Below, piece by piece: positions 1 through 64,000 of a stretch of DNA of 64,000 bases. Both the position numbers and the translations under genes were made by a program. Where the stretch lies: assembly GCA_963828165.1 (NCBI GenBank), contig CAWHDR010000001.1, positions 2,112,001-2,176,000 on the forward strand, given 5' to 3'. The DNA is from an uncultured Chloroflexia bacterium (lineage in GTDB: Bacteria; Chloroflexota; Limnocylindria; Limnocylindrales; CSP1-4). The notes beneath the pieces are model-generated. The model saw only the letters and a program-made list of their open reading frames with translations. It searched no databases and had not been told where the DNA came from. The number at the start of each line of letters is the position of its first letter. The stretch's first letter is position 1.

Positions 1-90
1 TACTACCTCGCGCTCAGCGAGGCGGGCTTCGCTACCGGCATCAGCCAGGATCTCCAGATCGTGTTGGAGAAGCGGCGCGGGATCGGCTGA
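1..90 (+). CDS. 3' end of a probable cyclopropane-fatty-acyl-phospholipid synthase / SAM methyltransferase (partial)
   Basis: Frame 1 reads YYLALSEAGFATGISQDLQIVLEKRRGIG*, resembling the Cfa C-terminal YYLxxxEAGF motif. Confidence 0.5.
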   Translation, partial: YYLALSEAGFATGISQDLQIVLEKRRGIG

Positions 91-112
91 CCCGTTGGGT
101 CGACAGGGCGAC

Positions 113-946
113 CTAATCCGCGGGCGCGTCGAGGAATGACAGTGTGACCGTTGCGAACAGTGGCGATCCGCCCAGGTTGTAGTGCTGCAGACCCGGCAGG
201 ATCGCGAGGGCGTGCCCGCCCTTCGGCCGGTTCTCGCCCATCCAGCCGCCGTCGCGCAGCCCGCCGTCGAGCAGCTTGAAGATCTCGACCGCATGGCTTG
301 GCGGCGCCATGTCCGCATCGGCGTGGACGATGAGCGTGGGCACCTTCAGCGCCTTGATCACGTCGGTGTGGTCGTAGTCCTCCTTCATCATCTCGCCGAT
401 CTTGTCGAGCAGCTGGCCGAAGTCCTCGGGGCGCGGCGCGACCTTCATGTAGAGCTGGTACATCGGCGTGTCCTTCATGAACTCGGCCGCCGCGGCGTTC
501 ACCACGACCTGCTGCGCGCGAAGGGCCGGGTCGATGTCGTTCGGGGTGAGGTTCTGCGAGGCCGCAACGAGCTTGCCGACCTTGTCGGGGTACTTTGCGG
601 CGGTCTTCGCCGCGACGCCGCCGCCGAGCGAGTAGCCGACGATGTCCGGCTTGTCGAGCCCAAGATGGTCGATGAGGGCCGCGATGTCGTCGGCCATGAG
701 CTCGATGTCGAGGGGCCGATCGATGTCGGCGGTCCGTCCGTGTCCCTGGAGGTCCGGGGCGATGACCTGGTGGTTCGCCGCCAGGATGGGGATGATCGGG
801 CCGAACATCTCGCTTGACGCGAGCCCGCCGTGCAGCAGGATCAGCGGCCGCCCGGTGCCGTGGGTCTCGTAGTACATATGGAGGCCGTTGACGTCGGCGT
901 ACTCACCGGTGCCCATGGTCTCGCTGGTCCAGTCGATCACCGTCAT
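113..946 (-). CDS. alpha/beta fold hydrolase
   Basis: LLHGG, PDLQGHGRT and GYSLGG nucleophile elbow; ATG at 946 with GAGGAGG RBS. Confidence 0.9.
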   Translation of the reverse strand: MTVIDWTSETMGTGEYADVNGLHMYYETHGTGRPLILLHGGLASSEMFGPIIPILAANHQVIAPDLQGHGRTADIDRPLDIELMADDIAALIDHLGLDKPDIVGYSLGGGVAAKTAAKYPDKVGKLVAASQNLTPNDIDPALRAQQVVVNAAAAEFMKDTPMYQLYMKVAPRPEDFGQLLDKIGEMMKEDYDHTDVIKALKVPTLIVHADADMAPPSHAVEIFKLLDGGLRDGGWMGENRPKGGHALAILPGLQHYNLGGSPLFATVTLSFLDAPAD

Positions 947-1187
947 CGCGGTCCTCCTCGGGGATGTCGTCTTGGCATCACGATACCCATTAGACCGGGA
1001 TGGGACGCCGAACTCATCGGTCGCGATGCGCAAGAGGCTCACGCCCGCCGTCTTGGATCGCCCATTTGCCGGATGGGCACACATCGGCCAGCTCTACGTC
1101 GCCATAATGGTGGTCGCGGGACCGCGCGCGGGTTTCGTGGGAGCGACCGGGCCACCGGCCGTTGGGGACGTTGGGGAGGGATCCGCG

Positions 1188-4100
1188 ATGGTCGGGAGAC
1201 TGCGCCCTCGAGCGCTGGCTTTGCTTATGGTCGCCTTGGTCAGCTGGCAGGGAGGTTCGGCTCCCGCAGCGTTCGCCGCCGATCCGTCACCCGAGCACCC
1301 GCCTAGTGAGTCTGCAGGCCCATCGCCAGTTCTGCCGACGCCGCCCCCTGACGCGGAACCGTCCGCACAGCCAACGACGGCATTCCCGCCGCTCCCGGCG
1401 GGGGCTGACAGGCCGCCCGCGGGGCGCGAACTTGTGGAGCGCCGGACCGAGCGGTCGCAGACCTTCGACAACGGCGACGGAACGCTCACGACCCTGTTCT
1501 TCACGACCCCAGTCTTCTTCAAGGTGCAGGACAAGGGATCGTGGCGTCCGATCGAACTGGGGTTCCTTCCGTCCTCGGATCCCGGTCTCGCAGCGATCTC
1601 GGATCGTGCCCCAACATCCGTCGCGGTCGCCAATGAGGCCGGCGCCGACTCGTTCCTGACGCTGCGCGCCAAGGGCCGCACGATCCGGTTTGGCCTGCCG
1701 GCCGATCTGCGGAAGGTTGCCGCGAAGACGAAGCCGACGTTCGACGGGCCGGCGGCCGATTTCGCCGACTTTCAGCCTGGTGTCGACCTGCGGATCCTCG
1801 CCGGCGCTCACGGAGCCAAATCGTTCTTCATCTGGCGGGAGCGGCCGGCCAAGACAACGATCCGATACGTTGTCGACGCTCCTGGGCTGACGCTTCGGAA
1901 GCAAGCCGATGGGTCGATCGCGATGGTCGATCCGGCCGGGACCGAGGTTGCCCGGATCCCCCGCCCGTTCGCTGTCGACTCCACGAAAGATGCGTTCGCC
2001 GGCTCCGGGCGTTTCACGGAGAAGGTGAGCCTGGCCATCGCCAAGGACGGCCGGACCGTAACCATCTCTGTCGATCCGGATTGGCTGGCAGCAGCGGAGT
2101 TCCCGGTTCACGTTGATCCCTCGACGGGCTGGGTCTATAACGCCGGGACCAATGCATACGGCGACGCACACGTCGCTTCGAACTACCCCACGTTGAACTT
2201 CGATGATTACCAGCGCCCGGACTCGCCCTTCTATCATGAGCTCTGGAATGGCACGGACCCGTCTGGGACCTCGGGCACGAGCTACGACTTCCTTCGGTGG
2301 GACCTGAGCGCTATCAACAACTCCACCATCGACTCCGCGAGCCTGGCCCTCGTTCCCTATCACCAGTACTACAACGCTCCGACCCAGGAGACCACGTACG
2401 CTCGACGGGTCACCAGCAGCTGGACAGAGAGCGGCGTCACCTGGAACGCCAAGCCGACGTACACCACGACCGGGACCGCGACACAGGGATGCGTCGAAGG
2501 TAACTGGTGTACTTGGGCAGTCACATCGATCGTCCAGGTCTGGGCGACGACGCCCAGCACCAACTTCGGATTCCAGATCGATACCATCGGCAAGAACAGC
2601 ACGTTCTGGAAGCGATTCATCGCAAGCGAGCAGGGGGGCACCAATCGTCCCAGGCTCAGCGTCACGTACCACACCCCGACAGCATCGCCGGCGACTCCCA
2701 CGGGCTGGCGCAACAGCAGGGCCCTCGCCTGGACGTATGCGGATACCAGCGGTCATGCCGGATCGCACTACGAATTCGACGTCGACACCGACGCAAACTT
2801 CGCCGCCCCCTTGACGCACGACGGGGCCGCTGTCGCAGGCGCCGGAACGACCGCATCGATCCCGACCAGCGTCACGCTGACCTCCGGGACCACCTATCAC
2901 TGGCGTGTTCGAGTGAAGGACGGGACGAGCTGGTCGCCGTGGGCCACCCGCACGTTCCAATGGGATGCGACGGCACCTACAGGGACGATCTCGCTCAACG
3001 GCGGTGCAGCGTATGCCACGTCGAGCACGGTGACGGCCACGCTTTCGATGAGCGACGCCCATTCCGGCCCCAGCCAGATGCGGTTCTCGACAAATGGTGG
3101 CACGAGCTGGTCGGCGTTCGAACCTTACGCCACGAGCAAGGCCTGGGCCCTCCCCGCGGGCGACGGTCCGAAGACCCTCAGCGTGCAGTTCCAGGACGCT
3201 GCCACGAACACGAGCGCGACCTACTCGGACGCGCTGACGGTCGATACGGTCAACCCGCTCGGGACCATCTCGATCAACGGTGGTGCGGTGTCGACGAACA
3301 CGACATCCGTCACCCTGAACGTCACGGCGAGTGATGCCACGTCGGGCGTTGCCGCGACCCACTCGTCGAACGACGGCACGACCTGGACCCTCGTCACTGG
3401 AACAACCGTGCCGTGGACGCTCACGACGGGCGATGGCACGAAGACGGTCTACCACCGCGTGACCGATGGTGCCGGCCGGACCACGACCGTGACCGACACG
3501 ATCCTGCTTGCTTCGGACAGTACGCCGCCAGGCGCGCCGTCCCAGCCCGACCTCGTCGCGGCTTCGGACACCGGCGCGTCCTCGACCGACAACATTACGA
3601 ACGACGCAACGCCCACGTTCACGGGAACGGCCGAGGCTGACAGCACGGTCACGATCCATGACGGCCCGACTGCGGTCGGGTCTGGGCTCGCTTCGGGCGG
3701 GGTCTACACCGTCACGACTTCAAGCCTGCCGAACGGGGTTCGTTCGATCACGGCGACTGCCACGGACGCCTCCAACAACACCGGACCGTCATCGACGGCA
3801 CTGAGCGTGACGATCGACACCACGTCGCCCGCCGTGCCATCCACGCCAGATCTCGACGCCGCGTCCGACAGCGGCTCATCGACCACCGACAACGTCACGA
3901 CCGACACCACGCCGACCTTGTCGGGCACGGCCGAGGCGGGCACCACGGTCTCCCTCCTCGACGGTGCGACGCCATCGGGCTCCGGCACCGCGACCGCTGG
4001 CGCGTGGACGATCACAGCGTCCGTGCTATCGGATGGTTCCCACGCGCTGACTGTCCGAGCAACCGACACGGCTGGTAACCAGAGCGGTGTCTCGTCGGCC

Positions 4101-7100
4101 CTGTCCGTCACGGTCGATACCATCGCGCCGACGGCCCCCACCGGTCTCGACCTCGCGGCTGCGTCCGACTCGGGCAGTTCTTCCACCGACAACATCACGA
4201 CGGACACAACGCCGACGTTGACCGGTGTGGCCGAGGCCGGAACCACCGTGTCTCTCCTCGACGGAGCGGCGCCGGTCGGTTCCGCAACCGCGACCGGCGG
4301 CGCATGGACGATCACCTCGTCGGCCCTGTCCAGCGCCGCTCACACGTTTACGACAAGGGCGACCGACACCGCGGGAAACCTCGGCCCAGCGTCGACCACG
4401 CTCGTGGTCACGATCGACGCCGTCGCTCCCTCAGCGGACTACACGACCCCGAACGAGGCAACGACGATCGCGATCAGCGCATCGAGTTACGGCGTTGGCT
4501 GGAGTGAGAACGGAACCGGTTCCACCGTTGCGACGCGTTCGCTCCAACGCAGGAGCGGGACGGTCGTGACGCCCGGGACCTGCGCCGGCGTCTCCTTCGC
4601 CACCGACGGTTCGCCGGTGAGTACCACGTCGCCGGTCACCTCGAGCGGCCTGACCACGGAACGGTGCTATCAATGGGTGCAGACCCTCACGGATACGGCT
4701 GGCAATAGTGCGCCGATTTCGAGCGGATTCGTCATCGTCGGGGCGGCGGGGCCGTCATCGGAGTTCACCACCCCCAACGAGAGCACGACGAGCCGGCAGT
4801 ACACGACCGGCTATACGGTCGACTGGATCGAATCCGGGCCTGTGGCGACAAGCCGCTCATTGCAGCGGCAACGCGCGGCGATCGCCACGGCCGGCTCATG
4901 CGCCGGACTGACCTTCGCAGACGACGGAGCGCCGATCACCACGGCGGCGCCGGTCGTCGTGACCGGGCTCGCCGGTGGCTACTGCTACCAATGGACGCAA
5001 ACGCTCACCGCCGGCACCAGCAGCACGGCAACCAGTGGAACCGTCCTCATCGACGTCACGCCGCCGACCGTCACCGTCGGAACCCCGGCCGTCGATGTCA
5101 TCCAAGCAGCCACGAACCTGACCGTGAGTTGGACGGAGGCGGACGTTCACGCAGGCGTGGTCAACCGCACCGTCCAGCGCGAGGTTGGCCTTCCGATCGA
5201 GCCGGGTACTTGCACCGGTGTCATATGGGCCTCAGATGGGCCGACGAGCGTGAACGCCTCGCCCCTCGGCGCCACCGGGCTCGTGTCTGGGCGGTGCTAC
5301 CGCTGGGTCATCACGGTGAACGACCGGGCCGGCAATGGATACGCACAGCCGACCGGCCTCGTCCTGGTGGATACGTCTGCTCCGGACGTGTCCTGGACGG
5401 CGCCGGCGGGCCCCCCGCCGGTGGCCCACGGCGCGACCGCGATCGACGTCGACTGGATCGCGACGGACGCCGCGGCCGGCCTGACGAGCACCTCGATCCA
5501 GCGTGAGGCCGCTGCCCCGTCGGGCGGCGGCTGCCCCGCGAACGGTTGGACGAACGACGGATCCGCCGCGACGACCGTACCTCCGCTGCATGTCGAAGGC
5601 CTCCAGCCGTCAACCTGTTATCGCTGGGTCCTCACCGCGTCTGACGCGGCGAACAACATCCGGGTCTCGACATCACCGACGGTCCTGACCAGCGCCGCGC
5701 TCATCGAATCGTCCGCGCCCGGCGACACGGTCTTCGAGATCGAACCCGTCGATGCATCGCTGGACGGCTCGATCTCCGTCGCGAGCGTCGAACTCCTCGT
5801 CGACGGGGCGACCGTCGGCTCCGATGCGGCGACCCCGTTCACGATCCCGTGGACGACGACCGGCCTGACCGATGGCCATCACACTCTCGCGCTCCGAGCG
5901 CAGCTCGTGGGCGGGGGATCCGTCACCTCCGCTCCCGTATCCGTCCAGGTCGACAACGCACTATCCGCGGCCGAGCGGGTGCTCGCCGACGACACCAAGG
6001 GCCGGCTCACGCCTGACGAGTTCGCCCTCTACGGCGTGTACGCGGTCGGGTCCGTCTGGTCGCTACCGCCGCGCTATCAATCGGATACCGCGTCGAAAGG
6101 ATTCGTTGATGATGCGCAATTCACCGCCAACCTCGAAGACCTCGAGCCGGCGACCCAGAATGAGATCAACGCCTTTCTTGCCCAGCCCTACCGAGGCGAA
6201 GGCTATCAGCCGCCGCCGAATGCGCCCTTCGAGGAGCGCGACCACCAGTGGGTGGACTGCTTCGACACGCTCATCCTCGTCCGCTGCGAGCGCGAGTACG
6301 ACCACTTCACCCTCTATTACGGCCAACCGAGCGACACTGACTCGACCCGCGTCGGGACCGCCGACACGCTCGACGACAGCCTCCTCGCGAACAGCGGCCC
6401 AGATGGCGTCCCCGACTACATCAACAAGCTCGGCATCGAGCTCGAGCGCGCGCGAATCCAGTACGCGGCGATGGGCTATCAGCAGGTCGGTGACCGGATC
6501 AGCGTCTACCTGAACGCCGGTGTCCTCTGCCCCGAGACTCGGGAATGCGCTCACGCGGATGGCAACATCTACGTACCTCCGACCACGAACCGGCCGTACT
6601 ACACCGCCAGACACGAGTTGTTCCATCGCTTCCAAGCCAACTACCTCGACAAGCTGGTCGTCGACTATTGGTTCTGGTTCGAAGGAAGCGCTGAGTGGGC
6701 TACCAAGATCCTCAATACGGCCGAGCGTCCCGGCCCCGAATACGCGGGCAGCCTCGTCCCGTATCTGAAGTCGCGAAACGAACCGCTCACCAAGAACGAG
6801 GATGGCCGCAAGTACGGCACCTGGCTCTTTGCGACGTACCTCCAACAACGGTTCGGGTCGGATTTCATCCATAAGACTTGGGACACGGACGGCGAATTCT
6901 GGGACGTCGTTTCGCAGGCGGCCGCAGCGGAGCCGAATGCGGCGACGCTTGAGGAGATCCTCCTGGACTACGCCGAGAGCGCCTACCTCTTCGATTTCGC
7001 GAATGAGCCCGACTTTGCTGACTGGCGCGAAGACAGGCTCAACCACGACGATCCTGTCGAGCCTGAAGTCCACGGGGACGCGGTCAATCCCAACGGAAGG

Positions 7101-8933
7101 CCCCACACGTCGATACCGGTCGCCCCCGGAGGGGCGCCCGCCTGGGGCGTCGTCGCGGTCCACCCAAGCGGCTTCGACAGCCTTGAATTCGTGCCGCCTC
7201 CCAACACCTTTGGGACGATCAAGATCGACGTGTTCCAGGCAGACGCCCTTCAGGTGTCCGCAAAGCTCATGCGCATGGGTGCGTACCCGACCAACGTGAC
7301 GCCGCCCGATGGGCCGATCGCACCGGTGTGTGATACCACTACGCTCAATTTCCCGACCGATCCGGCACAAACCGTGCCCGGCCCCGCCGCCGACCCGATC
7401 GAGTGGGGCCACGCCGAGGTGGAGATCGCCATCAACCCGGCGTGCCCCTATGCGGCATTGGTCCTTGCCCACACCCTCGGAGAGGGCGACGTCAAGCCGA
7501 TCTGGTACACCGCCACGTTCGTCGAGGACGCCCGCCGCATCGACGACTTCAACCGGCAATACACGGCGACGGCGACGTCCGACAGCTACGGCGTCTCGTC
7601 CTCCGGTGAGCCGTGGATCGGCGCAGGCATCGAGGCCCTTGGGTCGCGCGGAGCTGACGGTTCATACGGGTATGTAGATGGCAGTTCGCCGACGCCCCAC
7701 ATCGAGCTCCCGGCGTCCCTACGCGGCCAAGAGTTCACGGCCACGGTTCGCTTCCGATTCAACGGTCCGCCGGCGACCACGACCTCACAGGAGTCCAGCT
7801 GGCTGTACGTCGGTGTCAGCGACATCGTCAAGCACGGCTACTTCTACGGTGAGCAATCGCCGTTCGTGGAGATCGACTTCAACAACGGCCTTTCCGAAGG
7901 CAACGGCCAAATGGGCTTGTGGGGTGGCGACGCGAACGAGGACCCCGATTGGCAAGGCGACTGGGTGTTCATCCCGACCGAGCAGGACGTCGTGGACTTC
8001 ACCTCCAGCACGTGGTACACGCTGAAGTACCACTTCGTGCCAGGCGTCAAACACGAAAGCAAGATGTGGCAGTTGGGGGACCCGGAGCCCGACTATCAGA
8101 TCTCGGACTCGATGGACTATCGATGGGCGGAGGCACCCGGCGTCCCTGGCGCAGGTCCGATCCAGGGCAAGTACCTGTGGCTCGACGTACGCGGCTTCAA
8201 CGGCCTCGCGGAAGTGGACTACCTCGATGTGGTCGGCGGCGGGGGGAACCTCGACGATTTCGAGCGAACAGTGGCGTCCGGTTGGGGCACGGCATCGAGC
8301 GCCCTGTCGTGGTCGGCCACGGGTGACACGGACACGCTCCTTGTCGACGGTTCGAACGGTGTCGTCGCTGCGCCAGCTCAGACCCTGACGATCGTCCGGC
8401 CATCCATCGATGCGCCGGTCGACAGCACGACTCCGTGGGGTGCGACTGACGCATTCACCATGACCTCACGCTTCAAGGTGGACCATGTCTACTCGAGCTC
8501 GGCGTACACGACACTGGTCTACAAGTTCGAGCGGGAGTCTCCGAGCGACGACTCTCGTTTGTTCGCGTTCGAAATCACGAATCACACGAGCCCGGGGAAC
8601 ATCTACGCGACCGCTACCAACCAAGGCGGCCAATCGAACGAGTTCTACCTACCCAAGGCCGATTGGATCGCTGACTGGTACATGATCAAGTGGGAATTGG
8701 AACCGGGCGTGTCTTCGAAGTTCAAGATCTGGCCCGAGAGTGAGCCCGAACCGGCTGCCTGGACAGGGGAGCTCGTCGACACCGGCGGGTTGAGCCTGCG
8801 CAACACGCACCACACGAGGTTCACGATCGAGGTGTGGAACAGCGCTGCCGGTCTCAACAACGCGGCGACACTCGCGAATAACGTCCGGATCGACTACATC
8901 CATTTCGAGGAGGCGGCGTCAGCTGGTCCGTGA
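1188..8933 (+). CDS. giant secreted protein: signal peptide, WapA/RHS-type N-terminal region, DNRLRE domain, Ig-like repeats, HExxH zinc metalloprotease domain, C-terminal beta-rich repeats
   Basis: ATG 1188 after GGGAGGG; hydrophobic leader; DAHV..NF..LRWDLS..W.ESGVTWN..PRLSVTY; SDTG.S..DNIT repeats; HELFH at 6612 followed by WFEGSAEW. Confidence 0.85.
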   Translation: MVGRLRPRALALLMVALVSWQGGSAPAAFAADPSPEHPPSESAGPSPVLPTPPPDAEPSAQPTTAFPPLPAGADRPPAGRELVERRTERSQTFDNGDGTLTTLFFTTPVFFKVQDKGSWRPIELGFLPSSDPGLAAISDRAPTSVAVANEAGADSFLTLRAKGRTIRFGLPADLRKVAAKTKPTFDGPAADFADFQPGVDLRILAGAHGAKSFFIWRERPAKTTIRYVVDAPGLTLRKQADGSIAMVDPAGTEVARIPRPFAVDSTKDAFAGSGRFTEKVSLAIAKDGRTVTISVDPDWLAAAEFPVHVDPSTGWVYNAGTNAYGDAHVASNYPTLNFDDYQRPDSPFYHELWNGTDPSGTSGTSYDFLRWDLSAINNSTIDSASLALVPYHQYYNAPTQETTYARRVTSSWTESGVTWNAKPTYTTTGTATQGCVEGNWCTWAVTSIVQVWATTPSTNFGFQIDTIGKNSTFWKRFIASEQGGTNRPRLSVTYHTPTASPATPTGWRNSRALAWTYADTSGHAGSHYEFDVDTDANFAAPLTHDGAAVAGAGTTASIPTSVTLTSGTTYHWRVRVKDGTSWSPWATRTFQWDATAPTGTISLNGGAAYATSSTVTATLSMSDAHSGPSQMRFSTNGGTSWSAFEPYATSKAWALPAGDGPKTLSVQFQDAATNTSATYSDALTVDTVNPLGTISINGGAVSTNTTSVTLNVTASDATSGVAATHSSNDGTTWTLVTGTTVPWTLTTGDGTKTVYHRVTDGAGRTTTVTDTILLASDSTPPGAPSQPDLVAASDTGASSTDNITNDATPTFTGTAEADSTVTIHDGPTAVGSGLASGGVYTVTTSSLPNGVRSITATATDASNNTGPSSTALSVTIDTTSPAVPSTPDLDAASDSGSSTTDNVTTDTTPTLSGTAEAGTTVSLLDGATPSGSGTATAGAWTITASVLSDGSHALTVRATDTAGNQSGVSSALSVTVDTIAPTAPTGLDLAAASDSGSSSTDNITTDTTPTLTGVAEAGTTVSLLDGAAPVGSATATGGAWTITSSALSSAAHTFTTRATDTAGNLGPASTTLVVTIDAVAPSADYTTPNEATTIAISASSYGVGWSENGTGSTVATRSLQRRSGTVVTPGTCAGVSFATDGSPVSTTSPVTSSGLTTERCYQWVQTLTDTAGNSAPISSGFVIVGAAGPSSEFTTPNESTTSRQYTTGYTVDWIESGPVATSRSLQRQRAAIATAGSCAGLTFADDGAPITTAAPVVVTGLAGGYCYQWTQTLTAGTSSTATSGTVLIDVTPPTVTVGTPAVDVIQAATNLTVSWTEADVHAGVVNRTVQREVGLPIEPGTCTGVIWASDGPTSVNASPLGATGLVSGRCYRWVITVNDRAGNGYAQPTGLVLVDTSAPDVSWTAPAGPPPVAHGATAIDVDWIATDAAAGLTSTSIQREAAAPSGGGCPANGWTNDGSAATTVPPLHVEGLQPSTCYRWVLTASDAANNIRVSTSPTVLTSAALIESSAPGDTVFEIEPVDASLDGSISVASVELLVDGATVGSDAATPFTIPWTTTGLTDGHHTLALRAQLVGGGSVTSAPVSVQVDNALSAAERVLADDTKGRLTPDEFALYGVYAVGSVWSLPPRYQSDTASKGFVDDAQFTANLEDLEPATQNEINAFLAQPYRGEGYQPPPNAPFEERDHQWVDCFDTLILVRCEREYDHFTLYYGQPSDTDSTRVGTADTLDDSLLANSGPDGVPDYINKLGIELERARIQYAAMGYQQVGDRISVYLNAGVLCPETRECAHADGNIYVPPTTNRPYYTARHELFHRFQANYLDKLVVDYWFWFEGSAEWATKILNTAERPGPEYAGSLVPYLKSRNEPLTKNEDGRKYGTWLFATYLQQRFGSDFIHKTWDTDGEFWDVVSQAAAAEPNAATLEEILLDYAESAYLFDFANEPDFADWREDRLNHDDPVEPEVHGDAVNPNGRPHTSIPVAPGGAPAWGVVAVHPSGFDSLEFVPPPNTFGTIKIDVFQADALQVSAKLMRMGAYPTNVTPPDGPIAPVCDTTTLNFPTDPAQTVPGPAADPIEWGHAEVEIAINPACPYAALVLAHTLGEGDVKPIWYTATFVEDARRIDDFNRQYTATATSDSYGVSSSGEPWIGAGIEALGSRGADGSYGYVDGSSPTPHIELPASLRGQEFTATVRFRFNGPPATTTSQESSWLYVGVSDIVKHGYFYGEQSPFVEIDFNNGLSEGNGQMGLWGGDANEDPDWQGDWVFIPTEQDVVDFTSSTWYTLKYHFVPGVKHESKMWQLGDPEPDYQISDSMDYRWAEAPGVPGAGPIQGKYLWLDVRGFNGLAEVDYLDVVGGGGNLDDFERTVASGWGTASSALSWSATGDTDTLLVDGSNGVVAAPAQTLTIVRPSIDAPVDSTTPWGATDAFTMTSRFKVDHVYSSSAYTTLVYKFERESPSDDSRLFAFEITNHTSPGNIYATATNQGGQSNEFYLPKADWIADWYMIKWELEPGVSSKFKIWPESEPEPAAWTGELVDTGGLSLRNTHHTRFTIEVWNSAAGLNNAATLANNVRIDYIHFEEAASAGP
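3516..4415 (+). repeat. three 300-bp intragenic repeats encoding Big_13-like Ig domains
   Basis: Units start at about 3516, 3816 and 4116, each P.L.AASD(T/S)G.S.TDN.T.D.TPT..G.AEA. Confidence 0.85.
4416..5690 (+). repeat. four degenerate ~105-aa Ig-like repeats with a conserved cysteine pair
   Basis: Recurrent QR...C...(F/W)..DG....GL....CY.W..T pattern. Confidence 0.7.
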
Positions 8934-8974
8934 CCTTGGTTGCGGACGACACCGGTGGCACCCATCCTTGATCC

Positions 8975-9394
8975 ATGCCGTTGGGGATCCATGGGTGGAC
9001 CGCCGCCGCCAAGCACGCCACGGTGGCGACCGGGCTTGCAATTGGCGTGGTCGCCAGTACGAGTGCGTGCCTGGACACCGGCGGTTTTACCGTTCTGGGA
9101 CGTAATGAGTCCGATCAGGACGTGATCGTCAGCATCACGGGAGATGATCCCGGATCGCTCCGGCTGCCAGCACGGACCTGGGGTCGGCTGTTCGTCTCGT
9201 TTCAGCCTCCCGCCGGCGATCTGAAGGTGTTCGACGGATCCTGCCGCCCGCTCACCTCGGTACCGTTCACGCAGCCTGATGTCACGGTTCGAATCGCGCC
9301 CGACCGTGTCGTGGAGTTGATCGGAAATCAGTGGCAGGCGCCCGAGGGCGTCCGACGCGAAGAAGGGGAGTTCCCTGCGGCGCGATGCCCGTAG
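8975..9394 (+). CDS. small putative lipoprotein
   Basis: Hydrophobic leader ending VASTSA-C; directly follows the giant gene. Confidence 0.6.
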   Translation: MPLGIHGWTAAAKHATVATGLAIGVVASTSACLDTGGFTVLGRNESDQDVIVSITGDDPGSLRLPARTWGRLFVSFQPPAGDLKVFDGSCRPLTSVPFTQPDVTVRIAPDRVVELIGNQWQAPEGVRREEGEFPAARCP

Positions 9395-9505
9395 GAGCGT
9401 TTCGCCGACTTCGCGTTCGTGTTGGGAATCGATGAGTTTCGGCGCGGTACGCCGTTACACCTCCAGATCGGCCGATCCGGACGGTCACCAGTGGAGGCTC
9501 GAACC

Positions 9506-9957
9506 ATGGACTACACGCTCGAACTCATCGTGGTCCCTGTCAGCGACGTCGATCGCGCAAAGGACTTCTACATCAACAAGGCCGGCTTTGAGCTGCTCGT
9601 CGACACGAGTGCCGGCCCGGACTTCCGCGTCGTCCAGCTCGTTCCGCCGGGGTCCGCGTGCGCGATCGCGATCGGGACAGGGATCGGCTCGATGCCGGCG
9701 GGCTCGCTCCATGGGCTGCACCTCTGCGTCAGCGACATCGAGGCGGCGCGCGAGGAGCTGTCCGGCCGTGGCGTGGAGCTGTCCGACACCTTCCACTACG
9801 GCGAGGCCGGCCAGACGCCCGGCATCGACCCCGAGCGGCGGAGCTACGCGACGTTCATGCCGTTCCAGGATCCCGACGGCAACACCTGGCTCGTCCAGGA
9901 AGTCAAGCGGGACTGGAAGGTCACGACGTCAAGATCGACGAGGAGGCCGCCGCGTGA
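9506..9957 (+). CDS. VOC/glyoxalase family protein (apparent 1-nt frameshift near 9910)
   Basis: LELIVVPVSDVDRAKDFY...FQDPDGNTWLVQE; alternative-frame tail EGHDVKIDEEAAA* ends in a GTGA overlap with the sigma gene. Confidence 0.8.
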
Positions 9958-10922
9958 CCGATCAGGCCGGGGCCGCATTCGCCGGTGGGGAGTCCGCATT
10001 CGCGGCCCTCACCGAGCGATACCGGCGCGAGCTTCACGTCCACTGCTACCGGATGCTCGCATCGTTCGACGAGGCGGAGGACGCGGTCCAGGAGACGTTC
10101 CTGCGGGCATGGCGGGCCCGCGAGACCTTCGACGGCAGCGGGCTGGTGCGGGCGTGGCTATATAAGATCGCCACGAACGTCTGCCTGGATGCCATTCGGC
10201 GGGCGGGCCGGCGGCTGAGCGCCATGGAGACGATCCGCGAGGTGCCGTGGATCACGCCGTATCCCGACCGCCTGCTCGACGAGATGGCCCCGACCGAGGA
10301 TGAGCCCGACGCCGTCGTCGTCACGCGTGAGACGATCGAGCTCGCGTTCCTGGCGGCGCTGCAGGTCTTGCCGCCGCGGCAGCGGGCGACGCTGATCGCC
10401 CGCGACGTGCTGGGGTGGCCGGCGAGCGAGACGGCCTTCGCATTGGACACGACGGTCGCGTCCGTGAACAGCGCGCTGCAGAGGGCGCGGGCGACCCTGC
10501 AGGCCCACATGCCCGCGAGGCGGACGGACTGGTCCGCGGGCGAACCGAGCGAAGCGGAACGGAAGCTGCTCGCCAGCTTCATCGAAGCGCACGAGCGAGG
10601 CGATGCCGCCCTCGCCGTCTCGATCGCGTCGAAGGACCTGCGCATCACGATGCCACCGGCACCGATGCTGTTCGAGGGGATCGGCGTCATCCGACCGCTG
10701 CTGGAGAACGCCTTCGCCGACGGCAGCTCGTGGCGGCTCGTTCCGACGGTGGCCAACCGGATGCCAACGGCCGCGAGCTACGTCAAAGCGCCCGGCGACG
10801 ATACGTACCGCGCGTTCAAGCTCGACGTCCTGCGCGTGGTCGACGGCCGCATCGCGGAGATCACGACATTCGGCTGGTCGCTGTTCCCGCACTTCGGGTT
10901 GCCGGAGACCGTCGAAGCGTAG
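9954..10922 (+). CDS. ECF sigma-70 factor with C-terminal SnoaL-like extension (SigG-like)
   Basis: HCYRML..DEAEDAVQETFLRAW, WLYKIATNVCLD, LPPRQRA, SVNSALQRAR; SnoaL-like tail TMPP...ANRMP. Confidence 0.9.
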   Translation: MTDQAGAAFAGGESAFAALTERYRRELHVHCYRMLASFDEAEDAVQETFLRAWRARETFDGSGLVRAWLYKIATNVCLDAIRRAGRRLSAMETIREVPWITPYPDRLLDEMAPTEDEPDAVVVTRETIELAFLAALQVLPPRQRATLIARDVLGWPASETAFALDTTVASVNSALQRARATLQAHMPARRTDWSAGEPSEAERKLLASFIEAHERGDAALAVSIASKDLRITMPPAPMLFEGIGVIRPLLENAFADGSSWRLVPTVANRMPTAASYVKAPGDDTYRAFKLDVLRVVDGRIAEITTFGWSLFPHFGLPETVEA

Positions 10923-10931
10923 CGGGCCCCC

Positions 10932-11168
10932 CTACGCTTCGATGAGCTGGACCCCGGCAATATCTCCTGCCGCGATCGAGGCGGCCTGCCCGAATGGGCC
11001 GGCAGGTATGTATACATAATTGGGGACGCCACCCTGCGCATAGAAACGATCCGCCGGCCCGGTCATTGCCGCAAAGACTTGGGCGTGGAGCGCTTCTGCT
11101 GCCGCGTCGTCGAGAGGCCCGGACTCATAGAACGAGCCGTCACGCTTCGAGACTCTAAGGATCTTCAT
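10932..11168 (-). CDS. hypothetical protein (78 aa)
   Basis: AAGGAG RBS; protein-like composition; last gene of the minus-strand operon. Confidence 0.65.
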   Translation of the reverse strand: MKILRVSKRDGSFYESGPLDDAAAEALHAQVFAAMTGPADRFYAQGGVPNYVYIPAGPFGQAASIAAGDIAGVQLIEA

Positions 11169-11219
11169 CTGGTCTCCTTGCTTAGCAGCCGTCCACCATG
11201 CCGCCGAAGCGGGAATGGC

Positions 11220-11453
11220 CTACGGACACTTCTCCTTGTGGAGCGCGTCACCACCGCAAATCACACCCGTGACGATGAGCTCTCCCACGATGCCAAAACG
11301 CTGTGCCATATACGGTTGAATTTGTTTCAGCACACTCTTGGTGCTCGGCCAGTACCTGCAGAACGCCGTCCAACTCTCAGGCTCACCCGTCGATACGTTC
11401 ACACCGGCCCGAAGCTCTCGGGCAACTTCACTTACTGTTGGGCTTGCTGCCAT
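11220..11453 (-). CDS. hypothetical protein (77 aa)
   Basis: GGGAGG RBS before ATG 11453; MAASPTVSEV...FCRYWP...ICGGDALHKEKCP. Confidence 0.6.
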   Translation of the reverse strand: MAASPTVSEVARELRAGVNVSTGEPESWTAFCRYWPSTKSVLKQIQPYMAQRFGIVGELIVTGVICGGDALHKEKCP

Positions 11454-11519
11454 CTCTGACCTCCCAGTCCGCTGTGGAGCTCCTTCCGAGAATTGCAATC
11501 ACTCGTGGCGCGAACTCCG

Positions 11520-12077
11520 CTACTCAGTCGGACCGTTCGTGGCGGCGGAAAGTTCGACCGCCACAGGGTCCACGCTGATCACGGGCCGGACGCCGTCATC
11601 GCGTTGCCGAGGCACACGAATCCACCGGACGGTCCCGTCGCCGCCGTGGTAGGACTTCTGTGCAGCGAGTTCCGAATTGAAGTCGATCCGGATGGGACCC
11701 CCTTCTCCGCCGTGGCTCGCCAACCACGGGTTTCCACCGGTCGACAACACGAGACAGACGTGATTGCCTGTTCCGCGCCCGAACACCACCAGGTCACCGA
11801 CTCGCACACTGCGGCGAGCGATCTGCGTGCCGTGTGAGAGGATTGTGCCCGTGTAGCCTTGGCCGTTGTATCCGAGGCCGTTCGGATCCGGAGCCCCCGC
11901 CCAGTTGTAGCAAATGGTCACGAACGCAGAACAGTCGATCGTGAGGGGGAGCTTCCGTCGTTTCGCTCGCCCAATTCCTTGCATCGGGCGTGACTGCCGG
12001 TAGTGGATCTGCCCCTTCCTGGCGATCATCCACTCAGCTTCATCGTTAGTCGCCTGGATGGCTGCGTCATCTCCCAC
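11520..12077 (-). CDS. NlpC/P60 family peptidoglycan endopeptidase
   Basis: IDCSAFV catalytic Cys, GDLVVF, NHVCLV His; AAGGAG RBS; no signal peptide seen. Confidence 0.8.
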   Translation of the reverse strand: MGDDAAIQATNDEAEWMIARKGQIHYRQSRPMQGIGRAKRRKLPLTIDCSAFVTICYNWAGAPDPNGLGYNGQGYTGTILSHGTQIARRSVRVGDLVVFGRGTGNHVCLVLSTGGNPWLASHGGEGGPIRIDFNSELAAQKSYHGGDGTVRWIRVPRQRDDGVRPVISVDPVAVELSAATNGPTE

Positions 12078-12093
12078 TTAGCTCTCCTTTAAA

Positions 12094-13407
12094 TCAACCC
12101 ACTCCGGCGGTGAAGTCGATCTCCATGGCCCATGAAGGGTGGTCGATCATCGGATTACAATTCCCCTGGAGCCGCCAGGTGGCCTCATTTCGATGGTGTT
12201 CGTACGCATCCGGTGGCCCTGCGGTGTGCCAGGCAAGGAGCGTCTCGAGCCGGAATACTCCGGTGGCGAGCGCTGGGTAGCGAAGAAGGAAGTACAACGC
12301 CGCACGACTGACCGCACCTTTCGACCGATGGGGTTCGAATCCCTCGGCTTCCCGCTTGCCGCACTTGTCCCTGATCACCTCTCGATAGTCATGGAAGTCG
12401 GTGTAGGCGTAATTGCCCCGGAAGCTGTTGCATTTCGCCTCACATGTGAAGAGATGGTGGAGGTCACCCCGCATCGGTTCCTCGTAGTCGAACCATGACT
12501 GTGGAACTACGTGCTCGCAGTTGTACGGGTAGCGAGCATCAAGCTCGGACTCCGCGATCGACTCTTGGACTAGCTCTCTCCGTCTGGCTCGGACTGCCAG
12601 ACCCTCGGCGATCAGCGCCCGAGGGTCGTAACGGTCGCCGGTGTAGATACTCTCGATGTGACCTTCCGCGCGAAGGTCGACACATGGATACAGGAACAGC
12701 GGGGGGTCGTACGGTCGAGGTGTCGTGTGCGTCTCCGCGAGGACCTTCGAGATGCGCCAGAATCTGTCGGTTGGATTTTCCGCACCGACGACAGCATCCC
12801 AATACCCGGCGATGGGGCCGCCGGCGGCATACTGACCCAATTCGCAAGAGGCGAGTTCCTCGAACGCCAGTGCTTCGACTTCCGTGGACTCTTCGACGCC
12901 CGCGTTCAACGTCGTTGGCGTTCGGCTCCTGGCGGTGCCGTACCGCCCGTCCCTGAACAGGATTCCTTCCGCCCTGCGCCGCCGGACCAGCCCCGCCATC
13001 CCGCCATTCGTCCAGCGAGCGAGCTCGCTCGGAACCGACTTTCGATCCCCTGCATTCAGCTTCTTCCGGAGGGTCGAGCCCTCAAAAGCTCCCAGACCGA
13101 CGTTGAACGCGAAGCTTACGAGCGCGTCGAATTCATGCTGGGCCATGCGAACGTTGATGAGACGTTCGAGGCCAACTGCGAACCTCTTGGCGTCCTGACG
13201 CAGAAGCGCCAGACCTTGTGTACGAGTGATCCCGCGTTTAAATTGTGCCGGCTCTGAGCCATTACAAATTCCGTGGTGGACGAGGTGTCCAAAGCCGATC
13301 GTGCAATGACCCGCCGGATCGTTGTAGAGGCGTCCCTCAAAGCCCTCCCAGCCTCCGATGAAGCGTACGCCGCGATCGCTGATGGCCCTGGCAATCTGCT
13401 CATTCAT
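12094..13407 (-). CDS. GH24 phage-type lysozyme fused to endonuclease I (EndA-like His-Me) domain
   Basis: WEGFEGRLYNDPAGHCTIGFGH gives E-x8-D-x5-T; FDALVSFAFNVG and GLVRRRRAE; C-terminal NCEHVVPQSWF..PMRGDLHHLF....CNSFRGN, KGAVSRA, GNCNPMID; single uninterrupted frame. Confidence 0.9.
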   Translation of the reverse strand: MNEQIARAISDRGVRFIGGWEGFEGRLYNDPAGHCTIGFGHLVHHGICNGSEPAQFKRGITRTQGLALLRQDAKRFAVGLERLINVRMAQHEFDALVSFAFNVGLGAFEGSTLRKKLNAGDRKSVPSELARWTNGGMAGLVRRRRAEGILFRDGRYGTARSRTPTTLNAGVEESTEVEALAFEELASCELGQYAAGGPIAGYWDAVVGAENPTDRFWRISKVLAETHTTPRPYDPPLFLYPCVDLRAEGHIESIYTGDRYDPRALIAEGLAVRARRRELVQESIAESELDARYPYNCEHVVPQSWFDYEEPMRGDLHHLFTCEAKCNSFRGNYAYTDFHDYREVIRDKCGKREAEGFEPHRSKGAVSRAALYFLLRYPALATGVFRLETLLAWHTAGPPDAYEHHRNEATWRLQGNCNPMIDHPSWAMEIDFTAGVG

Positions 13408-13432
13408 ACGATGGACCCCCTCCCATGCGTCC

Positions 13433-14236
13433 CTACCAGGCGATGTGGAGGTGCGTGTCGTGGCCTCCGTCGCCAGGGCCGAGGACCTCGGTCGCACCGA
13501 GCTGCCGACATCGGTTCATAAACGCGCGGAATCCTGGGTGCGAGCGATTGATCGGCCGCCCATTGAGCACGTCGCAGTCGAACGCGACGCCCCGGTAGTG
13601 CCGGCTATTCACCGAATGCGATCCACCCGCGATCTCGGTCAGTCTGAATTTGTTCCTCTGCGCCAGCGTCTTCAACGCACGCAGCATCGCGACGCTCAGC
13701 CACACGGATCCACCTGGAGCGTTGCCATATGAACTGCGCTTTGCAGGGCGCCCAGCAGCGGTGTCCGTCATGTTGTGAAGGGCCGTCGCCTGGTCCTTGA
13801 CACCCGAGATGTGGAAGTTGAGCAGTGCGACCTTGCGCCCGACCAGAATCTCTTTCGCGATCTGTGCTCGCTCGGAAGCACGGTCCTCCGGAGCGTCACT
13901 GTCATCGGGCGGGGCAGCCGGCGCCTCTCCTGAGTCCGGTTCCTCGTCAACGCTTCCTGCCACGAGGTCTTCGAAACGCTCCAGCTCCCGTCGAAGCCTC
14001 GACTCGTATCCGATCTTCAATGACTTCCCCGTGGCGGTCACGGTAGATGCGGCGCGCGCTGCATCCACAAGGACTGTCAGCTGATAGGAGTCCCACCACT
14101 CATTCCCAGCACGAAATCCACCGTCATGCTCGTCGTAGATCCCACCGATCCGCATGTCCTCTGCGGCCAGATAGCACCATGAGAGTGTCTCAGCCCGGGT
14201 TAGCGGTACCTCGAATTGGGTTTCCAGTTCAACCAC
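13433..14236 (-). CDS. peptidase M15-like Zn D-Ala-D-Ala carboxypeptidase with unknown N-terminal domain
   Basis: SHSVNSRHYRGVAFD (SxH-x6-D) and HDTHLH motifs; GGGAGGG RBS. Confidence 0.75.
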   Translation of the reverse strand: MVELETQFEVPLTRAETLSWCYLAAEDMRIGGIYDEHDGGFRAGNEWWDSYQLTVLVDAARAASTVTATGKSLKIGYESRLRRELERFEDLVAGSVDEEPDSGEAPAAPPDDSDAPEDRASERAQIAKEILVGRKVALLNFHISGVKDQATALHNMTDTAAGRPAKRSSYGNAPGGSVWLSVAMLRALKTLAQRNKFRLTEIAGGSHSVNSRHYRGVAFDCDVLNGRPINRSHPGFRAFMNRCRQLGATEVLGPGDGGHDTHLHIAW

Positions 14237-14264
14237 CGTCGATCCCTCCCTGTGCTCCCGGTCC

Positions 14265-15056
14265 CTATCCAGTTGGCGTATCCAGATGCCGCCGCAAGAA
14301 TTTCAGCGTCTCGGCGGCGGCAACTTCCGCGTCGGGGTTCGTGGGCGCGACGACGCCGTCCTTTAGGACTGAGTGACGGTGTGAAGCCGCGGTTCCTACT
14401 TGCCGCCGCTCGCACGCCGAAAACACGATCTGAGTCCGGCCATATCGCTCGCTGGGTGACATCCAGTCGCCTTCATATCGCATCGTCCTGATCGACGCTC
14501 CCGGGCCACGAAGCCCTTGGACCTCTGCTAAGTCGCTTTCCGATAATCCAAGGGCTTGCCGCTGGGTTCGGGTGATGGGGAACGGCAAGGATGGCTGGCT
14601 CATGACGGCGGCCGTGACCGTGGGTTCGACCATCGCCCCCAGCGCGAAGCCTCCCGAAAAGCACATCCCGATGACGACTACCCGCGACTTGCCCCCGTTT
14701 GCGACCGTTCTGGCGTACGCTCGCAACCACTCGACGATGGCTCCCGTCCGGCTTGACGAGAGCGCGGCCATCTCTGACGCAAAGCAAATTCGCAGGATGC
14801 CCTCGAGGTCGCGCAACCTCCGTGAACCATGGCGCGGCATCTCCAAGAGCTCGGGAAGGAGTACCCGGAAGCCGGCCGCTTGAAGCCAGCCCGCGATGGC
14901 TAGCGTCGACGACGAGATGCCCGGTGATTCATGCATCAGGATGACGGAGGGCCCCCGTCCCTCGAGGACCAACACCCGGCGAGTGATCACACCGCGCGAA
15001 GTTTCGGCCTCAAACGTGACCGACGAGTAGCCGGGCGGCGTGGGCACCGGAGCCAT
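14265..15056 (-). CDS. dienelactone hydrolase family protein
   Basis: VILMHESPG and GMCFSGG Cys nucleophile elbow; late His in RHSVL. Confidence 0.85.
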   Translation of the reverse strand: MAPVPTPPGYSSVTFEAETSRGVITRRVLVLEGRGPSVILMHESPGISSSTLAIAGWLQAAGFRVLLPELLEMPRHGSRRLRDLEGILRICFASEMAALSSSRTGAIVEWLRAYARTVANGGKSRVVVIGMCFSGGFALGAMVEPTVTAAVMSQPSLPFPITRTQRQALGLSESDLAEVQGLRGPGASIRTMRYEGDWMSPSERYGRTQIVFSACERRQVGTAASHRHSVLKDGVVAPTNPDAEVAAAETLKFLRRHLDTPTG

Positions 15057-15061
15057 AGGTC

Positions 15062-15991
15062 TTACGCCGATCCAGTCGGGCGGTTGCCGTCCGCGACTAG
15101 GGCTTCATGGATTACCGGTGGAACCGCGGCGTGGTGCCAGTATGAAGAATGCGCGAGGCTCCAGGACCGTTCCTCGCCCTCAATCCTGTGGTCGCGAACC
15201 GCCGACCCGTCAGACAGTCGAAAGACCTTGCCTGCCAGGAAGGCGAGCGGATCCATGGCGTGCCAGATACTGAGCCACGACCCGATCGTGTCGGGAAGGA
15301 CTACGGGTCGTCCAGGAACATACGGCTCGAGCGCCCTCGCGCCGCCGCTCGGCGGAAGGAGGACACGCTGGCGTGGATCCAGCACGTGGAGTGCGGCCGA
15401 CTGACTTCCGACCGTGATCAGGTGCTTGATATGGATTTCGGGTGCCGTGCTAGCCGCGGCGTCGAAGGCGATGATCCCGCCCAGGCTATGCCCGATCACC
15501 GAAATGGGGCGATCGGCGGTTCCTAGGGTCGGATCGATGCCACGAAGTACCTCGCGCATTCGCACCTGGATCCGATCTCGAGCACTGACGTAGGTAAAGA
15601 CATCCCCGATGCCTTCCGCCGCAGGCGGTAGCGTCGCGACGCGGATCTTGGTCGTCGCTCGCTCCGCCCAGTCCTCGAACGGCCATTTGGTGAATAAACG
15701 ATCAATGAGCCAACCGAGCCGCCCGGGCAATCCGAAACCCGCGCCCACGGAAGGGATGTCGAGTCGGATCGTCGCCATGGTCTCGATCCCAGGGATCGTA
15801 TCGACGATGCCGGCGAAATCCGGCTGCAGATCACCCCAGTACGCGGGATAGAACCGATAACGAGGACCACCGGCGATCGCGTTCACAGTTCGCTGGAGAG
15901 ACTCGACTGACGCGCCAAACGAACTGGCGTCGCGGTTGGCCACGCCGTAAATCACGAGGACGGGTTCGGCCTGAATGCCCAAATCCCCCAC
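15062..15991 (-). CDS. lipase-like alpha/beta hydrolase
   Basis: GHSLGG, LITVGSQ, DPLAF, AHSSYW; GAGGAGG RBS. Confidence 0.8.
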   Translation of the reverse strand: MGDLGIQAEPVLVIYGVANRDASSFGASVESLQRTVNAIAGGPRYRFYPAYWGDLQPDFAGIVDTIPGIETMATIRLDIPSVGAGFGLPGRLGWLIDRLFTKWPFEDWAERATTKIRVATLPPAAEGIGDVFTYVSARDRIQVRMREVLRGIDPTLGTADRPISVIGHSLGGIIAFDAAASTAPEIHIKHLITVGSQSAALHVLDPRQRVLLPPSGGARALEPYVPGRPVVLPDTIGSWLSIWHAMDPLAFLAGKVFRLSDGSAVRDHRIEGEERSWSLAHSSYWHHAAVPPVIHEALVADGNRPTGSA

Positions 15992-16001
15992 TGCCTCCTC
16001 C

Positions 16002-16643
16002 TCAAATCCCCGGAAGCATACGCTCGGTCCGAGCGTTCAGCGGCGTGATTCGACCCTTGCCGGCTGGAAGAAGCTTCAGCCTTTGCCTTGAAAAATCTGC
16101 CGCCCGCTTGCGACGGGCGGCAAACCCCCAGCCCGAGGCTCCCGCCACCGTATCGGCGTATACGGCCCGATACTCCTCAGAGCTGGTAGCGAAATTGCAC
16201 GGCTCAAACGCATTCAAGAAGTCCTTGGCGATGCCGCCACCGAGCACGCCGTCGAAGTCATCGAACGCCTTGATGAATGCGGCCGACAGGAATCCGGTTA
16301 CGGCCGCGGCAGAAGCGGTCAGAACCTGTTTGGTATCTGCCGGAGTGCCCTCCGGCGTCTGCTGAGCCAGCCACACAGCGACCACGATGGACGCAGCCAC
16401 CGCGATCGCTGGAACCGCCAGGAGGGTCAGCGACCAACCTTCGAGGAGTGGGAGGGCGCCATTCGGATTCTTGCGAAGCTGCGTTTGGCCCACGCGCCGC
16501 GAAACAAATCCGATGAGCATTACCGCGGCCGTAACGACGATCGGTACGGCGAGGGAAACACTTGTTTGATAAGCGAGCCATGCCAGACCCACGCCGGCGA
16601 TTGCGGCAATTAGGCCGGGGAGGGCTTTGAGCATGGCGCTCAT
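16002..16643 (-). CDS. hypothetical membrane protein (about 4 TM helices plus basic tail)
   Basis: Four hydrophobic segments; ATG 16643 overlaps the upstream stop (ATGA). Confidence 0.7.
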   Translation of the reverse strand: MSAMLKALPGLIAAIAGVGLAWLAYQTSVSLAVPIVVTAAVMLIGFVSRRVGQTQLRKNPNGALPLLEGWSLTLLAVPAIAVAASIVVAVWLAQQTPEGTPADTKQVLTASAAAVTGFLSAAFIKAFDDFDGVLGGGIAKDFLNAFEPCNFATSSEEYRAVYADTVAGASGWGFAARRKRAADFSRQRLKLLPAGKGRITPLNARTERMLPGI

Positions 16644-16891
16644 TGGTCGACACGTTCGCTGCAATGTCGCGGATTGTGATTGCAGCAATAGCGAAGCCCG
16701 TCGTCACCTAGCTCCAGATGCAAAGGAGAAGGAGGGCGCGATCGATGGCATTCACTACCCTCGGCCGCAACAACGCTCAGGACGCGCGACGAAGCAAGCG
16801 AACGGAGAATCTGCGAGTCCGGATCCTCTGCGCGATCCGCCGCCTCCAGGAGTGCGGATCGCAGGACAAATTCCAGTCGATCGTTCTCCAT
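16640..16891 (-). CDS. hypothetical protein (83 aa) with Cys/His-rich C-terminus
   Basis: GGGAGGG RBS; ECH...YCCNHNPRHC; ATGA coupling to the next gene. Confidence 0.6.
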   Translation of the reverse strand: MENDRLEFVLRSALLEAADRAEDPDSQILRSLASSRVLSVVAAEGSECHRSRPPSPLHLELGDDGLRYCCNHNPRHCSERVDQ

Positions 16892-17208
16892 ACTCGTGCC
16901 CTCCCAGCGTGGACGATGGGGCGGCGTAGTCGTGCCACCATCCCAAGTGCGCGCATATATATCGCACCGCTGTCAATCCCGAAGTCAAATCACAGTTGTT
17001 TCCACCTAGTCTGTCTGGATTGCGGCCATCGCTCGTCGTCGGCGTCGGCCTGTTTTTACCGCTTCGCGGCAGGCCCGGTCATCTTCCTCGTGGCGACTGA
17101 TCGCAAATCCGGGCTGCGGCGACCGATCTCGGTGCTCCAAGCACTCGAGTCGAGGGATTGATTCACGGGAACAGTGGTTGGCTTGGACAACGCTGCGCAT
17201 CCCCGAGA

Positions 17209-18429
17209 TCACGACGTTCGGCCCGGAACGGTTCCGCGTGTTCGGGCTGCCGGAGACCCTCCCGACCTGATGTCACGATGCGGCCCCGCGGCGTCGTCAC
17301 CCGGACCTGCCCCCTCAATCACCACGATCGCCAGCAGCGCCGCCGCGACCGCGGCGAGCGGCCAGACAGGTGGCATTGACGCCACCAGTGCGAGAGCGCC
17401 GAGCATCACGGGAAGGATCAGGAGCCGGGGCACCAGGATCCGGCCGCCGAGCAATCGATACGACAGCGCCGAGAAGGCCACGAACAGCGACACGCCGATG
17501 CCGAGTGAGGCCAACACGGCGGCCGAGGCGGGTTCGTCGGGATGTGCCGCGATCTCCTCGATCGCCACCGCGAACCCGACGATGCCGCCGATCAGGGGGA
17601 AGTGGGCGAGGCTGAACGCATCCCGCGCCAGCGGGCCCAGTCGCTCGGGCGGGGCTGCCGCGTATCGATGCTCGAGCGCCTCCTTCAACCAGCCGAAGTA
17701 GGTCCACCACAGCAGGCTGGCGACGAGGATCGTCACGACGGCGGCCGACGCCAGGGCCACAGTTCGCTCGTCACTGGCCACCGCGGTCCCCGCGACGATG
17801 AGGGACTCGCCGATCGCGATGATCACGAACAGGGCGTGCCGTTCGGCGAGGTGCGACGGATTGAGGTCCCAGCTCGCGCCCCGGCCGGCCCACGCCGCCG
17901 CGATCACGTCGGCGACGATCGCAAGGAGCCAGAACAGAGGCCGCAACGACGGATCGACAACGGCCCCGATCAGTACGAGCGCCAGGCCGATGGTCGAGAG
18001 GGCCGACCAGGCGATCACGACGGTATGGCTGGCGTCGGCGCGTTCGCGATCCACGCCCACCTGGAGGGCCAGCCCGAGCGCGCGGACGAGGACGTACGGC
18101 ACCGCGAACCAAAGAGCGTCTTCGGCGAAGGCGCGCGTGACGGAAGCCGCCATGACCAGAGCGACGCCAGTCGCCACGAGGGTCACAACGCGAACGCCGG
18201 GATGGGTCGTGTCGGCCGGGTTGAGCGTCCACGTGAACTGCGTCCACGCCCACCAGATGAGCCACCCCAGCAGGATCGATCGGAGGACGCCGTCGGGTGT
18301 CAGGTCATGCGCCGTCAGGGCGGTGAGCTGCGTGATCGCAAAGACGAAGACAAGGTCGAAGAAGAGTTCGACGAAGGTCACCGATTGCGGGTCGGATGTC
18401 CGCAGATTGGACGGGAGTCGCGCACGCAT
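17209..18429 (-). CDS. ltrA: low temperature requirement protein A family
   Basis: VTFVELFFDLVFVFAITQL, IWWAW, HLAERHALFVIIAIGES. Confidence 0.9.
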   Translation of the reverse strand: MRARLPSNLRTSDPQSVTFVELFFDLVFVFAITQLTALTAHDLTPDGVLRSILLGWLIWWAWTQFTWTLNPADTTHPGVRVVTLVATGVALVMAASVTRAFAEDALWFAVPYVLVRALGLALQVGVDRERADASHTVVIAWSALSTIGLALVLIGAVVDPSLRPLFWLLAIVADVIAAAWAGRGASWDLNPSHLAERHALFVIIAIGESLIVAGTAVASDERTVALASAAVVTILVASLLWWTYFGWLKEALEHRYAAAPPERLGPLARDAFSLAHFPLIGGIVGFAVAIEEIAAHPDEPASAAVLASLGIGVSLFVAFSALSYRLLGGRILVPRLLILPVMLGALALVASMPPVWPLAAVAAALLAIVVIEGAGPGDDAAGPHRDIRSGGSPAARTRGTVPGRTS

Positions 18430-18560
18430 CCCGGCAGCGTAGCGGACGCCGAAACCTCAAAAGGAGTCAGTAGTCCGTATGGGTGATGACCTCACCGAAA
18501 CAGGCCGGGATACTAGTGGTCCGGGCGCCGCGCGTGGTGCCATCGTCACCTGGGGGATCG

Positions 18561-19610
18561 GTGTCGGAATTCTGCCCGCAATGCGGGGCAGCGCGCCTTG
18601 GCGCGTTCCGCTTCTGCCGCGGTTGCCGTCTCGACTTCGACGCGCTCGTGCCCGATGGCGGAGCTCCTGTTGCGAGCCTCCCTCCTAGTCAACCACCCTT
18701 GGCCGGCCCTGCCGCTGGCCACACGGGTCGCCGATTCACGCGACGTCGCGTGCTCATCGGCTGCTTTGCCACCCTGTTTGGGCTAGCCGCCATCGGATCG
18801 CTCGTGCCCCCAGATCCCGACCTTGGGACGGCCGCGGTTTCAAATCCGACGCCGACGGCGCTCGTTACGGCGACGCCGGCGTCGACTGACGAACTTCTTC
18901 CGGGTCCAGTCGCCGCATTCGGTCCGATTGGTCCGACGACGGAGGCGACGGTCGTGCGGGTCGTCGACGGTGACACGATCGTGGTCGCCTATGACGGCGC
19001 GGAGCACAGAGTCAGGTACATCGGCATGGATGCTCCTGAGACCGAGGATCCGAACAGCCTGATCGAATGGATGGGTCCGGAGGCGAGTGCCGCGAACGCC
19101 GACTTGGTCGAGGGCCGGACGGTCTTCCTCGAAAAGGATGTCTCCGAAGTCGACCGATTCGATCGCTTGCTTCGCCACGTCTGGCTGGCCGAGGGAACCA
19201 ACTGGACGCTGGTCAACCTCGTGCTCGTCCGCCAGGGCGTCGCGATCGCTCGGAGCTATCCACCCGACGTCAGATACGACGAGCTCTACCGCGCCGGAGT
19301 CGCCGACGCGCAGTCGTCCGCGCTGGGACTCTATGGCTCGACACCTGCGCCAACAGCTAACCCAACGGCAAAACCCACGGCCAATCCAACACCGAAACCG
19401 GCTCCGAAGCCAACCCCGCGTCCGACGCCTAAGCCAACGGCGAAGCCGAAGCCAGCTTCCAAGTGCCACCCTTCGTACAGCCCCTGCCTACCCATTGTTG
19501 GCGACCTCAACTGCCCCGACGTAAGGGCCATGGGCAGGGCCCCGGTCGACGTCATCGGGCCAGATGAATACGGACTCGACCGCGACGATGACGGGCTCGG
19601 TTGCGAGTAG
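18561..19610 (+). CDS. membrane-anchored thermonuclease (SNase) with N-terminal zinc ribbon and C-terminal excalibur-like domain
   Basis: CPQCG..RFCRGC, TM helix, VVDGDTI..VRYIGMDAPE..DRFDRLLR, PTPK linker, GLDRDDDGLGCE. Confidence 0.85.
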   Translation: MSEFCPQCGAARLGAFRFCRGCRLDFDALVPDGGAPVASLPPSQPPLAGPAAGHTGRRFTRRRVLIGCFATLFGLAAIGSLVPPDPDLGTAAVSNPTPTALVTATPASTDELLPGPVAAFGPIGPTTEATVVRVVDGDTIVVAYDGAEHRVRYIGMDAPETEDPNSLIEWMGPEASAANADLVEGRTVFLEKDVSEVDRFDRLLRHVWLAEGTNWTLVNLVLVRQGVAIARSYPPDVRYDELYRAGVADAQSSALGLYGSTPAPTANPTAKPTANPTPKPAPKPTPRPTPKPTAKPKPASKCHPSYSPCLPIVGDLNCPDVRAMGRAPVDVIGPDEYGLDRDDDGLGCE

Positions 19611-19655
19611 GGCTCGGAGAATTGATTGACTGTCGATACGAAAGAGGGAGCATCG

Positions 19656-20411
19656 ATGCGGGATCAGTTCAACGCGTTCGTCGCGAATCACGCGATGGCC
19701 TGGGAGCTGGCCATGGCGGCGTTGGCCATCGTCTACGTGGCGATCGGGTTCGCCCGGGACGCGACTGGGACACCGGCGCCGGCGGTTGAGATGGGGGAGC
19801 TGGTCCTGACGGTCGTCTTCGTCGCCGAGTTCGCGACCCGAATCGCGGCTACCAGAAACCGTGGTCGGTACCTGCGCGACCACGTACTCGACCTTGTCGC
19901 CCTCATCCCCATCGCTCGCGGCGTCCGAGTCTTCAGGCTGCTCAGGCTGCTCAGGCTCGTCCGGGCGTTCACCGGACTTCGCCGCGCCTTCCTCAGCGTC
20001 GAGCGCGTCGCCAACCACCACGGCCTAGGAACGTTGGTGATCGCCTGGTTCGGCACGATGCTCCTCTGTTCGTGGGCATTCCTGCTGGCGGAGAGTGGGT
20101 CCAACCCCCTCGTTGACGATGCCGGCGACGCAATGTGGTGGGGACTGATGACGCTGACCGGTGGACCGTCAACGATCCAGGCTGTCACGCTCGAGGGCCA
20201 ATGGATCACGGCCATCCTGTTGATCGTCGGTGTGGCACTTTTTACGGGCATCACCGCCGTACTGGTGAGCTTCCTCGTCGCCACCGATCGAAAGCCAGGA
20301 TTTGCGGACGATCTTCGTTCGCTCGAAACTGCCCGAGCCGAAGGCACCATCACCGAGGCTGAGTTCGAACAGACCAGGGCCGCGATCCTCGCCCGCCTTC
20401 AACGGGCGTAG
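19656..20411 (+). CDS. 6-TM voltage-gated ion channel family protein with C-terminal SHOCT-like domain
   Basis: S4 RGVRVFRLLRLLRLVR; pore helix DAMWWGLMT; tail GTITEAEFEQTRAAIL. Confidence 0.85.
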   Translation: MRDQFNAFVANHAMAWELAMAALAIVYVAIGFARDATGTPAPAVEMGELVLTVVFVAEFATRIAATRNRGRYLRDHVLDLVALIPIARGVRVFRLLRLLRLVRAFTGLRRAFLSVERVANHHGLGTLVIAWFGTMLLCSWAFLLAESGSNPLVDDAGDAMWWGLMTLTGGPSTIQAVTLEGQWITAILLIVGVALFTGITAVLVSFLVATDRKPGFADDLRSLETARAEGTITEAEFEQTRAAILARLQRA

Positions 20412-20434
20412 AAGTCCCCGTCCTAAGGAGCGCC

Positions 20435-21034
20435 ATGGCGCCTGTCCCACCTCCCATCCGGGTCCCCGGTCCGGCCGGTCCAGCGCCGAGGTGCACCGAA
20501 TGCGGCGCTCTCAGGGCGATCGACGCCAGGTTCTGTCCGGAATGTGGGACCGCCTACAGCCCCGCTGCGGCGCGACCGACGAAGGTTCGAGCCGACATGG
20601 GTGTGGGCGCCGGGTTCCGCTTCGGCATCGGCTTCTTTCTCGCGGCGGCGTTGTTTTCGGTCATCGCGTCGCTCGTTTCGCTCCTCTTGCTGGGAGCGTT
20701 CGTCAGCGCCATCACCACATCGATCGCTGGACTGGGCTCAACTGGATCATCGAGTTTTGATGGGTCAGGAAACGCCGAGTCCACGCCGTTCCGCCTGAAG
20801 GGCGATGTCAAGGTGGCGTGGACAGCGACGGCGCCAGGTTCCGCTGCCTGTCGACACCGTGGTGCCCTCACGCGAGCGGATCGACCGATCGCGAGCGAGA
20901 TCGTCGTGGACCTCGCGATCACGACCCAGCAATCGGGAACGTATACGGCCGTGGGCCTGCCCGAGGCCGACTACGTCCTTGATATCGGCTCGACATGCGG
21001 CTGGACGTTTCGACTGACTCCAGAGCAGCCGTAG
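20435..21034 (+). CDS. zinc-ribbon membrane protein
   Basis: CTECG..RFCPECG, TM segment, beta-rich C-terminal domain; AAGGAG RBS. Confidence 0.7.
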   Translation: MAPVPPPIRVPGPAGPAPRCTECGALRAIDARFCPECGTAYSPAAARPTKVRADMGVGAGFRFGIGFFLAAALFSVIASLVSLLLLGAFVSAITTSIAGLGSTGSSSFDGSGNAESTPFRLKGDVKVAWTATAPGSAACRHRGALTRADRPIASEIVVDLAITTQQSGTYTAVGLPEADYVLDIGSTCGWTFRLTPEQP

Positions 21035-21184
21035 GTCGAACGAGCGGCAACGACCGTCGGATCGACGGCGTCGTGCTCGCAACCATGGATGTTCGACCAC
21101 ATTGCTTCGGCGCAGCCGCAAGCATCGCTATGCTGGATGCGCGTCCTGATATCGCCTGCTTGCGAACCCCTTGGAGATTGCCTC

Positions 21185-21652
21185 ATGACGGTCGCGCAAC
21201 CCAAATCCCCACGGCTTCCACCGCGGTTCATCGTTCGTGGCGCCTGGGTGCTGCACCGCGCCATGCATCGGCTGACCGGCGGTCGCCGCGGACTCTGGAA
21301 GCCGCGACCCGGAAAGTGGGGGACGATGCGACTCACGACGGTCGGCCGCAAGACCGGCAATGAGCGCAGCGCGATCCTCGGCTATTACGAAGACGGGCCG
21401 AACCTCGTCACGATGGCGATGAACGGTTGGGCGGAACCCGAGCCCGCCTGGTGGCTCAACCTGCAGGCCAAACCCGACGTGACCGTCGAGCTGAAGGACG
21501 GCACCCGTGCGGTCAGGGGTCGTGCGGCCGAAGGCGCCGAACGGGAGCGCCTGTGGGCGAGGTGGAGCGAGTTTGGCGACGCTCCCGACGGCTACGCAAG
21601 CCGACGTCCGACCCAGACGGAGGTCGTGGTCCTCGAGCCGCGGACCGACTGA
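21185..21652 (+). CDS. deazaflavin (F420)-dependent nitroreductase family protein
   Basis: LTTVGRKTG..R, NGW....PAWWLNLQAKP, ERERLW. Confidence 0.9.
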   Translation: MTVAQPKSPRLPPRFIVRGAWVLHRAMHRLTGGRRGLWKPRPGKWGTMRLTTVGRKTGNERSAILGYYEDGPNLVTMAMNGWAEPEPAWWLNLQAKPDVTVELKDGTRAVRGRAAEGAERERLWARWSEFGDAPDGYASRRPTQTEVVVLEPRTD

Positions 21653-21668
21653 GCCGCCACCGACAGCA

Positions 21669-22160
21669 TCAGCTCAGCGGCTGGCTTCGCTCCCCCTCCC
21701 CGGGCTTCCAGATCGTGATCGTCAGCTGGCCGTCCCGGAATTCGACCGACGAGGCGCCGGCGAGGTCGGCGACGTAGAACGGATCGAACTTCTGGCCCCG
21801 GAGGTCGAACCCGGACTCCGCGAACAGGTCCTCGGCAAACCGCGCGTGCAGCTCCAGATCCTGGACGTTCCGCGCCTCGCCCCAGACCTTGGCGTCACCG
21901 TCGGTAAGGTGCGTATCGACCGTCGCGGTGTGCAGGGAGAACCGCGGATCGCGAGCCAGGTCGCGGAACTTCGTCGTGTTCGGCATCCCGACGAGGACCA
22001 GGTGACCATCGAGGATCCGCGGCTCCATCGGGCTGATGCGGGGAGCTCCATCGGATCGAAGCGTGGCCAGGAAGCAGAGGTTGCCCGTCGCCTTGTGGCG
22101 GCGCACGAATACCTCGGCGATCCCCGGCGCTTCCCGGGCGAGTTCGTTCCAGTCGACCAT
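21669..22160 (-). CDS. pyridoxamine 5'-phosphate oxidase family protein
   Basis: FLATLRSDGAPRISPMEP, KFRDLARDPRFSLH. Confidence 0.85.
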   Translation of the reverse strand: MVDWNELAREAPGIAEVFVRRHKATGNLCFLATLRSDGAPRISPMEPRILDGHLVLVGMPNTTKFRDLARDPRFSLHTATVDTHLTDGDAKVWGEARNVQDLELHARFAEDLFAESGFDLRGQKFDPFYVADLAGASSVEFRDGQLTITIWKPGEGERSQPLS

Positions 22161-22182
22161 CCGCCAAGACTACGATGGGCGC

Positions 22183-22558
22183 GTGACGGACGTGCGTTCG
22201 GGTCGCATGGACGAGGGGCGCGCCGCGCTCGCCGACTACCAGTGGGCGGCGGCACTCGCGGCCTTCCGGCCATCGCGCTCATTCGCCTCCGTCGAGCAGC
22301 GGCCGACGTACGTTCGACGCGGCCCTCGCCGACCACCAACGCGCCCGCGATGAGCGGACCCGCGCGATGTTCGATTTCACCAAGCAGCTTGTCGGCTTCG
22401 ACCCACCGAGCGAGGAGGACGCCGCGCTCTTCGCGGCCATCGCCGCCGATACCCAGGCCTCCAACGACTTCGCCAGCGTCCTTGCCGGCACGATGTCCGT
22501 CGAGGCGTTCTTCGATCCGGCGAACCTCGGCCGCCTGATCGGCGAACCTGCGGCCTAA
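22183..22558 (+). pseudogene. chimeric remnant: short regulator-like N-terminus joined out of frame to the C-terminus of an FAD-dependent oxidoreductase
   Basis: DEGRAALADYQWAAAL in one frame; SGRRTFDAALADHQRARDERTRAMFDFTKQL...FFDPANLGRLIG in another; no FAD-binding N-terminus. Confidence 0.5.
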
Positions 22559-22562
22559 CCGC

Positions 22563-23207
22563 TCACGGGTCCACCCTGATCGACCCAGCGGCGACCCCTT
22601 CCATGAGGCCGACGAGGACTGCCACGACCTCGTCGTCGGAGAGGCCGCCGCCAGCCAGGGATCGCCACGTCGTGAAGGCGATGGCGTGGCCCAGCACGGC
22701 CTTGAAGGTCAGCTGGCGGTCCGGTTCGATCTGCCAGCCCTCGATCAACGTGTCGATCAGCGCGATCATCCGCGCCTCGAACGCGTCTGGCGTCGTCGAT
22801 GGTGGCGCACCGGGATCAACGTCGAAGAGGACGTTGCCGAGCATCTGCTCGTTCGCCCGGTACCAGGCGATCATCTCGGTCAGGCCGTGCCGCAGCCGGT
22901 CCAGCGGGCCGGCGATCGTGCGCCACCCGTCCGGTTCCGGCATGCGGGTCGAGCGGATCCCGTGCACCGTGCAAGCCTCGTAGAGCAATTCGAGATCCGG
23001 GAAGTGCGCATAGACCGTGTGCCGCTGCAGACCGGCGCGCTCGGCGATGGCGCGGATCGTGGTGCGCGACGGGCCGACCGTCGCATGGAGCTCGAAGGTC
23101 GCGGCGACGATGCGCTCGCGCGTTTGCTCGACCGCGGTCTGCCGGCGGCCCATCCGGTATGGCCGGCGCGCCGCCGGCGTTCGATCGGGTTTCGTCTGCC
23201 CAGCCAT
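22563..23207 (-). CDS. TetR family transcriptional regulator
   Basis: TRERIVAAT..TTIRAIAERAGLQRHTVYAHFPD. Confidence 0.9.
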   Translation of the reverse strand: MAGQTKPDRTPAARRPYRMGRRQTAVEQTRERIVAATFELHATVGPSRTTIRAIAERAGLQRHTVYAHFPDLELLYEACTVHGIRSTRMPEPDGWRTIAGPLDRLRHGLTEMIAWYRANEQMLGNVLFDVDPGAPPSTTPDAFEARMIALIDTLIEGWQIEPDRQLTFKAVLGHAIAFTTWRSLAGGGLSDDEVVAVLVGLMEGVAAGSIRVDP

Positions 23208-23221
23208 GTGCACCGAAAGTA

Positions 23222-23280
23222 TTGACCGCGGCCGGTGTGGGCGCTATGGTCTGTCGCACATGATTGCACATGCATGTGCA
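23222..23280 (+). promoter_or_regulatory. sigma-70 promoter with TetR-type operator for the cupin gene
   Basis: TTGACC-N17-TATGGT (23222-23250); perfect palindrome TGCACATGCATGTGCA at 23265-23280. Confidence 0.7.
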
Positions 23281-23300
23281 TCGAAATTGGAGGCGAGCTG

Positions 23301-23804
23301 ATGACGGTCGTCGAGCGGACGCGATACCTGGTGGAGCCCGGGGCGGGGGAGATGATCTGGGACGGCCCGATCGACACCACCGTCAAGGTGCCGACGGAGA
23401 CGACGCACGGGGCGCTATCGATCACCGAGATGGCGGTCAAGCCCGGGTTCATGGTGCCGCCACACGTCCACAGCGACACCGACGAGTGGTCGTACGTGCT
23501 CTTCGGGCGTATCGGCGCGCGGATCGGCGACGACGAGTTCACCGCCGAACCCGGCAGCTGGATCCTCAAGCCGCGCGGCCTGATGCACACCTTCTGGAAT
23601 GCCGGGCCCGAGCCGGCTCGCATCATCGAGCTGCTGACGCCCGGCGCCTTCGAGCACATGTTCCGCGGGATGGCCGACCTCGCGGCGTGCGACGAGCTGA
23701 CCGCCGAACGGATGGATAGCCTGGGCGTCGAGTTCGGGACGACGATGGACATGGCATGGGTGCCCGACCTGGCGGCCCGGTACGGAGTCGAGGTCGCGCT
23801 CTAG
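23301..23804 (+). CDS. cupin domain protein
   Basis: PPHVHSDTDEWSYVL..G, KPRGLMHTFWN; GGAGG RBS. Confidence 0.9.
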   Translation: MTVVERTRYLVEPGAGEMIWDGPIDTTVKVPTETTHGALSITEMAVKPGFMVPPHVHSDTDEWSYVLFGRIGARIGDDEFTAEPGSWILKPRGLMHTFWNAGPEPARIIELLTPGAFEHMFRGMADLAACDELTAERMDSLGVEFGTTMDMAWVPDLAARYGVEVAL

Positions 23805-23884
23805 AGACGGGTCGGTGCCGCCGCCCCCGAAGAAGAGCCTGGAGCATCCGGCACACAGGCGGTGGGATCGACCCGATATGCGAG

Positions 23885-24751
23885 CTAGCCAACGAACCGA
23901 GCGACCACGGCCGCGGTCGCGTCCGGTTGCTCGAGCTGGGGTAGGTCCCCGGCGCCCTCGATGGTGATCCGTTCCAGGTGGGCGTTCGCGGCGACAAGCG
24001 ATTCCGCGGCCGCGGGGTCGGTGAAGTGCGGGTGATCCCCGAAGAGGAGGAGCGTCGGGTTCGAGAGCCGCTGGTAGGCGTCCTCGGCGCGTGGATCATT
24101 GAGTAGTCCGGAGACGAATGCCAGCGGAGCCCGGTAGGCGCCCGGCTGCTGGCTTGTGTGCCAGCAGTACCGCTCGTACTCGCGCGGGACCCCCTCCGGA
24201 TGCGCGAAGGTCTGCCGGAGGAACCAGCGGATCACCTGGCGCCGAGCGAGCACCGCGAAGATCAGCCGACCGACCCCCGTCCGACGCAGGAACCGATAAA
24301 GGTTCCGCGAGGATCGGCCGGCGCTGCCTTTGAAGCGGCCGAATCCGGTCGGACTGATGAAGACGATGCGACCGAAACGGTCCGGATGCTCCGCGGCCGC
24401 GACGACGACGTACTGCGCCGGAAGGGAGAGGGCGACGACATCGACCGAGGCCTCGCCCGGCTGCAGGGCGGCCACCCGGATACGTTCGAGCTGCTCGCCA
24501 TAGAGTTCCCAGCCATATGGCGCGTCGGGCCGATCAGATGTCCCGAACCCGAGCCAGTCGACCAGCACCACCCGCCGATGCTCCGCCAGCCGGATGGCCA
24601 GCGGAGCCAGCTCCATGCCGGTACCGGCTGCGTTGAAGCTGTGCAGGAGCAGGATCGTTCGTCCCTCGCCCAGCTGATAGGCGCTCACCCTGCCGGCCGC
24701 GGTCTCCAGATCAAATGGGACACCGGCTACGGGAGGCGGCAGGGGGTTCAC
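23885..24751 (-). CDS. alpha/beta fold hydrolase
   Basis: LLLHSFNA, DWLGFGTSDRP, VALSLP, GDLPQLEQP; GTG start overlaps upstream stop (GTGA). Confidence 0.85.
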   Translation of the reverse strand: MNPLPPPVAGVPFDLETAAGRVSAYQLGEGRTILLLHSFNAAGTGMELAPLAIRLAEHRRVVLVDWLGFGTSDRPDAPYGWELYGEQLERIRVAALQPGEASVDVVALSLPAQYVVVAAAEHPDRFGRIVFISPTGFGRFKGSAGRSSRNLYRFLRRTGVGRLIFAVLARRQVIRWFLRQTFAHPEGVPREYERYCWHTSQQPGAYRAPLAFVSGLLNDPRAEDAYQRLSNPTLLLFGDHPHFTDPAAAESLVAANAHLERITIEGAGDLPQLEQPDATAAVVARFVG

Positions 24752-25596
24752 GCCCGCGCCCGCAGCTCTTCGATCAGGTCGCCGAGCCCGCGCGGATCGG
24801 CGACCCAGCCGTCCGCACCGAGATCGAGCGCCACGCGCCCGTCCGGGATCGCGTTTCCGCCGACCAGGCGGGGAACCGACGGACGTTCGCGAAGGGCGGC
24901 GGCCAGAAGGCGTCCGGCCGCCGGACGGCGCTCGGTGTCGACGACACTCACGACGACCGCGGCGAGAGATCCCGCACCACGAATTGCAGCGACGAGCGAC
25001 GCGGCCGGCGTGTCGGGGCCCAGGTTGAGCACCCCGTAGCCGGCTTCCGTCAGGATGTCGGCGAGCATCGCTACCCCGAGTCCGTGACGCTCGCCGGATG
25101 GCATCGCCAGGATGACGATGTCCTTCTTGCGGCCCGGGCGCACGAACCGAGGGCCCAGGCGTCCGATCAGGGTCGTGGCCACGCTGCTCGCGAGATGCTC
25201 CTGATCGATGGTGATCGCGCCGTCCTGCCATGACGCCCCGATGGCGTGCAACGACGGTGCCAGGATGCGGACATGGACCTCGGCCGGCGCGAAGCCCGAG
25301 GCCATGGCAGCCTCGATGACTTGCCAACTACCGGCGACGTCCCCGCTGAGCATCCGCGCCTGAAGTCGCTCCTGCCACACCGACACCCGCGGATGGCTAC
25401 GCCCGCGGCGGCGGCGACCACGTTCGGGCGGCGTCGGCGTCCGCTCGAGATCGGCGCGAGCGATCGTCCACGTCCCTCCGACCTTCCGGGCGGGCAGGAT
25501 CCCCAGCCGGACTCGACGATAGATCGTCATGTAGTGGACGCCGAGAAGATCGGCGGCCTCGTGCAGGCTGAGATGACGTGCGGGGTCCGACGGCAT
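24748..25596 (-). CDS. CarH/LitR-like cobalamin-binding regulator (MerR/excisionase-type HTH, four-helix bundle, B12-binding domain)
   Basis: LSLHEAADLLGVHYMTIYRRVRLG; W..GAITIDQEH motif; GERHGLG base-off/His-on motif. Confidence 0.85.
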   Translation of the reverse strand: MPSDPARHLSLHEAADLLGVHYMTIYRRVRLGILPARKVGGTWTIARADLERTPTPPERGRRRRGRSHPRVSVWQERLQARMLSGDVAGSWQVIEAAMASGFAPAEVHVRILAPSLHAIGASWQDGAITIDQEHLASSVATTLIGRLGPRFVRPGRKKDIVILAMPSGERHGLGVAMLADILTEAGYGVLNLGPDTPAASLVAAIRGAGSLAAVVVSVVDTERRPAAGRLLAAALRERPSVPRLVGGNAIPDGRVALDLGADGWVADPRGLGDLIEELRARA

Positions 25597-26387
25597 CAGC
25601 CCGCCAGCGTCCCCGCGAAGACCTGCCAGGCGAGCGCCGACTTCGCGACCAGGCTGAGCACGAAATAGGCCCTCTCGCCGAACACGTACGACTTCCATCG
25701 ACCGACCCGCCGGTATTGGAGCCACATGTTAAGCGCGAAGATGTTGAAGAAGACGAAGAGCGAGACGAAGATCGCGTAGACGAAGGCGGGCGGCTCGGCG
25801 GCGCTACCGGGCGACCAGAGGTAGACGCCCACGGCCAACCACGGCGCGATCCCGACGACGCATCCAAGCCAGAACGGCCAAAGCGAACCGCCCGGTCGCT
25901 CGTATCGCTCCTGGACCGCACCGAAGAGGATCATGGCCGCATTGGCCGCGAAGATGCCGATCAGCGCCGCGATATCGCTGATCCCGGTGAGCATGGCGAT
26001 GAGCGCGATCATGACCGACGATGAGAGCGAATACTCGGCCCAGCGGAAGTAGTTGTGCTGCGCCGCCAGGCCGGAGGTGTAGCGCTCGAAGACACCGGGC
26101 ACCGCCACGAGCCAGTGGAAGGCTGCGGACAGCAGCAGGAAGAGCGCGACGCCCCACGCCACGGAGACTTCGAACAGGGTGGTCGGCGGGCCTGCGGGAG
26201 TTCCCGGTGGGCCCTCCATGAACGTCGCGGTGACCGGCAGCGCGAAGGCGGTGGCGAGCGCGAGCACGGCCACGGCCTGGACGGCATGGAGGAAGCCAAG
26301 CCCGATGTTCCAGCGCCGCAGCGACGCGACCTGGGAGCCGGGGAGTTCGACGATGGGCGCGGTCATGGATTGGCCGGTGGCGATCAC
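25596..26387 (-). CDS. heR: heliorhodopsin
   Basis: LRRWN...LHAVQ, NYFRWAEYSLSSSVM, GERAYFVLSLVAKSALAWQ (retinal Lys in SLVAK). Confidence 0.93.
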   Translation of the reverse strand: MIATGQSMTAPIVELPGSQVASLRRWNIGLGFLHAVQAVAVLALATAFALPVTATFMEGPPGTPAGPPTTLFEVSVAWGVALFLLLSAAFHWLVAVPGVFERYTSGLAAQHNYFRWAEYSLSSSVMIALIAMLTGISDIAALIGIFAANAAMILFGAVQERYERPGGSLWPFWLGCVVGIAPWLAVGVYLWSPGSAAEPPAFVYAIFVSLFVFFNIFALNMWLQYRRVGRWKSYVFGERAYFVLSLVAKSALAWQVFAGTLAG

Positions 26388-26465
26388 GGCTGTTCCTTCG
26401 CGGTATGAGGCTGGGGTCTGGGGTGACGGATGGGCGCTGTGTCAGATGATCAACTCGACCGGCGC

Positions 26466-26494
26466 AGTATTTAGCACTAAATCCGATCTGTCAA
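26466..26494 (-). promoter_or_regulatory. heliorhodopsin operon promoter with palindromic operator
   Basis: TTGACA-N17-AATACT; ATTTAG-CA-CTAAAT dyad at 26469-26482. Confidence 0.6.
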
Positions 26495-26617
26495 GCAAGG
26501 ATCCCGCGAGGTCGTGACAGGAGTCGACGCCGGTTGGTACATCTGTCCATAGGTCCCACCACCTCGACAGCTGACAGTTCGCTACGCAACTACCTGCTAT
26601 CGAGGAACTGTCACCAC

Positions 26618-27058
26618 ATGCGTACCCACCGACCCCTGATCTCCGCCCTCCTTGCCCTCGTCGCGCTTGCGGGATTCGCCCCCGCTGCCCTCGGCGCCGG
26701 CGCGACCACCCAGACCTTCCGCGACTCGTTCCAGCTCATCGACGACCACGGCGATGAGGCGTACATCTTCGACGTCGAAGCGGTCTCCCACCTGACCACG
26801 CGCCCGGACGGGACGATGTCCGTGACCTACAACCAGCGACAGGTGCAAACGCACACGGTCGGGGGCGTGGTCGTCGACGTCATCATCTCGAACTCGGCGC
26901 AGCACTCGCTGTCGCTCGGCGAGGACATGACGTTCGTGAGCCACACCAGCGCGCACGATCGCTACAGAGCGGGCGACGATGCCTGCCAGACCACGACCCT
27001 GTGGCAGGTCGTGGACAACGAGCTTGTCATGCAGCACTTCAAGAGCGTCTGCCCGTAG
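26618..27058 (+). CDS. hypothetical secreted protein
   Basis: Signal peptide MRTHRPLISALLALVALAGFAPAALG; beta-rich body. Confidence 0.75.
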   Translation: MRTHRPLISALLALVALAGFAPAALGAGATTQTFRDSFQLIDDHGDEAYIFDVEAVSHLTTRPDGTMSVTYNQRQVQTHTVGGVVVDVIISNSAQHSLSLGEDMTFVSHTSAHDRYRAGDDACQTTTLWQVVDNELVMQHFKSVCP

Positions 27059-27160
27059 GGGACGACAGGCCGGGGAGGGCCGGCGAACCGATCCTCCCCT
27101 ACGCCCTCACGTGAGCCGTACCCGGCGGCCCGAGCGGTCGACTGGTACATTCCCGCCGGG

Positions 27161-28045
27161 ATGAAGCACTTCTTGGCCAGCCTGCGCCCGGATCGCGACT
27201 TCGAGGCGGCCCGTACCGCCCTCGACGAAGGTCGATTTGACGACGCGGAGTCGGGCTTTCGAGCCGAGATCGAGGCCGGCAGGGGGACACCGGCGACCTG
27301 GTTCAACCTTGGACTGGTCTACAAGTTCCGGCACGACTGGGCGAACGCACGGGAGGCGAATTTGCGATGCCTGGAGCTTCGACCGGGGGACCATGAAGCG
27401 ACCTGGAACCTCGGCGTCGCCGCGACGGCGCTGCGCGACTGGTCGACGGCACGGGACGCCTGGCGCGGCCTGGCGATCGATGTCGGCGACGGCGAGGGCG
27501 AGCCGATCACCGATCTCGGACCAGCGCCCATCCGGCTCAACGCCGGTCCGGACGGGGAGGGTGAGGTGGTCTGGGGAACGCGGATCGATCCGTGCCGCTC
27601 GCGCATCGAGTCGATCCCGCTGCCGGAATCGGGTCATCGATGGCACGACGTCGTCCTGCATGACGTCGTCCCACGCGGCGAGCGGATGATCCAGGGGTAC
27701 AAGCGATCGGTCTTCGACGAGCTCGAGCGGATGGACCCGTCCCCCGCGCCGACCCACGTCGCCGAGATCGCCTGGTCGACCGACGCAGACGAGGAGGCTC
27801 TCCAGGCCGAGATCCTGGATCGAGACCTGGGCGGCGAGGACTGGAGCCAGAACCTCCAGATGATCTGCGCGGCGTGCAGCCTCGCCAGCGTCCACGAACA
27901 CGACGGCGTCGAGGCGCCGCAAGTTGGGGTCCACCGGTTCGCCTTCGCCGGCGACACGCAGCACATCACCGACGCGCTGCGCGCCTGGGCGTCGAACGGC
28001 GACGGCAAGCGTGTCGTGCTGACCGAACCCGAGGTCGTCGGCTAG
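27161..28045 (+). CDS. TPR-containing protein with C-terminal CxxC..HEH motif
   Basis: WFNLGLVYK and WNLGVAATAL TPR helices; ICAACS. Confidence 0.8.
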   Translation: MKHFLASLRPDRDFEAARTALDEGRFDDAESGFRAEIEAGRGTPATWFNLGLVYKFRHDWANAREANLRCLELRPGDHEATWNLGVAATALRDWSTARDAWRGLAIDVGDGEGEPITDLGPAPIRLNAGPDGEGEVVWGTRIDPCRSRIESIPLPESGHRWHDVVLHDVVPRGERMIQGYKRSVFDELERMDPSPAPTHVAEIAWSTDADEEALQAEILDRDLGGEDWSQNLQMICAACSLASVHEHDGVEAPQVGVHRFAFAGDTQHITDALRAWASNGDGKRVVLTEPEVVG

Positions 28046-28105
28046 CGTCGTTGGAACGCATCTGCTGTTTCGATATCCTGTGCACCCGATGCAGAGGAGT
28101 CGACG

Positions 28106-28636
28106 ATGGCGACACACGGACCAGCCACGACCGGCGCGCGCCTCAAGGTGATCCAGCCCGGCCACGGTCGTACCGGCGTCCTCCTCCCAGGCGTAGGAGT
28201 GGTCTTCAAGATCGACAGCGAGGACACCGGCGGAGCCCTCTCGATCGTTGAGCATCCGTTCGCGGTCGGAGCGCTCGTGCCGCCGCACATCCACACGCGC
28301 GAGGACGAATACTCGATCGTGCTTGAGGGCGAGATCGGCTTCCGCTCGGAGGACCAGGAGGTGGTCCTCGGCGCCGGGGGATACATCATCAAGCCGCGCA
28401 ATCAGGTCCACGCGATGTGGAATGCCGGGTCGACGCCTGCGCGCATGATCGAGGTGATCTCGCCGCCGGGCTTCGAGCGGTTCTTCGGTGAGTTGGTCGA
28501 CATGACGTCGGTCGGCGAACCCGATTCCGACGAGCTGGAGCGCCTTGGCGACCGCTACGGCGTCCCGTCGGCTGAGCCTGATTGGCTTGCGGACGTCATC
28601 GCCAGGTACAACCTCACGCCGCTGCCGGACGCCTAG
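28106..28636 (+). CDS. cupin domain protein
   Basis: PPHIHTREDEYSIVLEG, KPRNQVHAMWN. Confidence 0.9.
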   Translation: MATHGPATTGARLKVIQPGHGRTGVLLPGVGVVFKIDSEDTGGALSIVEHPFAVGALVPPHIHTREDEYSIVLEGEIGFRSEDQEVVLGAGGYIIKPRNQVHAMWNAGSTPARMIEVISPPGFERFFGELVDMTSVGEPDSDELERLGDRYGVPSAEPDWLADVIARYNLTPLPDA

Positions 28637-28705
28637 GGCCACCGCCCGGATGCCCACCGGAACCGGTCTGCCCATAGCGAAGGACCGAGACGTCGAAGGT
28701 AAAGG

Positions 28706-31700
28706 CTAGCTGCAGCCGGACGTGCTCCCGCAGTTGAGGCACTTGTAGCAACTGCCGTTGCGGACCATGATCGAGCCGCAGTCGGCGCAGCTCGGGGCGT
28801 CCGCCTGGGTCTGGAAGCTCACCTTCGTGGCCCCCAGGTTCAACGTGATGGCCGACGTTCCGCCACCGTTCCCGTTGCCCGTCTTGCTGCCACCGTTCGC
28901 GGCATGCCCTTCCATTGGTCGCGATGACCTTCAGGGCATCCCCGGGAGCAGCGTCAGCCGGTGACGCCGCCACGGCCGTGGCCTTGGGCGACATCCGAGT
29001 CACCGGATTGGGCCTCCGAGGCGGTCGGAGGAGACGCCGCCTCGGAGGTCTCGGTGTGGGCCCCCTCACCATCTGAGCCGATCCCAGGCGCGGCCGCCAA
29101 GGTGGACGGAGTTTCATTGCTAGGTGCCACAGGCCGGGCTACCGGGTCAGGGCTCGGCGCAGCAAGGCGCTGGGCGCCGAAGGCGGTTGTGCCTTGCGGA
29201 GCCGAGTCCTGGCCCGACACCTCAACCTGAGACCGATCGATGAGCCCCAGGCTCGCCTTGTCGTCCGTGTCCAGGAACCGCGACCCCAGCCACCGGAAGA
29301 TGTAGTCCACGATGCTCTTCGCGATCGGGATCTCCTGGTTGCCGGTGAACCCGGACGGCTCGAACCGGACGTGCGCGAACTTGTTGACGAGGTCCTTGAA
29401 CGGCACGCCGTACTGGAGTGCCACCGACACCGTCGTCGCGAAGGAGTCCATCAACCCCGAGACCGTGGACCCCTCCTTGGCCATCTTCAGGAAGATCTCG
29501 CCCGGCTGTCCGTCCGGATACAGCCCGACGGTGATGTAGCCCTCGTGGCCCGAGATCTCGAACTTGTGCGTGACCGCGGTCCGCTCGGACGGCAGGCGCC
29601 GGCGATGGGGGAGGGCCGCCTCGGCCTGGGCCTTGGCGAGCTGCTTCTTGAGGTCGGTGACGACCGCCGTGTCGACGACGTCGCCGTTCGTCTTGGAGGT
29701 GCTCAGCGGCTGCGAGCGCTTCGAGTTGTCGCGGTAGACCGCGATCGCCTTGAGGCCGAGCTTCCAGCCCTCGAGGTAGACCTGCTCGATCTCCTTGGCC
29801 GTGGCCGCCTCCGGCATGTTCACGGTCTTGGAGATGGCGCCCGAGATGAACGGCTGGATGGCGCCCATCATCCGGACGTGGCCCATGTAGTGGATGGACC
29901 GCGTGCCGTTGGCCGGCTTGAAGGCGCAGTCGAAGACCGACAGGTGCTCGGCCTTGATGTGCGGGGCGCCTTCGATGGTCTCGCGCTCGGTCAGGTAGTC
30001 GAGGATCTCGCTCGTCTGGTCGGCGGTGTAGCCGAGCTTCTTGAGCGCCGCCGGGACGGTCTGGTTGACGATCTTGAGGAAGCCCTCGCCGACCAGCTTC
30101 TTGTACTTGATGAGCGCGATGTCCGGCTCCACGCCGGTCGTGTCGCAATCCATCATGAAGGCGATCGTGCCAGTGGGCGCGAGCACGGTGACCTGCGCGT
30201 TGCGATAGCCGTGCTTCTTGCCGAGTTCGAGCGCCTCGTCGTAGACGATCTTGGCGTGGTCGATCAGGGTCGTGGGCACGCCCTGGGTCGGGATGCGGTA
30301 CGCGGCGTCACGGTGCTTGCCGATGACGCGCAGGAACGGCGCTTCGTTGACCTTGTACTCGGCGAACGGGCCGCCGTGGTCGCGGGCGATGATCGCCGAC
30401 TGCTTGTACGCCTCGCCGTGCATGATCGCGGTCAGGGCCGCGGCGTAGTTGCGCCCCTCGTCCGAGTCGTAGGCGAGACCGCGGCTCATCAGCAGCGCGC
30501 CGAGGTTGGCGTAGCCCAGGCCGAGCGGGCGGAACTTGTGCGAGTTCTCCTCGATCTTGGGCGTCGGGTAGCTGGCGTTATCGACCAGGATCTCCTGGGC
30601 CGTCAGCGTCACCTTGGCCGCGAACCGGTACGCCTCGGGGTCGAACTCGCCGTCCGCGTCGACGAACTTCATCAGGTTGAGTGAGGCGAGGTTGCAGGCG
30701 GTGTCGTTGAGGAACATGTACTCGGAGCACGGGTTGCTCGCGTGGATGCGATCCGTGTTCGCGGACGTGTGCCAGTCGTTGATCGTCGTGTCGTACTGGA
30801 TGCCCGGGTCGCCGCACAGGTGCGCGGCTTCGGCCATCTTGCGGAAGATGTCGCGGGCCTTGTAGGTGTCCATCGGCTCGCCGCCGACCACGGCGTGGGT
30901 CGTCCACTCCTGGTCCTGCTCGACCGCGCGCATGAAGTCGTCCGTGACGCGGACGCTGTGGTTGGCGTTCTGGAAGAAGACGGAGCCGTAGGCCTCGCCG
31001 GTGAAGCTCGGGTCGTAGCCGGCCTCGATCAGCGCCCAGGCCTTCTGCTCTTCGTGCGCCTTCGAATCGATGAACTCGAGGACGTCCGGATGGCCGGCGT
31101 CGAGGATCACCATCTTGGCCGCGCGGCGGGTCTTGCCGCCCGACTTCACGACGCCGGCGAAGGCGTCATAGCCCTTCATGAAGGAGACGGGGCCGCTTGC
31201 CGTGCCGCCGCCGGCCATCTTCTCCCTGGAAGAGCGGATCGTGGACAGGTTGCTGCCCGCGCCCGAGCCGAACTTGAAGAGCATCGCCTCGGTCTTGGCG
31301 AGGTCCATGATGCTGCTCATCGTGTCCTGGACCGAGTTGATGAAGCACGCGGAGCACTGCGGCTGCTTCTCGATCCCGACGTTGAACCAGACCGGCGAGT
31401 TGAAGGCCATCTTCTGGTGGACGATGAGGTGGGTCAGCTCGGCCTTGAAGGTCGCCAGGTCCTCGTCGCTCGCGAAGTAGCGCTGGGTCTCCGCCCAGGA
31501 GGCGATCGTGTTGACGACGCGATCGATGAGCTGCTTGACGCTCGTCTCACGCTCCGGGGTGTTGAGGTGCCCGCGGAAGTACTTGGACACCACGACGTTC
31601 GTGGCGAGCTGGGACCAGAAGTTGGGGACCTCGACGTCCTTCTGCTCGAAGACGCGACTTGCCGCTTTCGTTGGCGATGCCGGCGGTCCGGTACTCCCAG

Positions 31701-31946
31701 GTGATCTCGTCGTAGGGATGGACGCCTGGGCGGGTCCAGCGGCGCTCGAAGGTCAGGCCCTTGGCGGGCTTGCCGTTGGGATCCGTGCCGTCGAAGCTCG
31801 CGCCGTATGGGCCGGCGTGGCGGCGTGGCGTTGCTTGGCGGGTGGCTGTGGCGAGGGGCCGAGGCCGCGCCCGACTTGGCGGTCGCCTCCGACTTGGGCT
31901 GCTTCGTGTCGTGCTCGGCGACGCCGCTGGTCGTGGCTCGGGCCAT
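28706..31946 (-). CDS. nrdJ: vitamin B12-dependent class II ribonucleotide reductase with TSCPD and Zn-ribbon tail (frameshifts near 31860, 31655 and 28960)
   Basis: FNSPVWFN, QCSACFI, SNPCSEY, TVLAPTGT, SGAISKTVN, C-terminal CADCG..CYKCLNCGSTSGCS; GGAGG RBS before ATG 31946. Confidence 0.95.
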
Positions 31947-32099
31947 CTGATGCTCCTCCGTGTCCATCCCGCGCGGTAGCTGCCGCGTTTCCGTTGTCGT
32001 CTCTGTTCCGAGGCTCCTGCGTGCCGGGCCCCGGGCCGGCGGATCGTGCCGTTTGCGGGGCGGGGTTTCGGGGTCTCGGTAGGGCGAGTGACCACAAGA

Positions 32100-32128
32100 A
32101 CGATACGCCGATGGATAGCGGTAGTCAA
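32100..32128 (-). promoter_or_regulatory. sigma-70 promoter of nrdJ
   Basis: TTGACT-N17-TATCGT. Confidence 0.65.
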
Positions 32129-32136
32129 GGCCAAAA

Positions 32137-32185
32137 CCACAAGATGTAGTGGTTGTGTTGCGAACGCTACCGCTAGATGTGGTGG
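32137..32185. promoter_or_regulatory. tandem NrdR boxes
   Basis: CCACTACATCTTGTGG and CCACCACATCTAGCGG (minus strand), starts 33 bp apart, upstream of an RNR gene. Confidence 0.85.
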
Positions 32186-32318
32186 TTTGCGTGTTTTCAC
32201 GCTCATCCACGCTCGCCGCCCGTTCGTCCACATCGGGGAGCGGCTTTTCCACGGGCTGTTGCGGGGATGTCCACGTGCGTCTGGGCGGTTCTCAACGACG
32301 TATCCACGGATCGTACAC

Positions 32319-32332
32319 CGAACGGGTGTTCT
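32319..32332. promoter_or_regulatory. LexA (Gram-positive-type) SOS-box-like site
   Basis: CGAAC-GGGT-GTTCT. Confidence 0.5.
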
Positions 32333-32365
32333 GTTTGTGCTTGGACGGTTCTGTCCGCGGGGCTC

Positions 32366-32448
32366 CAGCCCCGAGCCGGCTGCGGCCGCCCCAGCCCCGA
32401 GCCGGCTGCGGCCGCCGCAGCCCCGAGCCGTTTGAGGCCGCCGCAGCC
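32366..32448. repeat. 26-bp tandem repeat, three copies plus a partial
   Basis: CAGCCCCGAGCCGGCTGCGGCCGCC(C/G) at 32366, 32392 and 32418 (third degenerate). Confidence 0.9.
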
Positions 32449-32452
32449 TAAC

Positions 32453-32642
32453 AACTCCGCCAAATGTGCTTCCACCGGAACGTAAGGCGGTCAGTTAGTG
32501 GGCCGGGAGGGTTGCTCGGGGCTGCCCCGACCGGGATCTGAGCGTGACGCGACGCCCATGCAGCTGCGAATCGCGCCTTCGGCGGCCAGGCGAGGCTCAG
32601 TTGCCCGCCTAACGTTCCGGTAGCGATACAAATGGCGGAGTT
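32453..32642. mobile_element. MITE/REPIN-like element copy 1 with 38-bp imperfect terminal inverted repeats
   Basis: AACTCCGCCAAATGTGCTTCCACCGGAACGTAAGGCGG ... CCGCCTAACGTTCCGGTAGCGATACAAATGGCGGAGTT (30/38 complementary). Confidence 0.65.
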
Positions 32643-32717
32643 TCGACGCGAGAACGGATCGGTTGCGGCCGCTCCCCCGATAAGCGGCAGTGCAGCGTTC
32701 CTGGTCATGATCGGTCG

Positions 32718-33443
32718 ATGGAGGATCTGCGTCTCGGCTCAGTCGTCCGGACGGCGCGCCTGCGACGCGGCTGGCGCCAGCAGGACCTGGCCGCGAAGGG
32801 GCGAGTCTCGCGGGTCACGATCTCGCGGGTCGAGCAAGGGCATGTCGGACCCTTGTCCCTGGACTCGATCCGTGCGATCTGCGGGGCCCTGGACATCCGC
32901 CTGGAGCTCCAGCCAAGGTGGCGTGGCGGCGACCTGGATCGGATGATGAGCCGGCGGCACTCGGCCCTGCACGAGTCGGTCACGCGAACGATCGCCGCGG
33001 CATTCCCGGATTGGGAGATCTCGCCGGAGGTCTCGTTCTCCATCTACGGAGAGCGTGGCGTCATCGACCTGTTGCTATGGCATCCCGGCCGCCGAGCCCT
33101 GCTGGTCATCGAGCTCAAGACGGACATCGTCGACGTTGGCGAGATGCTCGGCACGCTCGACAAGAAGCGGCGTCTTGCCTGGGAGATCGCCAAGGAGAAG
33201 GGCTGGTCGCCGCGAACCGTGTCGGCCTGGATCGTGGTTGGCGGATCCCGAACCAACGAGCGGCGAGTCGCTCAATTCCAGGCGATGCTCCGATCGGCGT
33301 ACCCGGCCGACGGCCGCCAGGTGCGGGCGTGGCTGCGGGATCCCGTGGGGTCGATCGCCGCCCTGTCGCTGTGGTCCGCGGCCGCCAGCGGTGCTCGTGA
33401 TGTCGCGCCGCGCCGGCGGGTCCGGACGACGCGGGTCGCGTAG
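32718..33443 (+). CDS. XRE-family HTH fused to a PD-(D/E)xK (DUF559/Vsr-like) nuclease domain
   Basis: RTARLRRGWRQQDLA..VSRVTISRVEQG; EVSFSIYGERGVIDLL....LLVIELKT. Confidence 0.8.
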   Translation: MEDLRLGSVVRTARLRRGWRQQDLAAKGRVSRVTISRVEQGHVGPLSLDSIRAICGALDIRLELQPRWRGGDLDRMMSRRHSALHESVTRTIAAAFPDWEISPEVSFSIYGERGVIDLLLWHPGRRALLVIELKTDIVDVGEMLGTLDKKRRLAWEIAKEKGWSPRTVSAWIVVGGSRTNERRVAQFQAMLRSAYPADGRQVRAWLRDPVGSIAALSLWSAAASGARDVAPRRRVRTTRVA

Positions 33444-33544
33444 GACCGGCGGGCCAGCGACGCTGGTCGGCTAGCGCCGGGGGGGCCAGCGACGCGGTTG
33501 ATAGCCGGGCGCGACCTTGTGCGTCGGCCGCGGGTCCGGACAAC

Positions 33545-33979
33545 CTAGAGGGGGTCGGCTGACCCGCTGATCGCGGCCGCTGCCTCGCAGCATGGGCCGG
33601 ATTGGTCGAGGACCGGCAGGGTCCGGGCCGTGGAGGTGAGGTGTTGCTCGAGGCGCTCGAGTCGGCGCTCGGTTGCCTGGAGGCGCGCGATGCGGTCGTG
33701 GATCTCGCGGCGTTTGGCGGCCAGCAGGGATGGCAGGTCGTTGGTGGTCTCTGCGCAGTGGCCGGCCTGGCACCAGCTCGCCATCCGGGCGGCGTCCGCC
33801 AGGGGGAGGTCAAGGCCGCGCAGGTCGATCAGCAGTCGCAGCCTCGCGACATCACTGACCGCGTACTCGCGGTAGCCGTTGTCGCGGCGTGACGCTGCGG
33901 GCAGCAGGCCCTCGCGTTCGTAGAAGCGGATGGTGTCGGCGGACACCCCGACCTCGCGCGCGAACTCGCCGATCCTCAT
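33545..33979 (-). CDS. MerR family metal-responsive regulator
   Basis: MRIGEFAREVGVSADTIRFYEREGLL..R.NGYREY; CQAGHC and PCCE. Confidence 0.9.
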   Translation of the reverse strand: MRIGEFAREVGVSADTIRFYEREGLLPAASRRDNGYREYAVSDVARLRLLIDLRGLDLPLADAARMASWCQAGHCAETTNDLPSLLAAKRREIHDRIARLQATERRLERLEQHLTSTARTLPVLDQSGPCCEAAAAISGSADPL

Positions 33980-34006
33980 CCCGGGCCTCCGCCATAGTGC
34001 GCCTGA

Positions 34007-35152
34007 CTAGCTGCGTGATCCAGTCGGGGGCACCGGGACTGCGCGGGCTATAGGCAGGCATTGGAGTGCACGCCGAATGGGTGGGCATGGCGGGGCGGGC
34101 CCGGCCCCGACGAGTCTCGCGAGGCGCTCGAAGGCGGCAACTTTGTCGACGCGCATCCGCTCGATCACGGTTCCCACTGCCGGCGAGTCCCCGTGACGCG
34201 CCCATCGGAGCCGGAGCCGGGTCCCGCCCTCGACCGGGTCGAGGTCCGTGACCGCCTCGATCGGACCGACGTCCGGCACGGCAAGTCGCCACGCGACGCG
34301 TTCATACGGCTGCCAATCGACGATCTCCTCGAGCGTCGCCAGCCGGCCCGTCACGCACTGCGATGTCGTGCCCACGCCACGCCGGCCGCCGACCGCCACG
34401 TCCTCCATCACCAGCGGGCCTTCCCACAACGTCCGCAGCGCCGGGGCCGTGAGATGGGCCCATACGACCGCGGGGTCCGCCGCGATGGTCGCCGCGACAT
34501 CAAGAATGACGTCGGCTGCGATGGGATCGATGCGGCGGACGCCGGTCTCGGCCTGCCAACGAGCCTCCAGGTCGAGCGTGAAGGTCGCGATCCGGCCCAG
34601 ATGCTCGATCGAGAGCTCACCCGCCCGCAAGCCAAGAGCGCCGGGCTCGAGATCAAGGGCCCGGACCGCGTCGTCTGTGAACAGCGCGAAGCCATCGCTC
34701 ACCGTCCCGGCAGTCGTCGCCCCCTTCAACAGACGGTGCACGAGGATGACGTCCGACCCAGCCAGCTCGTCCCGACCGGCGATGCGTCCACGAACGAACG
34801 CGCCGTGGTGCACGAAGAGTTTGAGGTCGAGCCGGGGCGCCAGCCGGCACGAGTTGCAGTCGCAGCTCGTGGCCCCGTCGATGCTCCGCAGCCGACGCCG
34901 GAATGCGACGTAGGCCGCCTCGATCGCGTCGAGGAGCAGCGAGCCGTCGGACCGCCCGTCCTCGACGAAGAGGAATGCCGCATCGCCCTCGAACTTGGCC
35001 AGCCGGAACGGTGGTTCCAGGCGGCCGACGATCGTCTCGAGGAGGTCGCCCGCGATCGCCGGCGCATGCTCGATCTCACTGCCGGTCAGGTACGCCGTGT
35101 ACCCGGTGAGGTCCGCGATGACCAGGAACCCAGACTCGGGTGTCGCTGCCAT
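34007..35152 (-). CDS. DUF2652 (class III nucleotidyl cyclase-like) plus SRPBCC domain protein
   Basis: IADLTGYT, KFEGDA, SCDCNSC, LKLFVHHG, DVILVHRLLK; ADPAVVWAHLT..EEIVDWQP. Confidence 0.8.
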   Translation of the reverse strand: MAATPESGFLVIADLTGYTAYLTGSEIEHAPAIAGDLLETIVGRLEPPFRLAKFEGDAAFLFVEDGRSDGSLLLDAIEAAYVAFRRRLRSIDGATSCDCNSCRLAPRLDLKLFVHHGAFVRGRIAGRDELAGSDVILVHRLLKGATTAGTVSDGFALFTDDAVRALDLEPGALGLRAGELSIEHLGRIATFTLDLEARWQAETGVRRIDPIAADVILDVAATIAADPAVVWAHLTAPALRTLWEGPLVMEDVAVGGRRGVGTTSQCVTGRLATLEEIVDWQPYERVAWRLAVPDVGPIEAVTDLDPVEGGTRLRLRWARHGDSPAVGTVIERMRVDKVAAFERLARLVGAGPAPPCPPIRRALQCLPIARAVPVPPTGSRS

Positions 35153-35159
35153 GGCGGCA

Positions 35160-35190
35160 ACGCTAGACCCTGGAGCCGCTCCAATGTCAA
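35160..35190 (-). promoter_or_regulatory. MerR-type promoter with 19-bp spacer, probably leaderless
   Basis: TTGACA-ttggagcggctccagggtc-TAGCGT; dyad TGGAG-CGG-CTCCA; ATG 7 nt after the -10. Confidence 0.8.
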
Positions 35191-35375
35191 CAGCGAACTG
35201 GCCTGACCCTGTCACACGATGCTTCGAAATCGACGTTTCCCGGTCTGCCGGCAGGCGCCCGAGTGCTCGGTGCTGCGATGACGCCCCGAGTCGCGGCTGT
35301 GTCGTTCGTGGCTGGAACGCAACGACCCGATCGCCTTCGCGAGCGCCGCTGTACGGCCCGGGGACGCAGGCTCCG

Positions 35376-36101
35376 GTGGTGGCGCTGCACGTGGGCACAT
35401 CGGGGTTCGACTACAAGGATTGGCGTGGGTCGTTCTACCCGCGGTTCCTGAAGTCGGGCGACCGATTGGCGTTCTATGCCGAACATTTCGACACCGTCGA
35501 GCTCAACGTCACGTTCTATCGGATGCCGAAGGCGGAGGCGTTCCGGGGCTGGCGGGATGCCGTTCCGGACGACTTCCGATTCGCGGTCAAGGCCAGCCGG
35601 TACCTGACGCACATCAAGCGGCTCGAGGACCCGCAGGGTCCGGTCGAGTTCCTGATGGAGCGTGCCGGCGAGCTCGGCGACAAGCTCGGGGTGGTGCTCC
35701 TGCAGCTGCCGCCCACCCTCGAGATCGACCTGGACCGATTGGACGACACGCTGCGGGCGTTTCGGCGGGCGGTGCCCATCGCGGTCGAGCCGCGCCACCA
35801 GAGCTGGTTCGTGCCGGAGCTGTGCGAGCTGCTCCGCGAGCACGGGGCGGCGTTCGTCCTCGCGGATCGGCGCGGGCCGATCACGCCACTCTGGAGCACG
35901 ACCGACTGGACGTACCTGCGGCTCCACCAGGGGAGAGCCACCCCACGGCCGTGCTACGGGCGGCACGCCCTCGCGAGCTGGGTCGACCGGCTGGCCGCGC
36001 TACCCGGCGGCGACCGCGGGTTCGTCTACTTCAACAACGACCACCGAGCGTGCGCCGTCTACAACGCCCGGACGTTCGAGCGGATCGTCGCCCGGCGCTG
36101 A
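35376..36101 (+). CDS. DUF72 (YecE-like) protein
   Basis: VGTSGFDYKDWRGSFYP, TVELNVTFY, FAVKASRYLTH, LLQLPP, YFNND. Confidence 0.9.
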   Translation: MVALHVGTSGFDYKDWRGSFYPRFLKSGDRLAFYAEHFDTVELNVTFYRMPKAEAFRGWRDAVPDDFRFAVKASRYLTHIKRLEDPQGPVEFLMERAGELGDKLGVVLLQLPPTLEIDLDRLDDTLRAFRRAVPIAVEPRHQSWFVPELCELLREHGAAFVLADRRGPITPLWSTTDWTYLRLHQGRATPRPCYGRHALASWVDRLAALPGGDRGFVYFNNDHRACAVYNARTFERIVARR

Positions 36102-36141
36102 GGGCTCGCGCGTTCGAACCCCCAAATCGAGACGGCAAAGG

Positions 36142-36210
36142 CTTTGTCCTAGGTATTGACAAAGTCGTCGCCTCCCGCCACCATCCGCTTCGTCAACTCT
36201 CTGGACGAAG
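36142..36210. promoter_or_regulatory. two ROK-repressor-type operators overlapping the promoter
   Basis: CTTTGTC-N9-GACAAAG (36142-36164, contains TTGACA) and CTTCGTC-N9-GACGAAG (36188-36210). Confidence 0.75.
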
Positions 36211-36234
36211 TGGCGAGGGGCCCGTATCCCACCC

Positions 36235-37389
36235 GTGGCGCGCACCGAATTCCCGTCCAAGGCGACCCACGCCCAGACCCGCGCCCACAACGCGGCCCTG
36301 GTCCTGCGCGCGCTCTACGACCTGGGTCCGATCAGCCGCGCCGACATCGCCCGGCTGACGGGCCTGACGCGAACCAGCGTCGGCGAGCTGGTCGCGGACC
36401 TGGAGCGGGACGGCCTGGCCCAGGACGTCGGCCGCGGCCCGAGCACCGGCGGCAAGCAGCCGACCCTCGTCGCCCTCAAGGACGACGCTCGAAGTGTCGT
36501 CACGCTCGACCTCGGCGAGCGCACCTTCACCGCCGCCCTCGCGAACCTGCGCGGGGAGCTCACCACGAAACGCACCCGCGAGCTCGAGGGCCGTGATGGC
36601 CAGCAGGCCGTCCAGCTCGTCCACGAGCTCATCGACGACGTCCGGCGTGAGGCCACGAGCCCCCTCCTCGGCATCGGGGTCGGCACGCCGGGCGTGGTCG
36701 ACGCGGACGGCACGATCCGCTGGGCGGTCAACCTCGACTGGCAGGACCTGCCGCTCGCGCGCATCCTCGAGGAGCGCCACGGCCTACCGGCGGTCGTCGC
36801 CAACGACTCGCGCGCCGCCGCCCTCGCGACGTACCTCTTCGGTGGCGACGAGCGGCCGCAGAACCTCGTCGTCATCAAGGTCGGTCGCGGCGTCGGTGCC
36901 GGCATCATCCTGCGCGACCAGCTGTTCGGTGGCGACGGTGATGGCGCGGGCGAGATCGGGCATGTCGTCGTCGACCCGGACGGCATCGAATGCCATTGCG
37001 GGCGCTTCGGCTGCCTCGAGACCGTGGCCAGCGTGCCGGCCGTCGTCCGCGCCGCCGGAACGGCCTCGTTCGGGGAACTCGTCGATCGCACCACCGCCGG
37101 CGACGACCGCGTCCTCCCCGTGGTCCTCGCCGCCGGCCGAGCGATCGGTGCAGCCATCGCCGGGCTGAGCGGTGCCCTCGATGTCCGCAACATCACGATC
37201 GTCGGCAGCGCGACCGCGCTTGGTGATCGGTGGTTCGCGGCGATCCGGGATGAGGCCGGCCGCCGCAGCCTGGGCACGCTGGCGCGCGACACTCGGATCA
37301 TCGACGGCGGCACCGGCGAGGACGTGACGCTGCTCGGCGCGTGTGCGCTGCTGCTCACCCGCGAGCTCGGCCTGACGGTGCATCGATGA
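36235..37389 (+). CDS. ROK family transcriptional repressor (NagC/XylR-like)
   Basis: ISRADIARLTGLTRTSV HTH; GEIGH..C.CGRFGCLE. Confidence 0.92.
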   Translation: MARTEFPSKATHAQTRAHNAALVLRALYDLGPISRADIARLTGLTRTSVGELVADLERDGLAQDVGRGPSTGGKQPTLVALKDDARSVVTLDLGERTFTAALANLRGELTTKRTRELEGRDGQQAVQLVHELIDDVRREATSPLLGIGVGTPGVVDADGTIRWAVNLDWQDLPLARILEERHGLPAVVANDSRAAALATYLFGGDERPQNLVVIKVGRGVGAGIILRDQLFGGDGDGAGEIGHVVVDPDGIECHCGRFGCLETVASVPAVVRAAGTASFGELVDRTTAGDDRVLPVVLAAGRAIGAAIAGLSGALDVRNITIVGSATALGDRWFAAIRDEAGRRSLGTLARDTRIIDGGTGEDVTLLGACALLLTRELGLTVHR

Positions 37390-38369
37390 CGGGCATCGTC
37401 GCCGGCATCGACATCGGCGGCACGAAGATCGCGGTCCTCATCGTCGACGCCGAGGGCGAGGTCCGGGGTCGGGCCACCCACGCCGCATCCGTCGGCGACC
37501 AGGCCGGTGCCGCCTCCGCCATCGCCGCCGCACTCGACGAGGCCCTCGCGGCCGCCGGCCTGCAGCGCCACGACCTCGACGCGATCGGTGTCGGCGTCCC
37601 AGGTCGGGTGGATCCCGTGGCCGGCCACGTGACGCTCGCCGTCAACCTGGGCTGGACCGACTTCGACCTCCGCGGCGCACTGGAAGCGGAGTTGGGACGA
37701 CCGGTCGTGATCGAGAACGACGCGCGAGCCGCCGCGCTCGGCCTGCACCGGCGTCGCGTCGCCGATGGGCCCGACCGCCTCAACGGCAGCGATCTCGCCT
37801 ACCTCGCCGTCGGCACCGGGATCGCGGCCGGCGTCGTGCTCGATGGCCGGCTCCACCGTGGCACTCGCGGCCTCGCCGGCGAGATCGGGCACGCCATCGT
37901 CGACCCGCTCGGTCCAACCTGCGCCTGCGGCCAGTCGGGCTGCCTCGAGGCCTTCGCCTCTGGCCCATCCATCGCCCGGCGAGCCACCGCGGCCGGCATG
38001 GGGGCCGGGACCGCGAAGGACGTCTACGCCGCCGCGGGCGGCGGCGATCCCACCGCTCGCGAGCTCGTCGACGACGTCGGTCGCCGGCTGGCCTGGGCGG
38101 TCCACCTCCTGGTCATGACCTACGACGTCGATCACGTCGTCGTCGGTGGTGGCGTGTCGCACGCGGGCTCCGCATTCTCGGAGCCCATCCATCGAGAGCT
38201 CGAGCGCCTGCGTGCCGTCTCGAGCCAGGCCGGCGAGCTGCTGCCGGCCCACATCGTCGCGGTCCTGCCACCCGAGGCCGAGCCCGGGGCGTGGGGAGCC
38301 GTCGCCGTGGCCAGTGCCGTCCGGGATCCGGATCGGCTGAGGGGAACGGAGGTGGTCCGTCACGCCTGA
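37386..38369 (+). CDS. ROK family sugar kinase
   Basis: GIDIGGTK, ENDARAAA, GEIGH..CACGQSGCLE; ATGA overlap. Confidence 0.92.
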   Translation: MTGIVAGIDIGGTKIAVLIVDAEGEVRGRATHAASVGDQAGAASAIAAALDEALAAAGLQRHDLDAIGVGVPGRVDPVAGHVTLAVNLGWTDFDLRGALEAELGRPVVIENDARAAALGLHRRRVADGPDRLNGSDLAYLAVGTGIAAGVVLDGRLHRGTRGLAGEIGHAIVDPLGPTCACGQSGCLEAFASGPSIARRATAAGMGAGTAKDVYAAAGGGDPTARELVDDVGRRLAWAVHLLVMTYDVDHVVVGGGVSHAGSAFSEPIHRELERLRAVSSQAGELLPAHIVAVLPPEAEPGAWGAVAVASAVRDPDRLRGTEVVRHA

Positions 38370-38430
38370 CCCCGCCGCGCACCGTCGGAACGAACGACCC
38401 CACGTGAAAGAAGGAGTTCAAGGAGGAGTG

Positions 38431-39832
38431 ATGCACACCAAGCGAACCATGGCACTGGCCCTGGCGGCGATCCTCGCCGTCATGGCCTGCACCCCCGCAG
38501 TCGCCCCGTCGGCGAGCGCGCCGGCCTCGCAGCCGCCCGCGTCCCAGCCGCCGGCCAGCACGGAACCCTCGGCACCCGCCGCGTCTCCGTCGGAGGCGGC
38601 ACTCGCCGTTGATCCGGCCGAAGCCGTCATCCCGAACGTCGAGCCCAACGCGGAGATCGGCTTCTGGACGTTCTTCCTGTCGCCGACCTTCGACGGGTAC
38701 ATCGCCGAGACGATCGCCCGCTTCGAGGCCACGTACCCCGGCGTCAAGGTCAACTGGGAAGACCATCAAGGCACCTTCCAGGAGGACCTCAACAACGCGT
38801 TCTCCGCGGGCAACGCACCCGACGTCATCAACCTGTCGGTCGGTGAGGGCTGGGTCGCGGACTACGCCAGCCGAGGCGTCCTTCTGGACCTCGATGCGAG
38901 CGTGCCCCAGGAAGTCAAGGACATCTACTTCGAGGGTCTCTGGAAGTCGCAGCTGGTGGACGGCAAGAACTTCCAGTTCCCGTGGTACCAGGGCATCGCG
39001 GTCGAGCTCATCAACAAGCGCATCTACGAAGAGGGCGCCGGGCTGGCCGTCGCCGATTTCCCGAAGACGACGGATGGCCTGCCGGCCGTCTGCAAGACCA
39101 TCAAGGACAAGACCGGGGCGCTGTGCGACGTCCGCCTCACGGTCAACGACCTGCTCGCGCAGATGACCTACGAGGGCGACGTCGACGTCCTTGCCGCCGA
39201 CGGCAAGAGCTTCACCTTCGACTCCGCCGCTGGCGTCGAGTGGCTGCAGATGTACGTGGACATGGTCAAGGAAGGCAGCGTCGACACCGCCGCGCTGACC
39301 ACGGCGGAAGACCGCGTCGGCCTGCTGATCTTCTCGGCCGGGCAGGCGCCGTTCTACCAGACCGGCCCGAACCTCATCCGCGAGGTCAAGTCGAACAACG
39401 CCGTCGCTCTACGAGGATCTGGCCGTCGTGCCCGCGCCCGTCGGCAAGTCCGGCGTCGTCGGCAAGGGCTCGATGGGCATCTCGGTCAAGGGAGACACCA
39501 AGTTCCCGAACGCGTCCATCGCGCTCGCGCAGTTCTTCACGAACCCGCGGAGCATGGTCGATTTCGCCAAGCAGGTGGCCGTCTACCCGTCGTCCGCGGC
39601 GGCCTATGACGACCCGTTCTTCAGCTCGCAGCCCGAGCTGATCGAGGACAGCGCGCGCCCGATCGCCAGGGACATCGTGTCCAAGTACGCCGACATCGTC
39701 CCGACGGTGCCCAAGAAGGCGGACGTCAACGCGATCGTGCTCGACGCCATCGAGTCCGCGCTCTTCAACGACGTGCCGGCTCAGCAGGCGCTGACCGACG
39801 CCGTCGCGGAGGCGAACAAGCTGATCGAATAG
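38431..39832 (+). CDS. carbohydrate ABC transporter substrate-binding lipoprotein (frameshift near 39405)
   Basis: Lipobox VMAC, FEATYPGVKV, APDVINL; continues in ORF 39428-39832. Confidence 0.88.
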
Positions 39833-39853
39833 CGACTGGCTCCGCCCGTCACC

Positions 39854-39887
39854 CTGGCCCGCCTCCCGTCCCCCGGGGGCGGGCCAG
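39854..39887 (+). terminator. GC-rich intercistronic stem-loop after the binding-protein gene
   Basis: CTGGCCCGCC...GGCGGGCCAG; no U-tract, so possibly an mRNA stabiliser. Confidence 0.5.
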
Positions 39888-39924
39888 TCCACCGTCACAA
39901 GGCTCGTACCATCAGGACCGACCG

Positions 39925-40805
39925 ATGACCCGGAAGCGCTCGATCACGCCGTACCTGTTCCTGTTGCCCGCGCTGGCCCTGCTGGGCGTGTTCGTCGTGT
40001 ACCCGATCATCGCGGTCGTCTACTACAGCTTCACCGACTACGACATCATCCGGCCGCCGGTCTTCGCCGGCCTCGACAACTACCAGCGCCTGATCGAGGA
40101 CGAGACGTTCTGGCTGGCGCTGACGCACTCGTTCGTCTACCTGCTGGTCACCCCGATCCTCATCGTGCTGTCGATCGCGCTCGCCATCGTCGTCAACCGC
40201 AAGCTGCGCGGGATCCACCTCTACCGGGCGCTGTACTTCGTGCCCGCGGTCAGCGGCAGCATCGCCATCGGGCTGTCGTGGCGCTGGCTGTTCGACCGGA
40301 CCGGGTTCATCAACGGCGTGCTCCAGTCATGGGGCGTCATCGACCAGCCGGTCCAGTGGCTCACGACGCCGTCGCTCGTGCTGCCGATCGCGATGATGCT
40401 CACGATCTGGGCGGGCATCGGCTACTACGCGGTCATCTTCCTGGCCGGGCTCCAGAACGTGAACGAGGAGCTGTACGACGCGGCCCGCATCGACGGCTGC
40501 ACCGACCTCCAGAAGCACCGCTACGTCAGCGTCGCCGGCGCTCCGCCCGCAGATCGTGTTCGTGGCGGTCATCTCGAGCCTCGCCGCGCTCAAGGTCTTC
40601 GACGAGATCTACGTCCTCACGAACCGGACCGGCGGCATCCTCGATAGCGGGCGTGACGATGGTCTTCTACCTGTGGCAGCAGGCCTTCCAGCGCAGCAAC
40701 GCGGGCTACGCATCGGCGATCGCGATCGCGCTGCTGGTCGTGACCTTGGCGTTCTCGATCGTCAACGTCCGGCTGCTCGAGCGCGGGGGCCAGGGCGAGG
40801 GATGA
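39925..40805 (+). CDS. carbohydrate ABC transporter permease (frameshifted)
   Basis: PYLFLLPAL, GLDNYQRL, EELYDAARIDG EAA loop. Confidence 0.9.
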
Positions 40806-41723
40806 GCGACGTGCGCGCCCGTTGTCCACGCCGCTGGCGTCGTCGCTGACGGCGGGCGAAGCGGCCGAGGGCGCTTCTCGTCGGCGGGCACGGCGGCGCG
40901 GTCGCTGGCTGCGCGATGGCGGCTGGTATGCCGTGCTGTCCGCGCTCGCCGTGGTCACGGTCTTCCCGTTCGTGTGGATGCTGCTGACCTCGCTCAAGGG
41001 TCCGGCCGACGTCATCACCTCGGTGCCGCCGCAGTTCCTGCCGAACGACCCGACGCTCGCGAACTACGCCAAGGTGCTGGGACAGCCTGCCGATCGCGAG
41101 CTTCTTCCTCAACAGCGCCACGGTCGCCGTCGCGACGGGGCTGCTGAACGTGCTGGTCGCGGCGCTGGCCGCGTACCCGCTGGCGAAGATGCGGTTCCTG
41201 GGCCGCGAGGCGATCTTCTACGCCCTGCTGGCGACGCTGATCGTGCCGGCCCAGCTGACCTACATCCCGAGCTTCGTCCTGGCGGTCAACGTCTTCGGCT
41301 ACTACGACTCGCTGCCGGCGCTGATCTTCCCGAACATCGTGAGCGCCTTCAACATCTTCCTGCTGCGCCAGGCGTTCCGCGGCGTGCCCGAGCGACCTGA
41401 TCGATGCCGCCCGCGTCGACGGGGCGGGGGAGTGGCGGATCTGGTGGTCGATCCTGCTGCCGATCGTCCGGCCGTCGCTGGCCGCGGTCGCGATCTTCAC
41501 GTTCGTCACGTCGTGGAACGACTTCCTGTGGCCGTCGCTGATGCTGCACACGCCCGAGGGCATGACGCTGCCGGTCGGCCTGGCCGCGCTGCAGGGGTTC
41601 TTCGCCTCCGACTTCCGGTCGATCGCGGCGGGCGTGACGATGACGGTCGTGCCGATCCTGCTGTTCTTCATCGTGGTCCAGCGCTACTTCGTGCGGGGCC
41701 TGGCGGGGGCGGTGAAGGGGTGA
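40802..41723 (+). CDS. carbohydrate ABC transporter permease (frameshifted)
   Basis: PFVWMLLTSLK, AAYPLAKMRF.GR, IFLLRQAF, QRYFVRGLAGAVKG. Confidence 0.88.
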
Positions 41724-43366
41724 CTGTCGTCGATCCTGGGCCGGGTGATGCTCGCGTTCGAGGGGGAGGTGCTGCCCGGCCCGGATCGCCGAGCGCGCTC
41801 GCGGCGGCGCCGGCGGCGGGGATGACGCTGTTCCGGTATCACAACGTCCGGTCTCCGGGTCAGGTCCTGGAGCTGACCTCCGCTTTCCAGCGAGCGGGCG
41901 CGGCGGACCCCCACGCCGCGCCCGCCGACGTCCCGGGTCCCTCGCCGATGCTCGTCGCGGCCGACCAGGAGGGCGGCCAGTTCATCGGCCTCGGTGACGG
42001 GCTCGACGGCGTTCGCCGGGAACATGGCCCTGGGCGCGGTCGACGATGCGGCGCTCACGGAGCGGGTCGGGCACGCGATCGGTACCGAGGCCCGAGCGAT
42101 GGGCGTCAACGTGGTCTACGCGCCGGTCCTGGATCTCGCCACGGACCCCGCCAACCCGGCGCTCGGGATCCGGTCGTTCGGCGACTCGCCTGAGGCAGTC
42201 GGGCGCGCATGGGGCCGCGATGGTCCGCGGCCTCCAGGCGGCCGGGGTGGCCGCCACGGTCAAGCACGCCCCGGGGATGGGGCACATCTCGAGCGATACG
42301 CACCACGGCCTGGCGGTCGTCTCGGCGGCACGCGTTCCGTGCTGGACGACCGCGAGTTCGTGCCGTTCCGTGCCGCGCTTCGCGGCCGGGGCCCGGCTCG
42401 CGATGTCGGGGCACATGGCGCTGCCGGCCGTGACCGGTCGCGACGACCTGCCCGGGACGCTGTCGCGGGCCGTGATGACCGACCTGCTGCGGCGCGATCT
42501 CGGCTTCGAGGGAGTGACGATCTCCGACGCGCTCGACATGCGGGCACTCGCCCAGGGCCCGGCCCAGGTCGCTCGACGTCATCGCGGCCGTCCGGGCGGG
42601 CGTCGACCTGTTGCTCGCCGTCGGCCGATCCCGAGGCGCTGGCCCGTATCGAGGAGACGCTCGTCCGGGCCGTGGCCCGCGAGCTGCTCGATCCGGCCGA
42701 GGTGGCTGCCACGGAACGTCGTGTGGCCGCGCTCCGGGCGTGGCTCGGCTCGGCCGGGCCGGCACCGGACCTGTCGGTCGTCGGCTGCGCGGAGCACCGC
42801 GGCCCTCGCCGACGGAGCTCGCCGCCCGCTCGATCACGCTCGTCCGCGACCCGGCGCGGGCTCCTGCCGCTGCTCCGCGCGAGTCCGGCCCGATCCTCGC
42901 CGTCATGCCGCGCCCGGCCGACCTCACCCCGGCCGACACCTCCTCGACCGTCGCACCCGTGCTCGCCGCCGCGCTGCGCCGCCATTTCCGGGACGTCGAC
43001 GAGATCGTCGTGGACCAGACCCCGGACCACGGCTCGATCGCCGCCGTGCGCGACCGGGCGGCAGCCGCTCGCGCCGTGGTCATCGGCACGATCGACGGCC
43101 ATCGCCAGCCCTCCCAGATCGACCTGGTCCAGGCGATCGCCTCCACCGGCACGCCGGTCATCGCCGTCGCGCTGCGCGGCCCGTGGGACGTCGCGGCGTA
43201 CCCCGCCAACGTCACGGCCCTCGCGACCTACTCCATCCTGCCCGCGTCGCTCGATGCCCTCGCCGCGGTCCTCGCCGGCCAGGCCGAGGCGCCCGGTCGC
43301 CTGCCCGTCCGCGAGGGGGCGATGACGCCCCGGCCGCCTGCCGGCCAGACCACCCTGGGACGATGA
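41720..43366 (+). CDS. GH3 beta-N-acetylhexosaminidase (NagZ-like) with C-terminal domain (several frameshifts; 3' end uncertain)
   Basis: ADQEGG, APVLD....NP.LGIRSFG, KHAPGMG...DTH, ISDALDMRA. Confidence 0.85.
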
Positions 43367-43430
43367 CGCCCGCGTCGACCTGCCGTCCGGACCGGCCTCG
43401 GACGATCACGCCCGCGTCGACGCCGAGCCC
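43320..43430. repeat. degenerate ~42-bp tandem repeat, about 2.7 copies
   Basis: CGAT(G/C)ACGCCC... at 43320, 43361 and 43403. Confidence 0.7.
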
Positions 43431-43630
43431 AACTCCGCCAGATGTATCGCCCATGGAACGTACGGCGGGGAATCGATGCTCGATCGGACCTGACCGGGTC
43501 GCATCTTGGCCCGTCGCCAGCGGGACCGTGCACGATCCGAGCGTCGGCAGCCACTCGAGGGTCCTCGGCGGGGTCGCTGCAGGCGGTCGAGTCCGCCTAA
43601 CGTTCCCGCGGAGGCACATCTGGCGGAGTC
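43431..43630. mobile_element. MITE/REPIN-like element copy 2, inverted relative to copy 1
   Basis: AACTCCGCCAGATGTATCGCCCATGGAACGTACGGCGG ... CCGCCTAACGTTCCCGCGGAGGCACATCTGGCGGAGTC. Confidence 0.65.
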
Positions 43631-43700
43631 CTGATCGTCATGGCGGTCGAATGACCGGCGGCGCCCTGCACGGCCCCACGCGGTCTGACACCATCGGGTC

Positions 43701-44738
43701 ATGAGCCTGCGCGACGAGATCCTCGAGCAGCCCGAGGTCGCCGCCCGTTTCCTCCGCCGCGCGCCCGAGGTCGTCGGCCCGCTGGCCGACGCGATCCGCG
43801 CGCGCGACGTCGATCATGTCGTCATCGCCGCCCGCGGTACCAGCGACCACGCGGCGATCTATGCCCAGTACGTGCTCGGTGTCCGCCACGCGCTGTCAGT
43901 CGGGCTGAGTGCGCCGTCGGTGATCTCGTTGTACGGCGCGGAGCCGCGGCTCGATCGGTCGCTCGTCGTGGGCATCAGCCAGTCGGGCGCTTCGCCGGAT
44001 GTCGTCGCGGTCATCGAGGCGGGGCGCCGTCACGGCGCGCCGACGCTGGCCATCACGAACGACCCGGACTCGGCGCTCGCGAACGCCGCGGAGACGACCA
44101 TCGACCTCGGCGCGGGGCCGGAGCTCGCGATCGCCGCGACGAAGACGTACACGACCGAGCTCCTGGCGGTCGCTGCCCTGTCGGCGGCGATGTCGCGCGA
44201 CCCGGCCGACGCGACGGCGCTCGCCGCGATCCCGGATGCCCTCGCCGGCGCCCTCGCCCTCGAACCCGATGTCGAGACGATGGCGGCCGAGCAAGCGGAT
44301 GCCGATCGGCTGCTCGTCCTCGCGCGCGGCTACGAATACGCGACCGCGCGCGAATGGGCCCTCAAACTCAAGGAACTGGCGCGAGTGTTCGCCGACCCGT
44401 ACTCGGCCGCCGACTTCGAGCACGGGCCGCTCGCCCTGCTCGAGCCCGGCGTTCCGGTCCTCGCAACGGTCCGGCCCGGCCCGACGTACACGTCGCTGGT
44501 GGCGTTGCTGCGGCGGCTACGGGCGGATCTCGAGGCCGACCTCGCGATCGTGTCGGACGCCGACGACGCGCTGGCGCTCGCGCGGTGGCCGTTCCGCTTG
44601 CCGTCTGGCACCCCGGAATGGCTCGGGCCGATCGTCTCGATCGTCGTCGGGCAGCTCCACGCGCTCTACCTGACGCGCGCTCGCGGCCACGACCCGGAGG
44701 TGCCGCGCAACCTCAACAAGGTGACCCGGACGCGCTGA
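43701..44738 (+). CDS. double SIS-domain protein (glucosamine-6-phosphate deaminase, NagB-II type)
   Basis: EILEQP, AARGTSDHA, ISQSGASPD, AATKTY, ALKLKE, HGPLAL, RNLNKVT; no glutaminase domain. Confidence 0.88.
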   Translation: MSLRDEILEQPEVAARFLRRAPEVVGPLADAIRARDVDHVVIAARGTSDHAAIYAQYVLGVRHALSVGLSAPSVISLYGAEPRLDRSLVVGISQSGASPDVVAVIEAGRRHGAPTLAITNDPDSALANAAETTIDLGAGPELAIAATKTYTTELLAVAALSAAMSRDPADATALAAIPDALAGALALEPDVETMAAEQADADRLLVLARGYEYATAREWALKLKELARVFADPYSAADFEHGPLALLEPGVPVLATVRPGPTYTSLVALLRRLRADLEADLAIVSDADDALALARWPFRLPSGTPEWLGPIVSIVVGQLHALYLTRARGHDPEVPRNLNKVTRTR

Positions 44739-44951
44739 ACCGACCCGCCCGACCGCGCTCGGGCATCCGACCTATCTCGCGCGAGGGTGAGACCGAGGCG
44801 CCGGCGGCGCGAGACGCCGTCGAGCGACGGCGCGGTGTGGACCCGAACGCTGTGCCTCCCTGGGCGACGCGGCCGCGTCACTGAAACCTTCCGGCCCGCC
44901 GCGGTCTCAGAGAAGCAGTGAGTCCTGTCGCCCGTCCCCGGAGGTCCGTCC

Positions 44952-46334
44952 GTGCGTTCCGTCGTCCCGCCCGCCTCGTCCCGTCGCCGCATCCGCCTCG
45001 TGCTGGGCTTCGCGGCGATGATCTACGCCGTGTCCGTCGTGGGAGTCGCGACCGTCGTCGCCCACGACTTCGACGTCGGGACACCCGACGTGACGATCAC
45101 GATCCGATCCGGCCTGAGTGACCGCGACGTGCGCGTGTCGGTCGGCGACGTCGTCCGATTCGTGAACCGCGACGACGATCGTCACCGGATGCGGTCACGC
45201 TCGGGGCAGGAGTTCGATACGGGGAACCTGGAGCCTGGCGACTCGTACCAGGTGCGCCTGTCGGTCGCGGGCACGTACGCCTACCTGGATGAGCGGAACG
45301 ATGACGCGGCCGCGTACCGCGGGCGGATCGTGGTCGTCTCGGGCTCGGGCTCGGGTGGTGGTTCGGCGGGGGGCACGACCCCGCCGTCAGGCGGCTCGGC
45401 GGGCGGTTCGGCCGGCGGTGGCGCGGCGTCCAGCGCGACGATGACGATCGGTGACGACTTCTATGACCCGACATCGGTGCGGATCGCGGTCGGTGGCACG
45501 GTCGAGTTCCGGAACAGCGGCGGCGACGAGCATTCCGCGACGTCCTCCGCGTTCGACACCGGGGTCCTGGGCAGCGGCGCGTCGGTCAGGAAGACGTTCC
45601 CGTCCGCCGGCACGTTCGCGTTCCTGTGCATCTTCCATTCCGATATGCGCGGCACGATCGAGGTCGTGGCCCCGGACGGGGGCGGCGATCTGACCGAACC
45701 GGACGCCCCGCGCCCCACCCCGACCCCGACGCCATCCGCGGTGCCCGCGCCGGCCGCCGACCCCACGCCGAAGCTGGTCGGTGCTCCGTTCCAGGTGTCC
45801 GTGGACGCCGCCGATTTCGCGTTCCGTCCCGCGACCATCGAGGTCGCAGCCGGGGGCCGGGTCACCTGGACGAATCGGGGCGTGGCTCCGCATTCGGTCA
45901 CGGCGAAGGACGGCGCGTTCGACAGCGGGATGCTCGAGCGTCGCGCGACGTTCGCGCGGACCTTCGCGACGGCGGGCTCGTATGCCTACCTCTGTGCGTT
46001 CCACCCCGAGATGACCGCGACCGTGCGGGTCGTGGCGGCCACCTCGGGGAATGGCGCGAGCGCCGCGGTCGACCCGGCGGCGGCCGGTGGCAGGGCGACC
46101 GAGTCGGTGGCACCGAGCGCCGACGCGGCGGCAGTTGGCGAGGCGGCGCCCTCCGATGCGGCAGACCCACCCACGGAGGTGCCCGCCACCCAGGTCGCCG
46201 CCGACGGCAACCCAGCCACCGACGTCTCGAGCCTGGCCGGCATCGTGCTCACGGTAACGCTCGTGTCCGCGGCCGCCGCACTCTTCTCGAGGGTTGTTCG
46301 CGGCACGGTGCGCGACCCCGGTCGAAGCGACTGA
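44952..46334 (+). CDS. membrane-anchored protein with three cupredoxin/plastocyanin-like domains
   Basis: H...FDTG..FLCIFHSDM and H...FDSG..YLCAFHPEM; N-terminal leader, C-terminal TM helix. Confidence 0.85.
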   Translation: MRSVVPPASSRRRIRLVLGFAAMIYAVSVVGVATVVAHDFDVGTPDVTITIRSGLSDRDVRVSVGDVVRFVNRDDDRHRMRSRSGQEFDTGNLEPGDSYQVRLSVAGTYAYLDERNDDAAAYRGRIVVVSGSGSGGGSAGGTTPPSGGSAGGSAGGGAASSATMTIGDDFYDPTSVRIAVGGTVEFRNSGGDEHSATSSAFDTGVLGSGASVRKTFPSAGTFAFLCIFHSDMRGTIEVVAPDGGGDLTEPDAPRPTPTPTPSAVPAPAADPTPKLVGAPFQVSVDAADFAFRPATIEVAAGGRVTWTNRGVAPHSVTAKDGAFDSGMLERRATFARTFATAGSYAYLCAFHPEMTATVRVVAATSGNGASAAVDPAAAGGRATESVAPSADAAAVGEAAPSDAADPPTEVPATQVAADGNPATDVSSLAGIVLTVTLVSAAAALFSRVVRGTVRDPGRSD

Positions 46335-46364
46335 AGGGCCTGGCCACCGGACCGATCGTCGGGG

Positions 46365-47312
46365 CTAGAGCCCGCTGTACGAGTGCAGGCCGCTGAACCA
46401 GAGCGAGCCGGAATACGTGACGAGGACCATCCCGAAGCCCACCACCAGCAGGAGCGCGGCCGGCCGGCCCGCCCATGAGCGACGGTTGCGGGCGTGGAGG
46501 TAGACCGCATAGGTCAGCCACGTCACGAGGGCCGCGGTCTCCTTCGGATCCCAGCCCCAGTAGCGCGACCAGGCGATCGAGGCCCACCAGGAGCCCAGGA
46601 TGATCATCGTGGCGAAGATGGGGAACCCGATGATCACGGCCCGGTAGGCGACCTCGTCGAGCACCTTGTGTGGCGGCAGCCAGGCGAACCGGTCGTCCTG
46701 ACCCTGGATCAGGTAGGCGACCCCGGCCGCGAAGGCGGTCGCGAAGATCCCGTACGAGAGGACCGCCATCCCGACGTGGATCGTGAGCAGCGGTGGGTTC
46801 TGGAGAGCCGGCACGAGCCGCGAGATCTCCGACGGCAGGCTCGATGCATAGAGGAGCAGCATCAGGGCCACGCCGAGCGGGATGAACCCGATGGAGCGGA
46901 TGGCGTAGCGACGAGACAGGACCAGGTAGCCCGCCACCATCGACGTCGAGAACGCGACCGTGAACTCGAACATGTTGCCCCACGGACCTCGGCCCACCAC
47001 GATGCCGCGCAGGAGGAGGGAGACCCCAAGGAACGCCACGGCCAGGGTGGACAGCACGGTCGCCGCCCGGGACAACGGGCTCGGCGCGGCGGCCAGGGTG
47101 GGCCCGCTGGTCGCCGCTCGGGTCGACTCCGTCACGAACGAGCCGGTCACCACGCCCGCGAAGGCCGGCTGGCGAGCGGCGCTCAGGACGGGGAGCGCCG
47201 CTCGGCGGCCGTTGGCCAGCATCACCGCGTGTCCGACATGCGCCGCGAACCCGAGCGCCACGAAGACGACACCGATCGGGAAGAGCGCGGTGGACAGCTC
47301 CGCCATGGTCAT
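46365..47312 (-). CDS. ccsB: system II cytochrome c biogenesis protein (CcsA/ResC family)
   Basis: PWGNMFE, LVPALQ, IHV, WASIAWSRYWGWDPKET, GLHSY. Confidence 0.92.
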   Translation of the reverse strand: MTMAELSTALFPIGVVFVALGFAAHVGHAVMLANGRRAALPVLSAARQPAFAGVVTGSFVTESTRAATSGPTLAAAPSPLSRAATVLSTLAVAFLGVSLLLRGIVVGRGPWGNMFEFTVAFSTSMVAGYLVLSRRYAIRSIGFIPLGVALMLLLYASSLPSEISRLVPALQNPPLLTIHVGMAVLSYGIFATAFAAGVAYLIQGQDDRFAWLPPHKVLDEVAYRAVIIGFPIFATMIILGSWWASIAWSRYWGWDPKETAALVTWLTYAVYLHARNRRSWAGRPAALLLVVGFGMVLVTYSGSLWFSGLHSYSGL

Positions 47313-47389
47313 CGTGTCAGGAGACGCCCGAACACGGTCGCGGGTTGCGAAGCGAGCGTCGCGGTGTCACGGGTCATCGATCGTTCGGG

Positions 47390-47878
47390 TCAGGCGACCG
47401 CTGCGCCGCCGGGCTTCGGCCCGGATGCCGCACGGCGCACGACGACCGAGCGTGGCTTGACCTTGAGCACGAGTCCGCAGTTCGTGCAGGTGTCGACCAT
47501 CGCCATCCGACCGAGCCCGCACATGGGGCAGATGACGGCCAGCGGGTCCTGGCAGCGCTCGCATCGCGCAGTTCCCGACGGATAGATGAGCCCATCGCGC
47601 CGGCAATGGGGCAACCCCGGCTGGAAGATCGGCTGGCCGTCTGCGCCGATGGCCGCGACGGTCGGACCTTCCTCGAATCGAACGCCCTTCACCCGGGGCT
47701 TGCGGAACTGGTAGATGACGATCCCGAGCGGCAGCAGCGTCAACAGCGGCCCCACGACGCCCAGGAAGATCAGGAGCGGCAGCAGCCCGATGATCGCGTT
47801 CCAGTCCGGGATCACGAACTGGGTCATGATCTCGAGGAGCCCGGTCCACATCTCGTTGAGCGTGTCGACGATCGTCAC
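47390..47878 (-). CDS. membrane protein with C-terminal zinc ribbons
   Basis: TM helix; CERC, CPMC, CTNC. Confidence 0.7.
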   Translation of the reverse strand: MTIVDTLNEMWTGLLEIMTQFVIPDWNAIIGLLPLLIFLGVVGPLLTLLPLGIVIYQFRKPRVKGVRFEEGPTVAAIGADGQPIFQPGLPHCRRDGLIYPSGTARCERCQDPLAVICPMCGLGRMAMVDTCTNCGLVLKVKPRSVVVRRAASGPKPGGAAVA

Positions 47879-48459
47879 GACGGCATGCTACCCGAGGACG
47901 GTCGCCCCCGGCGCGGGTTGCCTCGCTTCGTGGTTGCGCCGCGTCCCGGCTTCCAGCGCTGCGGTTCCGTAGCGGGGTCGCGCTCCTCCGGAGGGCGAAC
48001 GGCGGCAGGCCGGCGGTTGCCGACGGACGGCGCCGACAACTTCGGGCGCTCGAGCCTGCCGAGAAGCCACGCCGAGCCCGCGGTCCGGGCGCCCTTCGCG
48101 CGCAGCGACGCCCGGAGTGCGTGGTCGTCGCTGACCACGAGCAGCGCGCCGGTCGCCGCCGCCCCCGCGACAGCCCGTGTCTCATCCACGAGCGACAGCA
48201 AGACCTCGTCGGCGGTGCGCCGACCGGAATGGCGCACGATCAGTCCCGCCGCGACGCGCTCGCCGCGCATCCCCCGATCCGGCGCCCCGTCGAACACCAG
48301 CTCGATACCGATGGCGGCCGGGACGATCGCCCGCAGCCGACCGATCAACGCGGCCTGCGGCGCCGCGCCGGGCTTGCGCGACAGCGCGTGGAGGAGATTC
48401 GTGCCGTCGATGAGCAGTCGATCGGTGCCGGTCAGCGGGTCGCGCGGAAGCGTCGTCAC
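47875..48459 (-). CDS. NYN/YacP-like PIN domain protein
   Basis: LIDGTNL, VFDG, TADEV, VVSDD. Confidence 0.8.
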   Translation of the reverse strand: MTTLPRDPLTGTDRLLIDGTNLLHALSRKPGAAPQAALIGRLRAIVPAAIGIELVFDGAPDRGMRGERVAAGLIVRHSGRRTADEVLLSLVDETRAVAGAAATGALLVVSDDHALRASLRAKGARTAGSAWLLGRLERPKLSAPSVGNRRPAAVRPPEERDPATEPQRWKPGRGATTKRGNPRRGRPSSGSMPS

Positions 48460-48504
48460 GACGCCATCCTACGCGCGGTCCGAGCGGCGGCTACGATCGG
48501 CCGC

Positions 48505-49350
48505 GTGAGCCTCCTTCTCCTCGTCGACCTCGACGGTGTCGTCTACCGCGGCGCCGACCCCGTGCCCGGTGTGGCCGAGGTCCTCGCCGACCGAGCCGCT
48601 CGCGGAGACGACGTGGTGTACGTGACCAACAACTCGATGCACTACCGCGCCGACTACGTGACCCGGCTCACGGCCATGGGCGCGCCGATCACGGCCGACA
48701 CGGTCGTCTCGTCGGCGCGGGCCACGGCGCTCCACCTGGTGACCCACGAGGTGGGGATCCGGCGCGTCCTCGTCGTCGGCGGGGGCGGTCTCGAGCGTGA
48801 GCTGCGCGACGTCGGGCTCGAGGTGGTGACCGCCGCTCACGCCGCCACCCGGATGCACCAGGAGGGCATCGATGGCTGGGCGGCCGCCGGCGCCCCGGAC
48901 GCGGTCGTCACCGGCCTCGACCCGAACCTCACCTACCTGCGCCTCGCGGCGGCCGCCGATTGCGTGCGTGCCGGCGCTCGATCCATCGCGACGAACCGCG
49001 ACCCGGTCTACCCCACCGAGCGGGGCCTCCGCCCGGGGGCGGGCGCCGTGGCCGCGGCCCTCGAGGCGACGACCGGGGTCACGCCGCTCTCGATCGGCAA
49101 GCCCGAGCCGAACCTGCTGGAACTTGCCGCCGAGGCCGTCGGTCGGCACGCCAGCGAGGCGATCATGATCGGCGACGGGATCGGGACGGACCTCGCCGCG
49201 GCACGGGCGGTCGGGGCGCGCTGCGTGGTCATGCTGACCGGCATCAGTACCCGCGAGGACGTCGACGCTCTCCCGGCTCACGAGCAGCCGACCGCGATCG
49301 CCGCGGATGCGACCGAGCTTGCCGCCGCCCTGGAGTCGTTCGCCGGGTAG
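48505..49350 (+). CDS. HAD-IIA (NagD-like) phosphatase
   Basis: DLDGVVY, VTNNS, ATNRD, IGKP, MIGD...TD. Confidence 0.9.
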   Translation: MSLLLLVDLDGVVYRGADPVPGVAEVLADRAARGDDVVYVTNNSMHYRADYVTRLTAMGAPITADTVVSSARATALHLVTHEVGIRRVLVVGGGGLERELRDVGLEVVTAAHAATRMHQEGIDGWAAAGAPDAVVTGLDPNLTYLRLAAAADCVRAGARSIATNRDPVYPTERGLRPGAGAVAAALEATTGVTPLSIGKPEPNLLELAAEAVGRHASEAIMIGDGIGTDLAAARAVGARCVVMLTGISTREDVDALPAHEQPTAIAADATELAAALESFAG

Positions 49351-49362
49351 CGGGCGCGCCAG

Positions 49363-50445
49363 TCAGCCCCCGTTGCCGCTCAGCTCCGGGATCCCGGCCG
49401 CCCAGTCGTCGAAGGACTCCCGCAACGGGGCCAGCGTCGCCTCGTCGGCGAAGGCGACATCGAGCGCCCGCCGGTCGATGGCCCACAGCTCGGGCAGGGT
49501 CAGCCCGATCTGCTCGACCGCGTTGACGTACTCCTCCGACAGCTTGATGTCCGACACCGTCGTGTCGTCGGTGCTCAGGGTCACGGGCACGCCGCGGCGA
49601 TGCAGCTGCGCCAGCGGATGCGCAGCCACGGAAGGGACGATGCCGGCCTGCCAGTTCGAGGTCGGGCAGAGGTCGAGCGAGATGCCGCGGACCCGCAGCT
49701 CATCGCACAACGGGGGGTCGTCGATGGTCCCCGGGCCGTGGGCGATGCGCTCGGGCTCCACCACGAGTGCGCGGCGGACCTGGTCTGCGCCGCCCCATTC
49801 CCCGGCATGGATGGTCAAGCGCAGGCCGTTGGCGCGCGCGGCCTCGAAGGCTCGCGCGTGGTCGAGCGGGTCGGGATAGGCGGCCTCCGGGCCGGCGAGG
49901 TCCCAGCCGGTCAGCCCCCCGTCGAGGAACTGCGCCGCCGTCTCGGCCAGCTCCACGTTCCCTTCGGCGTCGTGGGAACGCAGCGCCGTACAGATGAGGC
50001 GCACGACCGTGCCGGTCCGGGAGGCCCCATCACGTGCGCCCGCGCACACGGCCGCGATGCCGTCCGCCAACGAGAGGCCGCGCGCGACATGGAGGCGGGG
50101 GCCCCAGCGGATCTCGACATAGCGCACGCCGTCCGCGGCCTTCGTCTCGACGAGCTCCCTCGTGATGCGCTCGAGCGCGTCGGTGTCCTGCATCAGCGCG
50201 ATCGGCAGGTCGAACGCCCGCAACAGCTCCGCCTGGTCGGCGCACGGCATCGGGGCGATCAGGGCCGCGGACATGCCGATCCAGTCCGACGGGGCATCGA
50301 TCCCGCGCGTTCGGGCGAGCTCGAGCGCGGTGTCCACTCGCAAGGAACCGTCGAGGTGGAGGTGTAGTTCGGCCTTCGGCAGCGCCTCGATCAGGCGACG
50401 GCGGGCGTCGGTCTCGGTCTCGCGGTCGTCCGGCGGGGTCGTCAT
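49363..50445 (-). CDS. add: adenosine deaminase
   Basis: PKAELHLHLDGS, HAGE, RIAHG, CPTSN, STDD. Confidence 0.92.
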   Translation of the reverse strand: MTTPPDDRETETDARRRLIEALPKAELHLHLDGSLRVDTALELARTRGIDAPSDWIGMSAALIAPMPCADQAELLRAFDLPIALMQDTDALERITRELVETKAADGVRYVEIRWGPRLHVARGLSLADGIAAVCAGARDGASRTGTVVRLICTALRSHDAEGNVELAETAAQFLDGGLTGWDLAGPEAAYPDPLDHARAFEAARANGLRLTIHAGEWGGADQVRRALVVEPERIAHGPGTIDDPPLCDELRVRGISLDLCPTSNWQAGIVPSVAAHPLAQLHRRGVPVTLSTDDTTVSDIKLSEEYVNAVEQIGLTLPELWAIDRRALDVAFADEATLAPLRESFDDWAAGIPELSGNGG

Positions 50446-50533
50446 CGCCCGATGCTACGATTCCCTGACTTCCGACGCTCGCGTCCACTGCGTGCGCCGA
50501 TCCGAGTCGATCATCGGAGCCGACCAACCGCTC

Positions 50534-51487
50534 GTGCCCCAGATCCGCCAATCCCTCCTCGCCCTCGCCTGGTTCGTCGCGGTCATCCTCATCGCGCTCG
50601 GTGCGGCAGGGCTCGTCGCGGGCATGGACGGTCCCGCTACCGCCGGATCGCGCCCGTGGCTGACCGCCCGCGACGACGTCGTCGTCACGAGCCACCTCGA
50701 CGCCATCGCGGCAGACCTGGAGCTCGTCGCGGACCGGCTCGATGCGCTCGGGGCGCAGGGTCGCGGCGCGCTGTCGGCGCTGGTCGCGAGCGACCCTACG
50801 ACGGCGGCGGCTGCGCTCGATGAAGGCGACCGACTCGTGACGGATATCGCGGCGCGGGCGGCCAGGATCGGGACCGCGCTCGACGACGTGCCGCTCGTCG
50901 GCACGGAGGAGGCCGGCTACCGGCTCGGGCCGGCGGTCCGCGATCGGCACGCGCGGCTTGCCGCGGCTCTCGCGTCCACCAGGGGCGTCGAGGCGTCTTG
51001 GCTGCAGCTCGCCAACGGGTCGGCGGCTGCGACGCGACTCTCGAATCTCCTCGCCGCGCACGATGAAGCCGTCCTCGCCGCTGCGGAGCAGGGGCGCGAC
51101 GCCCAGTACGCGGCGGCGCTGACGATCCTTGACGGCGCGGACGCCGCGATCGCCGATGCCCGAAGCCTGCGCAACGCCCTGGCCCGGACGGTCGAGGTCG
51201 TGACGCTCGACGAATGGCTGGACCGCAGCGCCACCTATGACGCCGCGCTCCGCGCCCTGTACGCCGCGCTCGACGACAGTGGCGGGCGGATCAACGATGC
51301 CGTTCGCGAGGCGATGACCGAAGAAGGCAAGGCCAAGGATCGGCTCCCGCCGGACACGCGCGGCCTCGTGCTGATCATGGCTGAGATCGGCCGCGGCGGG
51401 ATGAACGGCGCCGTCATCGCGATCGAGGAGGCTCGCGGTCAGCTGAGTGCGGCGCTCGCCGAGCCTGCTCCCAGCCCGGGAACGTAA
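50534..51487 (+). CDS. hypothetical N-terminally anchored helical protein
   Basis: TM LAWFVAVILIALGAAGLVA followed by Ala/Leu-rich helices. Confidence 0.7.
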   Translation: MPQIRQSLLALAWFVAVILIALGAAGLVAGMDGPATAGSRPWLTARDDVVVTSHLDAIAADLELVADRLDALGAQGRGALSALVASDPTTAAAALDEGDRLVTDIAARAARIGTALDDVPLVGTEEAGYRLGPAVRDRHARLAAALASTRGVEASWLQLANGSAAATRLSNLLAAHDEAVLAAAEQGRDAQYAAALTILDGADAAIADARSLRNALARTVEVVTLDEWLDRSATYDAALRALYAALDDSGGRINDAVREAMTEEGKAKDRLPPDTRGLVLIMAEIGRGGMNGAVIAIEEARGQLSAALAEPAPSPGT

Positions 51488-51608
51488 GTCCGGACGTTCG
51501 TGCCATGGGCAGCCCGAGGCATCGGCCGGACGCTACACTTTCGACCACTGTCCCTGACTCGCGGTCGCCCGCGCCCATGCGGCCCGACACCCGGAGGAAC
51601 CCACCACC

Positions 51609-53121
51609 GTGCAGCTTCGTGTCGTCACCGACCAGCCGTGGGACGTCAAAGCCGACGTCCTCGTCATCCCGTATGTGGGCGATCCGACCTTCGAAGGGCC
51701 TTTCGACGAGATCGACCGGCGAACCGGCGGTGAGCTTCGAGCGCTCGCCGGCTTCAAGGAGCTGACCGGCAAGCGTTACGCCACGACGCTGGCGGCGGTC
51801 GGCGAGCTTCCGGCCGGGCGGCTCGTCCTGATCGGGGCCGGGGACACGGCGACGATCGACCGCGAAGTCATCGTCCGAGTGGGAGCCGCGGCGTCACGCC
51901 GCCTGGGTGGTCGCGTCGTCCGCAGCGTGGCCTTCTGGCTGGCCCCACTGTCGGGCCTCGACACGATCGACGGCGACGTCGCGGTCGTGGCGGAGCTGCT
52001 GACGCGCGGCGTGGTCGAGGGTTCGTACGACCCCAAGTCGATCTACCGCGACGACGACGAATTCAAGCCACCGAAGCTCGACGAGCTGATCCTGGTCATG
52101 CCGGACGGTGACGCCGGTGCGATCAAGGCAGCGGCCGAGCGCGGCGTGATCATCGGCGAGGGCGCGAACAACGCGCGGACATTGTCCAATCGTGCCGCGA
52201 ACGACGTGTCGCCAGAGGTCCTGGCCGAGGAGGCGCGCGCGATCGCCGAGCGCAACGACCTGTGGATCGACGTCATCGAGCCCGATCGGGCGACCGAGCT
52301 CGGGATGGGCATGTTCATGGCGGTCGGGCGCGGGAGCGACAACCCGCCGCGGATGATCGTCATGCGGTCCGGCAAGGAGGGGGAGCGCGATTCGCTGGAT
52401 CGCCACGTCGCGATCGTCGGCAAGGGCGTCTGCTTCGATTTCGGGCGGCATCAGCATCAAGCCATCCGACCGGATGGAAGAGATGAAGATGGACAAGACC
52501 GGCGCCTGCACGGTCCTCGCGGTCATGGAAACCGTGGCACGTCTGGCGCCGGGGACTCCATTGCTCGGGCTCGCGCCGGCCGTTGAGAACATGCCAGGGC
52601 CGCACTCCACCCGACCCGGCGACATCGTGACTGCGCTGAACGGCAAGAAGGTCGACATCACGAACACTGACGCCGAGGGCCGGCTCATCCTCGGCGATGC
52701 GCTGACCTACGCGGAACGGTTGGGCGCCACGCATCTCGTCGATGTTGCGACGCTCACCGGCGCCGTCGCGCGAGCCCTCGGATACCTCATCACGGGGGCG
52801 TTCGGTGCCCCGCAGGACTGGTACGACCAGGTCGTGGCCGCGGGCACCCGGGCCGGCGAGCGCTACTGGCAGCTGCCGCTGATCGACGAGTACGTGCCGG
52901 ACATGGACAGCTGGTATGCCGACTTCCAGAACGCCGGGTCGGCCGAGGGTTCGCTCGTGAAGAGCGGTCTCTTCCTGCGCGAGTTCGTCACCAAGCCGTG
53001 GGTCCACCTCGACATCGCCGGGACCGCGTACTACCGCAAGGCCCTGCCGTTCGCGCCACGCGGGTCGACCGGCGTGTCGCACGCCACGCTCGTCGAGCTC
53101 GCCCTGGCCGGTCGGGCCTGA
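51609..53121 (+). CDS. pepA: M17 leucyl aminopeptidase (frameshift near 52440)
   Basis: VGKGVCFD / MKMDKTG / NTDAEGRL / DVATLTGA / HLDIAG. Confidence 0.93.
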
Positions 53122-53149
53122 GCGCGGCGGCGGCCCGACCGCGAGCGAC

Positions 53150-53791
53150 GTGGAGCCGCTGAGCCTGATCCTCGGCGTTGCCGGGGCGGCGCTCGGCGTG
53201 GCCGCCGACCGGTTCGCGACCCGCTGGCCGGAGCACGACGAGGAGCATCCGCCGGGGCGGAAGGTCGATTGGCGAACCGTCCTCTGTGGGATGGCGGGAG
53301 CCGTGGCTCTTGGGTTGCTGCCCACGCGGTTCGGTGGGGACCCATTGGCGTTGGCCGTGTTCGGAGCATGGATCGTGACGCTGGTCGTTGGCCTGGCCAC
53401 GGATCTCGACCAGCGCCTGCTCCCCGACGAGTTGACGCTACCGGTCATCCCGATCGCCCTGGCCTACGCGGCTTCGGGACTCAACCCCCTCGTGGGCGTG
53501 GCCCTGCCGCTGGCCGTGCTGGCGGCTGTCCTGATCCCGGCCGTCCTGTACCTGCCGTCGATCCCATTCGGGGCCGGCGCGTTCGGCATCGGGGACGTGA
53601 AGCTGCTGGTCGGGACCGGACTGTTGCTGGGGGGTGATCGGGCGTTGGGCGGCACGATCTTCGGCCTGATCCTCGCGGGCGTGGTCCTGCTCGCGCTGCT
53701 GGTCACGCGCCGCATCGGGCGGCGGTCGTACGTCCCGTTCGGGCCGTTCCTCATCATCGGGGCGTTGTGGGCGGTGCTCATCCGCGCCTGA
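53150..53791 (+). CDS. A24 prepilin peptidase family protein
   Basis: TDLDQRLLPD, GIGDVKL, VPFGPFL. Confidence 0.88.
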   Translation: MEPLSLILGVAGAALGVAADRFATRWPEHDEEHPPGRKVDWRTVLCGMAGAVALGLLPTRFGGDPLALAVFGAWIVTLVVGLATDLDQRLLPDELTLPVIPIALAYAASGLNPLVGVALPLAVLAAVLIPAVLYLPSIPFGAGAFGIGDVKLLVGTGLLLGGDRALGGTIFGLILAGVVLLALLVTRRIGRRSYVPFGPFLIIGALWAVLIRA

Positions 53792-53821
53792 GGCCCGGTC
53801 GCCGACCCGGGGTGGTCGCCG

Positions 53822-53909
53822 CTTCCGCGACCAAACCCCGACGAAACACGGACTCACCGCGGACCAAACACGGACTAAACGCTGACTAAACGTGCCCGAA
53901 CCGTTGACA
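53822..53909 (+). repeat. phased 11-bp direct repeats ending in a -35 hexamer
   Basis: cttccgcgacc aaaccccgacg aaacacggact caccgcggacc aaacacggact aaacgctgact aaacgtgcccg aaccgTTGACA. Confidence 0.75.
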
Positions 53910-53948
53910 CCGCTCGGGCCGGAAGCGCATCCTGTCCCGACGTCGCCC

Positions 53949-53960
53949 TAAACCGGTTTA
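53949..53960. promoter_or_regulatory. LacI-family operator-like palindrome
   Basis: TAAACCGGTTTA downstream of the promoter of a starch-degrading enzyme. Confidence 0.7.
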
Positions 53961-54064
53961 GCCCCCGACCCAGCACCGCCTCGCGCGGCGTCCGGAGGGC
54001 TCCGGACGGCGCTGTCGAAGTCGTGTCAGGGGCTCGCCCCCGCGCTCGTCTCGGAGGTTCGTCG

Positions 54065-57000
54065 ATGCGCTCCCCGTCCGGTCAGGCCCGCTGCGCGGGC
54101 GTTCGGTCGCGCCTGGTCGCTCTCGTCGGGAGCGTGCTCCTGCTCGCCGGTCTCGTGCCCGCAGCGACCGTCGTGCCCGTGTTGGCCTCGCATACGACGG
54201 CGCCCACGAGCGTGACGATCGCCGGCAGCCTGCAGAGCGAGCTGGGATGCCCAGGCGACTGGCAGCCGGAGTGCGCCGCCACGCACCTTACGTACGACCC
54301 GGCAGACAGCGTCTGGCAGGGCACGTTCGCGGTGCCGTCCGCCGCCGCCCCGTACGAATACAAGGCCGCCGTGAACGACACCTGGGACGAGAACTACGGC
54401 GCCAACGCGACGTTCAACGGGGGCAACATCGGCCTGACGGTCGGCGACGCAAACGCGACGAAGTTCTACTACTCGCACGATTCGCACTGGGTCACGAGCA
54501 ACCGCAATGCCGTGATCGCCACGGCCGCCGGCAGCTTCCAGAGCGAGATCGGCTGCCCCGGCGACTGGGCCCCCGACTGCCTGCGCTCGTGGCTCCAGGA
54601 TCGCGACGGGAACGGCGTCTACACGTTCGTCACGGCCGACATCCCCGCCGGCGACTACGAGTTCAAGGTGGCGCTCGCCGAAGCGTGGGACACGTCCTAT
54701 CCCGCCGATAACGTCGCGTTCTCGGTCGCGAGCGGGAACACCGTCACGTTCACGTACACGGCGTCCACCAACGAGGTCGCCGTCGACGTCGAGGGCGACG
54801 ACCCGCCCGATCCCGCCGACGAGGCCCTGGCCCTTCGCTCGCTGCGGGACGACCTGACCGAGGAGGTCTTCTATTTCGTCATGCCCGACCGTTTCGACAA
54901 CGGGAACGCGGCCAACGACGAAGGTAGTCTGACCGGGGATCGCATGACCACCGGGCTCGATGCCACGGACAAGGGCTTCTATCACGGGGGCGACATCGCC
55001 GGCCTGCTGGAGCGGCTCGACTACATCGAGTCGCTCGGTACCACGGCGGTCTGGATGGCGCCCATCTTCAAGAACCGGCCGGTCCAGGGTTCAGCCGCGG
55101 ACGCGTCGGCTGGCTATCACGGGTACTGGACCACGGACTACACGCAGATCGACCCGCACTTCGGCACGAACGCGGAGCTGGAGGCGTTCGTGGACGCGGC
55201 CCACGGTCGTGGGATCAAGGTCTTCTTCGACATCATCACGAATCACACCGCGGACGTGATCGATCACGAGGAAGGGACGTACACCTACCGGAACAAGGCG
55301 ACGTTCCCGTATGTCGACGCCGACGGCAACGAGTTCGACGACCGCGATCACGCGGGCTCGGACACGTTCCCGCCGCTCGACCTCGACTCGTTCCCGTACA
55401 GCCCGATCTTCCGGACCACCGCCGACGCGACCGTCAAGGCGCCGGCCTGGCTGAACGACCGGACGATGTACCACAACCGCGGCGACTCCACATTCGTGGG
55501 CGAGAACTCCGAGTACGGCGATTTCTTCGGGCTCGACGACCTCTTCACCGAGCGTCCCGAGGTCGTCGATGGGATGGTCGACATCTTCGAGACCTGGGTC
55601 ACGGACGTCGGCATCGACGGATTCCGCATCGACACCGCGAAGCACGTCAACATCGAGTTCTGGCAGGAATTCGGGCCGGCCATCCAGGCTCATGCTGCCA
55701 GCGAGGGCAACGACGACTTCTTCATGTTCGGCGAGGTCTTCGACTCGAACCCCGCCTTCATGTCGCGCTACACGACCGAGGGCAAGCTTCAGGCGACGCT
55801 GGACTTCGGCTTCCAGGCACGGGCACAGACCTTCGCCGCGAATTCCGCCGCGACCGACAACCTGCGCGACCTCTTCGCGCTCGACGACCACTACACGGAC
55901 GTGGATTCCAACGCCTACAGCCTGCCGACGTTCCTGGGCAACCACGACATGGGCCGCATCGGACGGTTCATCGCGGAGGCAAACCCGGGTGCGTCGGACG
56001 ACGAGCTGCTGGCCCGCGACCAGCTGGCGCACGCGCTCATGTACCTCGTCCGCGGGATGCCCGTCGTCTACTACGGCGACGAGCAGGGCTTAACCGGTGA
56101 CGGCGGCGACAAGGACGCGCGCCAGGACATGATGCCGAGCCAGGTCACCTCCTACAACGACGACGACCTGATCGGGACGAGCGCCACGACCGCCGACGCG
56201 AACTTCGACGAGGCGCATCCGCTCTACGCGTTCCTCGGCGATCTTGCCGCGCTGAAGGCCGATCACGCGGCGCTGCGCGACGGCGCCCAGGTTCATCGGT
56301 ACTCGACGAGCGAGGCCGGCATCTACGCCTTCTCCCGGATCGACGCCGACGAGGGGATCGAATATGTCGTCGCGCTCAACAACGCCGAGACGGCGAAGAC
56401 CCAGACGATCCAGACGTACTCGGCCGACGCCGGCTTCAGCGGCTTGTGGCCATCCGGCCTCGGCGACCTGACGTCGAACGGTTCGGGCCAGATCACGATC
56501 ACCGTGCCGCCGCTGTCGGCCGTCGTGTATCGCGCCGACGCGGCTCTCGCTGCTGACTCGCAGGCGCCCGGCATCACGCTGGCCGCCCCGCCCGACGGCG
56601 CGACCGTCGTTGGCAAGGTCGAGGTCGGCGCCACGCTCGCCGATCCGGAGTTCGCGGAGGTCACGTTCGCGGCCAAGGTCGGTGACGCGACGGAATGGTC
56701 GGTCATCGGGACCGACGACAACGCGCCCTACCGGGTCTTCTACGACACGAGCGGCCTCGCGGAAGGCACCGACCTCGCGTTCAAGGCCGTCGTGCGCGAC
56801 GCAGCGGGCAACGTCGACTCCGACACCGGCTCGGCGGTGGTCGGCGCGGTCGAGCCGCCACCGAGCGGCGGCGGGACCCCGGACTACGCCGTCGTCCACT
56901 ACCAGCGGCCGGCCGGCGATTACGACGGCTGGGGCTTCCACTTCTGGGGCGACATCGATCAGACCGTCGAGTGGACGAGCCCCGTCCCGCTCGCAGGCGA

Positions 57001-60000
57001 GGATGCCTACGGCCCGTTCGCCTGGGTCAAGCTCCTGCCCAACGCGAGCGAGGTCGGCTTCATCCCGCACAAGGGTGACGAGAAGGACCCGGGCCCCGAT
57101 CGGTTCTTCAACCCCTCGCAGAACCCGGAGATCTGGCTCAAGCAGGGCGACCTGACGGTCTACACGTCACGTGCCGACGCGCAGGGGTACGTGGAGATCC
57201 GCTACCAGCGCCCGGACGACGACTACACCGGCTGGGGTCTGCACCTCTGGGGAGACGCGATCGACCCGAGCGAGGGAACGACCTGGGAGGCGCCGAAACC
57301 ACCGACGGCGATCGATGATTACGGGGCCTACTGGAAGGTCCTGATCGGCGACGCGACCCAGCCCGTCAACTTCATCGTTCATCAAGGGCGACGAGAAGGA
57401 CACGGCCGAAGACCGCAGCTTCCTGCCGACGGAGAACGCGGAAGCCTGGCTCCAGTCCGGCGACTCCACGATCCACAGGACGCGCGGCTCCGCTGAGGAC
57501 TTCGCCGTCATCCACTATCACCGCTCGGATGGCGATTACGGTGACGCAACCTCCACCGACTTCGCCGACTTCTGGGGCCTCCATACGTGGGCCGGGCACC
57601 TCGACCCGGATCCGGAGTGGACGGCACCGATCAAGCCTGCCGGAACCGATCGCTTCGGTCCGTTCTTCGAACTGGACCTCGACGATGGCGCGACCGAGCT
57701 TGCCTACATCCTCCACCGCGGCGACACGAAGGATCCCGGCCCCGACCAGTCCCTGGATCTCGTTACCATCGGGCACGAGGTCTGGTACCTGTCCGGGCAT
57801 ACGGACGCCGACCAGGTGGCCAAGTACCTGCTGCCCATCCAGGCCGGCTCGGGCACGGACGCCAACCTGTCGCGCCAGAAGGCCCACTGGCTGACCGAGA
57901 ACACGATCGCCTGGGACATCGAGCCGCTGCCCGGCGGCGAGTACGCCGCTCCACTACGCGCCCGATGGCGGCCTTGCCGTCGCGGGAGGGATCACCGGAG
58001 GGGAAGACGATCCCGCTGGCCCGTGTCGCGACCGGCCTCACGGCCGAGCTCAAGGCGAAGTGGCCGCACCTCGCCGACTACGAGGCGTTCCGCATCGCCG
58101 CGGGCGACCTCGATGCGGTCCCTGAGGCGCTGAAGGGCCAGCTGGCTGTCTCCGCGACCGACGCGGAGGGCAGTCTGCGCATCGCGACCGGGGTCCAGAT
58201 CCCGGGCGTCCTCGATGACCTGTACGCCAACGACGGCGCCCTGGGCGTCGCGTGGGCCGGCACCGTGCCGACGGTCCGCATCTGGGCACCCACCGCGAAG
58301 TCCGTCGCCCTGCGCCTCTACCCGGATGCCACGACGGCATCGTCCACGACGCATGCCATGACCCGCGACGACGCGACGGGCGTCTGGAGCGTGACCGGCA
58401 CCGCCGCCTGGAAGAACCAGTTCTACCTCTACGACGTGGAGGTCTTCGCTCCATCGACCGGACAGGTCGAGCACAACCTCGTCACCGACCCGTACTCGCT
58501 GGCGCTGGCCACGCAACTCCACTCGCACCCAGATCGTCAACCTGTCCGACGCCAGCGCTCCGGCCGGCAGGCTGGTCCACGCTACACGAAGCCCGGCCAG
58601 CGGTGCGCCGGAAGGCATCTCGCTCTACGAGCTCCACGTCCGTGACTTCTCCATCAACGACGCGACGGTGCCGGCCGCGGAGCGCGGCACGTACGCCGCG
58701 TTCACGCGGACCACGGCCGCTGACGGCATGCAGTCACCTCCGGGCCCTCGCGAACGCCGGGCCTGACCCATGTCCACCTCCTGCCGGTCTTCGACATCGC
58801 GACCGTGGACGAGGACCGCTCGACGCACCTGGTACCGCCGTGCGACCTCGCCGAGCTTCCCGCGCGACTCGGCGGAGCAGCAGGCCTGCATCGCGCAGGT
58901 CCGCGCCCAGGACGGCTTCAACTGGGGCTACGACCCGTGGCACTACACGGCGCCCGAGGGCAGCTACGCGACGAACCCCCAGGGCGCGGCGCGCGAACGA
59001 CCGAGTTCCGCGCGATGGTCAAGTCGCTCAACGACGACCGGGCTGCGGGTCGTCATGGACGTGGTCTACAACCACACGAATGCGGCCGGCCAGGCCGAGA
59101 AGTCGGTGCTCGATCGGATCGTGCCCGGCTACTACCACCGGCTGCTCGAGGACGGCACGCTGGCCAACTCGACCTGCTGCGCGAACACCGCGACCGAGCA
59201 CGCCGATGATGGAGAAGCTCATGGTCGACTCGATCGTGACGTGGGCACGCGACTACAAGGTCGATGGCTTCCGCTTCGACCTGATGGGCCACCACTCCGA
59301 AGGCCGAACCTGCTCGCCGTCCGCGCGCGCGCTCGACGAGCTGACCCTTGCCGCGGACGGCGTCGATGGCTCGAAGATCTATCTCTACGGCGAGGGCTGG
59401 AACTTCGGCGAGGTCGCGAACGACGCTCGCTTCGTCCAGGCCACGCAGACGAACATGGACGGCACGGGGATCGGCACGTTCAACGACCGGCTGCGCGACG
59501 CCGTCCGTGGCGGTGGCCCATTCGACGCCGACCACCGCGTCAACCAGGGGTTCGCAAGCGGTCTGTACACCGATCCGAACGGCGTCGAGCACGATGTCCC
59601 CGGAGGAGCAGCGCCAGCGGCTGTTGCTGCTCCAGGATCAGATCAAGGTCGGCCTGACGCGGCAACCTCCAGGACTTCGAGTTCGTCGACCGGACCGGCG
59701 CGACCGTGACCGGTGCGGAGGTCGACTACAACGGCTCGCCCGCGGGCTACACCGAGCGACCCGCAGGAGGCCATCACCTACGTCGAGGCGCACGACAACG
59801 AGACGCTCTTCGATGCACTCGCCTACAAGCTCCCGCAGGACACCTCGAGAAGCGACCGGCGCGCGCGCCCACGATCGTGGGCCTGAGCACCGTCGCATTC
59901 GGGCAGGGTCATGCCGTTCTTCCATGCCGGCACCGAGCTGTTGCGATCGAAGTCGCTCGACCGGAACAGCTACGACTCCGGCGACTGGTTCAACCGCGAT

Positions 60001-60571
60001 CTTCTGGAACAAGACGGACAACAACTTCGGCGTCGGCCTCCCGCGCGAGGACGACAACGGATCGGCGTGGCCGATCATCGGGCCGATCCTGGCCAACGCC
60101 TCGATCGATCCGGCTGCAGGCCGACATCGAGTGGACGAACGAGCGCGTTCAAGGACCTGCTGCGGATCCGCCGTTCCTCGGCGCTCTTCCGGCTCGGTAC
60201 CGCGGAGGCGATCGAGCAGCGGCTGACGTTCGCGAACGCGTGGCCCCGACCAGATCCCAGGGTTGATCGTGATGCGCATCTCGGACAACGTCGGCGCCGA
60301 CCTCGACCGCAACGCCAAGTCGCTGGTGATCATCTTCAACGGCAGCGACACGGGTCAGTCGATCAGCCTGGCCGACACGGTGAAGGGTCAGTTCAAGCTG
60401 CACCAGGTCCAGCAGACCTCGGACGACGACGTCGTCCTGACCTCCAAGTTCAGCCAGAAGACGGGCACGTTCTTCGTGCCCGCGCTCACCACGGCCGTCT
60501 TCGTGGAGCATCAGCCGGGGCCCCCGTCAGGGCAGCTGAACCGTTCGTTCCTGGGTGTCGGTGGGTCGTGA
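54065..60571 (+). CDS. secreted multidomain alpha-amylase/pullulanase (X25-like modules, GH13 amylase, PUD/CBM41 repeats, GH13 pullulanase); many frameshifts after 57380
   Basis: [28 protein letters not shown]; [33 protein letters not shown]. Confidence 0.9.
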
Positions 60572-60840
60572 CTGCGGCCCACCGCAGCAGACCCCACCTA
60601 ACGTCCCAGTACCGCCCCTGACCTTCGACCCATCCAGTTCGGGAAGCAGGCCGTCTAGACTGGTCGTTGGCGGTTGGGTTGCCCCTCGGGGTATCATCCC
60701 CCGAAGCCGGAACTCTGATCGTCGTCCTGCGGCATGTGCCCGTCAATGGACGTCGGCACCGGCGGGCTAACCGTCGACCGCGCCACGGCCCCAGCCAGGC
60801 GCCGACCAACGGAGTTTGCTCGCACGATGACGCCGCCCAG

Positions 60841-62238
60841 GTGATGCCCCGCACCATTCGCCCTGACACGGGCCGTCCCGGACCCACTGGCTGGTCGAAC
60901 CCGGTCGGCGTTCGCCGCGCACGTCGCTCGAGCCGTGGCCTGCACGCCCTCGTGCTGATGATCCCTCTGCTCGTGGGCATGCTGGGCGCGTCCGTCTCGC
61001 CCCAGGTCGCACGCGGCGATGAGCTGTCCGACGCCAAGGCGAAGTCGGCGCAGCTCAAGAAGCAGGTCGCGGAGCAGAAGGCCCGCGTCGCCGCGCTCAA
61101 CGACCTCCAGGCCGGTCTCGCGGCCGAGATCGCCGATACGAAGAACCAGCTCCGGGCGATCGGCGCCGACCTGACCGCGGTCAAGAAGAAGATCGTGAAG
61201 ATGGAAGCGCGGATCGTGGTGGTCAAGGCGGCCTACGCCGACCTCGTCGAGCAGGTCAAGCAGATGGACGCCCAGCTCACGCTCGTGATCGCCCAGGAGG
61301 CGGCCAAGCGGGTCGAGCTCACCGAACGCCGGGCGCTCCTGGCGGACCGCGTCCGCAATGCCTACGACACCGATCGGACGTCACCGCTCGAGACGTTCCT
61401 GTCGGGCGGCACCTTCACCGACATCCTCGCCGAGATGAGCTACTACATCGATGTCGGGGAGCAGGATCAGGCGCTGGCCGACCAGATCACGCGCGACAAG
61501 GAAACACTCGCCGCGATGCACCAGACCGTCCTGGACACGCGCATCCGGACGAACCTGCTGCGCCAGGAGACGGCGGCGCAGAAGCGGGCTCTCGACAAGA
61601 GCCTGCTCGAGCTCAAGGAAACCAAGAAGGAGCTCGCCAGGCTCCAGCGCGCCATCGCGAAGAACCTCGCCGCGCAGAAGGCCCGGTACGCCGCGGTCAA
61701 GCGCAGCAGGGCGAATGCAGCCGCGATCATCCGCAGGGCCGCCGCGGATCAGCGGCGCCTCGCCAAGGAGATCAACAGCCTCATCGCTCGGCAGGTCTCG
61801 CGCGGCAACATCCCCTCGAAGTTCAACGGGACGATGCGCTGGCCGATGGACGACTTCAACATCAGCGGCAACTACGGCTGCAGTTCCTTCGCCTACTACG
61901 CGCCGGGTAACGGGTGTGCGCACTATCACAACGGGATCGATCTCGTGGCGCCCTACGGCACCAAGGTCAAGGCCGCCGCCGCCGGGACGGTCGTCTATGT
62001 CGGCTGGAACTGGGCGGACGGCGCCGACCCTGCGTGGGTCGTCGTGATCGCGCATTCGGGCTCGCTCAAGACCTGGTACGCCCACATGCAGCCCAAACGC
62101 CCCGTGTCGGTCGGCGAGACCGTCAAGAAGGGCGAGCTCATCGGGTACGAAGGCAGCACCGGCAACTCGACCGGCGCCCATCTCCATTGGATGGTCGAGT
62201 TCAACGGCACGTTCGTGAACCCGCGCCTGTTCCTGTAG
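60841..62238 (+). CDS. coiled-coil plus M23 peptidase (EnvC/PcsB-like murein hydrolase); start uncertain
   Basis: Signal/TM segment, long coiled coil, HNGIDL, YAHM, STGAHLH. Confidence 0.88.
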   Translation: MMPRTIRPDTGRPGPTGWSNPVGVRRARRSSRGLHALVLMIPLLVGMLGASVSPQVARGDELSDAKAKSAQLKKQVAEQKARVAALNDLQAGLAAEIADTKNQLRAIGADLTAVKKKIVKMEARIVVVKAAYADLVEQVKQMDAQLTLVIAQEAAKRVELTERRALLADRVRNAYDTDRTSPLETFLSGGTFTDILAEMSYYIDVGEQDQALADQITRDKETLAAMHQTVLDTRIRTNLLRQETAAQKRALDKSLLELKETKKELARLQRAIAKNLAAQKARYAAVKRSRANAAAIIRRAAADQRRLAKEINSLIARQVSRGNIPSKFNGTMRWPMDDFNISGNYGCSSFAYYAPGNGCAHYHNGIDLVAPYGTKVKAAAAGTVVYVGWNWADGADPAWVVVIAHSGSLKTWYAHMQPKRPVSVGETVKKGELIGYEGSTGNSTGAHLHWMVEFNGTFVNPRLFL

Positions 62239-62361
62239 CGGACCGGCTCGCCCCGGGTCGAACGTTCACGCAGCCTTGACCAGGCGAAACAGGTTCCCCC
62301 GCACCTCGCGTGCTAGCATCGCGACTCGGAACCCATCGACGTCGGGAGGCGGATCCGGACC

Positions 62362-63738
62362 GTGAAGCGGACCATGGCGATCATCCTTGCGGGCGGAGAA
62401 GGCGAGCGCCTCTCGATCCTGTCGCAGGAGCGCGCGAAGCCCGCCGTCCCGTTCGGTGGCAAGTACCGGATCATCGATTTCACGCTGTCCAACTGCGTCA
62501 ACTCGGACATCCACGACGTCGTCGTGCTGACCCAGTACAACCCGCGCTCGCTGAACGACCACATCGGCCTGGGCCGCCCGTGGGACCTCGACCGCAACCA
62601 GGGCGGGGTGAAGCTGCTCCAGCCGTACATCGCCCGGGGCAAGGTCGCCGAGTGGTATCGCGGGACCGCCGACGCCGTCCTGCGCAACATGAACGTGGTC
62701 GAGCACGACCCCTCGGACGTCGTCGTGGTCCTGGCCGGCGATCACATCTACAAGATGGACTACCAGCCGTTCATCGCCGCGCATCGGCGCCGGCGCGCGG
62801 ACGTGACCATCGCGGTGCGGCGCGTGCCGCTGGCCGAAGCGTCGCGGATGGGCATCCTGGCCCTCGACGACGCCGACCGGGTCACCGAATGGCAGGAGAA
62901 GCCCAAGCAGCCCAAGAGCGACCTGGCCTCGATGGGCGTCTACGTGTTCTCGAAGAAAGCCCTGCGCCGGTGGCTGTCCGAGGACCGCGTCGACTTCGGC
63001 CGCCACATCATCCCGGCGATGCTCGAGGCCAACGCTCGGGTCTTCGGCTACCGCTACAACGGCTACTGGCAGGACGTCGGCACCATCCAGTCGTTCTGGG
63101 AGGCCAACATGGCGCTCCTCGTCGACGACCCGGAGCTCGACCTCTACGACAAGGACTGGCTGATCCATACGCGCTCCGAGGAGCGTGCCCCGGCCAAGGT
63201 CGGGCCCACGGCCCAGGTTCATCGGTCGATGATCAGCCACGGCTGCGTCATCAACGGCACGGTCGTGAACTCGGTGCTGTCGCCTGGCGTGCGCGTGGAT
63301 GTCGGTGCCGTCGTCCGCGATTCGATCGTCATGTTCGACTCGGTCATCCGGTCGGGTGCCGTGGTCGATCGGTCGATCCTCGACAAGGAGGTCGTCGTCG
63401 GGCCGGGCGCGATCGTCGGTGACGGCCCGTTCCCGGACAAGCCCAACAAGATCGAGCCGAGCCGACTGAACACCGGCATCACGGTCGTCGGCAAGCGTTC
63501 GGTCATCCCCCGCGGCGCGCGTATCGGGCGCAACGTGAAGGTCGCGGCGGACGTTCGTGCGCCCGATTTCGTGAAGCGCGTCATCAAGAGCGGCGAATCC
63601 GTGGAGCCTCGTCCCGCGAAGCGCACGAAGACCGTGCGCGACGTCGTAGCGCCGATCCCCGAGATCGTCGCACCGCGCGGGGTCGCCAGTGGCGGACGCG
63701 CCAGTGGCGCACGCGGCAAGGGCGGCAGCGCGAGCTGA
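62362..63738 (+). CDS. glgC: glucose-1-phosphate adenylyltransferase
   Basis: [52 protein letters not shown]. Confidence 0.95.
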
Positions 63739-63824
63739 TCCGACGGTCCGTTCGGCCGCGCGAGTCTGCGATCCGACGGTCCGTTCGGCCCGCGCGAGCT
63801 GATCCGACGGTCCGTTCGGCCGCG
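63737..63824. repeat. ~32-bp tandem repeat, three copies
   Basis: GATCCGACGGTCCGTTCGGCC at 63737, 63770 and 63801. Confidence 0.9.
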
Positions 63825-64000
63825 ACTCGAGTCGGCGGCCAGGTTCGTGGATCATGGGCGCATTGGCAGGGCCGATCGGCGTTTGGGCCGATGTATGCGT
63901 GCGGATTCACTGCAGGTGAACGCTGACGAAGGCAAGGGTCCCTCGCACCGCGTGTAGCTGCGCCTGAAGGCAAATCCTTCACGGCGGGTGAAGGGTCGGA

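Follow-up and report, generated by a model that had tools for sequence, protein, structure and literature searches.

A repeat-flanked, horizontally acquired islet of leaderless lytic enzymes in a Chloroflexota genome, with a possible role in lysis-dependent release

Judged from its sequence, a ~6.3-kb block within the 64,000-nt stretch of soil Chloroflexota DNA analysed here (the window) is a foreign, horizontally acquired islet inserted into a sigma-factor gene at its 3′ end, in which nine genes encode three wall hydrolases (one fused to a nuclease), two further hydrolases, a membrane protein and three small proteins. Although genuine and out of the ordinary, the islet is a one-off mosaic, not a nine-gene system of wide conservation. 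As to function, a holin-style cassette that would set leaderless lytic enzymes free through lysis, of phage type but freed from phage, is tentatively put forward as a possibility.

Insertion and operon layout

A repeat search of the window identified a 66-nt imperfect direct repeat, with copies 76% identical, bracketing the block; the encoded peptides share 15 of 24 residues, in frame and with the same stop position, and the same peptide type terminates the orthologous sigma genes of relatives. The features are as follows.

Left repeat copy, 10848..10913, plus strand: forms the functional 3′ terminus of the sigma-70/SnoaL gene, whose stop lies at 10922; reads RIAEITTFGWSLFPHFGLPETVEA*
g9, 10932..11168, minus strand: 78-aa acidic orphan, pI 4.7
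g8, 11220..11453, minus strand: 77-aa orphan, 3 Cys, one weakly hydrophobic segment
g7, 11520..12077, minus strand: 185 aa, leaderless NlpC/P60 cysteine peptidase
g6, 12094..13407, minus strand: 437 aa (P0001), leaderless fusion of a GH24 lysozyme (T4/lambda type) with an Endonuclease I nuclease (His-Me finger)
g5, 13433..14236, minus strand: 267 aa, orphan N-terminal domain, linker and M15A-like zinc peptidase domain
g4, 14265..15056, minus strand: 263 aa, dienelactone-hydrolase family
g3, 15062..15991, minus strand: 309 aa, leaderless lipase-like alpha/beta hydrolase, family unnamed
g2, 16002..16643, minus strand: 213 aa counted from ATG, basic membrane protein, matched by database gene call P0201
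g1, 16640..16891, minus strand: 83 aa, acidic, Cys/His cluster at the C-terminus; stop codon and g2 start codon overlap in ATGA
Leader 5′ of g1, 16892..17195, minus strand: non-coding, with an AT-rich stretch (about 16951–16965) within a short imperfect palindrome
Right repeat copy, 17196..17270 (repeat 17196–17261), plus strand: displaced remnant of the sigma gene 3′ end; reads RIPEITTFGPERFRVFGLPETLPT*

GC content is 0.61–0.63 in the islet against 0.68–0.70 outside, GC3 is 0.56–0.74 in its genes against 0.72–0.90 in five flanking genes, and the block was not found among 130 other genomes of the genus, nor g5 in 200 genomes of the family. The flanking duplication, the lower GC and GC3 and the absence from the genus, which are the new findings here, together identify the block as an inserted islet, bearing out the lower GC and horizontal acquisition proposed in the first-pass annotation. 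Its neighbours encode a glyoxalase, the sigma-70/SnoaL factor, LtrA, an SNase-like protein and an ion channel; a domain scan of the flanks agreed with the earlier view that no phage, integrase or secretion genes adjoin it, and no tRNA lies anywhere in the window.

The ORF listing of the window gives nine co-directional ORFs, with a 4-nt ATGA overlap between g1 and g2, successive gaps from g2 to g9 of 10, 5, 28, 25, 16, 66 and 51 nt, and GGAGG-type sites upstream of most starts, all much as first described; the short gaps (5–28 nt), overlap and strong ribosome-binding sites indicate a co-translated operon. The leader is presumed to be the promoter/operator region; a consensus scan of it found no minus-strand sigma-70-like site, and an Rfam search of 16892..17195 gave no match. 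Hydrophobic segments and export signals were judged by a hydropathy script rather than a trained predictor, and by this measure none of the eight proteins other than g2 has an N-terminal hydrophobic segment, in keeping with the reported lack of obvious signal peptides.

Recurrence and selection

Comparison did not support the proposal of a single conserved system made up of all nine genes: g5–g9 and the final third of g4 are the only parts that recur, on one closely related metagenome contig (L017) at 83% nucleotide identity, with blastn homology breaking within g4 at window position 14491. The gene-neighbourhood check suggested with that proposal found largely no co-occurrence elsewhere: g2 has no homologue besides itself among 5.8 billion proteins, and the g3 orthologues of 48–59% identity have no detectable g2 partner in the same database. 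Relative to L017, dN/dS is 0.07–0.14 across g5–g8 at dS 0.47–0.79 (g5, 0.09; g6, 0.14; g7, 0.07, with 93% amino acid identity; g8, 0.11, with 88% over 57 residues) and 0.28 for g9, in which the first 25 codons are conserved (84% amino acid identity). On these alignments g5–g9 are a conserved core under purifying selection, and the 5′ part, g1–g4, including the membrane protein and the lipase-like and dienelactone hydrolases, is lineage-specific. Invariant catalytic columns in g3, g5 and the nuclease domain, together with dN/dS of 0.07–0.14, indicate that the islet genes are live; since g1–g4 are unshared with the sole related contig, gate and lysins need not belong together.

Such a pattern raises the question of whether the genes have any joint function, or are unrelated hydrolase genes accreted at an insertion hot spot and on the same strand by accident. 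Homology to the sole relative stops inside g4, g2 is an orphan, and every examined relative has different DNA 3′ of the sigma gene. The g4 protein (DLH, PF01738, E 5.1e-10; nucleophile elbow GMCFSGG, read by eye) belongs to a family that, by sequence comparison, is found in ordinary contexts within the same genus, where g4-type hydrolases stand alone: genus-native paralogues of 66–79% nucleotide identity match 14572–15032, and one adjoins an unrelated large ORF. Accretion is nevertheless quite improbable in view of the operon-like spacing, overlap and ribosome-binding sites, the retention of five of the nine genes together under purifying selection, and the presence of four enzymes that hit envelope or DNA, a combination not readily ascribed to chance.

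Enzymes, small proteins and their relatives

The original domain calls hold for the GH24–Endonuclease I fusion, the NlpC/P60, M15-like, dienelactone and lipase-like enzymes, the membrane protein and the three small orphans. g5 has no Pfam match; its C-terminal half matches the zinc D-Ala-D-Ala carboxypeptidase of Streptomyces albus (M15A; PDB 1LBU, E 7.6e-4), giving an architecture of orphan domain (~1–110), acidic Pro-rich linker and M15A-like domain (~120–267), with H213, D220, H259, H262 and H264 invariant, the His/Asp/His ligand columns included. The C-terminal domain is common to 618 representative clusters, and among 47 scanned partners is fused to PG_binding_1 (15/47), eCIS_core (2/47) or Lipase_3 (1/47); the N-terminus is shared only with P0202 (87%). 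g6 joins Phage_lysozyme (PF00959, E 7.2e-37) to Endonuclease_1 (PF04231, E 1.2e-23), both domains occurring together only in P0001 and P0002 among the 120 best database matches. Its lysozyme is endolysin-like (phrog_7 endolysin, E 8.5e-42; GTA endolysin BgtA, E 1.5e-33, below that model's cut-off), with in-phylum relatives (42–46% identity) in an eCIS_core protein (L052) and at the C-terminus of an RHS protein (L053), and its nuclease has invariant NCEH and NSFRGN motifs and Cys297/326/349, with Cys322 kept in at least 90% of rows. g7 matches NLPC_P60 (PF00877, E 8e-6; score 26.2 bits, cut-off 23), with putative catalytic residues Cys49 (D-C-S) and His106 read by eye, and weakly matches phage tail lysins (phrog_329, E 2.9e-5); tblastn found no match to it in phage and plasmid collections.

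These phage-type affinities, the att-like flanking duplication without an integrase, and a phage layout of leaderless lysins beside a multi-pass membrane protein would be consistent with a domesticated or decaying lysis cassette, the remnant of a prophage or other integrated element that attached at the 3′ terminus of the sigma gene and from which internal deletion later removed the integrase and structural genes. This origin is considered unlikely: the flanks hold no phage genes, the 87.7%-complete genome yielded no HK97 capsid or contractile sheath gene, tblastn against 50,697 phage records gave no match to g3, g5 or g7, scans of IMG/VR with patterns from the alignments of g3 and g5 brought up no relative, and dN/dS of 0.07–0.14 at dS 0.5–0.8 speaks against decay. 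The usual phage lysis cassette is also smaller than three wall hydrolases, a nuclease, a lipase-like enzyme and a dienelactone hydrolase. Mycobacteriophage LysA/LysB/holin cassettes, which lyse a complex envelope, resemble the islet in their mix of peptidase, glycosidase, lipid esterase and membrane protein, but the islet activities lie on separate genes without phage context, and g3 matches no phage protein, LysB included.

All Pfam alpha/beta-hydrolase matches of g3 are sub-threshold; Ser169 (in GHSLGG), Asp247 and His281 are invariant in the alignment, and 80 homologues were recovered, 10 of them full-length (48–59% identity). A mediocre AF2 model (pLDDT 59.9) finds lipases as its top fold matches (Z 10.2–10.9), with LCAT and the Nir2 DDHD domain also among the best. 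Distant homologues (26–38% identity) occur on plasmids, and in all six contexts examined from the 13 matching records the gene neighbours caspase/CHAT genes, in most cases accompanied by one for a MoxR/AAA ATPase; in these conserved operons, from actinomycete, rhizobial and Hymenobacter plasmids with FxsT, FxsC or SAV_2336-type annotations, the g3-type hydrolase comes first, followed by caspase-or-CHAT, MoxR and large TPR-or-TIR genes, and a domain scan confirmed CHAT, TerB and C14 domains. The islet protein is the short form (~305 aa); an insert of ~100 residues present in the plasmid forms is missing from it. Links to trypsin-like and caspase-like peptidases are also seen in the leaderless Endonuclease-I clade: trypsin fusions account for 57 of the 120 best Endonuclease-I matches, and in one genome of the genus (G005) a broken paralogue adjoins Peptidase_C14 and a CHAT fragment.

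Such contexts suggest effectors of death or immunity inside the cell rather than released weapons, and alpha/beta hydrolases are named in PMC8195603 as lipid-targeting effectors of apoptosis-like conflict systems. With export signals seen on none of the enzymes, the islet might be an abortive-infection or programmed-death cassette, destroying the producer's own DNA, membrane and wall on a trigger from g1/g2 or transcriptional control. That assignment is unlikely: family searches found no protease, NTPase or sensor gene in the islet, which lacks the caspase, CHAT, MoxR, STAND and TPR genes of the plasmid operons and of the systems of Kaur et al. 2021 (PMC8195603), and PADLOC models match none of the nine proteins, as the first-pass annotation expected of a new system, so that no catalogued defence system is recognised. 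Endonuclease-I enzymes are, moreover, described in PMC5714182 as inactive in the reducing cytoplasm and activated on extrusion, suicide should need one lysin where three specificities would fit varied foreign walls, and the closest in-phylum GH24 and M15-like relatives are export-linked.

The basic g2 protein (pI 9.9) was first described as having four transmembrane segments, of which three are strong and the fourth weak; a hydrophilic, Arg/Lys-rich tail of ~85 aa follows. It matches no family in Pfam, PHROGs, PADLOC or NCBIfam, holin families included, and its best Atlas score is 0.78, so that its description as a candidate holin-like gate draws on topology and position only. No family match was obtained for g1, g8 or g9 in the same four collections, which gave no grounds for assigning any of the three as regulator, sensor or immunity protein, and g9 has no Atlas match of at least 0.9.

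Possible release route and comparison with known systems

In the tentatively preferred release cassette, induction would let the enzymes build up in the cytoplasm, where the g6 nuclease should be harmless, given the behaviour of its family under reducing conditions; multi-pass g2 would then give the wall hydrolases access to peptidoglycan, the three enzymes would cleave glycan and peptide bonds and lyse the producer, and wall hydrolases, now-oxidised nuclease and lipase-like esterase would all be released. The leaderless enzymes, the g2 segments and basic tail and the endolysin-like g6 lysozyme suggest this route, as do, by analogy, warhead relatives that act on other cells (RHS, eCIS and secreted hydrolase trios) and the redox behaviour of Endonuclease-I with conserved Cys in the leaderless clade. 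A search of the 87.7%-complete genome turned up no contractile sheath, eCIS_core, WXG100 or HK97 capsid gene, and there is accordingly no sign of a specialised injection apparatus or of type VII export. Both programmed lysis or abortive defence and a lysis-released antagonism cocktail, the roles first suggested, are possible; antagonism or scavenging directed at neighbours, paid for by a lysing subpopulation, is slightly favoured over abortive defence.

Chromosomal holin/endolysin cassettes releasing leaderless proteins, non-lytic export included, are documented in PMC9527704. The type 10 cassettes treated there (Serratia ChiW/ChiX, Salmonella TtsA, Tc-toxin-linked) resemble the islet in leaderless peptidoglycan hydrolases (GH24 muramidase, M15-class peptidase as in ChiX, NlpC/P60) beside a multi-pass membrane protein, in potentially releasable linked leaderless proteins and in the absence of phage structural genes. 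The islet differs in having a membrane protein of no holin family and without homologue, three hydrolases rather than one, a lysozyme–nuclease fusion, no cargo of known extracellular role and a Chloroflexota host.

Polymorphic toxins and eCIS effectors share the islet's warheads (RHS–GH24, L053; eCIS_core–GH24, L052; eCIS_core–M15-like, P0272 and P0289) and likewise have small or uncharacterised genes downstream. Antibacterial effectors exported without lysis, by a holin-mediated (type 10-like) or novel route and with g8/g9 as immunity proteins, would accommodate these relatives, the precedent of holin-dependent export of leaderless endolysins (PMC9527704) and the toxin–immunity layout of small genes 3′ of the enzymes. 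The likelihood of such export is low: unlike those effectors, the islet enzymes carry no RHS, LXG, PAAR, eCIS_core or other trafficking domain, the genome search gave no sheath, eCIS_core or WXG100 gene, and g8/g9 are familyless and cytoplasmic by hydropathy, whereas immunity to wall hydrolases would be needed outside the membrane.

M15A-like domains of 55.9–56.6% identity to that of g5 occur in gene trios on plasmids of the predatory Herpetosiphon aurantiacus (Haur_5192–5194) and of Deinococcus aetherius. In these trios they are accompanied by amidases instead of GH24 or NlpC/P60 enzymes, the trios lack a nuclease, lipase-like enzyme and membrane protein, and the Herpetosiphon enzymes, unlike those of the islet, carry signal peptides and PG_binding_1 repeats. 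Like the islet, the trios cluster several wall hydrolases on mobile DNA, adjoining resolvase or IS6 genes.

Insertion and layout of the islet

The nine minus-strand open reading frames reported in the first-pass annotation are all present at the locus, and the block containing them is an inserted islet, lying between the two copies of the longest direct repeat of the region (66 nt, 76% identity), with the following features:

10848-10913: left repeat copy, the genuine 3′ end of the sigma-70/SnoaL gene
10932-16891, minus strand: nine genes, read from g1 (16891) to g9 (10932)
16941-16990, minus strand: two TTGAC motifs upstream of g1, followed by an AT-rich stretch, ATATATAT
17196-17261: right repeat copy, a displaced remnant of the sigma gene end

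The right copy encodes the same C-terminal peptide in frame (15 of 24 residues, with an identical stop position), and the orthologous sigma genes of relatives terminate in the same type of peptide. GC content between the copies is 0.61-0.63 versus 0.68-0.70 outside, and GC3 of the islet genes is 0.56-0.74 versus 0.72-0.90 in five flanking genes, bearing out the initial impression of a GC visibly lower than that of the flanks. A search of 130 other genomes of the genus did not recover the islet at the DNA level; 12 of them gave short matches only, to g4-hydrolase or nuclease paralogues, and g5 was likewise not detected in 200 genomes searched within the family. Flanking genes are ordinary chromosomal ones, in agreement with the original reading that no phage structural, integrase or secretion genes are adjacent; no tRNA was found in the window and no integrase or recombinase in the islet, the nearest tyrosine recombinase match (PF00589) on the contig lying ~1.67 Mb away. 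Of the hallmarks of an integrated genomic island, the islet displays flanking target-duplicating repeats, deviant composition and absence from the relatives searched, and lacks an integrase of its own.

Genes g1 and g2 overlap by ATGA, the remaining gaps measure 10, 5, 28, 25, 16, 66 and 51 nt by coordinates and sequence, and GGAGG-like sites precede most of the nine starts. The AT-rich ATATATAT upstream of g1 is flanked by GTGCG/CGCAC arms and, together with the TTGAC motifs, is a possible promoter/operator; a scan for promoters and terminators picked out one promoter-like site, which is on the strand opposite to the operon, and no more terminator-like sites than chance would give. Rfam gave nothing at E ≤ 0.1 over positions 10500-17600, and no public sequencing runs containing the islet are listed, RNA included.

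An LtrA-family open reading frame (17209-18429) extends ~49 codons beyond the point at which the orthologues of relatives stop aligning, into the displaced sigma remnant; the end given in its annotation is probably an artefact of the insertion. A listed 496-codon open reading frame (9419-10922) comprises two genes, glyoxalase-family and sigma-70/SnoaL, a pair conserved in at least five relatives within the genus.

Enzymes and small proteins

A GH24 lysozyme domain (Phage_lysozyme, PF00959, E 7.2e-37) is fused in g6 to an Endonuclease I domain (Endonuclease_1, PF04231, E 1.2e-23), and the protein belongs to a phage-type endolysin family (PHROGs phrog_7, E 8.5e-42), without a signal peptide by hydropathy script. 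In the nuclease half, the motifs NCEH (His299) and NSFRGN are invariant over 28 aligned rows, as are Cys297, Cys326 and Cys349, with Cys322 present in at least 90% of rows; this half thus carries the His-Me finger motif and family cysteines of Endonuclease I (PF04231), but lacks the signal peptide that is canonical for the periplasmic enzymes. Endonuclease-I enzymes are described as inactive in the reducing cytoplasm and activated on exit from the cell (PMC5714182). Both domains were found together only in g6 and its 87% relative among the best 120 of 2,526 matches from a search of 5.8 billion clusters, where a protein matching both halves is expected at the head of the list, and the fusion is, as judged from these matches, very rare. 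Searches of genome contigs and viral contigs with g6 returned distant lysozymes only (33-36% identity), and tblastn against 50,697 phage records gave lysozyme-domain matches only, none spanning 80% of the protein. Fusion to a trypsin-like peptidase characterises 57 of the best 120 matches in the leaderless Endonuclease-I clade, the stand-alone members of which are also without signal peptides. One leaderless Endonuclease-I gene, apparently split over two frames (L041, G005:C5:236092-239350), lies next to a caspase gene (Peptidase_C14) and a fragment with a CHAT domain, ~15 kb from the orthologue of the sigma gene in that genome.

Relatives of the GH24 domain occur in 5 of 400 other genomes sampled from the phylum. 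A Pfam scan of three of these relatives placed the GH24 lysozyme at the C-terminal tip of an RHS-repeat protein with an open frame of 3,927 codons (L053, G345:C13) and at the end of a 657-aa eCIS_core protein (L052, G549:C17); the third has no other recognised domain.

Two further putative wall hydrolases are encoded by g7, an NlpC/P60 protein exceeding the Pfam cut-off (E 8e-6), and by g5, which has no Pfam match and whose C-terminal half matches the Streptomyces albus M15A zinc D-Ala-D-Ala carboxypeptidase (1LBU, E 7.6e-4). The g5 motifs SRHYxGxAFD and GHxTHxH, with H213, D220, H259, H262 and H264 invariant in 36 sequences, include the His-Asp-His zinc ligands and catalytic His motifs of M15A; a single-sequence fold was unusable (pLDDT 44.7). 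Across the 618 representative clusters that share the M15-like domain, it mostly occupies the C-terminus, and the proteins differ widely in length. Of 150 listed partners, 47 picked as long enough for further domains were scanned, yielding PG_binding_1 (15), amidase (4), YkuD_2 (4), GH46 (3), SLT (2), glucosaminidase (2), eCIS_core (2), Lipase_3 (1) and nothing recognisable (13). Seven genomes in the sample of 400 carry the domain, six from one genus, one of which matches a plasmid of Herpetosiphon aurantiacus at near-identical coordinates. A 1,515-codon open frame in another genome (G451), considered as a multi-domain protein (P0262), was rejected as a wrong-frame extension; by eye, the real gene appears to encode an RlpA-like protein, short and secreted, whose M15-like domain is degenerate.

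Similar hydrolase trios, consisting of a PG_binding/M15-like protein, an amidase and a PG_binding protein, are found on plasmids of two phyla, H. aurantiacus pHAU01 (L036, 7479-10592) and Deinococcus aetherius pDAETH-2 (L037, 6440-10121), next to a resolvase gene or flanked by IS6 copies. The Herpetosiphon trio proteins carry signal peptides, and the two trios suggest a mobile bacteriolytic cassette.

The g4 product is a dienelactone hydrolase (Pfam, E 5.1e-10), and for g3 all Pfam alpha/beta-hydrolase matches are sub-threshold; alignment of g3 with ten full-length relatives shows the serine of GHSLGG to be invariant, together with an Asp and a His. The best fold matches of a mediocre g3 model (pLDDT 59.9) are small lipases, A. 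fulgidus lipase, LCAT and the Nir2 DDHD domain (Z ~10-11), making ‘lipase-like’ a reasonable, not proven, description of the modelled protein. That g3 might be a bacterial DDHD/iPLA1 phospholipase is no more than a lead, drawn from a Foldseek match of the same mediocre model (E 3.9e-5, TM 0.36-0.37) and from a motif associated with such enzymes. A phage LysB esterase was ruled out by sequence comparison.

The 213-aa g2 protein has three strong and one weak hydrophobic segments and a basic tail by our own hydropathy script, has no family match in Pfam, PHROGs or NCBIfam and no homologue besides itself in a 5.8-billion-cluster search, and its best ESM Atlas score (0.78) is under the meaningful level. 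An N-terminal hydrophobic segment was found by this script (not SignalP) in none of the other eight proteins, consistent with the earlier remark that no signal peptide is obvious. The g1, g8 and g9 proteins have no match in Pfam, PHROGs, PADLOC or NCBIfam, and the best ESM Atlas score of g9 (0.83) is likewise under the meaningful level.

Conservation around a lytic core

The sole related DNA obtained is a 3.5-kb metagenome contig (L017), colinear with window positions 14491-11094 at 83% identity. It shares the last third of g4, all of g5-g8 and the beginning of g9, and upstream of the homology junction its 123 nt are unrelated to the islet. Between the two, dN/dS is 0.09 for g5, 0.14 for g6, 0.07 for g7 and 0.11 for g8 (dS 0.47-0.79), and 0.21 for the g4 tail, low ratios showing that the 3′ module is kept by selection. 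Ten orthologue-like relatives of g3 (48-59% identity) lie on other contigs, and there without a g2 partner, as no g2 relative was detected in the cluster search; hydrolases of the g4 type occur natively in the genus (66-79% nucleotide identity), one such gene adjoining an unrelated large open reading frame. The initial proposal of a nine-gene system was therefore not upheld, since only the g4 tail and g5-g9 recur, on one contig, and g2 is without a homologue: the nine genes form a mosaic specific to this lineage, built around a lytic core of five conserved genes, and in the databases searched the islet is new. That the genes have no joint function would accommodate the separate occurrence of g4-type genes and sits poorly with selection on the 3′ module, and is considered improbable. 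The generality of the case is low because it comprises one genome and one partial relative.

Proposed release by lysis and competing explanations

The enzymes look catalytically intact and devoid of export signals, and the islet also encodes a multi-pass membrane protein. The simplest mechanism, put forward tentatively, is a phage-style, holin-gated lysis and release cassette, in which presumably co-expressed enzymes would build up in the cytoplasm, g2 as putative gate would breach the membrane, the three wall hydrolases would lyse the producer, and the whole set, nuclease included, would be released, to some presumed benefit of the producer. Holin/endolysin cassettes freed from phages and releasing leaderless proteins are known (PMC9527704). 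In type 10 secretion a holin and a leaderless wall hydrolase are linked to a released protein, a layout with which the islet is compatible, g2 being a candidate holin only and no islet protein a defined cargo. The islet is best placed among holin/lysin-type release cassettes, as a variant and not as a categorically new system.

A prophage lysis cassette, domesticated or decaying, would explain the endolysin kinship of g6, and is judged unlikely. Phage lysis cassettes lie near terminase, capsid or tail genes of a phage or prophage, whereas the islet has ordinary flanks, and no HK97 capsid or contractile sheath match was found in the 87.7%-complete genome. Such cassettes also have an adjacent small holin of a recognised family; the candidate here, the 213-aa g2 with its hydrophobic segments and basic tail, has neither family nor homologue. 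PHROGs gave the g6 lysozyme match, a weak g7 match and nothing else; tblastn with g3, g5 and g7 found nothing in the 50,697 phage records, and family alignments of g3 and g5 with pattern scans of IMG/VR found no relative.

An abortive-infection or death cassette, to which we assign a rather low probability, draws on distant homologues of g3 (26-38% identity) in plasmid operons (13 matching records). In all six contexts opened (L035, L039, L056-L059; plasmids of Hymenobacter, Pseudonocardia, two Streptomyces, Sinorhizobium and Kitasatospora), the g3-type hydrolase is the first gene of the operon, adjoined by a caspase-family or CHAT gene in four and by an unnamed protein in two; four of the six contain a MoxR/AAA ATPase followed by a large protein of serine protease, FxsT, FxsC or SAV_2336 type. 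This g3-homologue family has no Pfam model above cut-off, and the neighbours of a g3 paralogue in the same genome, ~32 kb left of the window, are uninformative. Alpha/beta hydrolases, caspases and trypsins are named by Kaur et al. (PMC8195603) as effectors of apoptosis-like bacterial conflict systems. The caspase/CHAT-MoxR operons are defined by a caspase-like protease and an AAA/MoxR ATPase, both absent from the islet, and PADLOC-DB 2.0 matched none of the nine proteins at E ≤ 0.01, the outcome anticipated by the first-pass annotation for a new system.

Non-lytic export of effectors with immunity proteins would give a role to g8 and g9, which are small and lie downstream of the enzymes; complex prediction of the g6 nuclease (residues 185-437) with g9 as possible inhibitor scored 0.00 on a 28-row alignment and counts neither way. 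Polymorphic toxin, eCIS, T6SS and T7SS modules combine a trafficking domain with a genome-encoded delivery apparatus, neither of which was found for the islet: none of the nine proteins carries a domain for trafficking or a pre-toxin domain such as RHS, PAAR, LXG or eCIS_core, and the 87.7%-complete genome gave no match to contractile sheath (PF04984), WXG100 (PF06013) or eCIS_core (PF13699), the last a weak blank given that the control was positive in 0 of 14 control genomes. Export of this kind is regarded as doubtful.

A bolder proposal, granted only a small chance, sees in the islet a mobile and self-contained ‘altruistic lysis weapon’ of a new kind, sensor-less, g1/g2-gated and self-lysing, in which leaderless enzymes that attack DNA, lipid and both the glycan and the peptide of the wall would be stockpiled, the GH24-Endonuclease I fusion redox-silenced inside the cell, and a novel, unrelated membrane gate (g1/g2) would fire them through lysis of the producer; one cassette could then double as abortive defence and bacteriolytic cocktail.

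Because relatives of the islet enzymes serve both in attack on other cells and in self-directed death or immunity systems, the islet gathers ‘warheads’ of both. The holin-gated reading, if correct, would show that Chloroflexota, about whose cell-envelope biology and antagonism little is known, possess a holin-style release of leaderless lytic enzymes outside phages. It would bring together in a single operon enzyme families otherwise seen in caspase-linked conflict operons, in RHS/eCIS effectors and in the hydrolase cassettes of predators, hinting that such ‘warheads’ are swapped freely between the two kinds of system, and would provide a natural lysozyme-nuclease fusion that could interest enzyme engineers concerned with biofilm and cell-wall degradation.

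Two other genes of the window may be recorded. A second, unrelated nuclease gene near the islet (18483-19610) encodes a protein that combines a staphylococcal-nuclease domain and a hydrophobic segment with an N-terminal Cys motif resembling a zinc ribbon and a C-terminal part rich in Pro, Thr and Lys. A giant surface protein is the probable product of a 2,681-codon open reading frame (888-8933), which has Big_13, Big_6 and Big_7 immunoglobulin-like repeats and matches DUF6055 weakly.

Follow-up and report, generated by a model that had tools for sequence, protein, structure and literature searches.

The lysozyme-DNase fusion gene lies within an approximately 6.3-kb low-GC island in the genome of an uncultured soil Chloroflexota (Ca. 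Limnocylindria). The window is the whole 64,000-nucleotide stretch of DNA that was analyzed, and all coordinates refer to it. The fusion is the fifth of 8 tightly packed minus-strand genes that form an operon, in the order orphan multi-transmembrane protein, two predicted alpha/beta-fold esterases, M15-like DD-peptidase, fusion, NlpC/P60 and two small proteins. The features of the island and of the fusion gene are as follows.

10848..10913, unstranded: left copy of a 66-nt imperfect direct repeat, now the 3' end of an ECF sigma/SnoaL gene; left island boundary
10932..11168, minus strand: small acidic ORF, the last gene of the island, 78 aa, AAGGAG followed by ATG
11220..11453, minus strand: small ORF, probably 77 aa, with ATG at 11453 after GGGAGG; also a 92-aa ORF from TTG that extends to 11498
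11520..12077, minus strand: NlpC/P60-type peptidoglycan endopeptidase, 185 aa, without signal peptide, conserved in contig L015
12094..13407, minus strand: lysozyme-DNase fusion ORF, ATG start, 437 aa, single intact frame
12094..12885, minus strand: nuclease module of the fusion, residues 175-437 plus stop, a complete signal-less copy of the Endonuclease-I-like clade with its own N-terminal helix
12886..12942, minus strand: true interdomain linker, residues ~156-174, predicted disordered
12943..13407, minus strand: GH24 phage-type lysozyme domain, residues 1-155, beginning at the first residues of the protein
13433..14236, minus strand: M15-like zinc DD-peptidase protein, 267 aa, in which an acidic/Pro-rich linker connects a lineage-specific N-terminal domain to a C-terminal LAS/M15-like domain
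14265..15056, minus strand: dienelactone-hydrolase-family alpha/beta hydrolase, 263 aa, Pfam DLH E 5.1e-10, C-terminus conserved in L015
15062..15991, minus strand: alpha/beta hydrolase, lipase/esterase-like, 309 aa, with a GHSLGG nucleophile elbow
16002..16688, minus strand: orphan membrane protein that opens the operon, 228 aa with a TTG start; an alternative gene call gives 213 aa from ~16643
17196..17261, unstranded: right-hand repeat copy, 66 nt, corresponding to the original 3' end of the sigma gene, now displaced (remnant ORF 17178-17270); right boundary

A GGGAGG-type ribosome-binding site can be read in the sequence about 8-11 nt 5' of the fusion ATG; a longer frame with a GTG start extends to 13497, and the upstream gene has its stop at 13433. 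Residues 20-147 matched Pfam Phage_lysozyme (PF00959) with an E value of 6.4e-37 and 127.1 bits against a cut-off of 22.3 (130.4 bits in the whole-genome profile scan). Residues 287-424 matched Pfam Endonuclease_1 (PF04231) with an E value of 1.1e-23 and 84.7 bits against a cut-off of 25, a match covering only positions 70-234 of the 235 in the profile. The lysozyme triad E21-x8-D30-x5-T36 and the nuclease motifs NCEHVVPQSW (296-305), DLHHL (315-319) and CNSFRGN (326-332) are all present. These motif and domain matches are far beyond chance.

An orthologue of the fusion was found on an independent metagenome contig (L015) from another assembly, where it forms an uninterrupted 1314-nt ORF with 87% amino acid identity and no indel. 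Comparison of the two genes gave a dS of 0.56, a dN of 0.076 and an overall dN/dS of 0.136, with a codon-wise pattern of substitution. By domain, the lysozyme had a ratio of 0.106 and the nuclease one of 0.083-0.113; the ratio reached 0.50 in residues 156-200, a segment that is 60% identical and likewise free of indels. GC3 is equal across the fusion (0.684 and 0.693 in the two halves). Because the orthologue is indel-free at 87% identity and dN/dS is about 0.1 in both domains, the fusion is not an assembly artefact. Since L015 reads through independently without an indel, the question of a concealed stop or frameshift is also answered. The preliminary description, made from the letters of the window, had reported an intact triad and intact nuclease motifs in one frame, and the Pfam matches, the motif positions and the orthologue confirm it. 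We conclude with high confidence that the gene encodes a genuine single-polypeptide fusion of a GH24 muramidase and an Endonuclease-I-like His-Me DNase that is maintained by selection.

The best PHROG match of the lysozyme half was to the endolysin family phrog_7 (E 1.6e-41). When the AF2 model, in which residues 25-47 are of low confidence, was compared with solved structures, the top Foldseek PDB matches were GH24 endolysins (prob 1.00, TMt 0.57-0.77). E21, D30 and T36 do not vary among the 11 lysozyme relatives aligned, and the subfamily carries an extra conserved H/C-rich insertion (H34, C35, H41, H44, C48). Judged by its sequence, the N-terminal half is a GH24 member with predicted muramidase activity. 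It has the family, triad and fold in common with P22 lysozyme, phage 21 R21 and the Acinetobacter muramidases (PDB 2anv, 3hde, 6et6, 9kbq) and, like the holin-dependent GH24 endolysins, it has no signal peptide. However, those endolysins carry either nothing or a wall-binding domain where the fusion has a 263-residue DNase, the H/C-rich insertion sets its subfamily apart, and no recognizable phage surrounds the fusion. The closest relatives (57-66% identity) either stand alone as cellular genes or are peptidoglycan hydrolases of several domains, carrying M15, M23, C39-like, Amidase_3, SH3 or PG_binding domains. The nearest ones in Mycobacterium and Microbacterium are solitary chromosomal genes with no phage-like neighbours within the ~3.5 kb scanned, so "phage-type" is here a family label and not a demonstrated origin.

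The nuclease domain was modeled with a pLDDT of 79.8 and a pTM of 0.83. Its top 7 Foldseek matches were all Vvn/Vibrio endonuclease I with a probability of 1.00, although the matches are weak (E 8e-3 to 4e-2, TMt 0.40-0.46). In 19 aligned relatives, E298 and N327 are invariant and H299 nearly so. The alignment with Vvn covers the Asn region, and the EH pair (E298-H299) is presumably equivalent to E79/H80 of Vvn, to judge from the motif and the numbering of that enzyme. The EH(V)VP and metal-binding Asn motifs are common to the fusion and to Endonuclease I (Vvn and the EndA proteins of Vibrio cholerae and Vibrio salmonicida; PDB 1ouo, 1oup, 2g7e, 2pu3), the characterized members of which are periplasmic or extracellular housekeeping DNases. 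However, the fusion nuclease is only ~23% identical to these enzymes and has an extra N-terminal helical region of ~110 residues. The Sec signal peptide of characterized endonuclease I is missing, since the domain lies inside a protein that lacks an N-terminal hydrophobic segment, and the close stand-alone homologues likewise begin directly with the domain. Since a signal is absent from both, the nuclease is regarded as belonging to a divergent signal-less clade and not as an EndA/Vvn orthologue. The activity of periplasmic endonuclease I is disulfide-dependent, and these enzymes have a disulfide set of their own. The fusion nuclease instead has four conserved cysteines (C297, C322, C326, C349) which, by analogy, could also form disulfides and would then favor extracellular rather than intracellular action.

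The company kept by this nuclease clade points the other way. Among the best 120 matches listed, a hand count found Endonuclease_1 alone in 61/120 and Trypsin_2 with Endonuclease_1 in 56/120, so the earlier remark that the subtype is usually stand-alone or joined to a trypsin holds for the matches listed. The nuclease of the listed Trypsin_2-Endonuclease_1 proteins is 45-56% identical to the nuclease half of the fusion. Of ten further architectures scanned, 7 have Trypsin_2, to which zincin/ATLF, reprolysin-like or EEP domains are added, and 2 have a YLATT 3-TM domain. Additionally, an S8 peptidase gene abuts a gene of the clade on a Lysinibacillus plasmid, and a genome of the same genus (G005) has a broken stand-alone copy beside Peptidase_C14 and CHAT proteins. 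From these sequence associations, the clade looks like an intracellular effector recurrently tied to trypsin-like, S8 or caspase/CHAT proteases. A parallel to this pairing is offered by the antiviral protease-gated pro-nucleases (the canu caspase-nuclease loci among them) in the relevant passages of Tuck et al. (2025, Science, PMC12799240), but those have a metallo-beta-lactamase fold, unlike the nuclease considered here, and the fusion has no partner protease.

The junction between the two halves was shorter than it had seemed. AF2 pLDDT falls below 50 only at residues 159-172, and from about residue 175 (TEVEALAFEEL...) the fusion can be aligned to the helix with which the stand-alone nuclease homologues begin. 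The acidic stretch VEESTEVEALAFEELAS occupies residues 171-187. The Glu-rich linker described previously is therefore present as an acidic stretch but not as a free linker, for most of it belongs to the helix that natively begins the nuclease module. That the linker might be a processing site is pure speculation, the protease ties of the nuclease relatives being the sole hint; proteolytic activation of any Endonuclease_1-type protein was not found in the portions of the literature searched.

In two large protein searches (best 120 and best 150 matches listed), the only proteins that span both domains were the fusion and its orthologue, the scope being GH24 plus Endonuclease_1 fusions scoring above ~173 bits. 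No phage or plasmid record matched across both domains. When the genomes of the class were searched, 2/401 had a match at E<=1e-10, namely the source genome (G000) and one with a weak, lysozyme-only match. Furthermore, no characterized muramidase-DNase in a single polypeptide was found in the literature searched. The preliminary description knew of no characterized example, and this literature agrees. The architecture is rare, being confined among those matches to one lineage and two sequence clusters.

The genes around the fusion were identified with varying certainty. The orphan membrane protein has 3-4 hydrophobic windows on the Kyte-Doolittle scale, matched only itself among 4630 candidate homologues, gave no Pfam or PHROG match and has no detectable relation to any holin family. 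Its position and hydrophobicity, and these only, make it a candidate holin-like gate. All Pfam matches of the 309-aa hydrolase (Abhydrolase_1, Thioesterase and others) fell below the cut-off; it matched the lactonizing lipase 1ex9 weakly (E 0.11), and both esterases matched solved structures only at E>0.03. The 267-aa protein had no Pfam match. Its C-terminus matched the Streptomyces albus Zn D-Ala-D-Ala carboxypeptidase (1lbu) with an E value of 7.6e-4, and its relatives bear the JGI name zinc D-Ala-D-Ala carboxypeptidase, are fused to PG_binding domains and are frequent in Herpetosiphonaceae. The gene downstream of the fusion matched Pfam NLPC_P60 (E 8e-6, 26.2 bits against a cut-off of 23) and, weakly, NCBIfam RipA/RipB-type models.

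The two small ORFs that end the operon have no Pfam match. Mismatches between the 77-aa ORF and its L015 counterpart number 7/10/32 at codon positions 1/2/3, indicating that it is coding; the L015 copy has a 1-nt deletion. In the 78-aa ORF the first ~25 codons are conserved in L015. A Protein Atlas search with the membrane protein and the 78-aa ORF gave only scores <0.9 and no usable match. PHROG matches were absent for 6/8 proteins scanned, the lysozyme and, weakly, NlpC/P60 being the two that matched. None of the five operon enzymes (0 of 5, the fusion included) has a signal peptide or N-terminal hydrophobic segment. The suggestion in the preliminary description that the fusion could open a cell wall and afterwards attack DNA gained no support, for neither an export signal in these enzymes nor a secretion system was found. 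Moreover, no sensor, protease, NTPase or regulator was found in the island, and no DNase inhibitor was recognized there when the small ORFs were searched.

The boundaries of the island are marked by the two copies of the 66-nt repeat, which are 76% identical and spaced 6348 nt apart. In a relative (G026, locus L010) the sigma gene lies next to LtrA and overlaps it, and one stretch matches both copies of the repeat. By tblastn, the sigma gene and LtrA are also neighbours at two more loci (L021 and L023), without any island gene separating them. The GC content is 61.9% in the island compared with 66.1% and 69.1% in the flanks, and GC3 is 0.62-0.74 compared with 0.81-0.87. We conclude with high confidence that the island was acquired horizontally and is absent from the closest relatives. 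The C-terminus of the DLH-family gene, the 267-aa gene, the fusion, NlpC/P60 and the small ORFs are collinear in L015. When all island proteins were searched by tblastn, no other island gene was found at 166 loci with lysozyme relatives outside the genome itself, nor at 89 loci with nuclease relatives. Because both co-occurrence tests were empty, this combination of genes is not a widespread conserved neighbourhood. Rfam gave nothing at E<=0.1 over 10000-18000, and counts in a promoter/terminator scan were at or below the expectation from shuffled sequence. PADLOC-DB 2.0 assigned 0 defence families to 6 island proteins. In the PADLOC scan, RT-Protease models matched only the trypsin part of a Deinococcus relative.

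The best reading of the operon, held tentatively and with rather less than even confidence, is a holin-endolysin-style, membrane-gated cassette for lysis or cell dismantling that includes a tethered DNase. The multi-transmembrane protein would permeabilize the membrane; the muramidase, DD-peptidase and NlpC/P60 enzyme would then cut three bond types of the sacculus, while the esterases would attack ester-linked envelope components. The muramidase-tethered DNase would destroy DNA inside the dying cell or close to it. The fusion would tie DNA destruction to wall lysis by strict co-expression at a 1:1 ratio, and the muramidase tether would replace the protease coupling usual for the nuclease clade. 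Since no operon enzyme has an export signal, access of the enzymes to the wall requires a breach in the membrane. In favor of the lysis cassette are three types of peptidoglycan hydrolase and two esterases in one strand-tight operon; against it, an active DNase in the cytoplasm should be toxic and no inhibitor was found, the island showed no sensor, protease, NTPase or regulator, and the membrane protein is an orphan. We infer both enzyme activities, the holin role, the timing and the trigger, which may be phage infection, stress or regulated autolysis.

A similar grouping of enzymes has been described in bacterial conflict systems. According to the relevant passages of Kaur, Burroughs, Iyer & Aravind (Kaur et al. 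2020, eLife, PMC7159879), cores of trypsin and His-Me nuclease recruit lysozyme and papain-like peptidoglycan-peptidase effectors. This trio of their "System 3" (trypsin/S8 with His-Me nuclease) has its counterpart in the island as lysozyme, NlpC/P60 and nuclease. However, the island is without the protease, EAD1 adaptor and STAND NTPase of that system, in which, as presented there, the lysozyme is a separate EAD1-linked protein and is not fused to the nuclease. Its nuclease is named as NucA/Endonuclease-NS type, compared with Pfam Endonuclease_1 here, a comparison of families by name. A more specific form of the lysis cassette, which we consider doubtful, is that it is sensorless and that a DNase clade normally checked by proteases has been rewired by being joined to the muramidase and set behind a holin-like gate, such that membrane permeabilization and not proteolysis licenses the destruction of wall and DNA.

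The possibility was considered that the operon acts outward, as an antibacterial or scavenging cocktail that is released when part of the population lyses, or through non-lytic holin/endolysin (type 10-like) export, and attacks nearby cells or polymers in the environment. The muramidase would open or bind the target wall, the DNase would degrade the exposed DNA and the small proteins would shield the producing cell, one possibility being inhibition of the DNase. This is unlikely as a whole and in these assignments, but it is the strongest of the alternatives. Signal-less muramidase, amidase/peptidase-type hydrolases, lipase-like esterases and DNase form a set that resembles known interbacterial effector repertoires, and this resemblance argues for release. 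The four nuclease cysteines fit the disulfide-dependent activity expected outside the cell, relatives of the M15-like protein are frequent in Herpetosiphonaceae and fused to peptidoglycan-binding domains, and two conserved signal-less small ORFs come after the enzymes. However, these ORFs have no match that identifies them as inhibitors, no immunity-sized genes lie between the five enzyme genes, and no trafficking domain, recognizable secretion system or WXG100 protein was found in the 87.7%-complete genome. The usual partners of the nuclease clade, moreover, are intracellular conflict-system proteases. The relevant passages on type 10 secretion (PMC9527704, PMC10847048, PMC13284979) document the release of signal-less cargo by phage-derived lysis cassettes, and holin/endolysin loci combine a membrane protein with signal-less peptidoglycan hydrolases and cargo, a gene content with which the island (muramidase, LAS/M15-type peptidase and signal-less hydrolases) is compatible. 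Type 10 systems are known from Gram-negative pathogens and Clostridioides, and a fused DNase is not described in those passages. A polymorphic toxin with immunity was rejected, the N-terminus being the lysozyme catalytic domain, no WXG100 protein being found in that 87.7%-complete genome and the next downstream gene being another hydrolase.

It is improbable that the island is left over from a prophage or satellite lysis module and now serves no cellular role, a phage endolysin having gained a nuclease domain before the rest of the element was deleted. Such an origin would account for the endolysin-type GH24 lysozyme, which has at least 592 relatives in viral contigs (best 52% identity), for the low GC and for a direct repeat that flanks the island at a gene 3' end, like an att duplication. 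On the other hand, there is no integrase or structural phage gene in the island, and neither an HK97-type capsid nor a second Phage_lysozyme in the 87.7%-complete genome. Among 2.9 million viral contigs, the nuclease clade turned up at only 9 loci, each with <=32% identity, and 0/1779 matching phage records cover >=80% of the fusion. The genes compared are intact in both diverged copies, save for the deletion in the L015 copy of the 77-aa ORF. Because they are intact and dN/dS of the fusion is 0.136, the island is not a decaying relic. A precedent in phages does exist: the relevant passages of Iyer et al. (2017, J Bacteriol, PMC5512222) note fusions of lysozyme with a ParB-type DNase in Acinetobacter prophages. 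These belong to the "polyvalent proteins", in which a lysozyme is proposed to breach the wall and a DdrB-type ParB DNase to act on DNA. Like the fusion, they join a peptidoglycan-cleaving lysozyme and a DNase in one polypeptide. However, as described there, their nuclease has the ParB and not the His-Me fold, and they are large, virion-associated, encoded among late phage genes and usually accompanied by a processing metallopeptidase. They too are predictions and not characterized enzymes.

We consider it very improbable that the GH24 domain is a non-lytic wall-binding or localization module that places the DNase at the cell envelope, and any role in, for example, DNA uptake, DNA turnover or eDNA processing is no likelier. 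A weak NCBIfam match to the lysozyme-family localization factor SpmX (37.9 bits against a cut-off of 700) and the third rank of the SpmX muramidase domain among the fold matches are consistent with such a module, but the E/D/T triad is complete and does not vary within the subfamily, the protein has neither a membrane anchor nor an export signal that would take it to the wall, and the neighbouring genes encode hydrolases and none for DNA uptake. Finally, that neighbouring genes were merged by a sequencing error, a chimeric join or gene calling is effectively refuted: the genome is a metagenome-type assembly of 6 contigs and the architecture occurs in just two sequence clusters among the matches listed, but the same 1314-nt ORF recurs without an indel in another assembly at the dS and dN given above, with collinear neighbours, and composition is equal across the junction.

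The fusion is an unusual variant of known enzymes, and its reach is limited to one lineage (two sequence clusters) of an uncultured host in which its role is inferred. If both halves are active, a single natural polypeptide would cleave both peptidoglycan and DNA, and such a muramidase-DNase could interest engineers of enzybiotic or anti-biofilm enzymes. The fusion links phage-derived lysis and type 10 release cassettes with the protease-coupled nuclease effectors of bacterial conflict systems. By extension, the Endonuclease_1-type clade that is joined to trypsin-like proteases in Deinococcus, Streptomyces, Nitrospira, cyanobacteria and others becomes a candidate death-effector family. If the sensorless lysis cassette is real, the island would show programmed lysis or abortive infection wired in a new way in an uncultured lineage of Chloroflexota, and the fusion would be the first bifunctional muramidase-DNase of natural origin in which both activities are needed.

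The 437-residue fusion opens with an ATG preceded by a GGGAGG-type ribosome-binding site, as read from the sequence; 25 nt separate this ATG from the end of the upstream gene. Pfam profiles placed Phage_lysozyme at residues 20-147 (127 bits against a cut-off of 22.3) and, in the same frame, Endonuclease_1 at residues 287-424 (84.7 bits against a cut-off of 25). The E/D/T triad, nuclease motifs and acidic stretch listed in the preliminary description were all found (ORF in window positions, motifs in fusion residues):

12094..13407, minus strand: fusion ORF, 437 aa, ATG start
E21-x8-D30-x5-T36: lysozyme triad
171-187: acidic stretch VEESTEVEALAFEELAS
296-305: nuclease motif NCEHVVPQSW
315-319: nuclease motif DLHHL
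326-332: nuclease motif CNSFRGN

In alignments, the E/D/T triad was invariant in 11 of 11 subfamily lysozymes, while the E and N of the nuclease were invariant and its H nearly so among 19 relatives. Solved relatives are known for both halves. The best solved sequence matches of the lysozyme half were Acinetobacter-type peptidoglycan hydrolases and prophage muramidases (9kbq, 3e-21; P22 lysozyme, 1e-12), and that of the nuclease half was Vvn (~1e-6). GH24 endolysins were the top fold matches of the whole-protein AF2 model; for the nuclease domain alone, the top seven were Vvn and Vibrio endonuclease I, with weak scores. Each domain is a member of a well-known family by profile, motif and fold.

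The 1314-nt ORF recurs without indels, at 87% amino-acid identity, on L015, an independent metagenome contig of 3526 nt that belongs to another assembly, where the flanking genes are also the same and in the same order. The Nei-Gojobori dN/dS against this orthologue was 0.136 for the whole gene, 0.106 for the lysozyme, 0.113 for the N-terminal part of the nuclease, 0.083 for the nuclease core and 0.50 for residues 156-200. The low values in each enzymatic half indicate purifying selection on both while joined. Moreover, GC and GC3 are equal between the halves, indicating that the fusion is no recent join in its own genome. That the fusion is an artefact is effectively excluded by the indel-free orthologue, the collinear neighbours and the selection on both halves.

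The acidic stretch had been taken for a linker. Alignment with stand-alone homologues, however, places the start of the nuclease module near residue 175, and from TEVEALAFEEL on the stretch is the conserved N-terminal helix that opens nucleases of ~260 aa (MELLQQALAEL...). The real linker spans approximately residues 156-174, the sole long low-confidence stretch between the two domains in the AF2 model (pLDDT <50 at 159-172). Since the nuclease module is complete, its own N-terminal helix included, a complete nuclease gene has been appended to a complete lysozyme gene. Four cysteines conserved in the nuclease clade (C297, C322, C326 and C349 in the fusion) could form a zinc site or disulfides, a choice that bears on where the enzyme can work.

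A word-indexed search of 5.8 billion clusters gave 2617 matches among 7999 scored candidates. Among the best 120 of the 2617, only the query and its 87%-identical orthologue P0002 had both domains; by hand count, 56 were Trypsin_2 + Endonuclease_1, 61 Endonuclease_1 alone and one lysozyme only. An exhaustive HMMER pass over 1.84 billion representatives gave 24,814 matches, and among the best 150 both domains were spanned by P0002 only (nuclease part only, 130; lysozyme part only, 19, by hand count), a rarity that holds among the matches listed, under which GH24 + Endonuclease_1 fusions of distant members would score. Of 1779 phage and 628 plasmid records with a match, not one covered at least 80% of the fusion. 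Besides its own genome, one of 60 relatives' genomes had a match, a broken nuclease-only gene in the same-genus genome G005, and 401 genomes of the class yielded, at E<=1e-10, the own genome and one weak lysozyme match. Island genes did not co-occur outside the own genome in 166 loci around lysozyme relatives or in 89 around nuclease relatives. The literature search found no characterised muramidase-DNase fusion, bifunctional endolysin-nuclease or case of this Pfam pair. The one-polypeptide combination and its surrounding cassette were found nowhere else among the data examined; the fusion is confined to one uncultured lineage, and its function is one that we infer.

The closest relatives of the lysozyme half among the matches listed (57-66% identity) are of two kinds. 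Some are solitary proteins, 155-265 aa long and mostly lacking a signal peptide; others are modules within multi-domain peptidoglycan hydrolases that also have M15_3, M23, C39-like, Amidase_3, SH3 or PG_binding domains. The best matches in genomes (59%) were in Mycobacterium sp., Microbacterium sp. and Anaerolineales MAGs, and 2.9 million viral contigs held at least 592 relatives, of which the closest reached 52% identity. The subfamily has a conserved H/C-rich insertion (HCTIGxGHLVHxGxC; residues 25-48 of the fusion, lysozyme region 12943-13407), in which H34, C35, H41 and H44 are invariant and C48 nearly so. This insertion, modelled by AF2 at low confidence, may be a metal site; we know of no counterpart in characterised GH24 enzymes. 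In one relative, P0003 (523 aa), an N-terminal domain precedes two GH24 domains that are, with their preceding linkers, letter-for-letter identical, which points to either a very recent duplication in tandem or one introduced by assembly.

The nuclease clade is near-absent from the 2.9 million viral contigs (nine loci, all at <=32% identity) and widespread in Streptomyces, other Actinomycetota, Nitrospira, Deinococcaceae, filamentous cyanobacteria, Myxococcales and Bacillaceae. Its partners are mostly proteases, including Trypsin_2 fusions. Ten further architectures were scanned; seven of them contain Trypsin_2, to which zincin/ATLF-like, reprolysin-like, DUF1353 or EEP domains are added, and two contain a YLATT three-TM domain. 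In relatives P0240 and P0161 the YLATT domain is joined to the fusion's type of nuclease module, and these membrane-anchored nucleases may bear on the clade's deployment. On a Lysinibacillus plasmid, an S8 peptidase gene abuts the nuclease gene. The stand-alone copy in G005 (L020, G005:C5:228000-247000, ~9240-13270) is split over three reading frames and is probably a pseudogene; it directly adjoins genes for a Peptidase_C14 caspase and for a CHAT-domain protein of 854 aa, and the arrangement resembles a caspase-nuclease locus whose nuclease is of the Endonuclease_1 type. With proteases as its main partners, the clade appears to bear the signature of an intracellular "conflict-system" effector, not of a housekeeping periplasmic DNase. 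Characterised endonuclease I is secreted or periplasmic, whereas the fusion's nuclease lacks that feature and is therefore better described as belonging to a divergent signal-less clade.

The fusion lies in an island that is a single tight minus-strand operon, with these further members:

16002-16688, minus strand: orphan protein with 3-4 hydrophobic segments
15062-15991, minus strand: GHSLGG alpha/beta hydrolase
14265-15056, minus strand: dienelactone-hydrolase-family protein
13433-14236, minus strand: 267-aa protein, LAS/M15-type zinc DD-peptidase C-terminus (1lbu, E 7.6e-4)
11520-12077, minus strand: NlpC/P60
11220-11453 and 10932-11168, minus strand: two small proteins, evolving as coding sequence

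Relatives of the 267-aa protein are named zinc DD-peptidase and fused to PG-binding domains. None of the five island enzymes has an N-terminal hydrophobic segment. At the L015 equivalent of window 11388, a 1-nt deletion shifts the frame of the 77-aa small ORF, either a sequencing error or gene loss in the second lineage.

G026, the closest relative (86-88% nt identity), has an ECF sigma/SnoaL gene and a convergent LtrA gene that are adjacent and overlapping, and one stretch there matches both window copies of a 66-nt repeat:

10848-10913: 66-nt repeat, left copy
17196-17261: 66-nt repeat, right copy
17178-17270, plus strand: remnant ORF of 30 codons (…RIPEITTFGPERFRVFGLPETLPT), duplicating the C-terminus of the ECF sigma/SnoaL protein

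Two other relatives' loci (L021 and L023) have the same sigma-LtrA adjacency with zero island genes between by tblastn. The right repeat copy is the sigma gene's original 3' end, displaced when insertion of the island put a 76%-identical copy in its place. The 6282 nt between the copies have a GC of 61.9% against 66.1% and 69.1% in the flanks, and a GC3 of 0.62-0.74 against 0.81-0.87. The island ORFs scanned included no integrase or other mobility gene. In another Limnocylindria relative (L046, 4375-5043), a homologue of the dienelactone-hydrolase gene (42% identity) lies directly downstream of LtrA, and this site may be a recurrent variable spot. Further out, a giant 2681-aa ORF (888-8933, plus strand) probably encodes a surface protein; it contains several Ig-like domains of bacterial type (Big_13, Big_6, Big_7) and matches DUF6055 weakly. 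LtrA is adjoined by a gene (18483-19610, plus strand) for a 375-aa protein that has a staphylococcal-nuclease (SNase) domain, and the next gene (19626-20411, plus strand) encodes a 261-aa Ion_trans channel-like protein whose C-terminal tail is SHOCT/GvpG-like.

With a multi-TM protein ahead of a set of signal-less enzymes, namely a DNase, two esterases and three peptidoglycan hydrolases whose specificities are complementary, the simplest interpretation is a holin-endolysin-like lysis or cell-dismantling cassette, a reading that we hold tentatively, at somewhat below an even chance. The enzymes would gain wall access only after membrane breach, and the DNase would be delivered with the muramidase at fixed stoichiometry. 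The role would be self-directed, as abortive infection, programmed death or regulated autolysis, and this is supported by the descent of the nuclease from a protease-coupled effector clade. Passages of Kaur et al. (2020, PMC7159879) describe cores of trypsin + His-Me nuclease to which lysozyme and papain-like peptidoglycan peptidases are recruited, and excerpts of Tuck et al. (2025, PMC12799240) show protease-gated pro-nucleases as a general principle, in a fold that differs from that of the fusion nuclease. Against a dismantling cassette, sensor, protease and regulator are all absent from the island, six island proteins gave no PADLOC match, the candidate "holin" is an orphan, and an unregulated cytoplasmic DNase should be toxic.

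It is rather unlikely that the enzymes are instead a cocktail that is released or exported, whether to attack neighbours or to scavenge. The set resembles interbacterial effector repertoires, the nuclease cysteines could be disulfides and the two small cytoplasmic ORFs could serve to protect the producer; published excerpts document T10SS-type release of signal-less cargo. However, neither the island genes nor a WXG100 search of the 87.7%-complete genome gave any sign of a trafficking domain, a secretion system or an immunity-gene pattern. A prophage lysis relic is improbable. The low-GC, repeat-flanked island and the endolysin family of the lysozyme fit such an origin, and part of Iyer et al. 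(2017, PMC5512222) notes polyvalent proteins with lysozyme and ParB-DNase in prophages; but the nuclease clade is non-viral, zero phage genes accompany the fusion in the island, the 87.7%-complete genome has no HK97-type capsid, the fusion gene is under purifying selection, and the genes compared across the two diverged copies are intact, bar the deletion in the 77-aa ORF of L015. That the GH24 domain serves for localisation without lysis, as in SpmX, is very improbable.

As a natural muramidase-DNase the fusion is of moderate interest; it is a pointer to an unstudied clade of effector nucleases.
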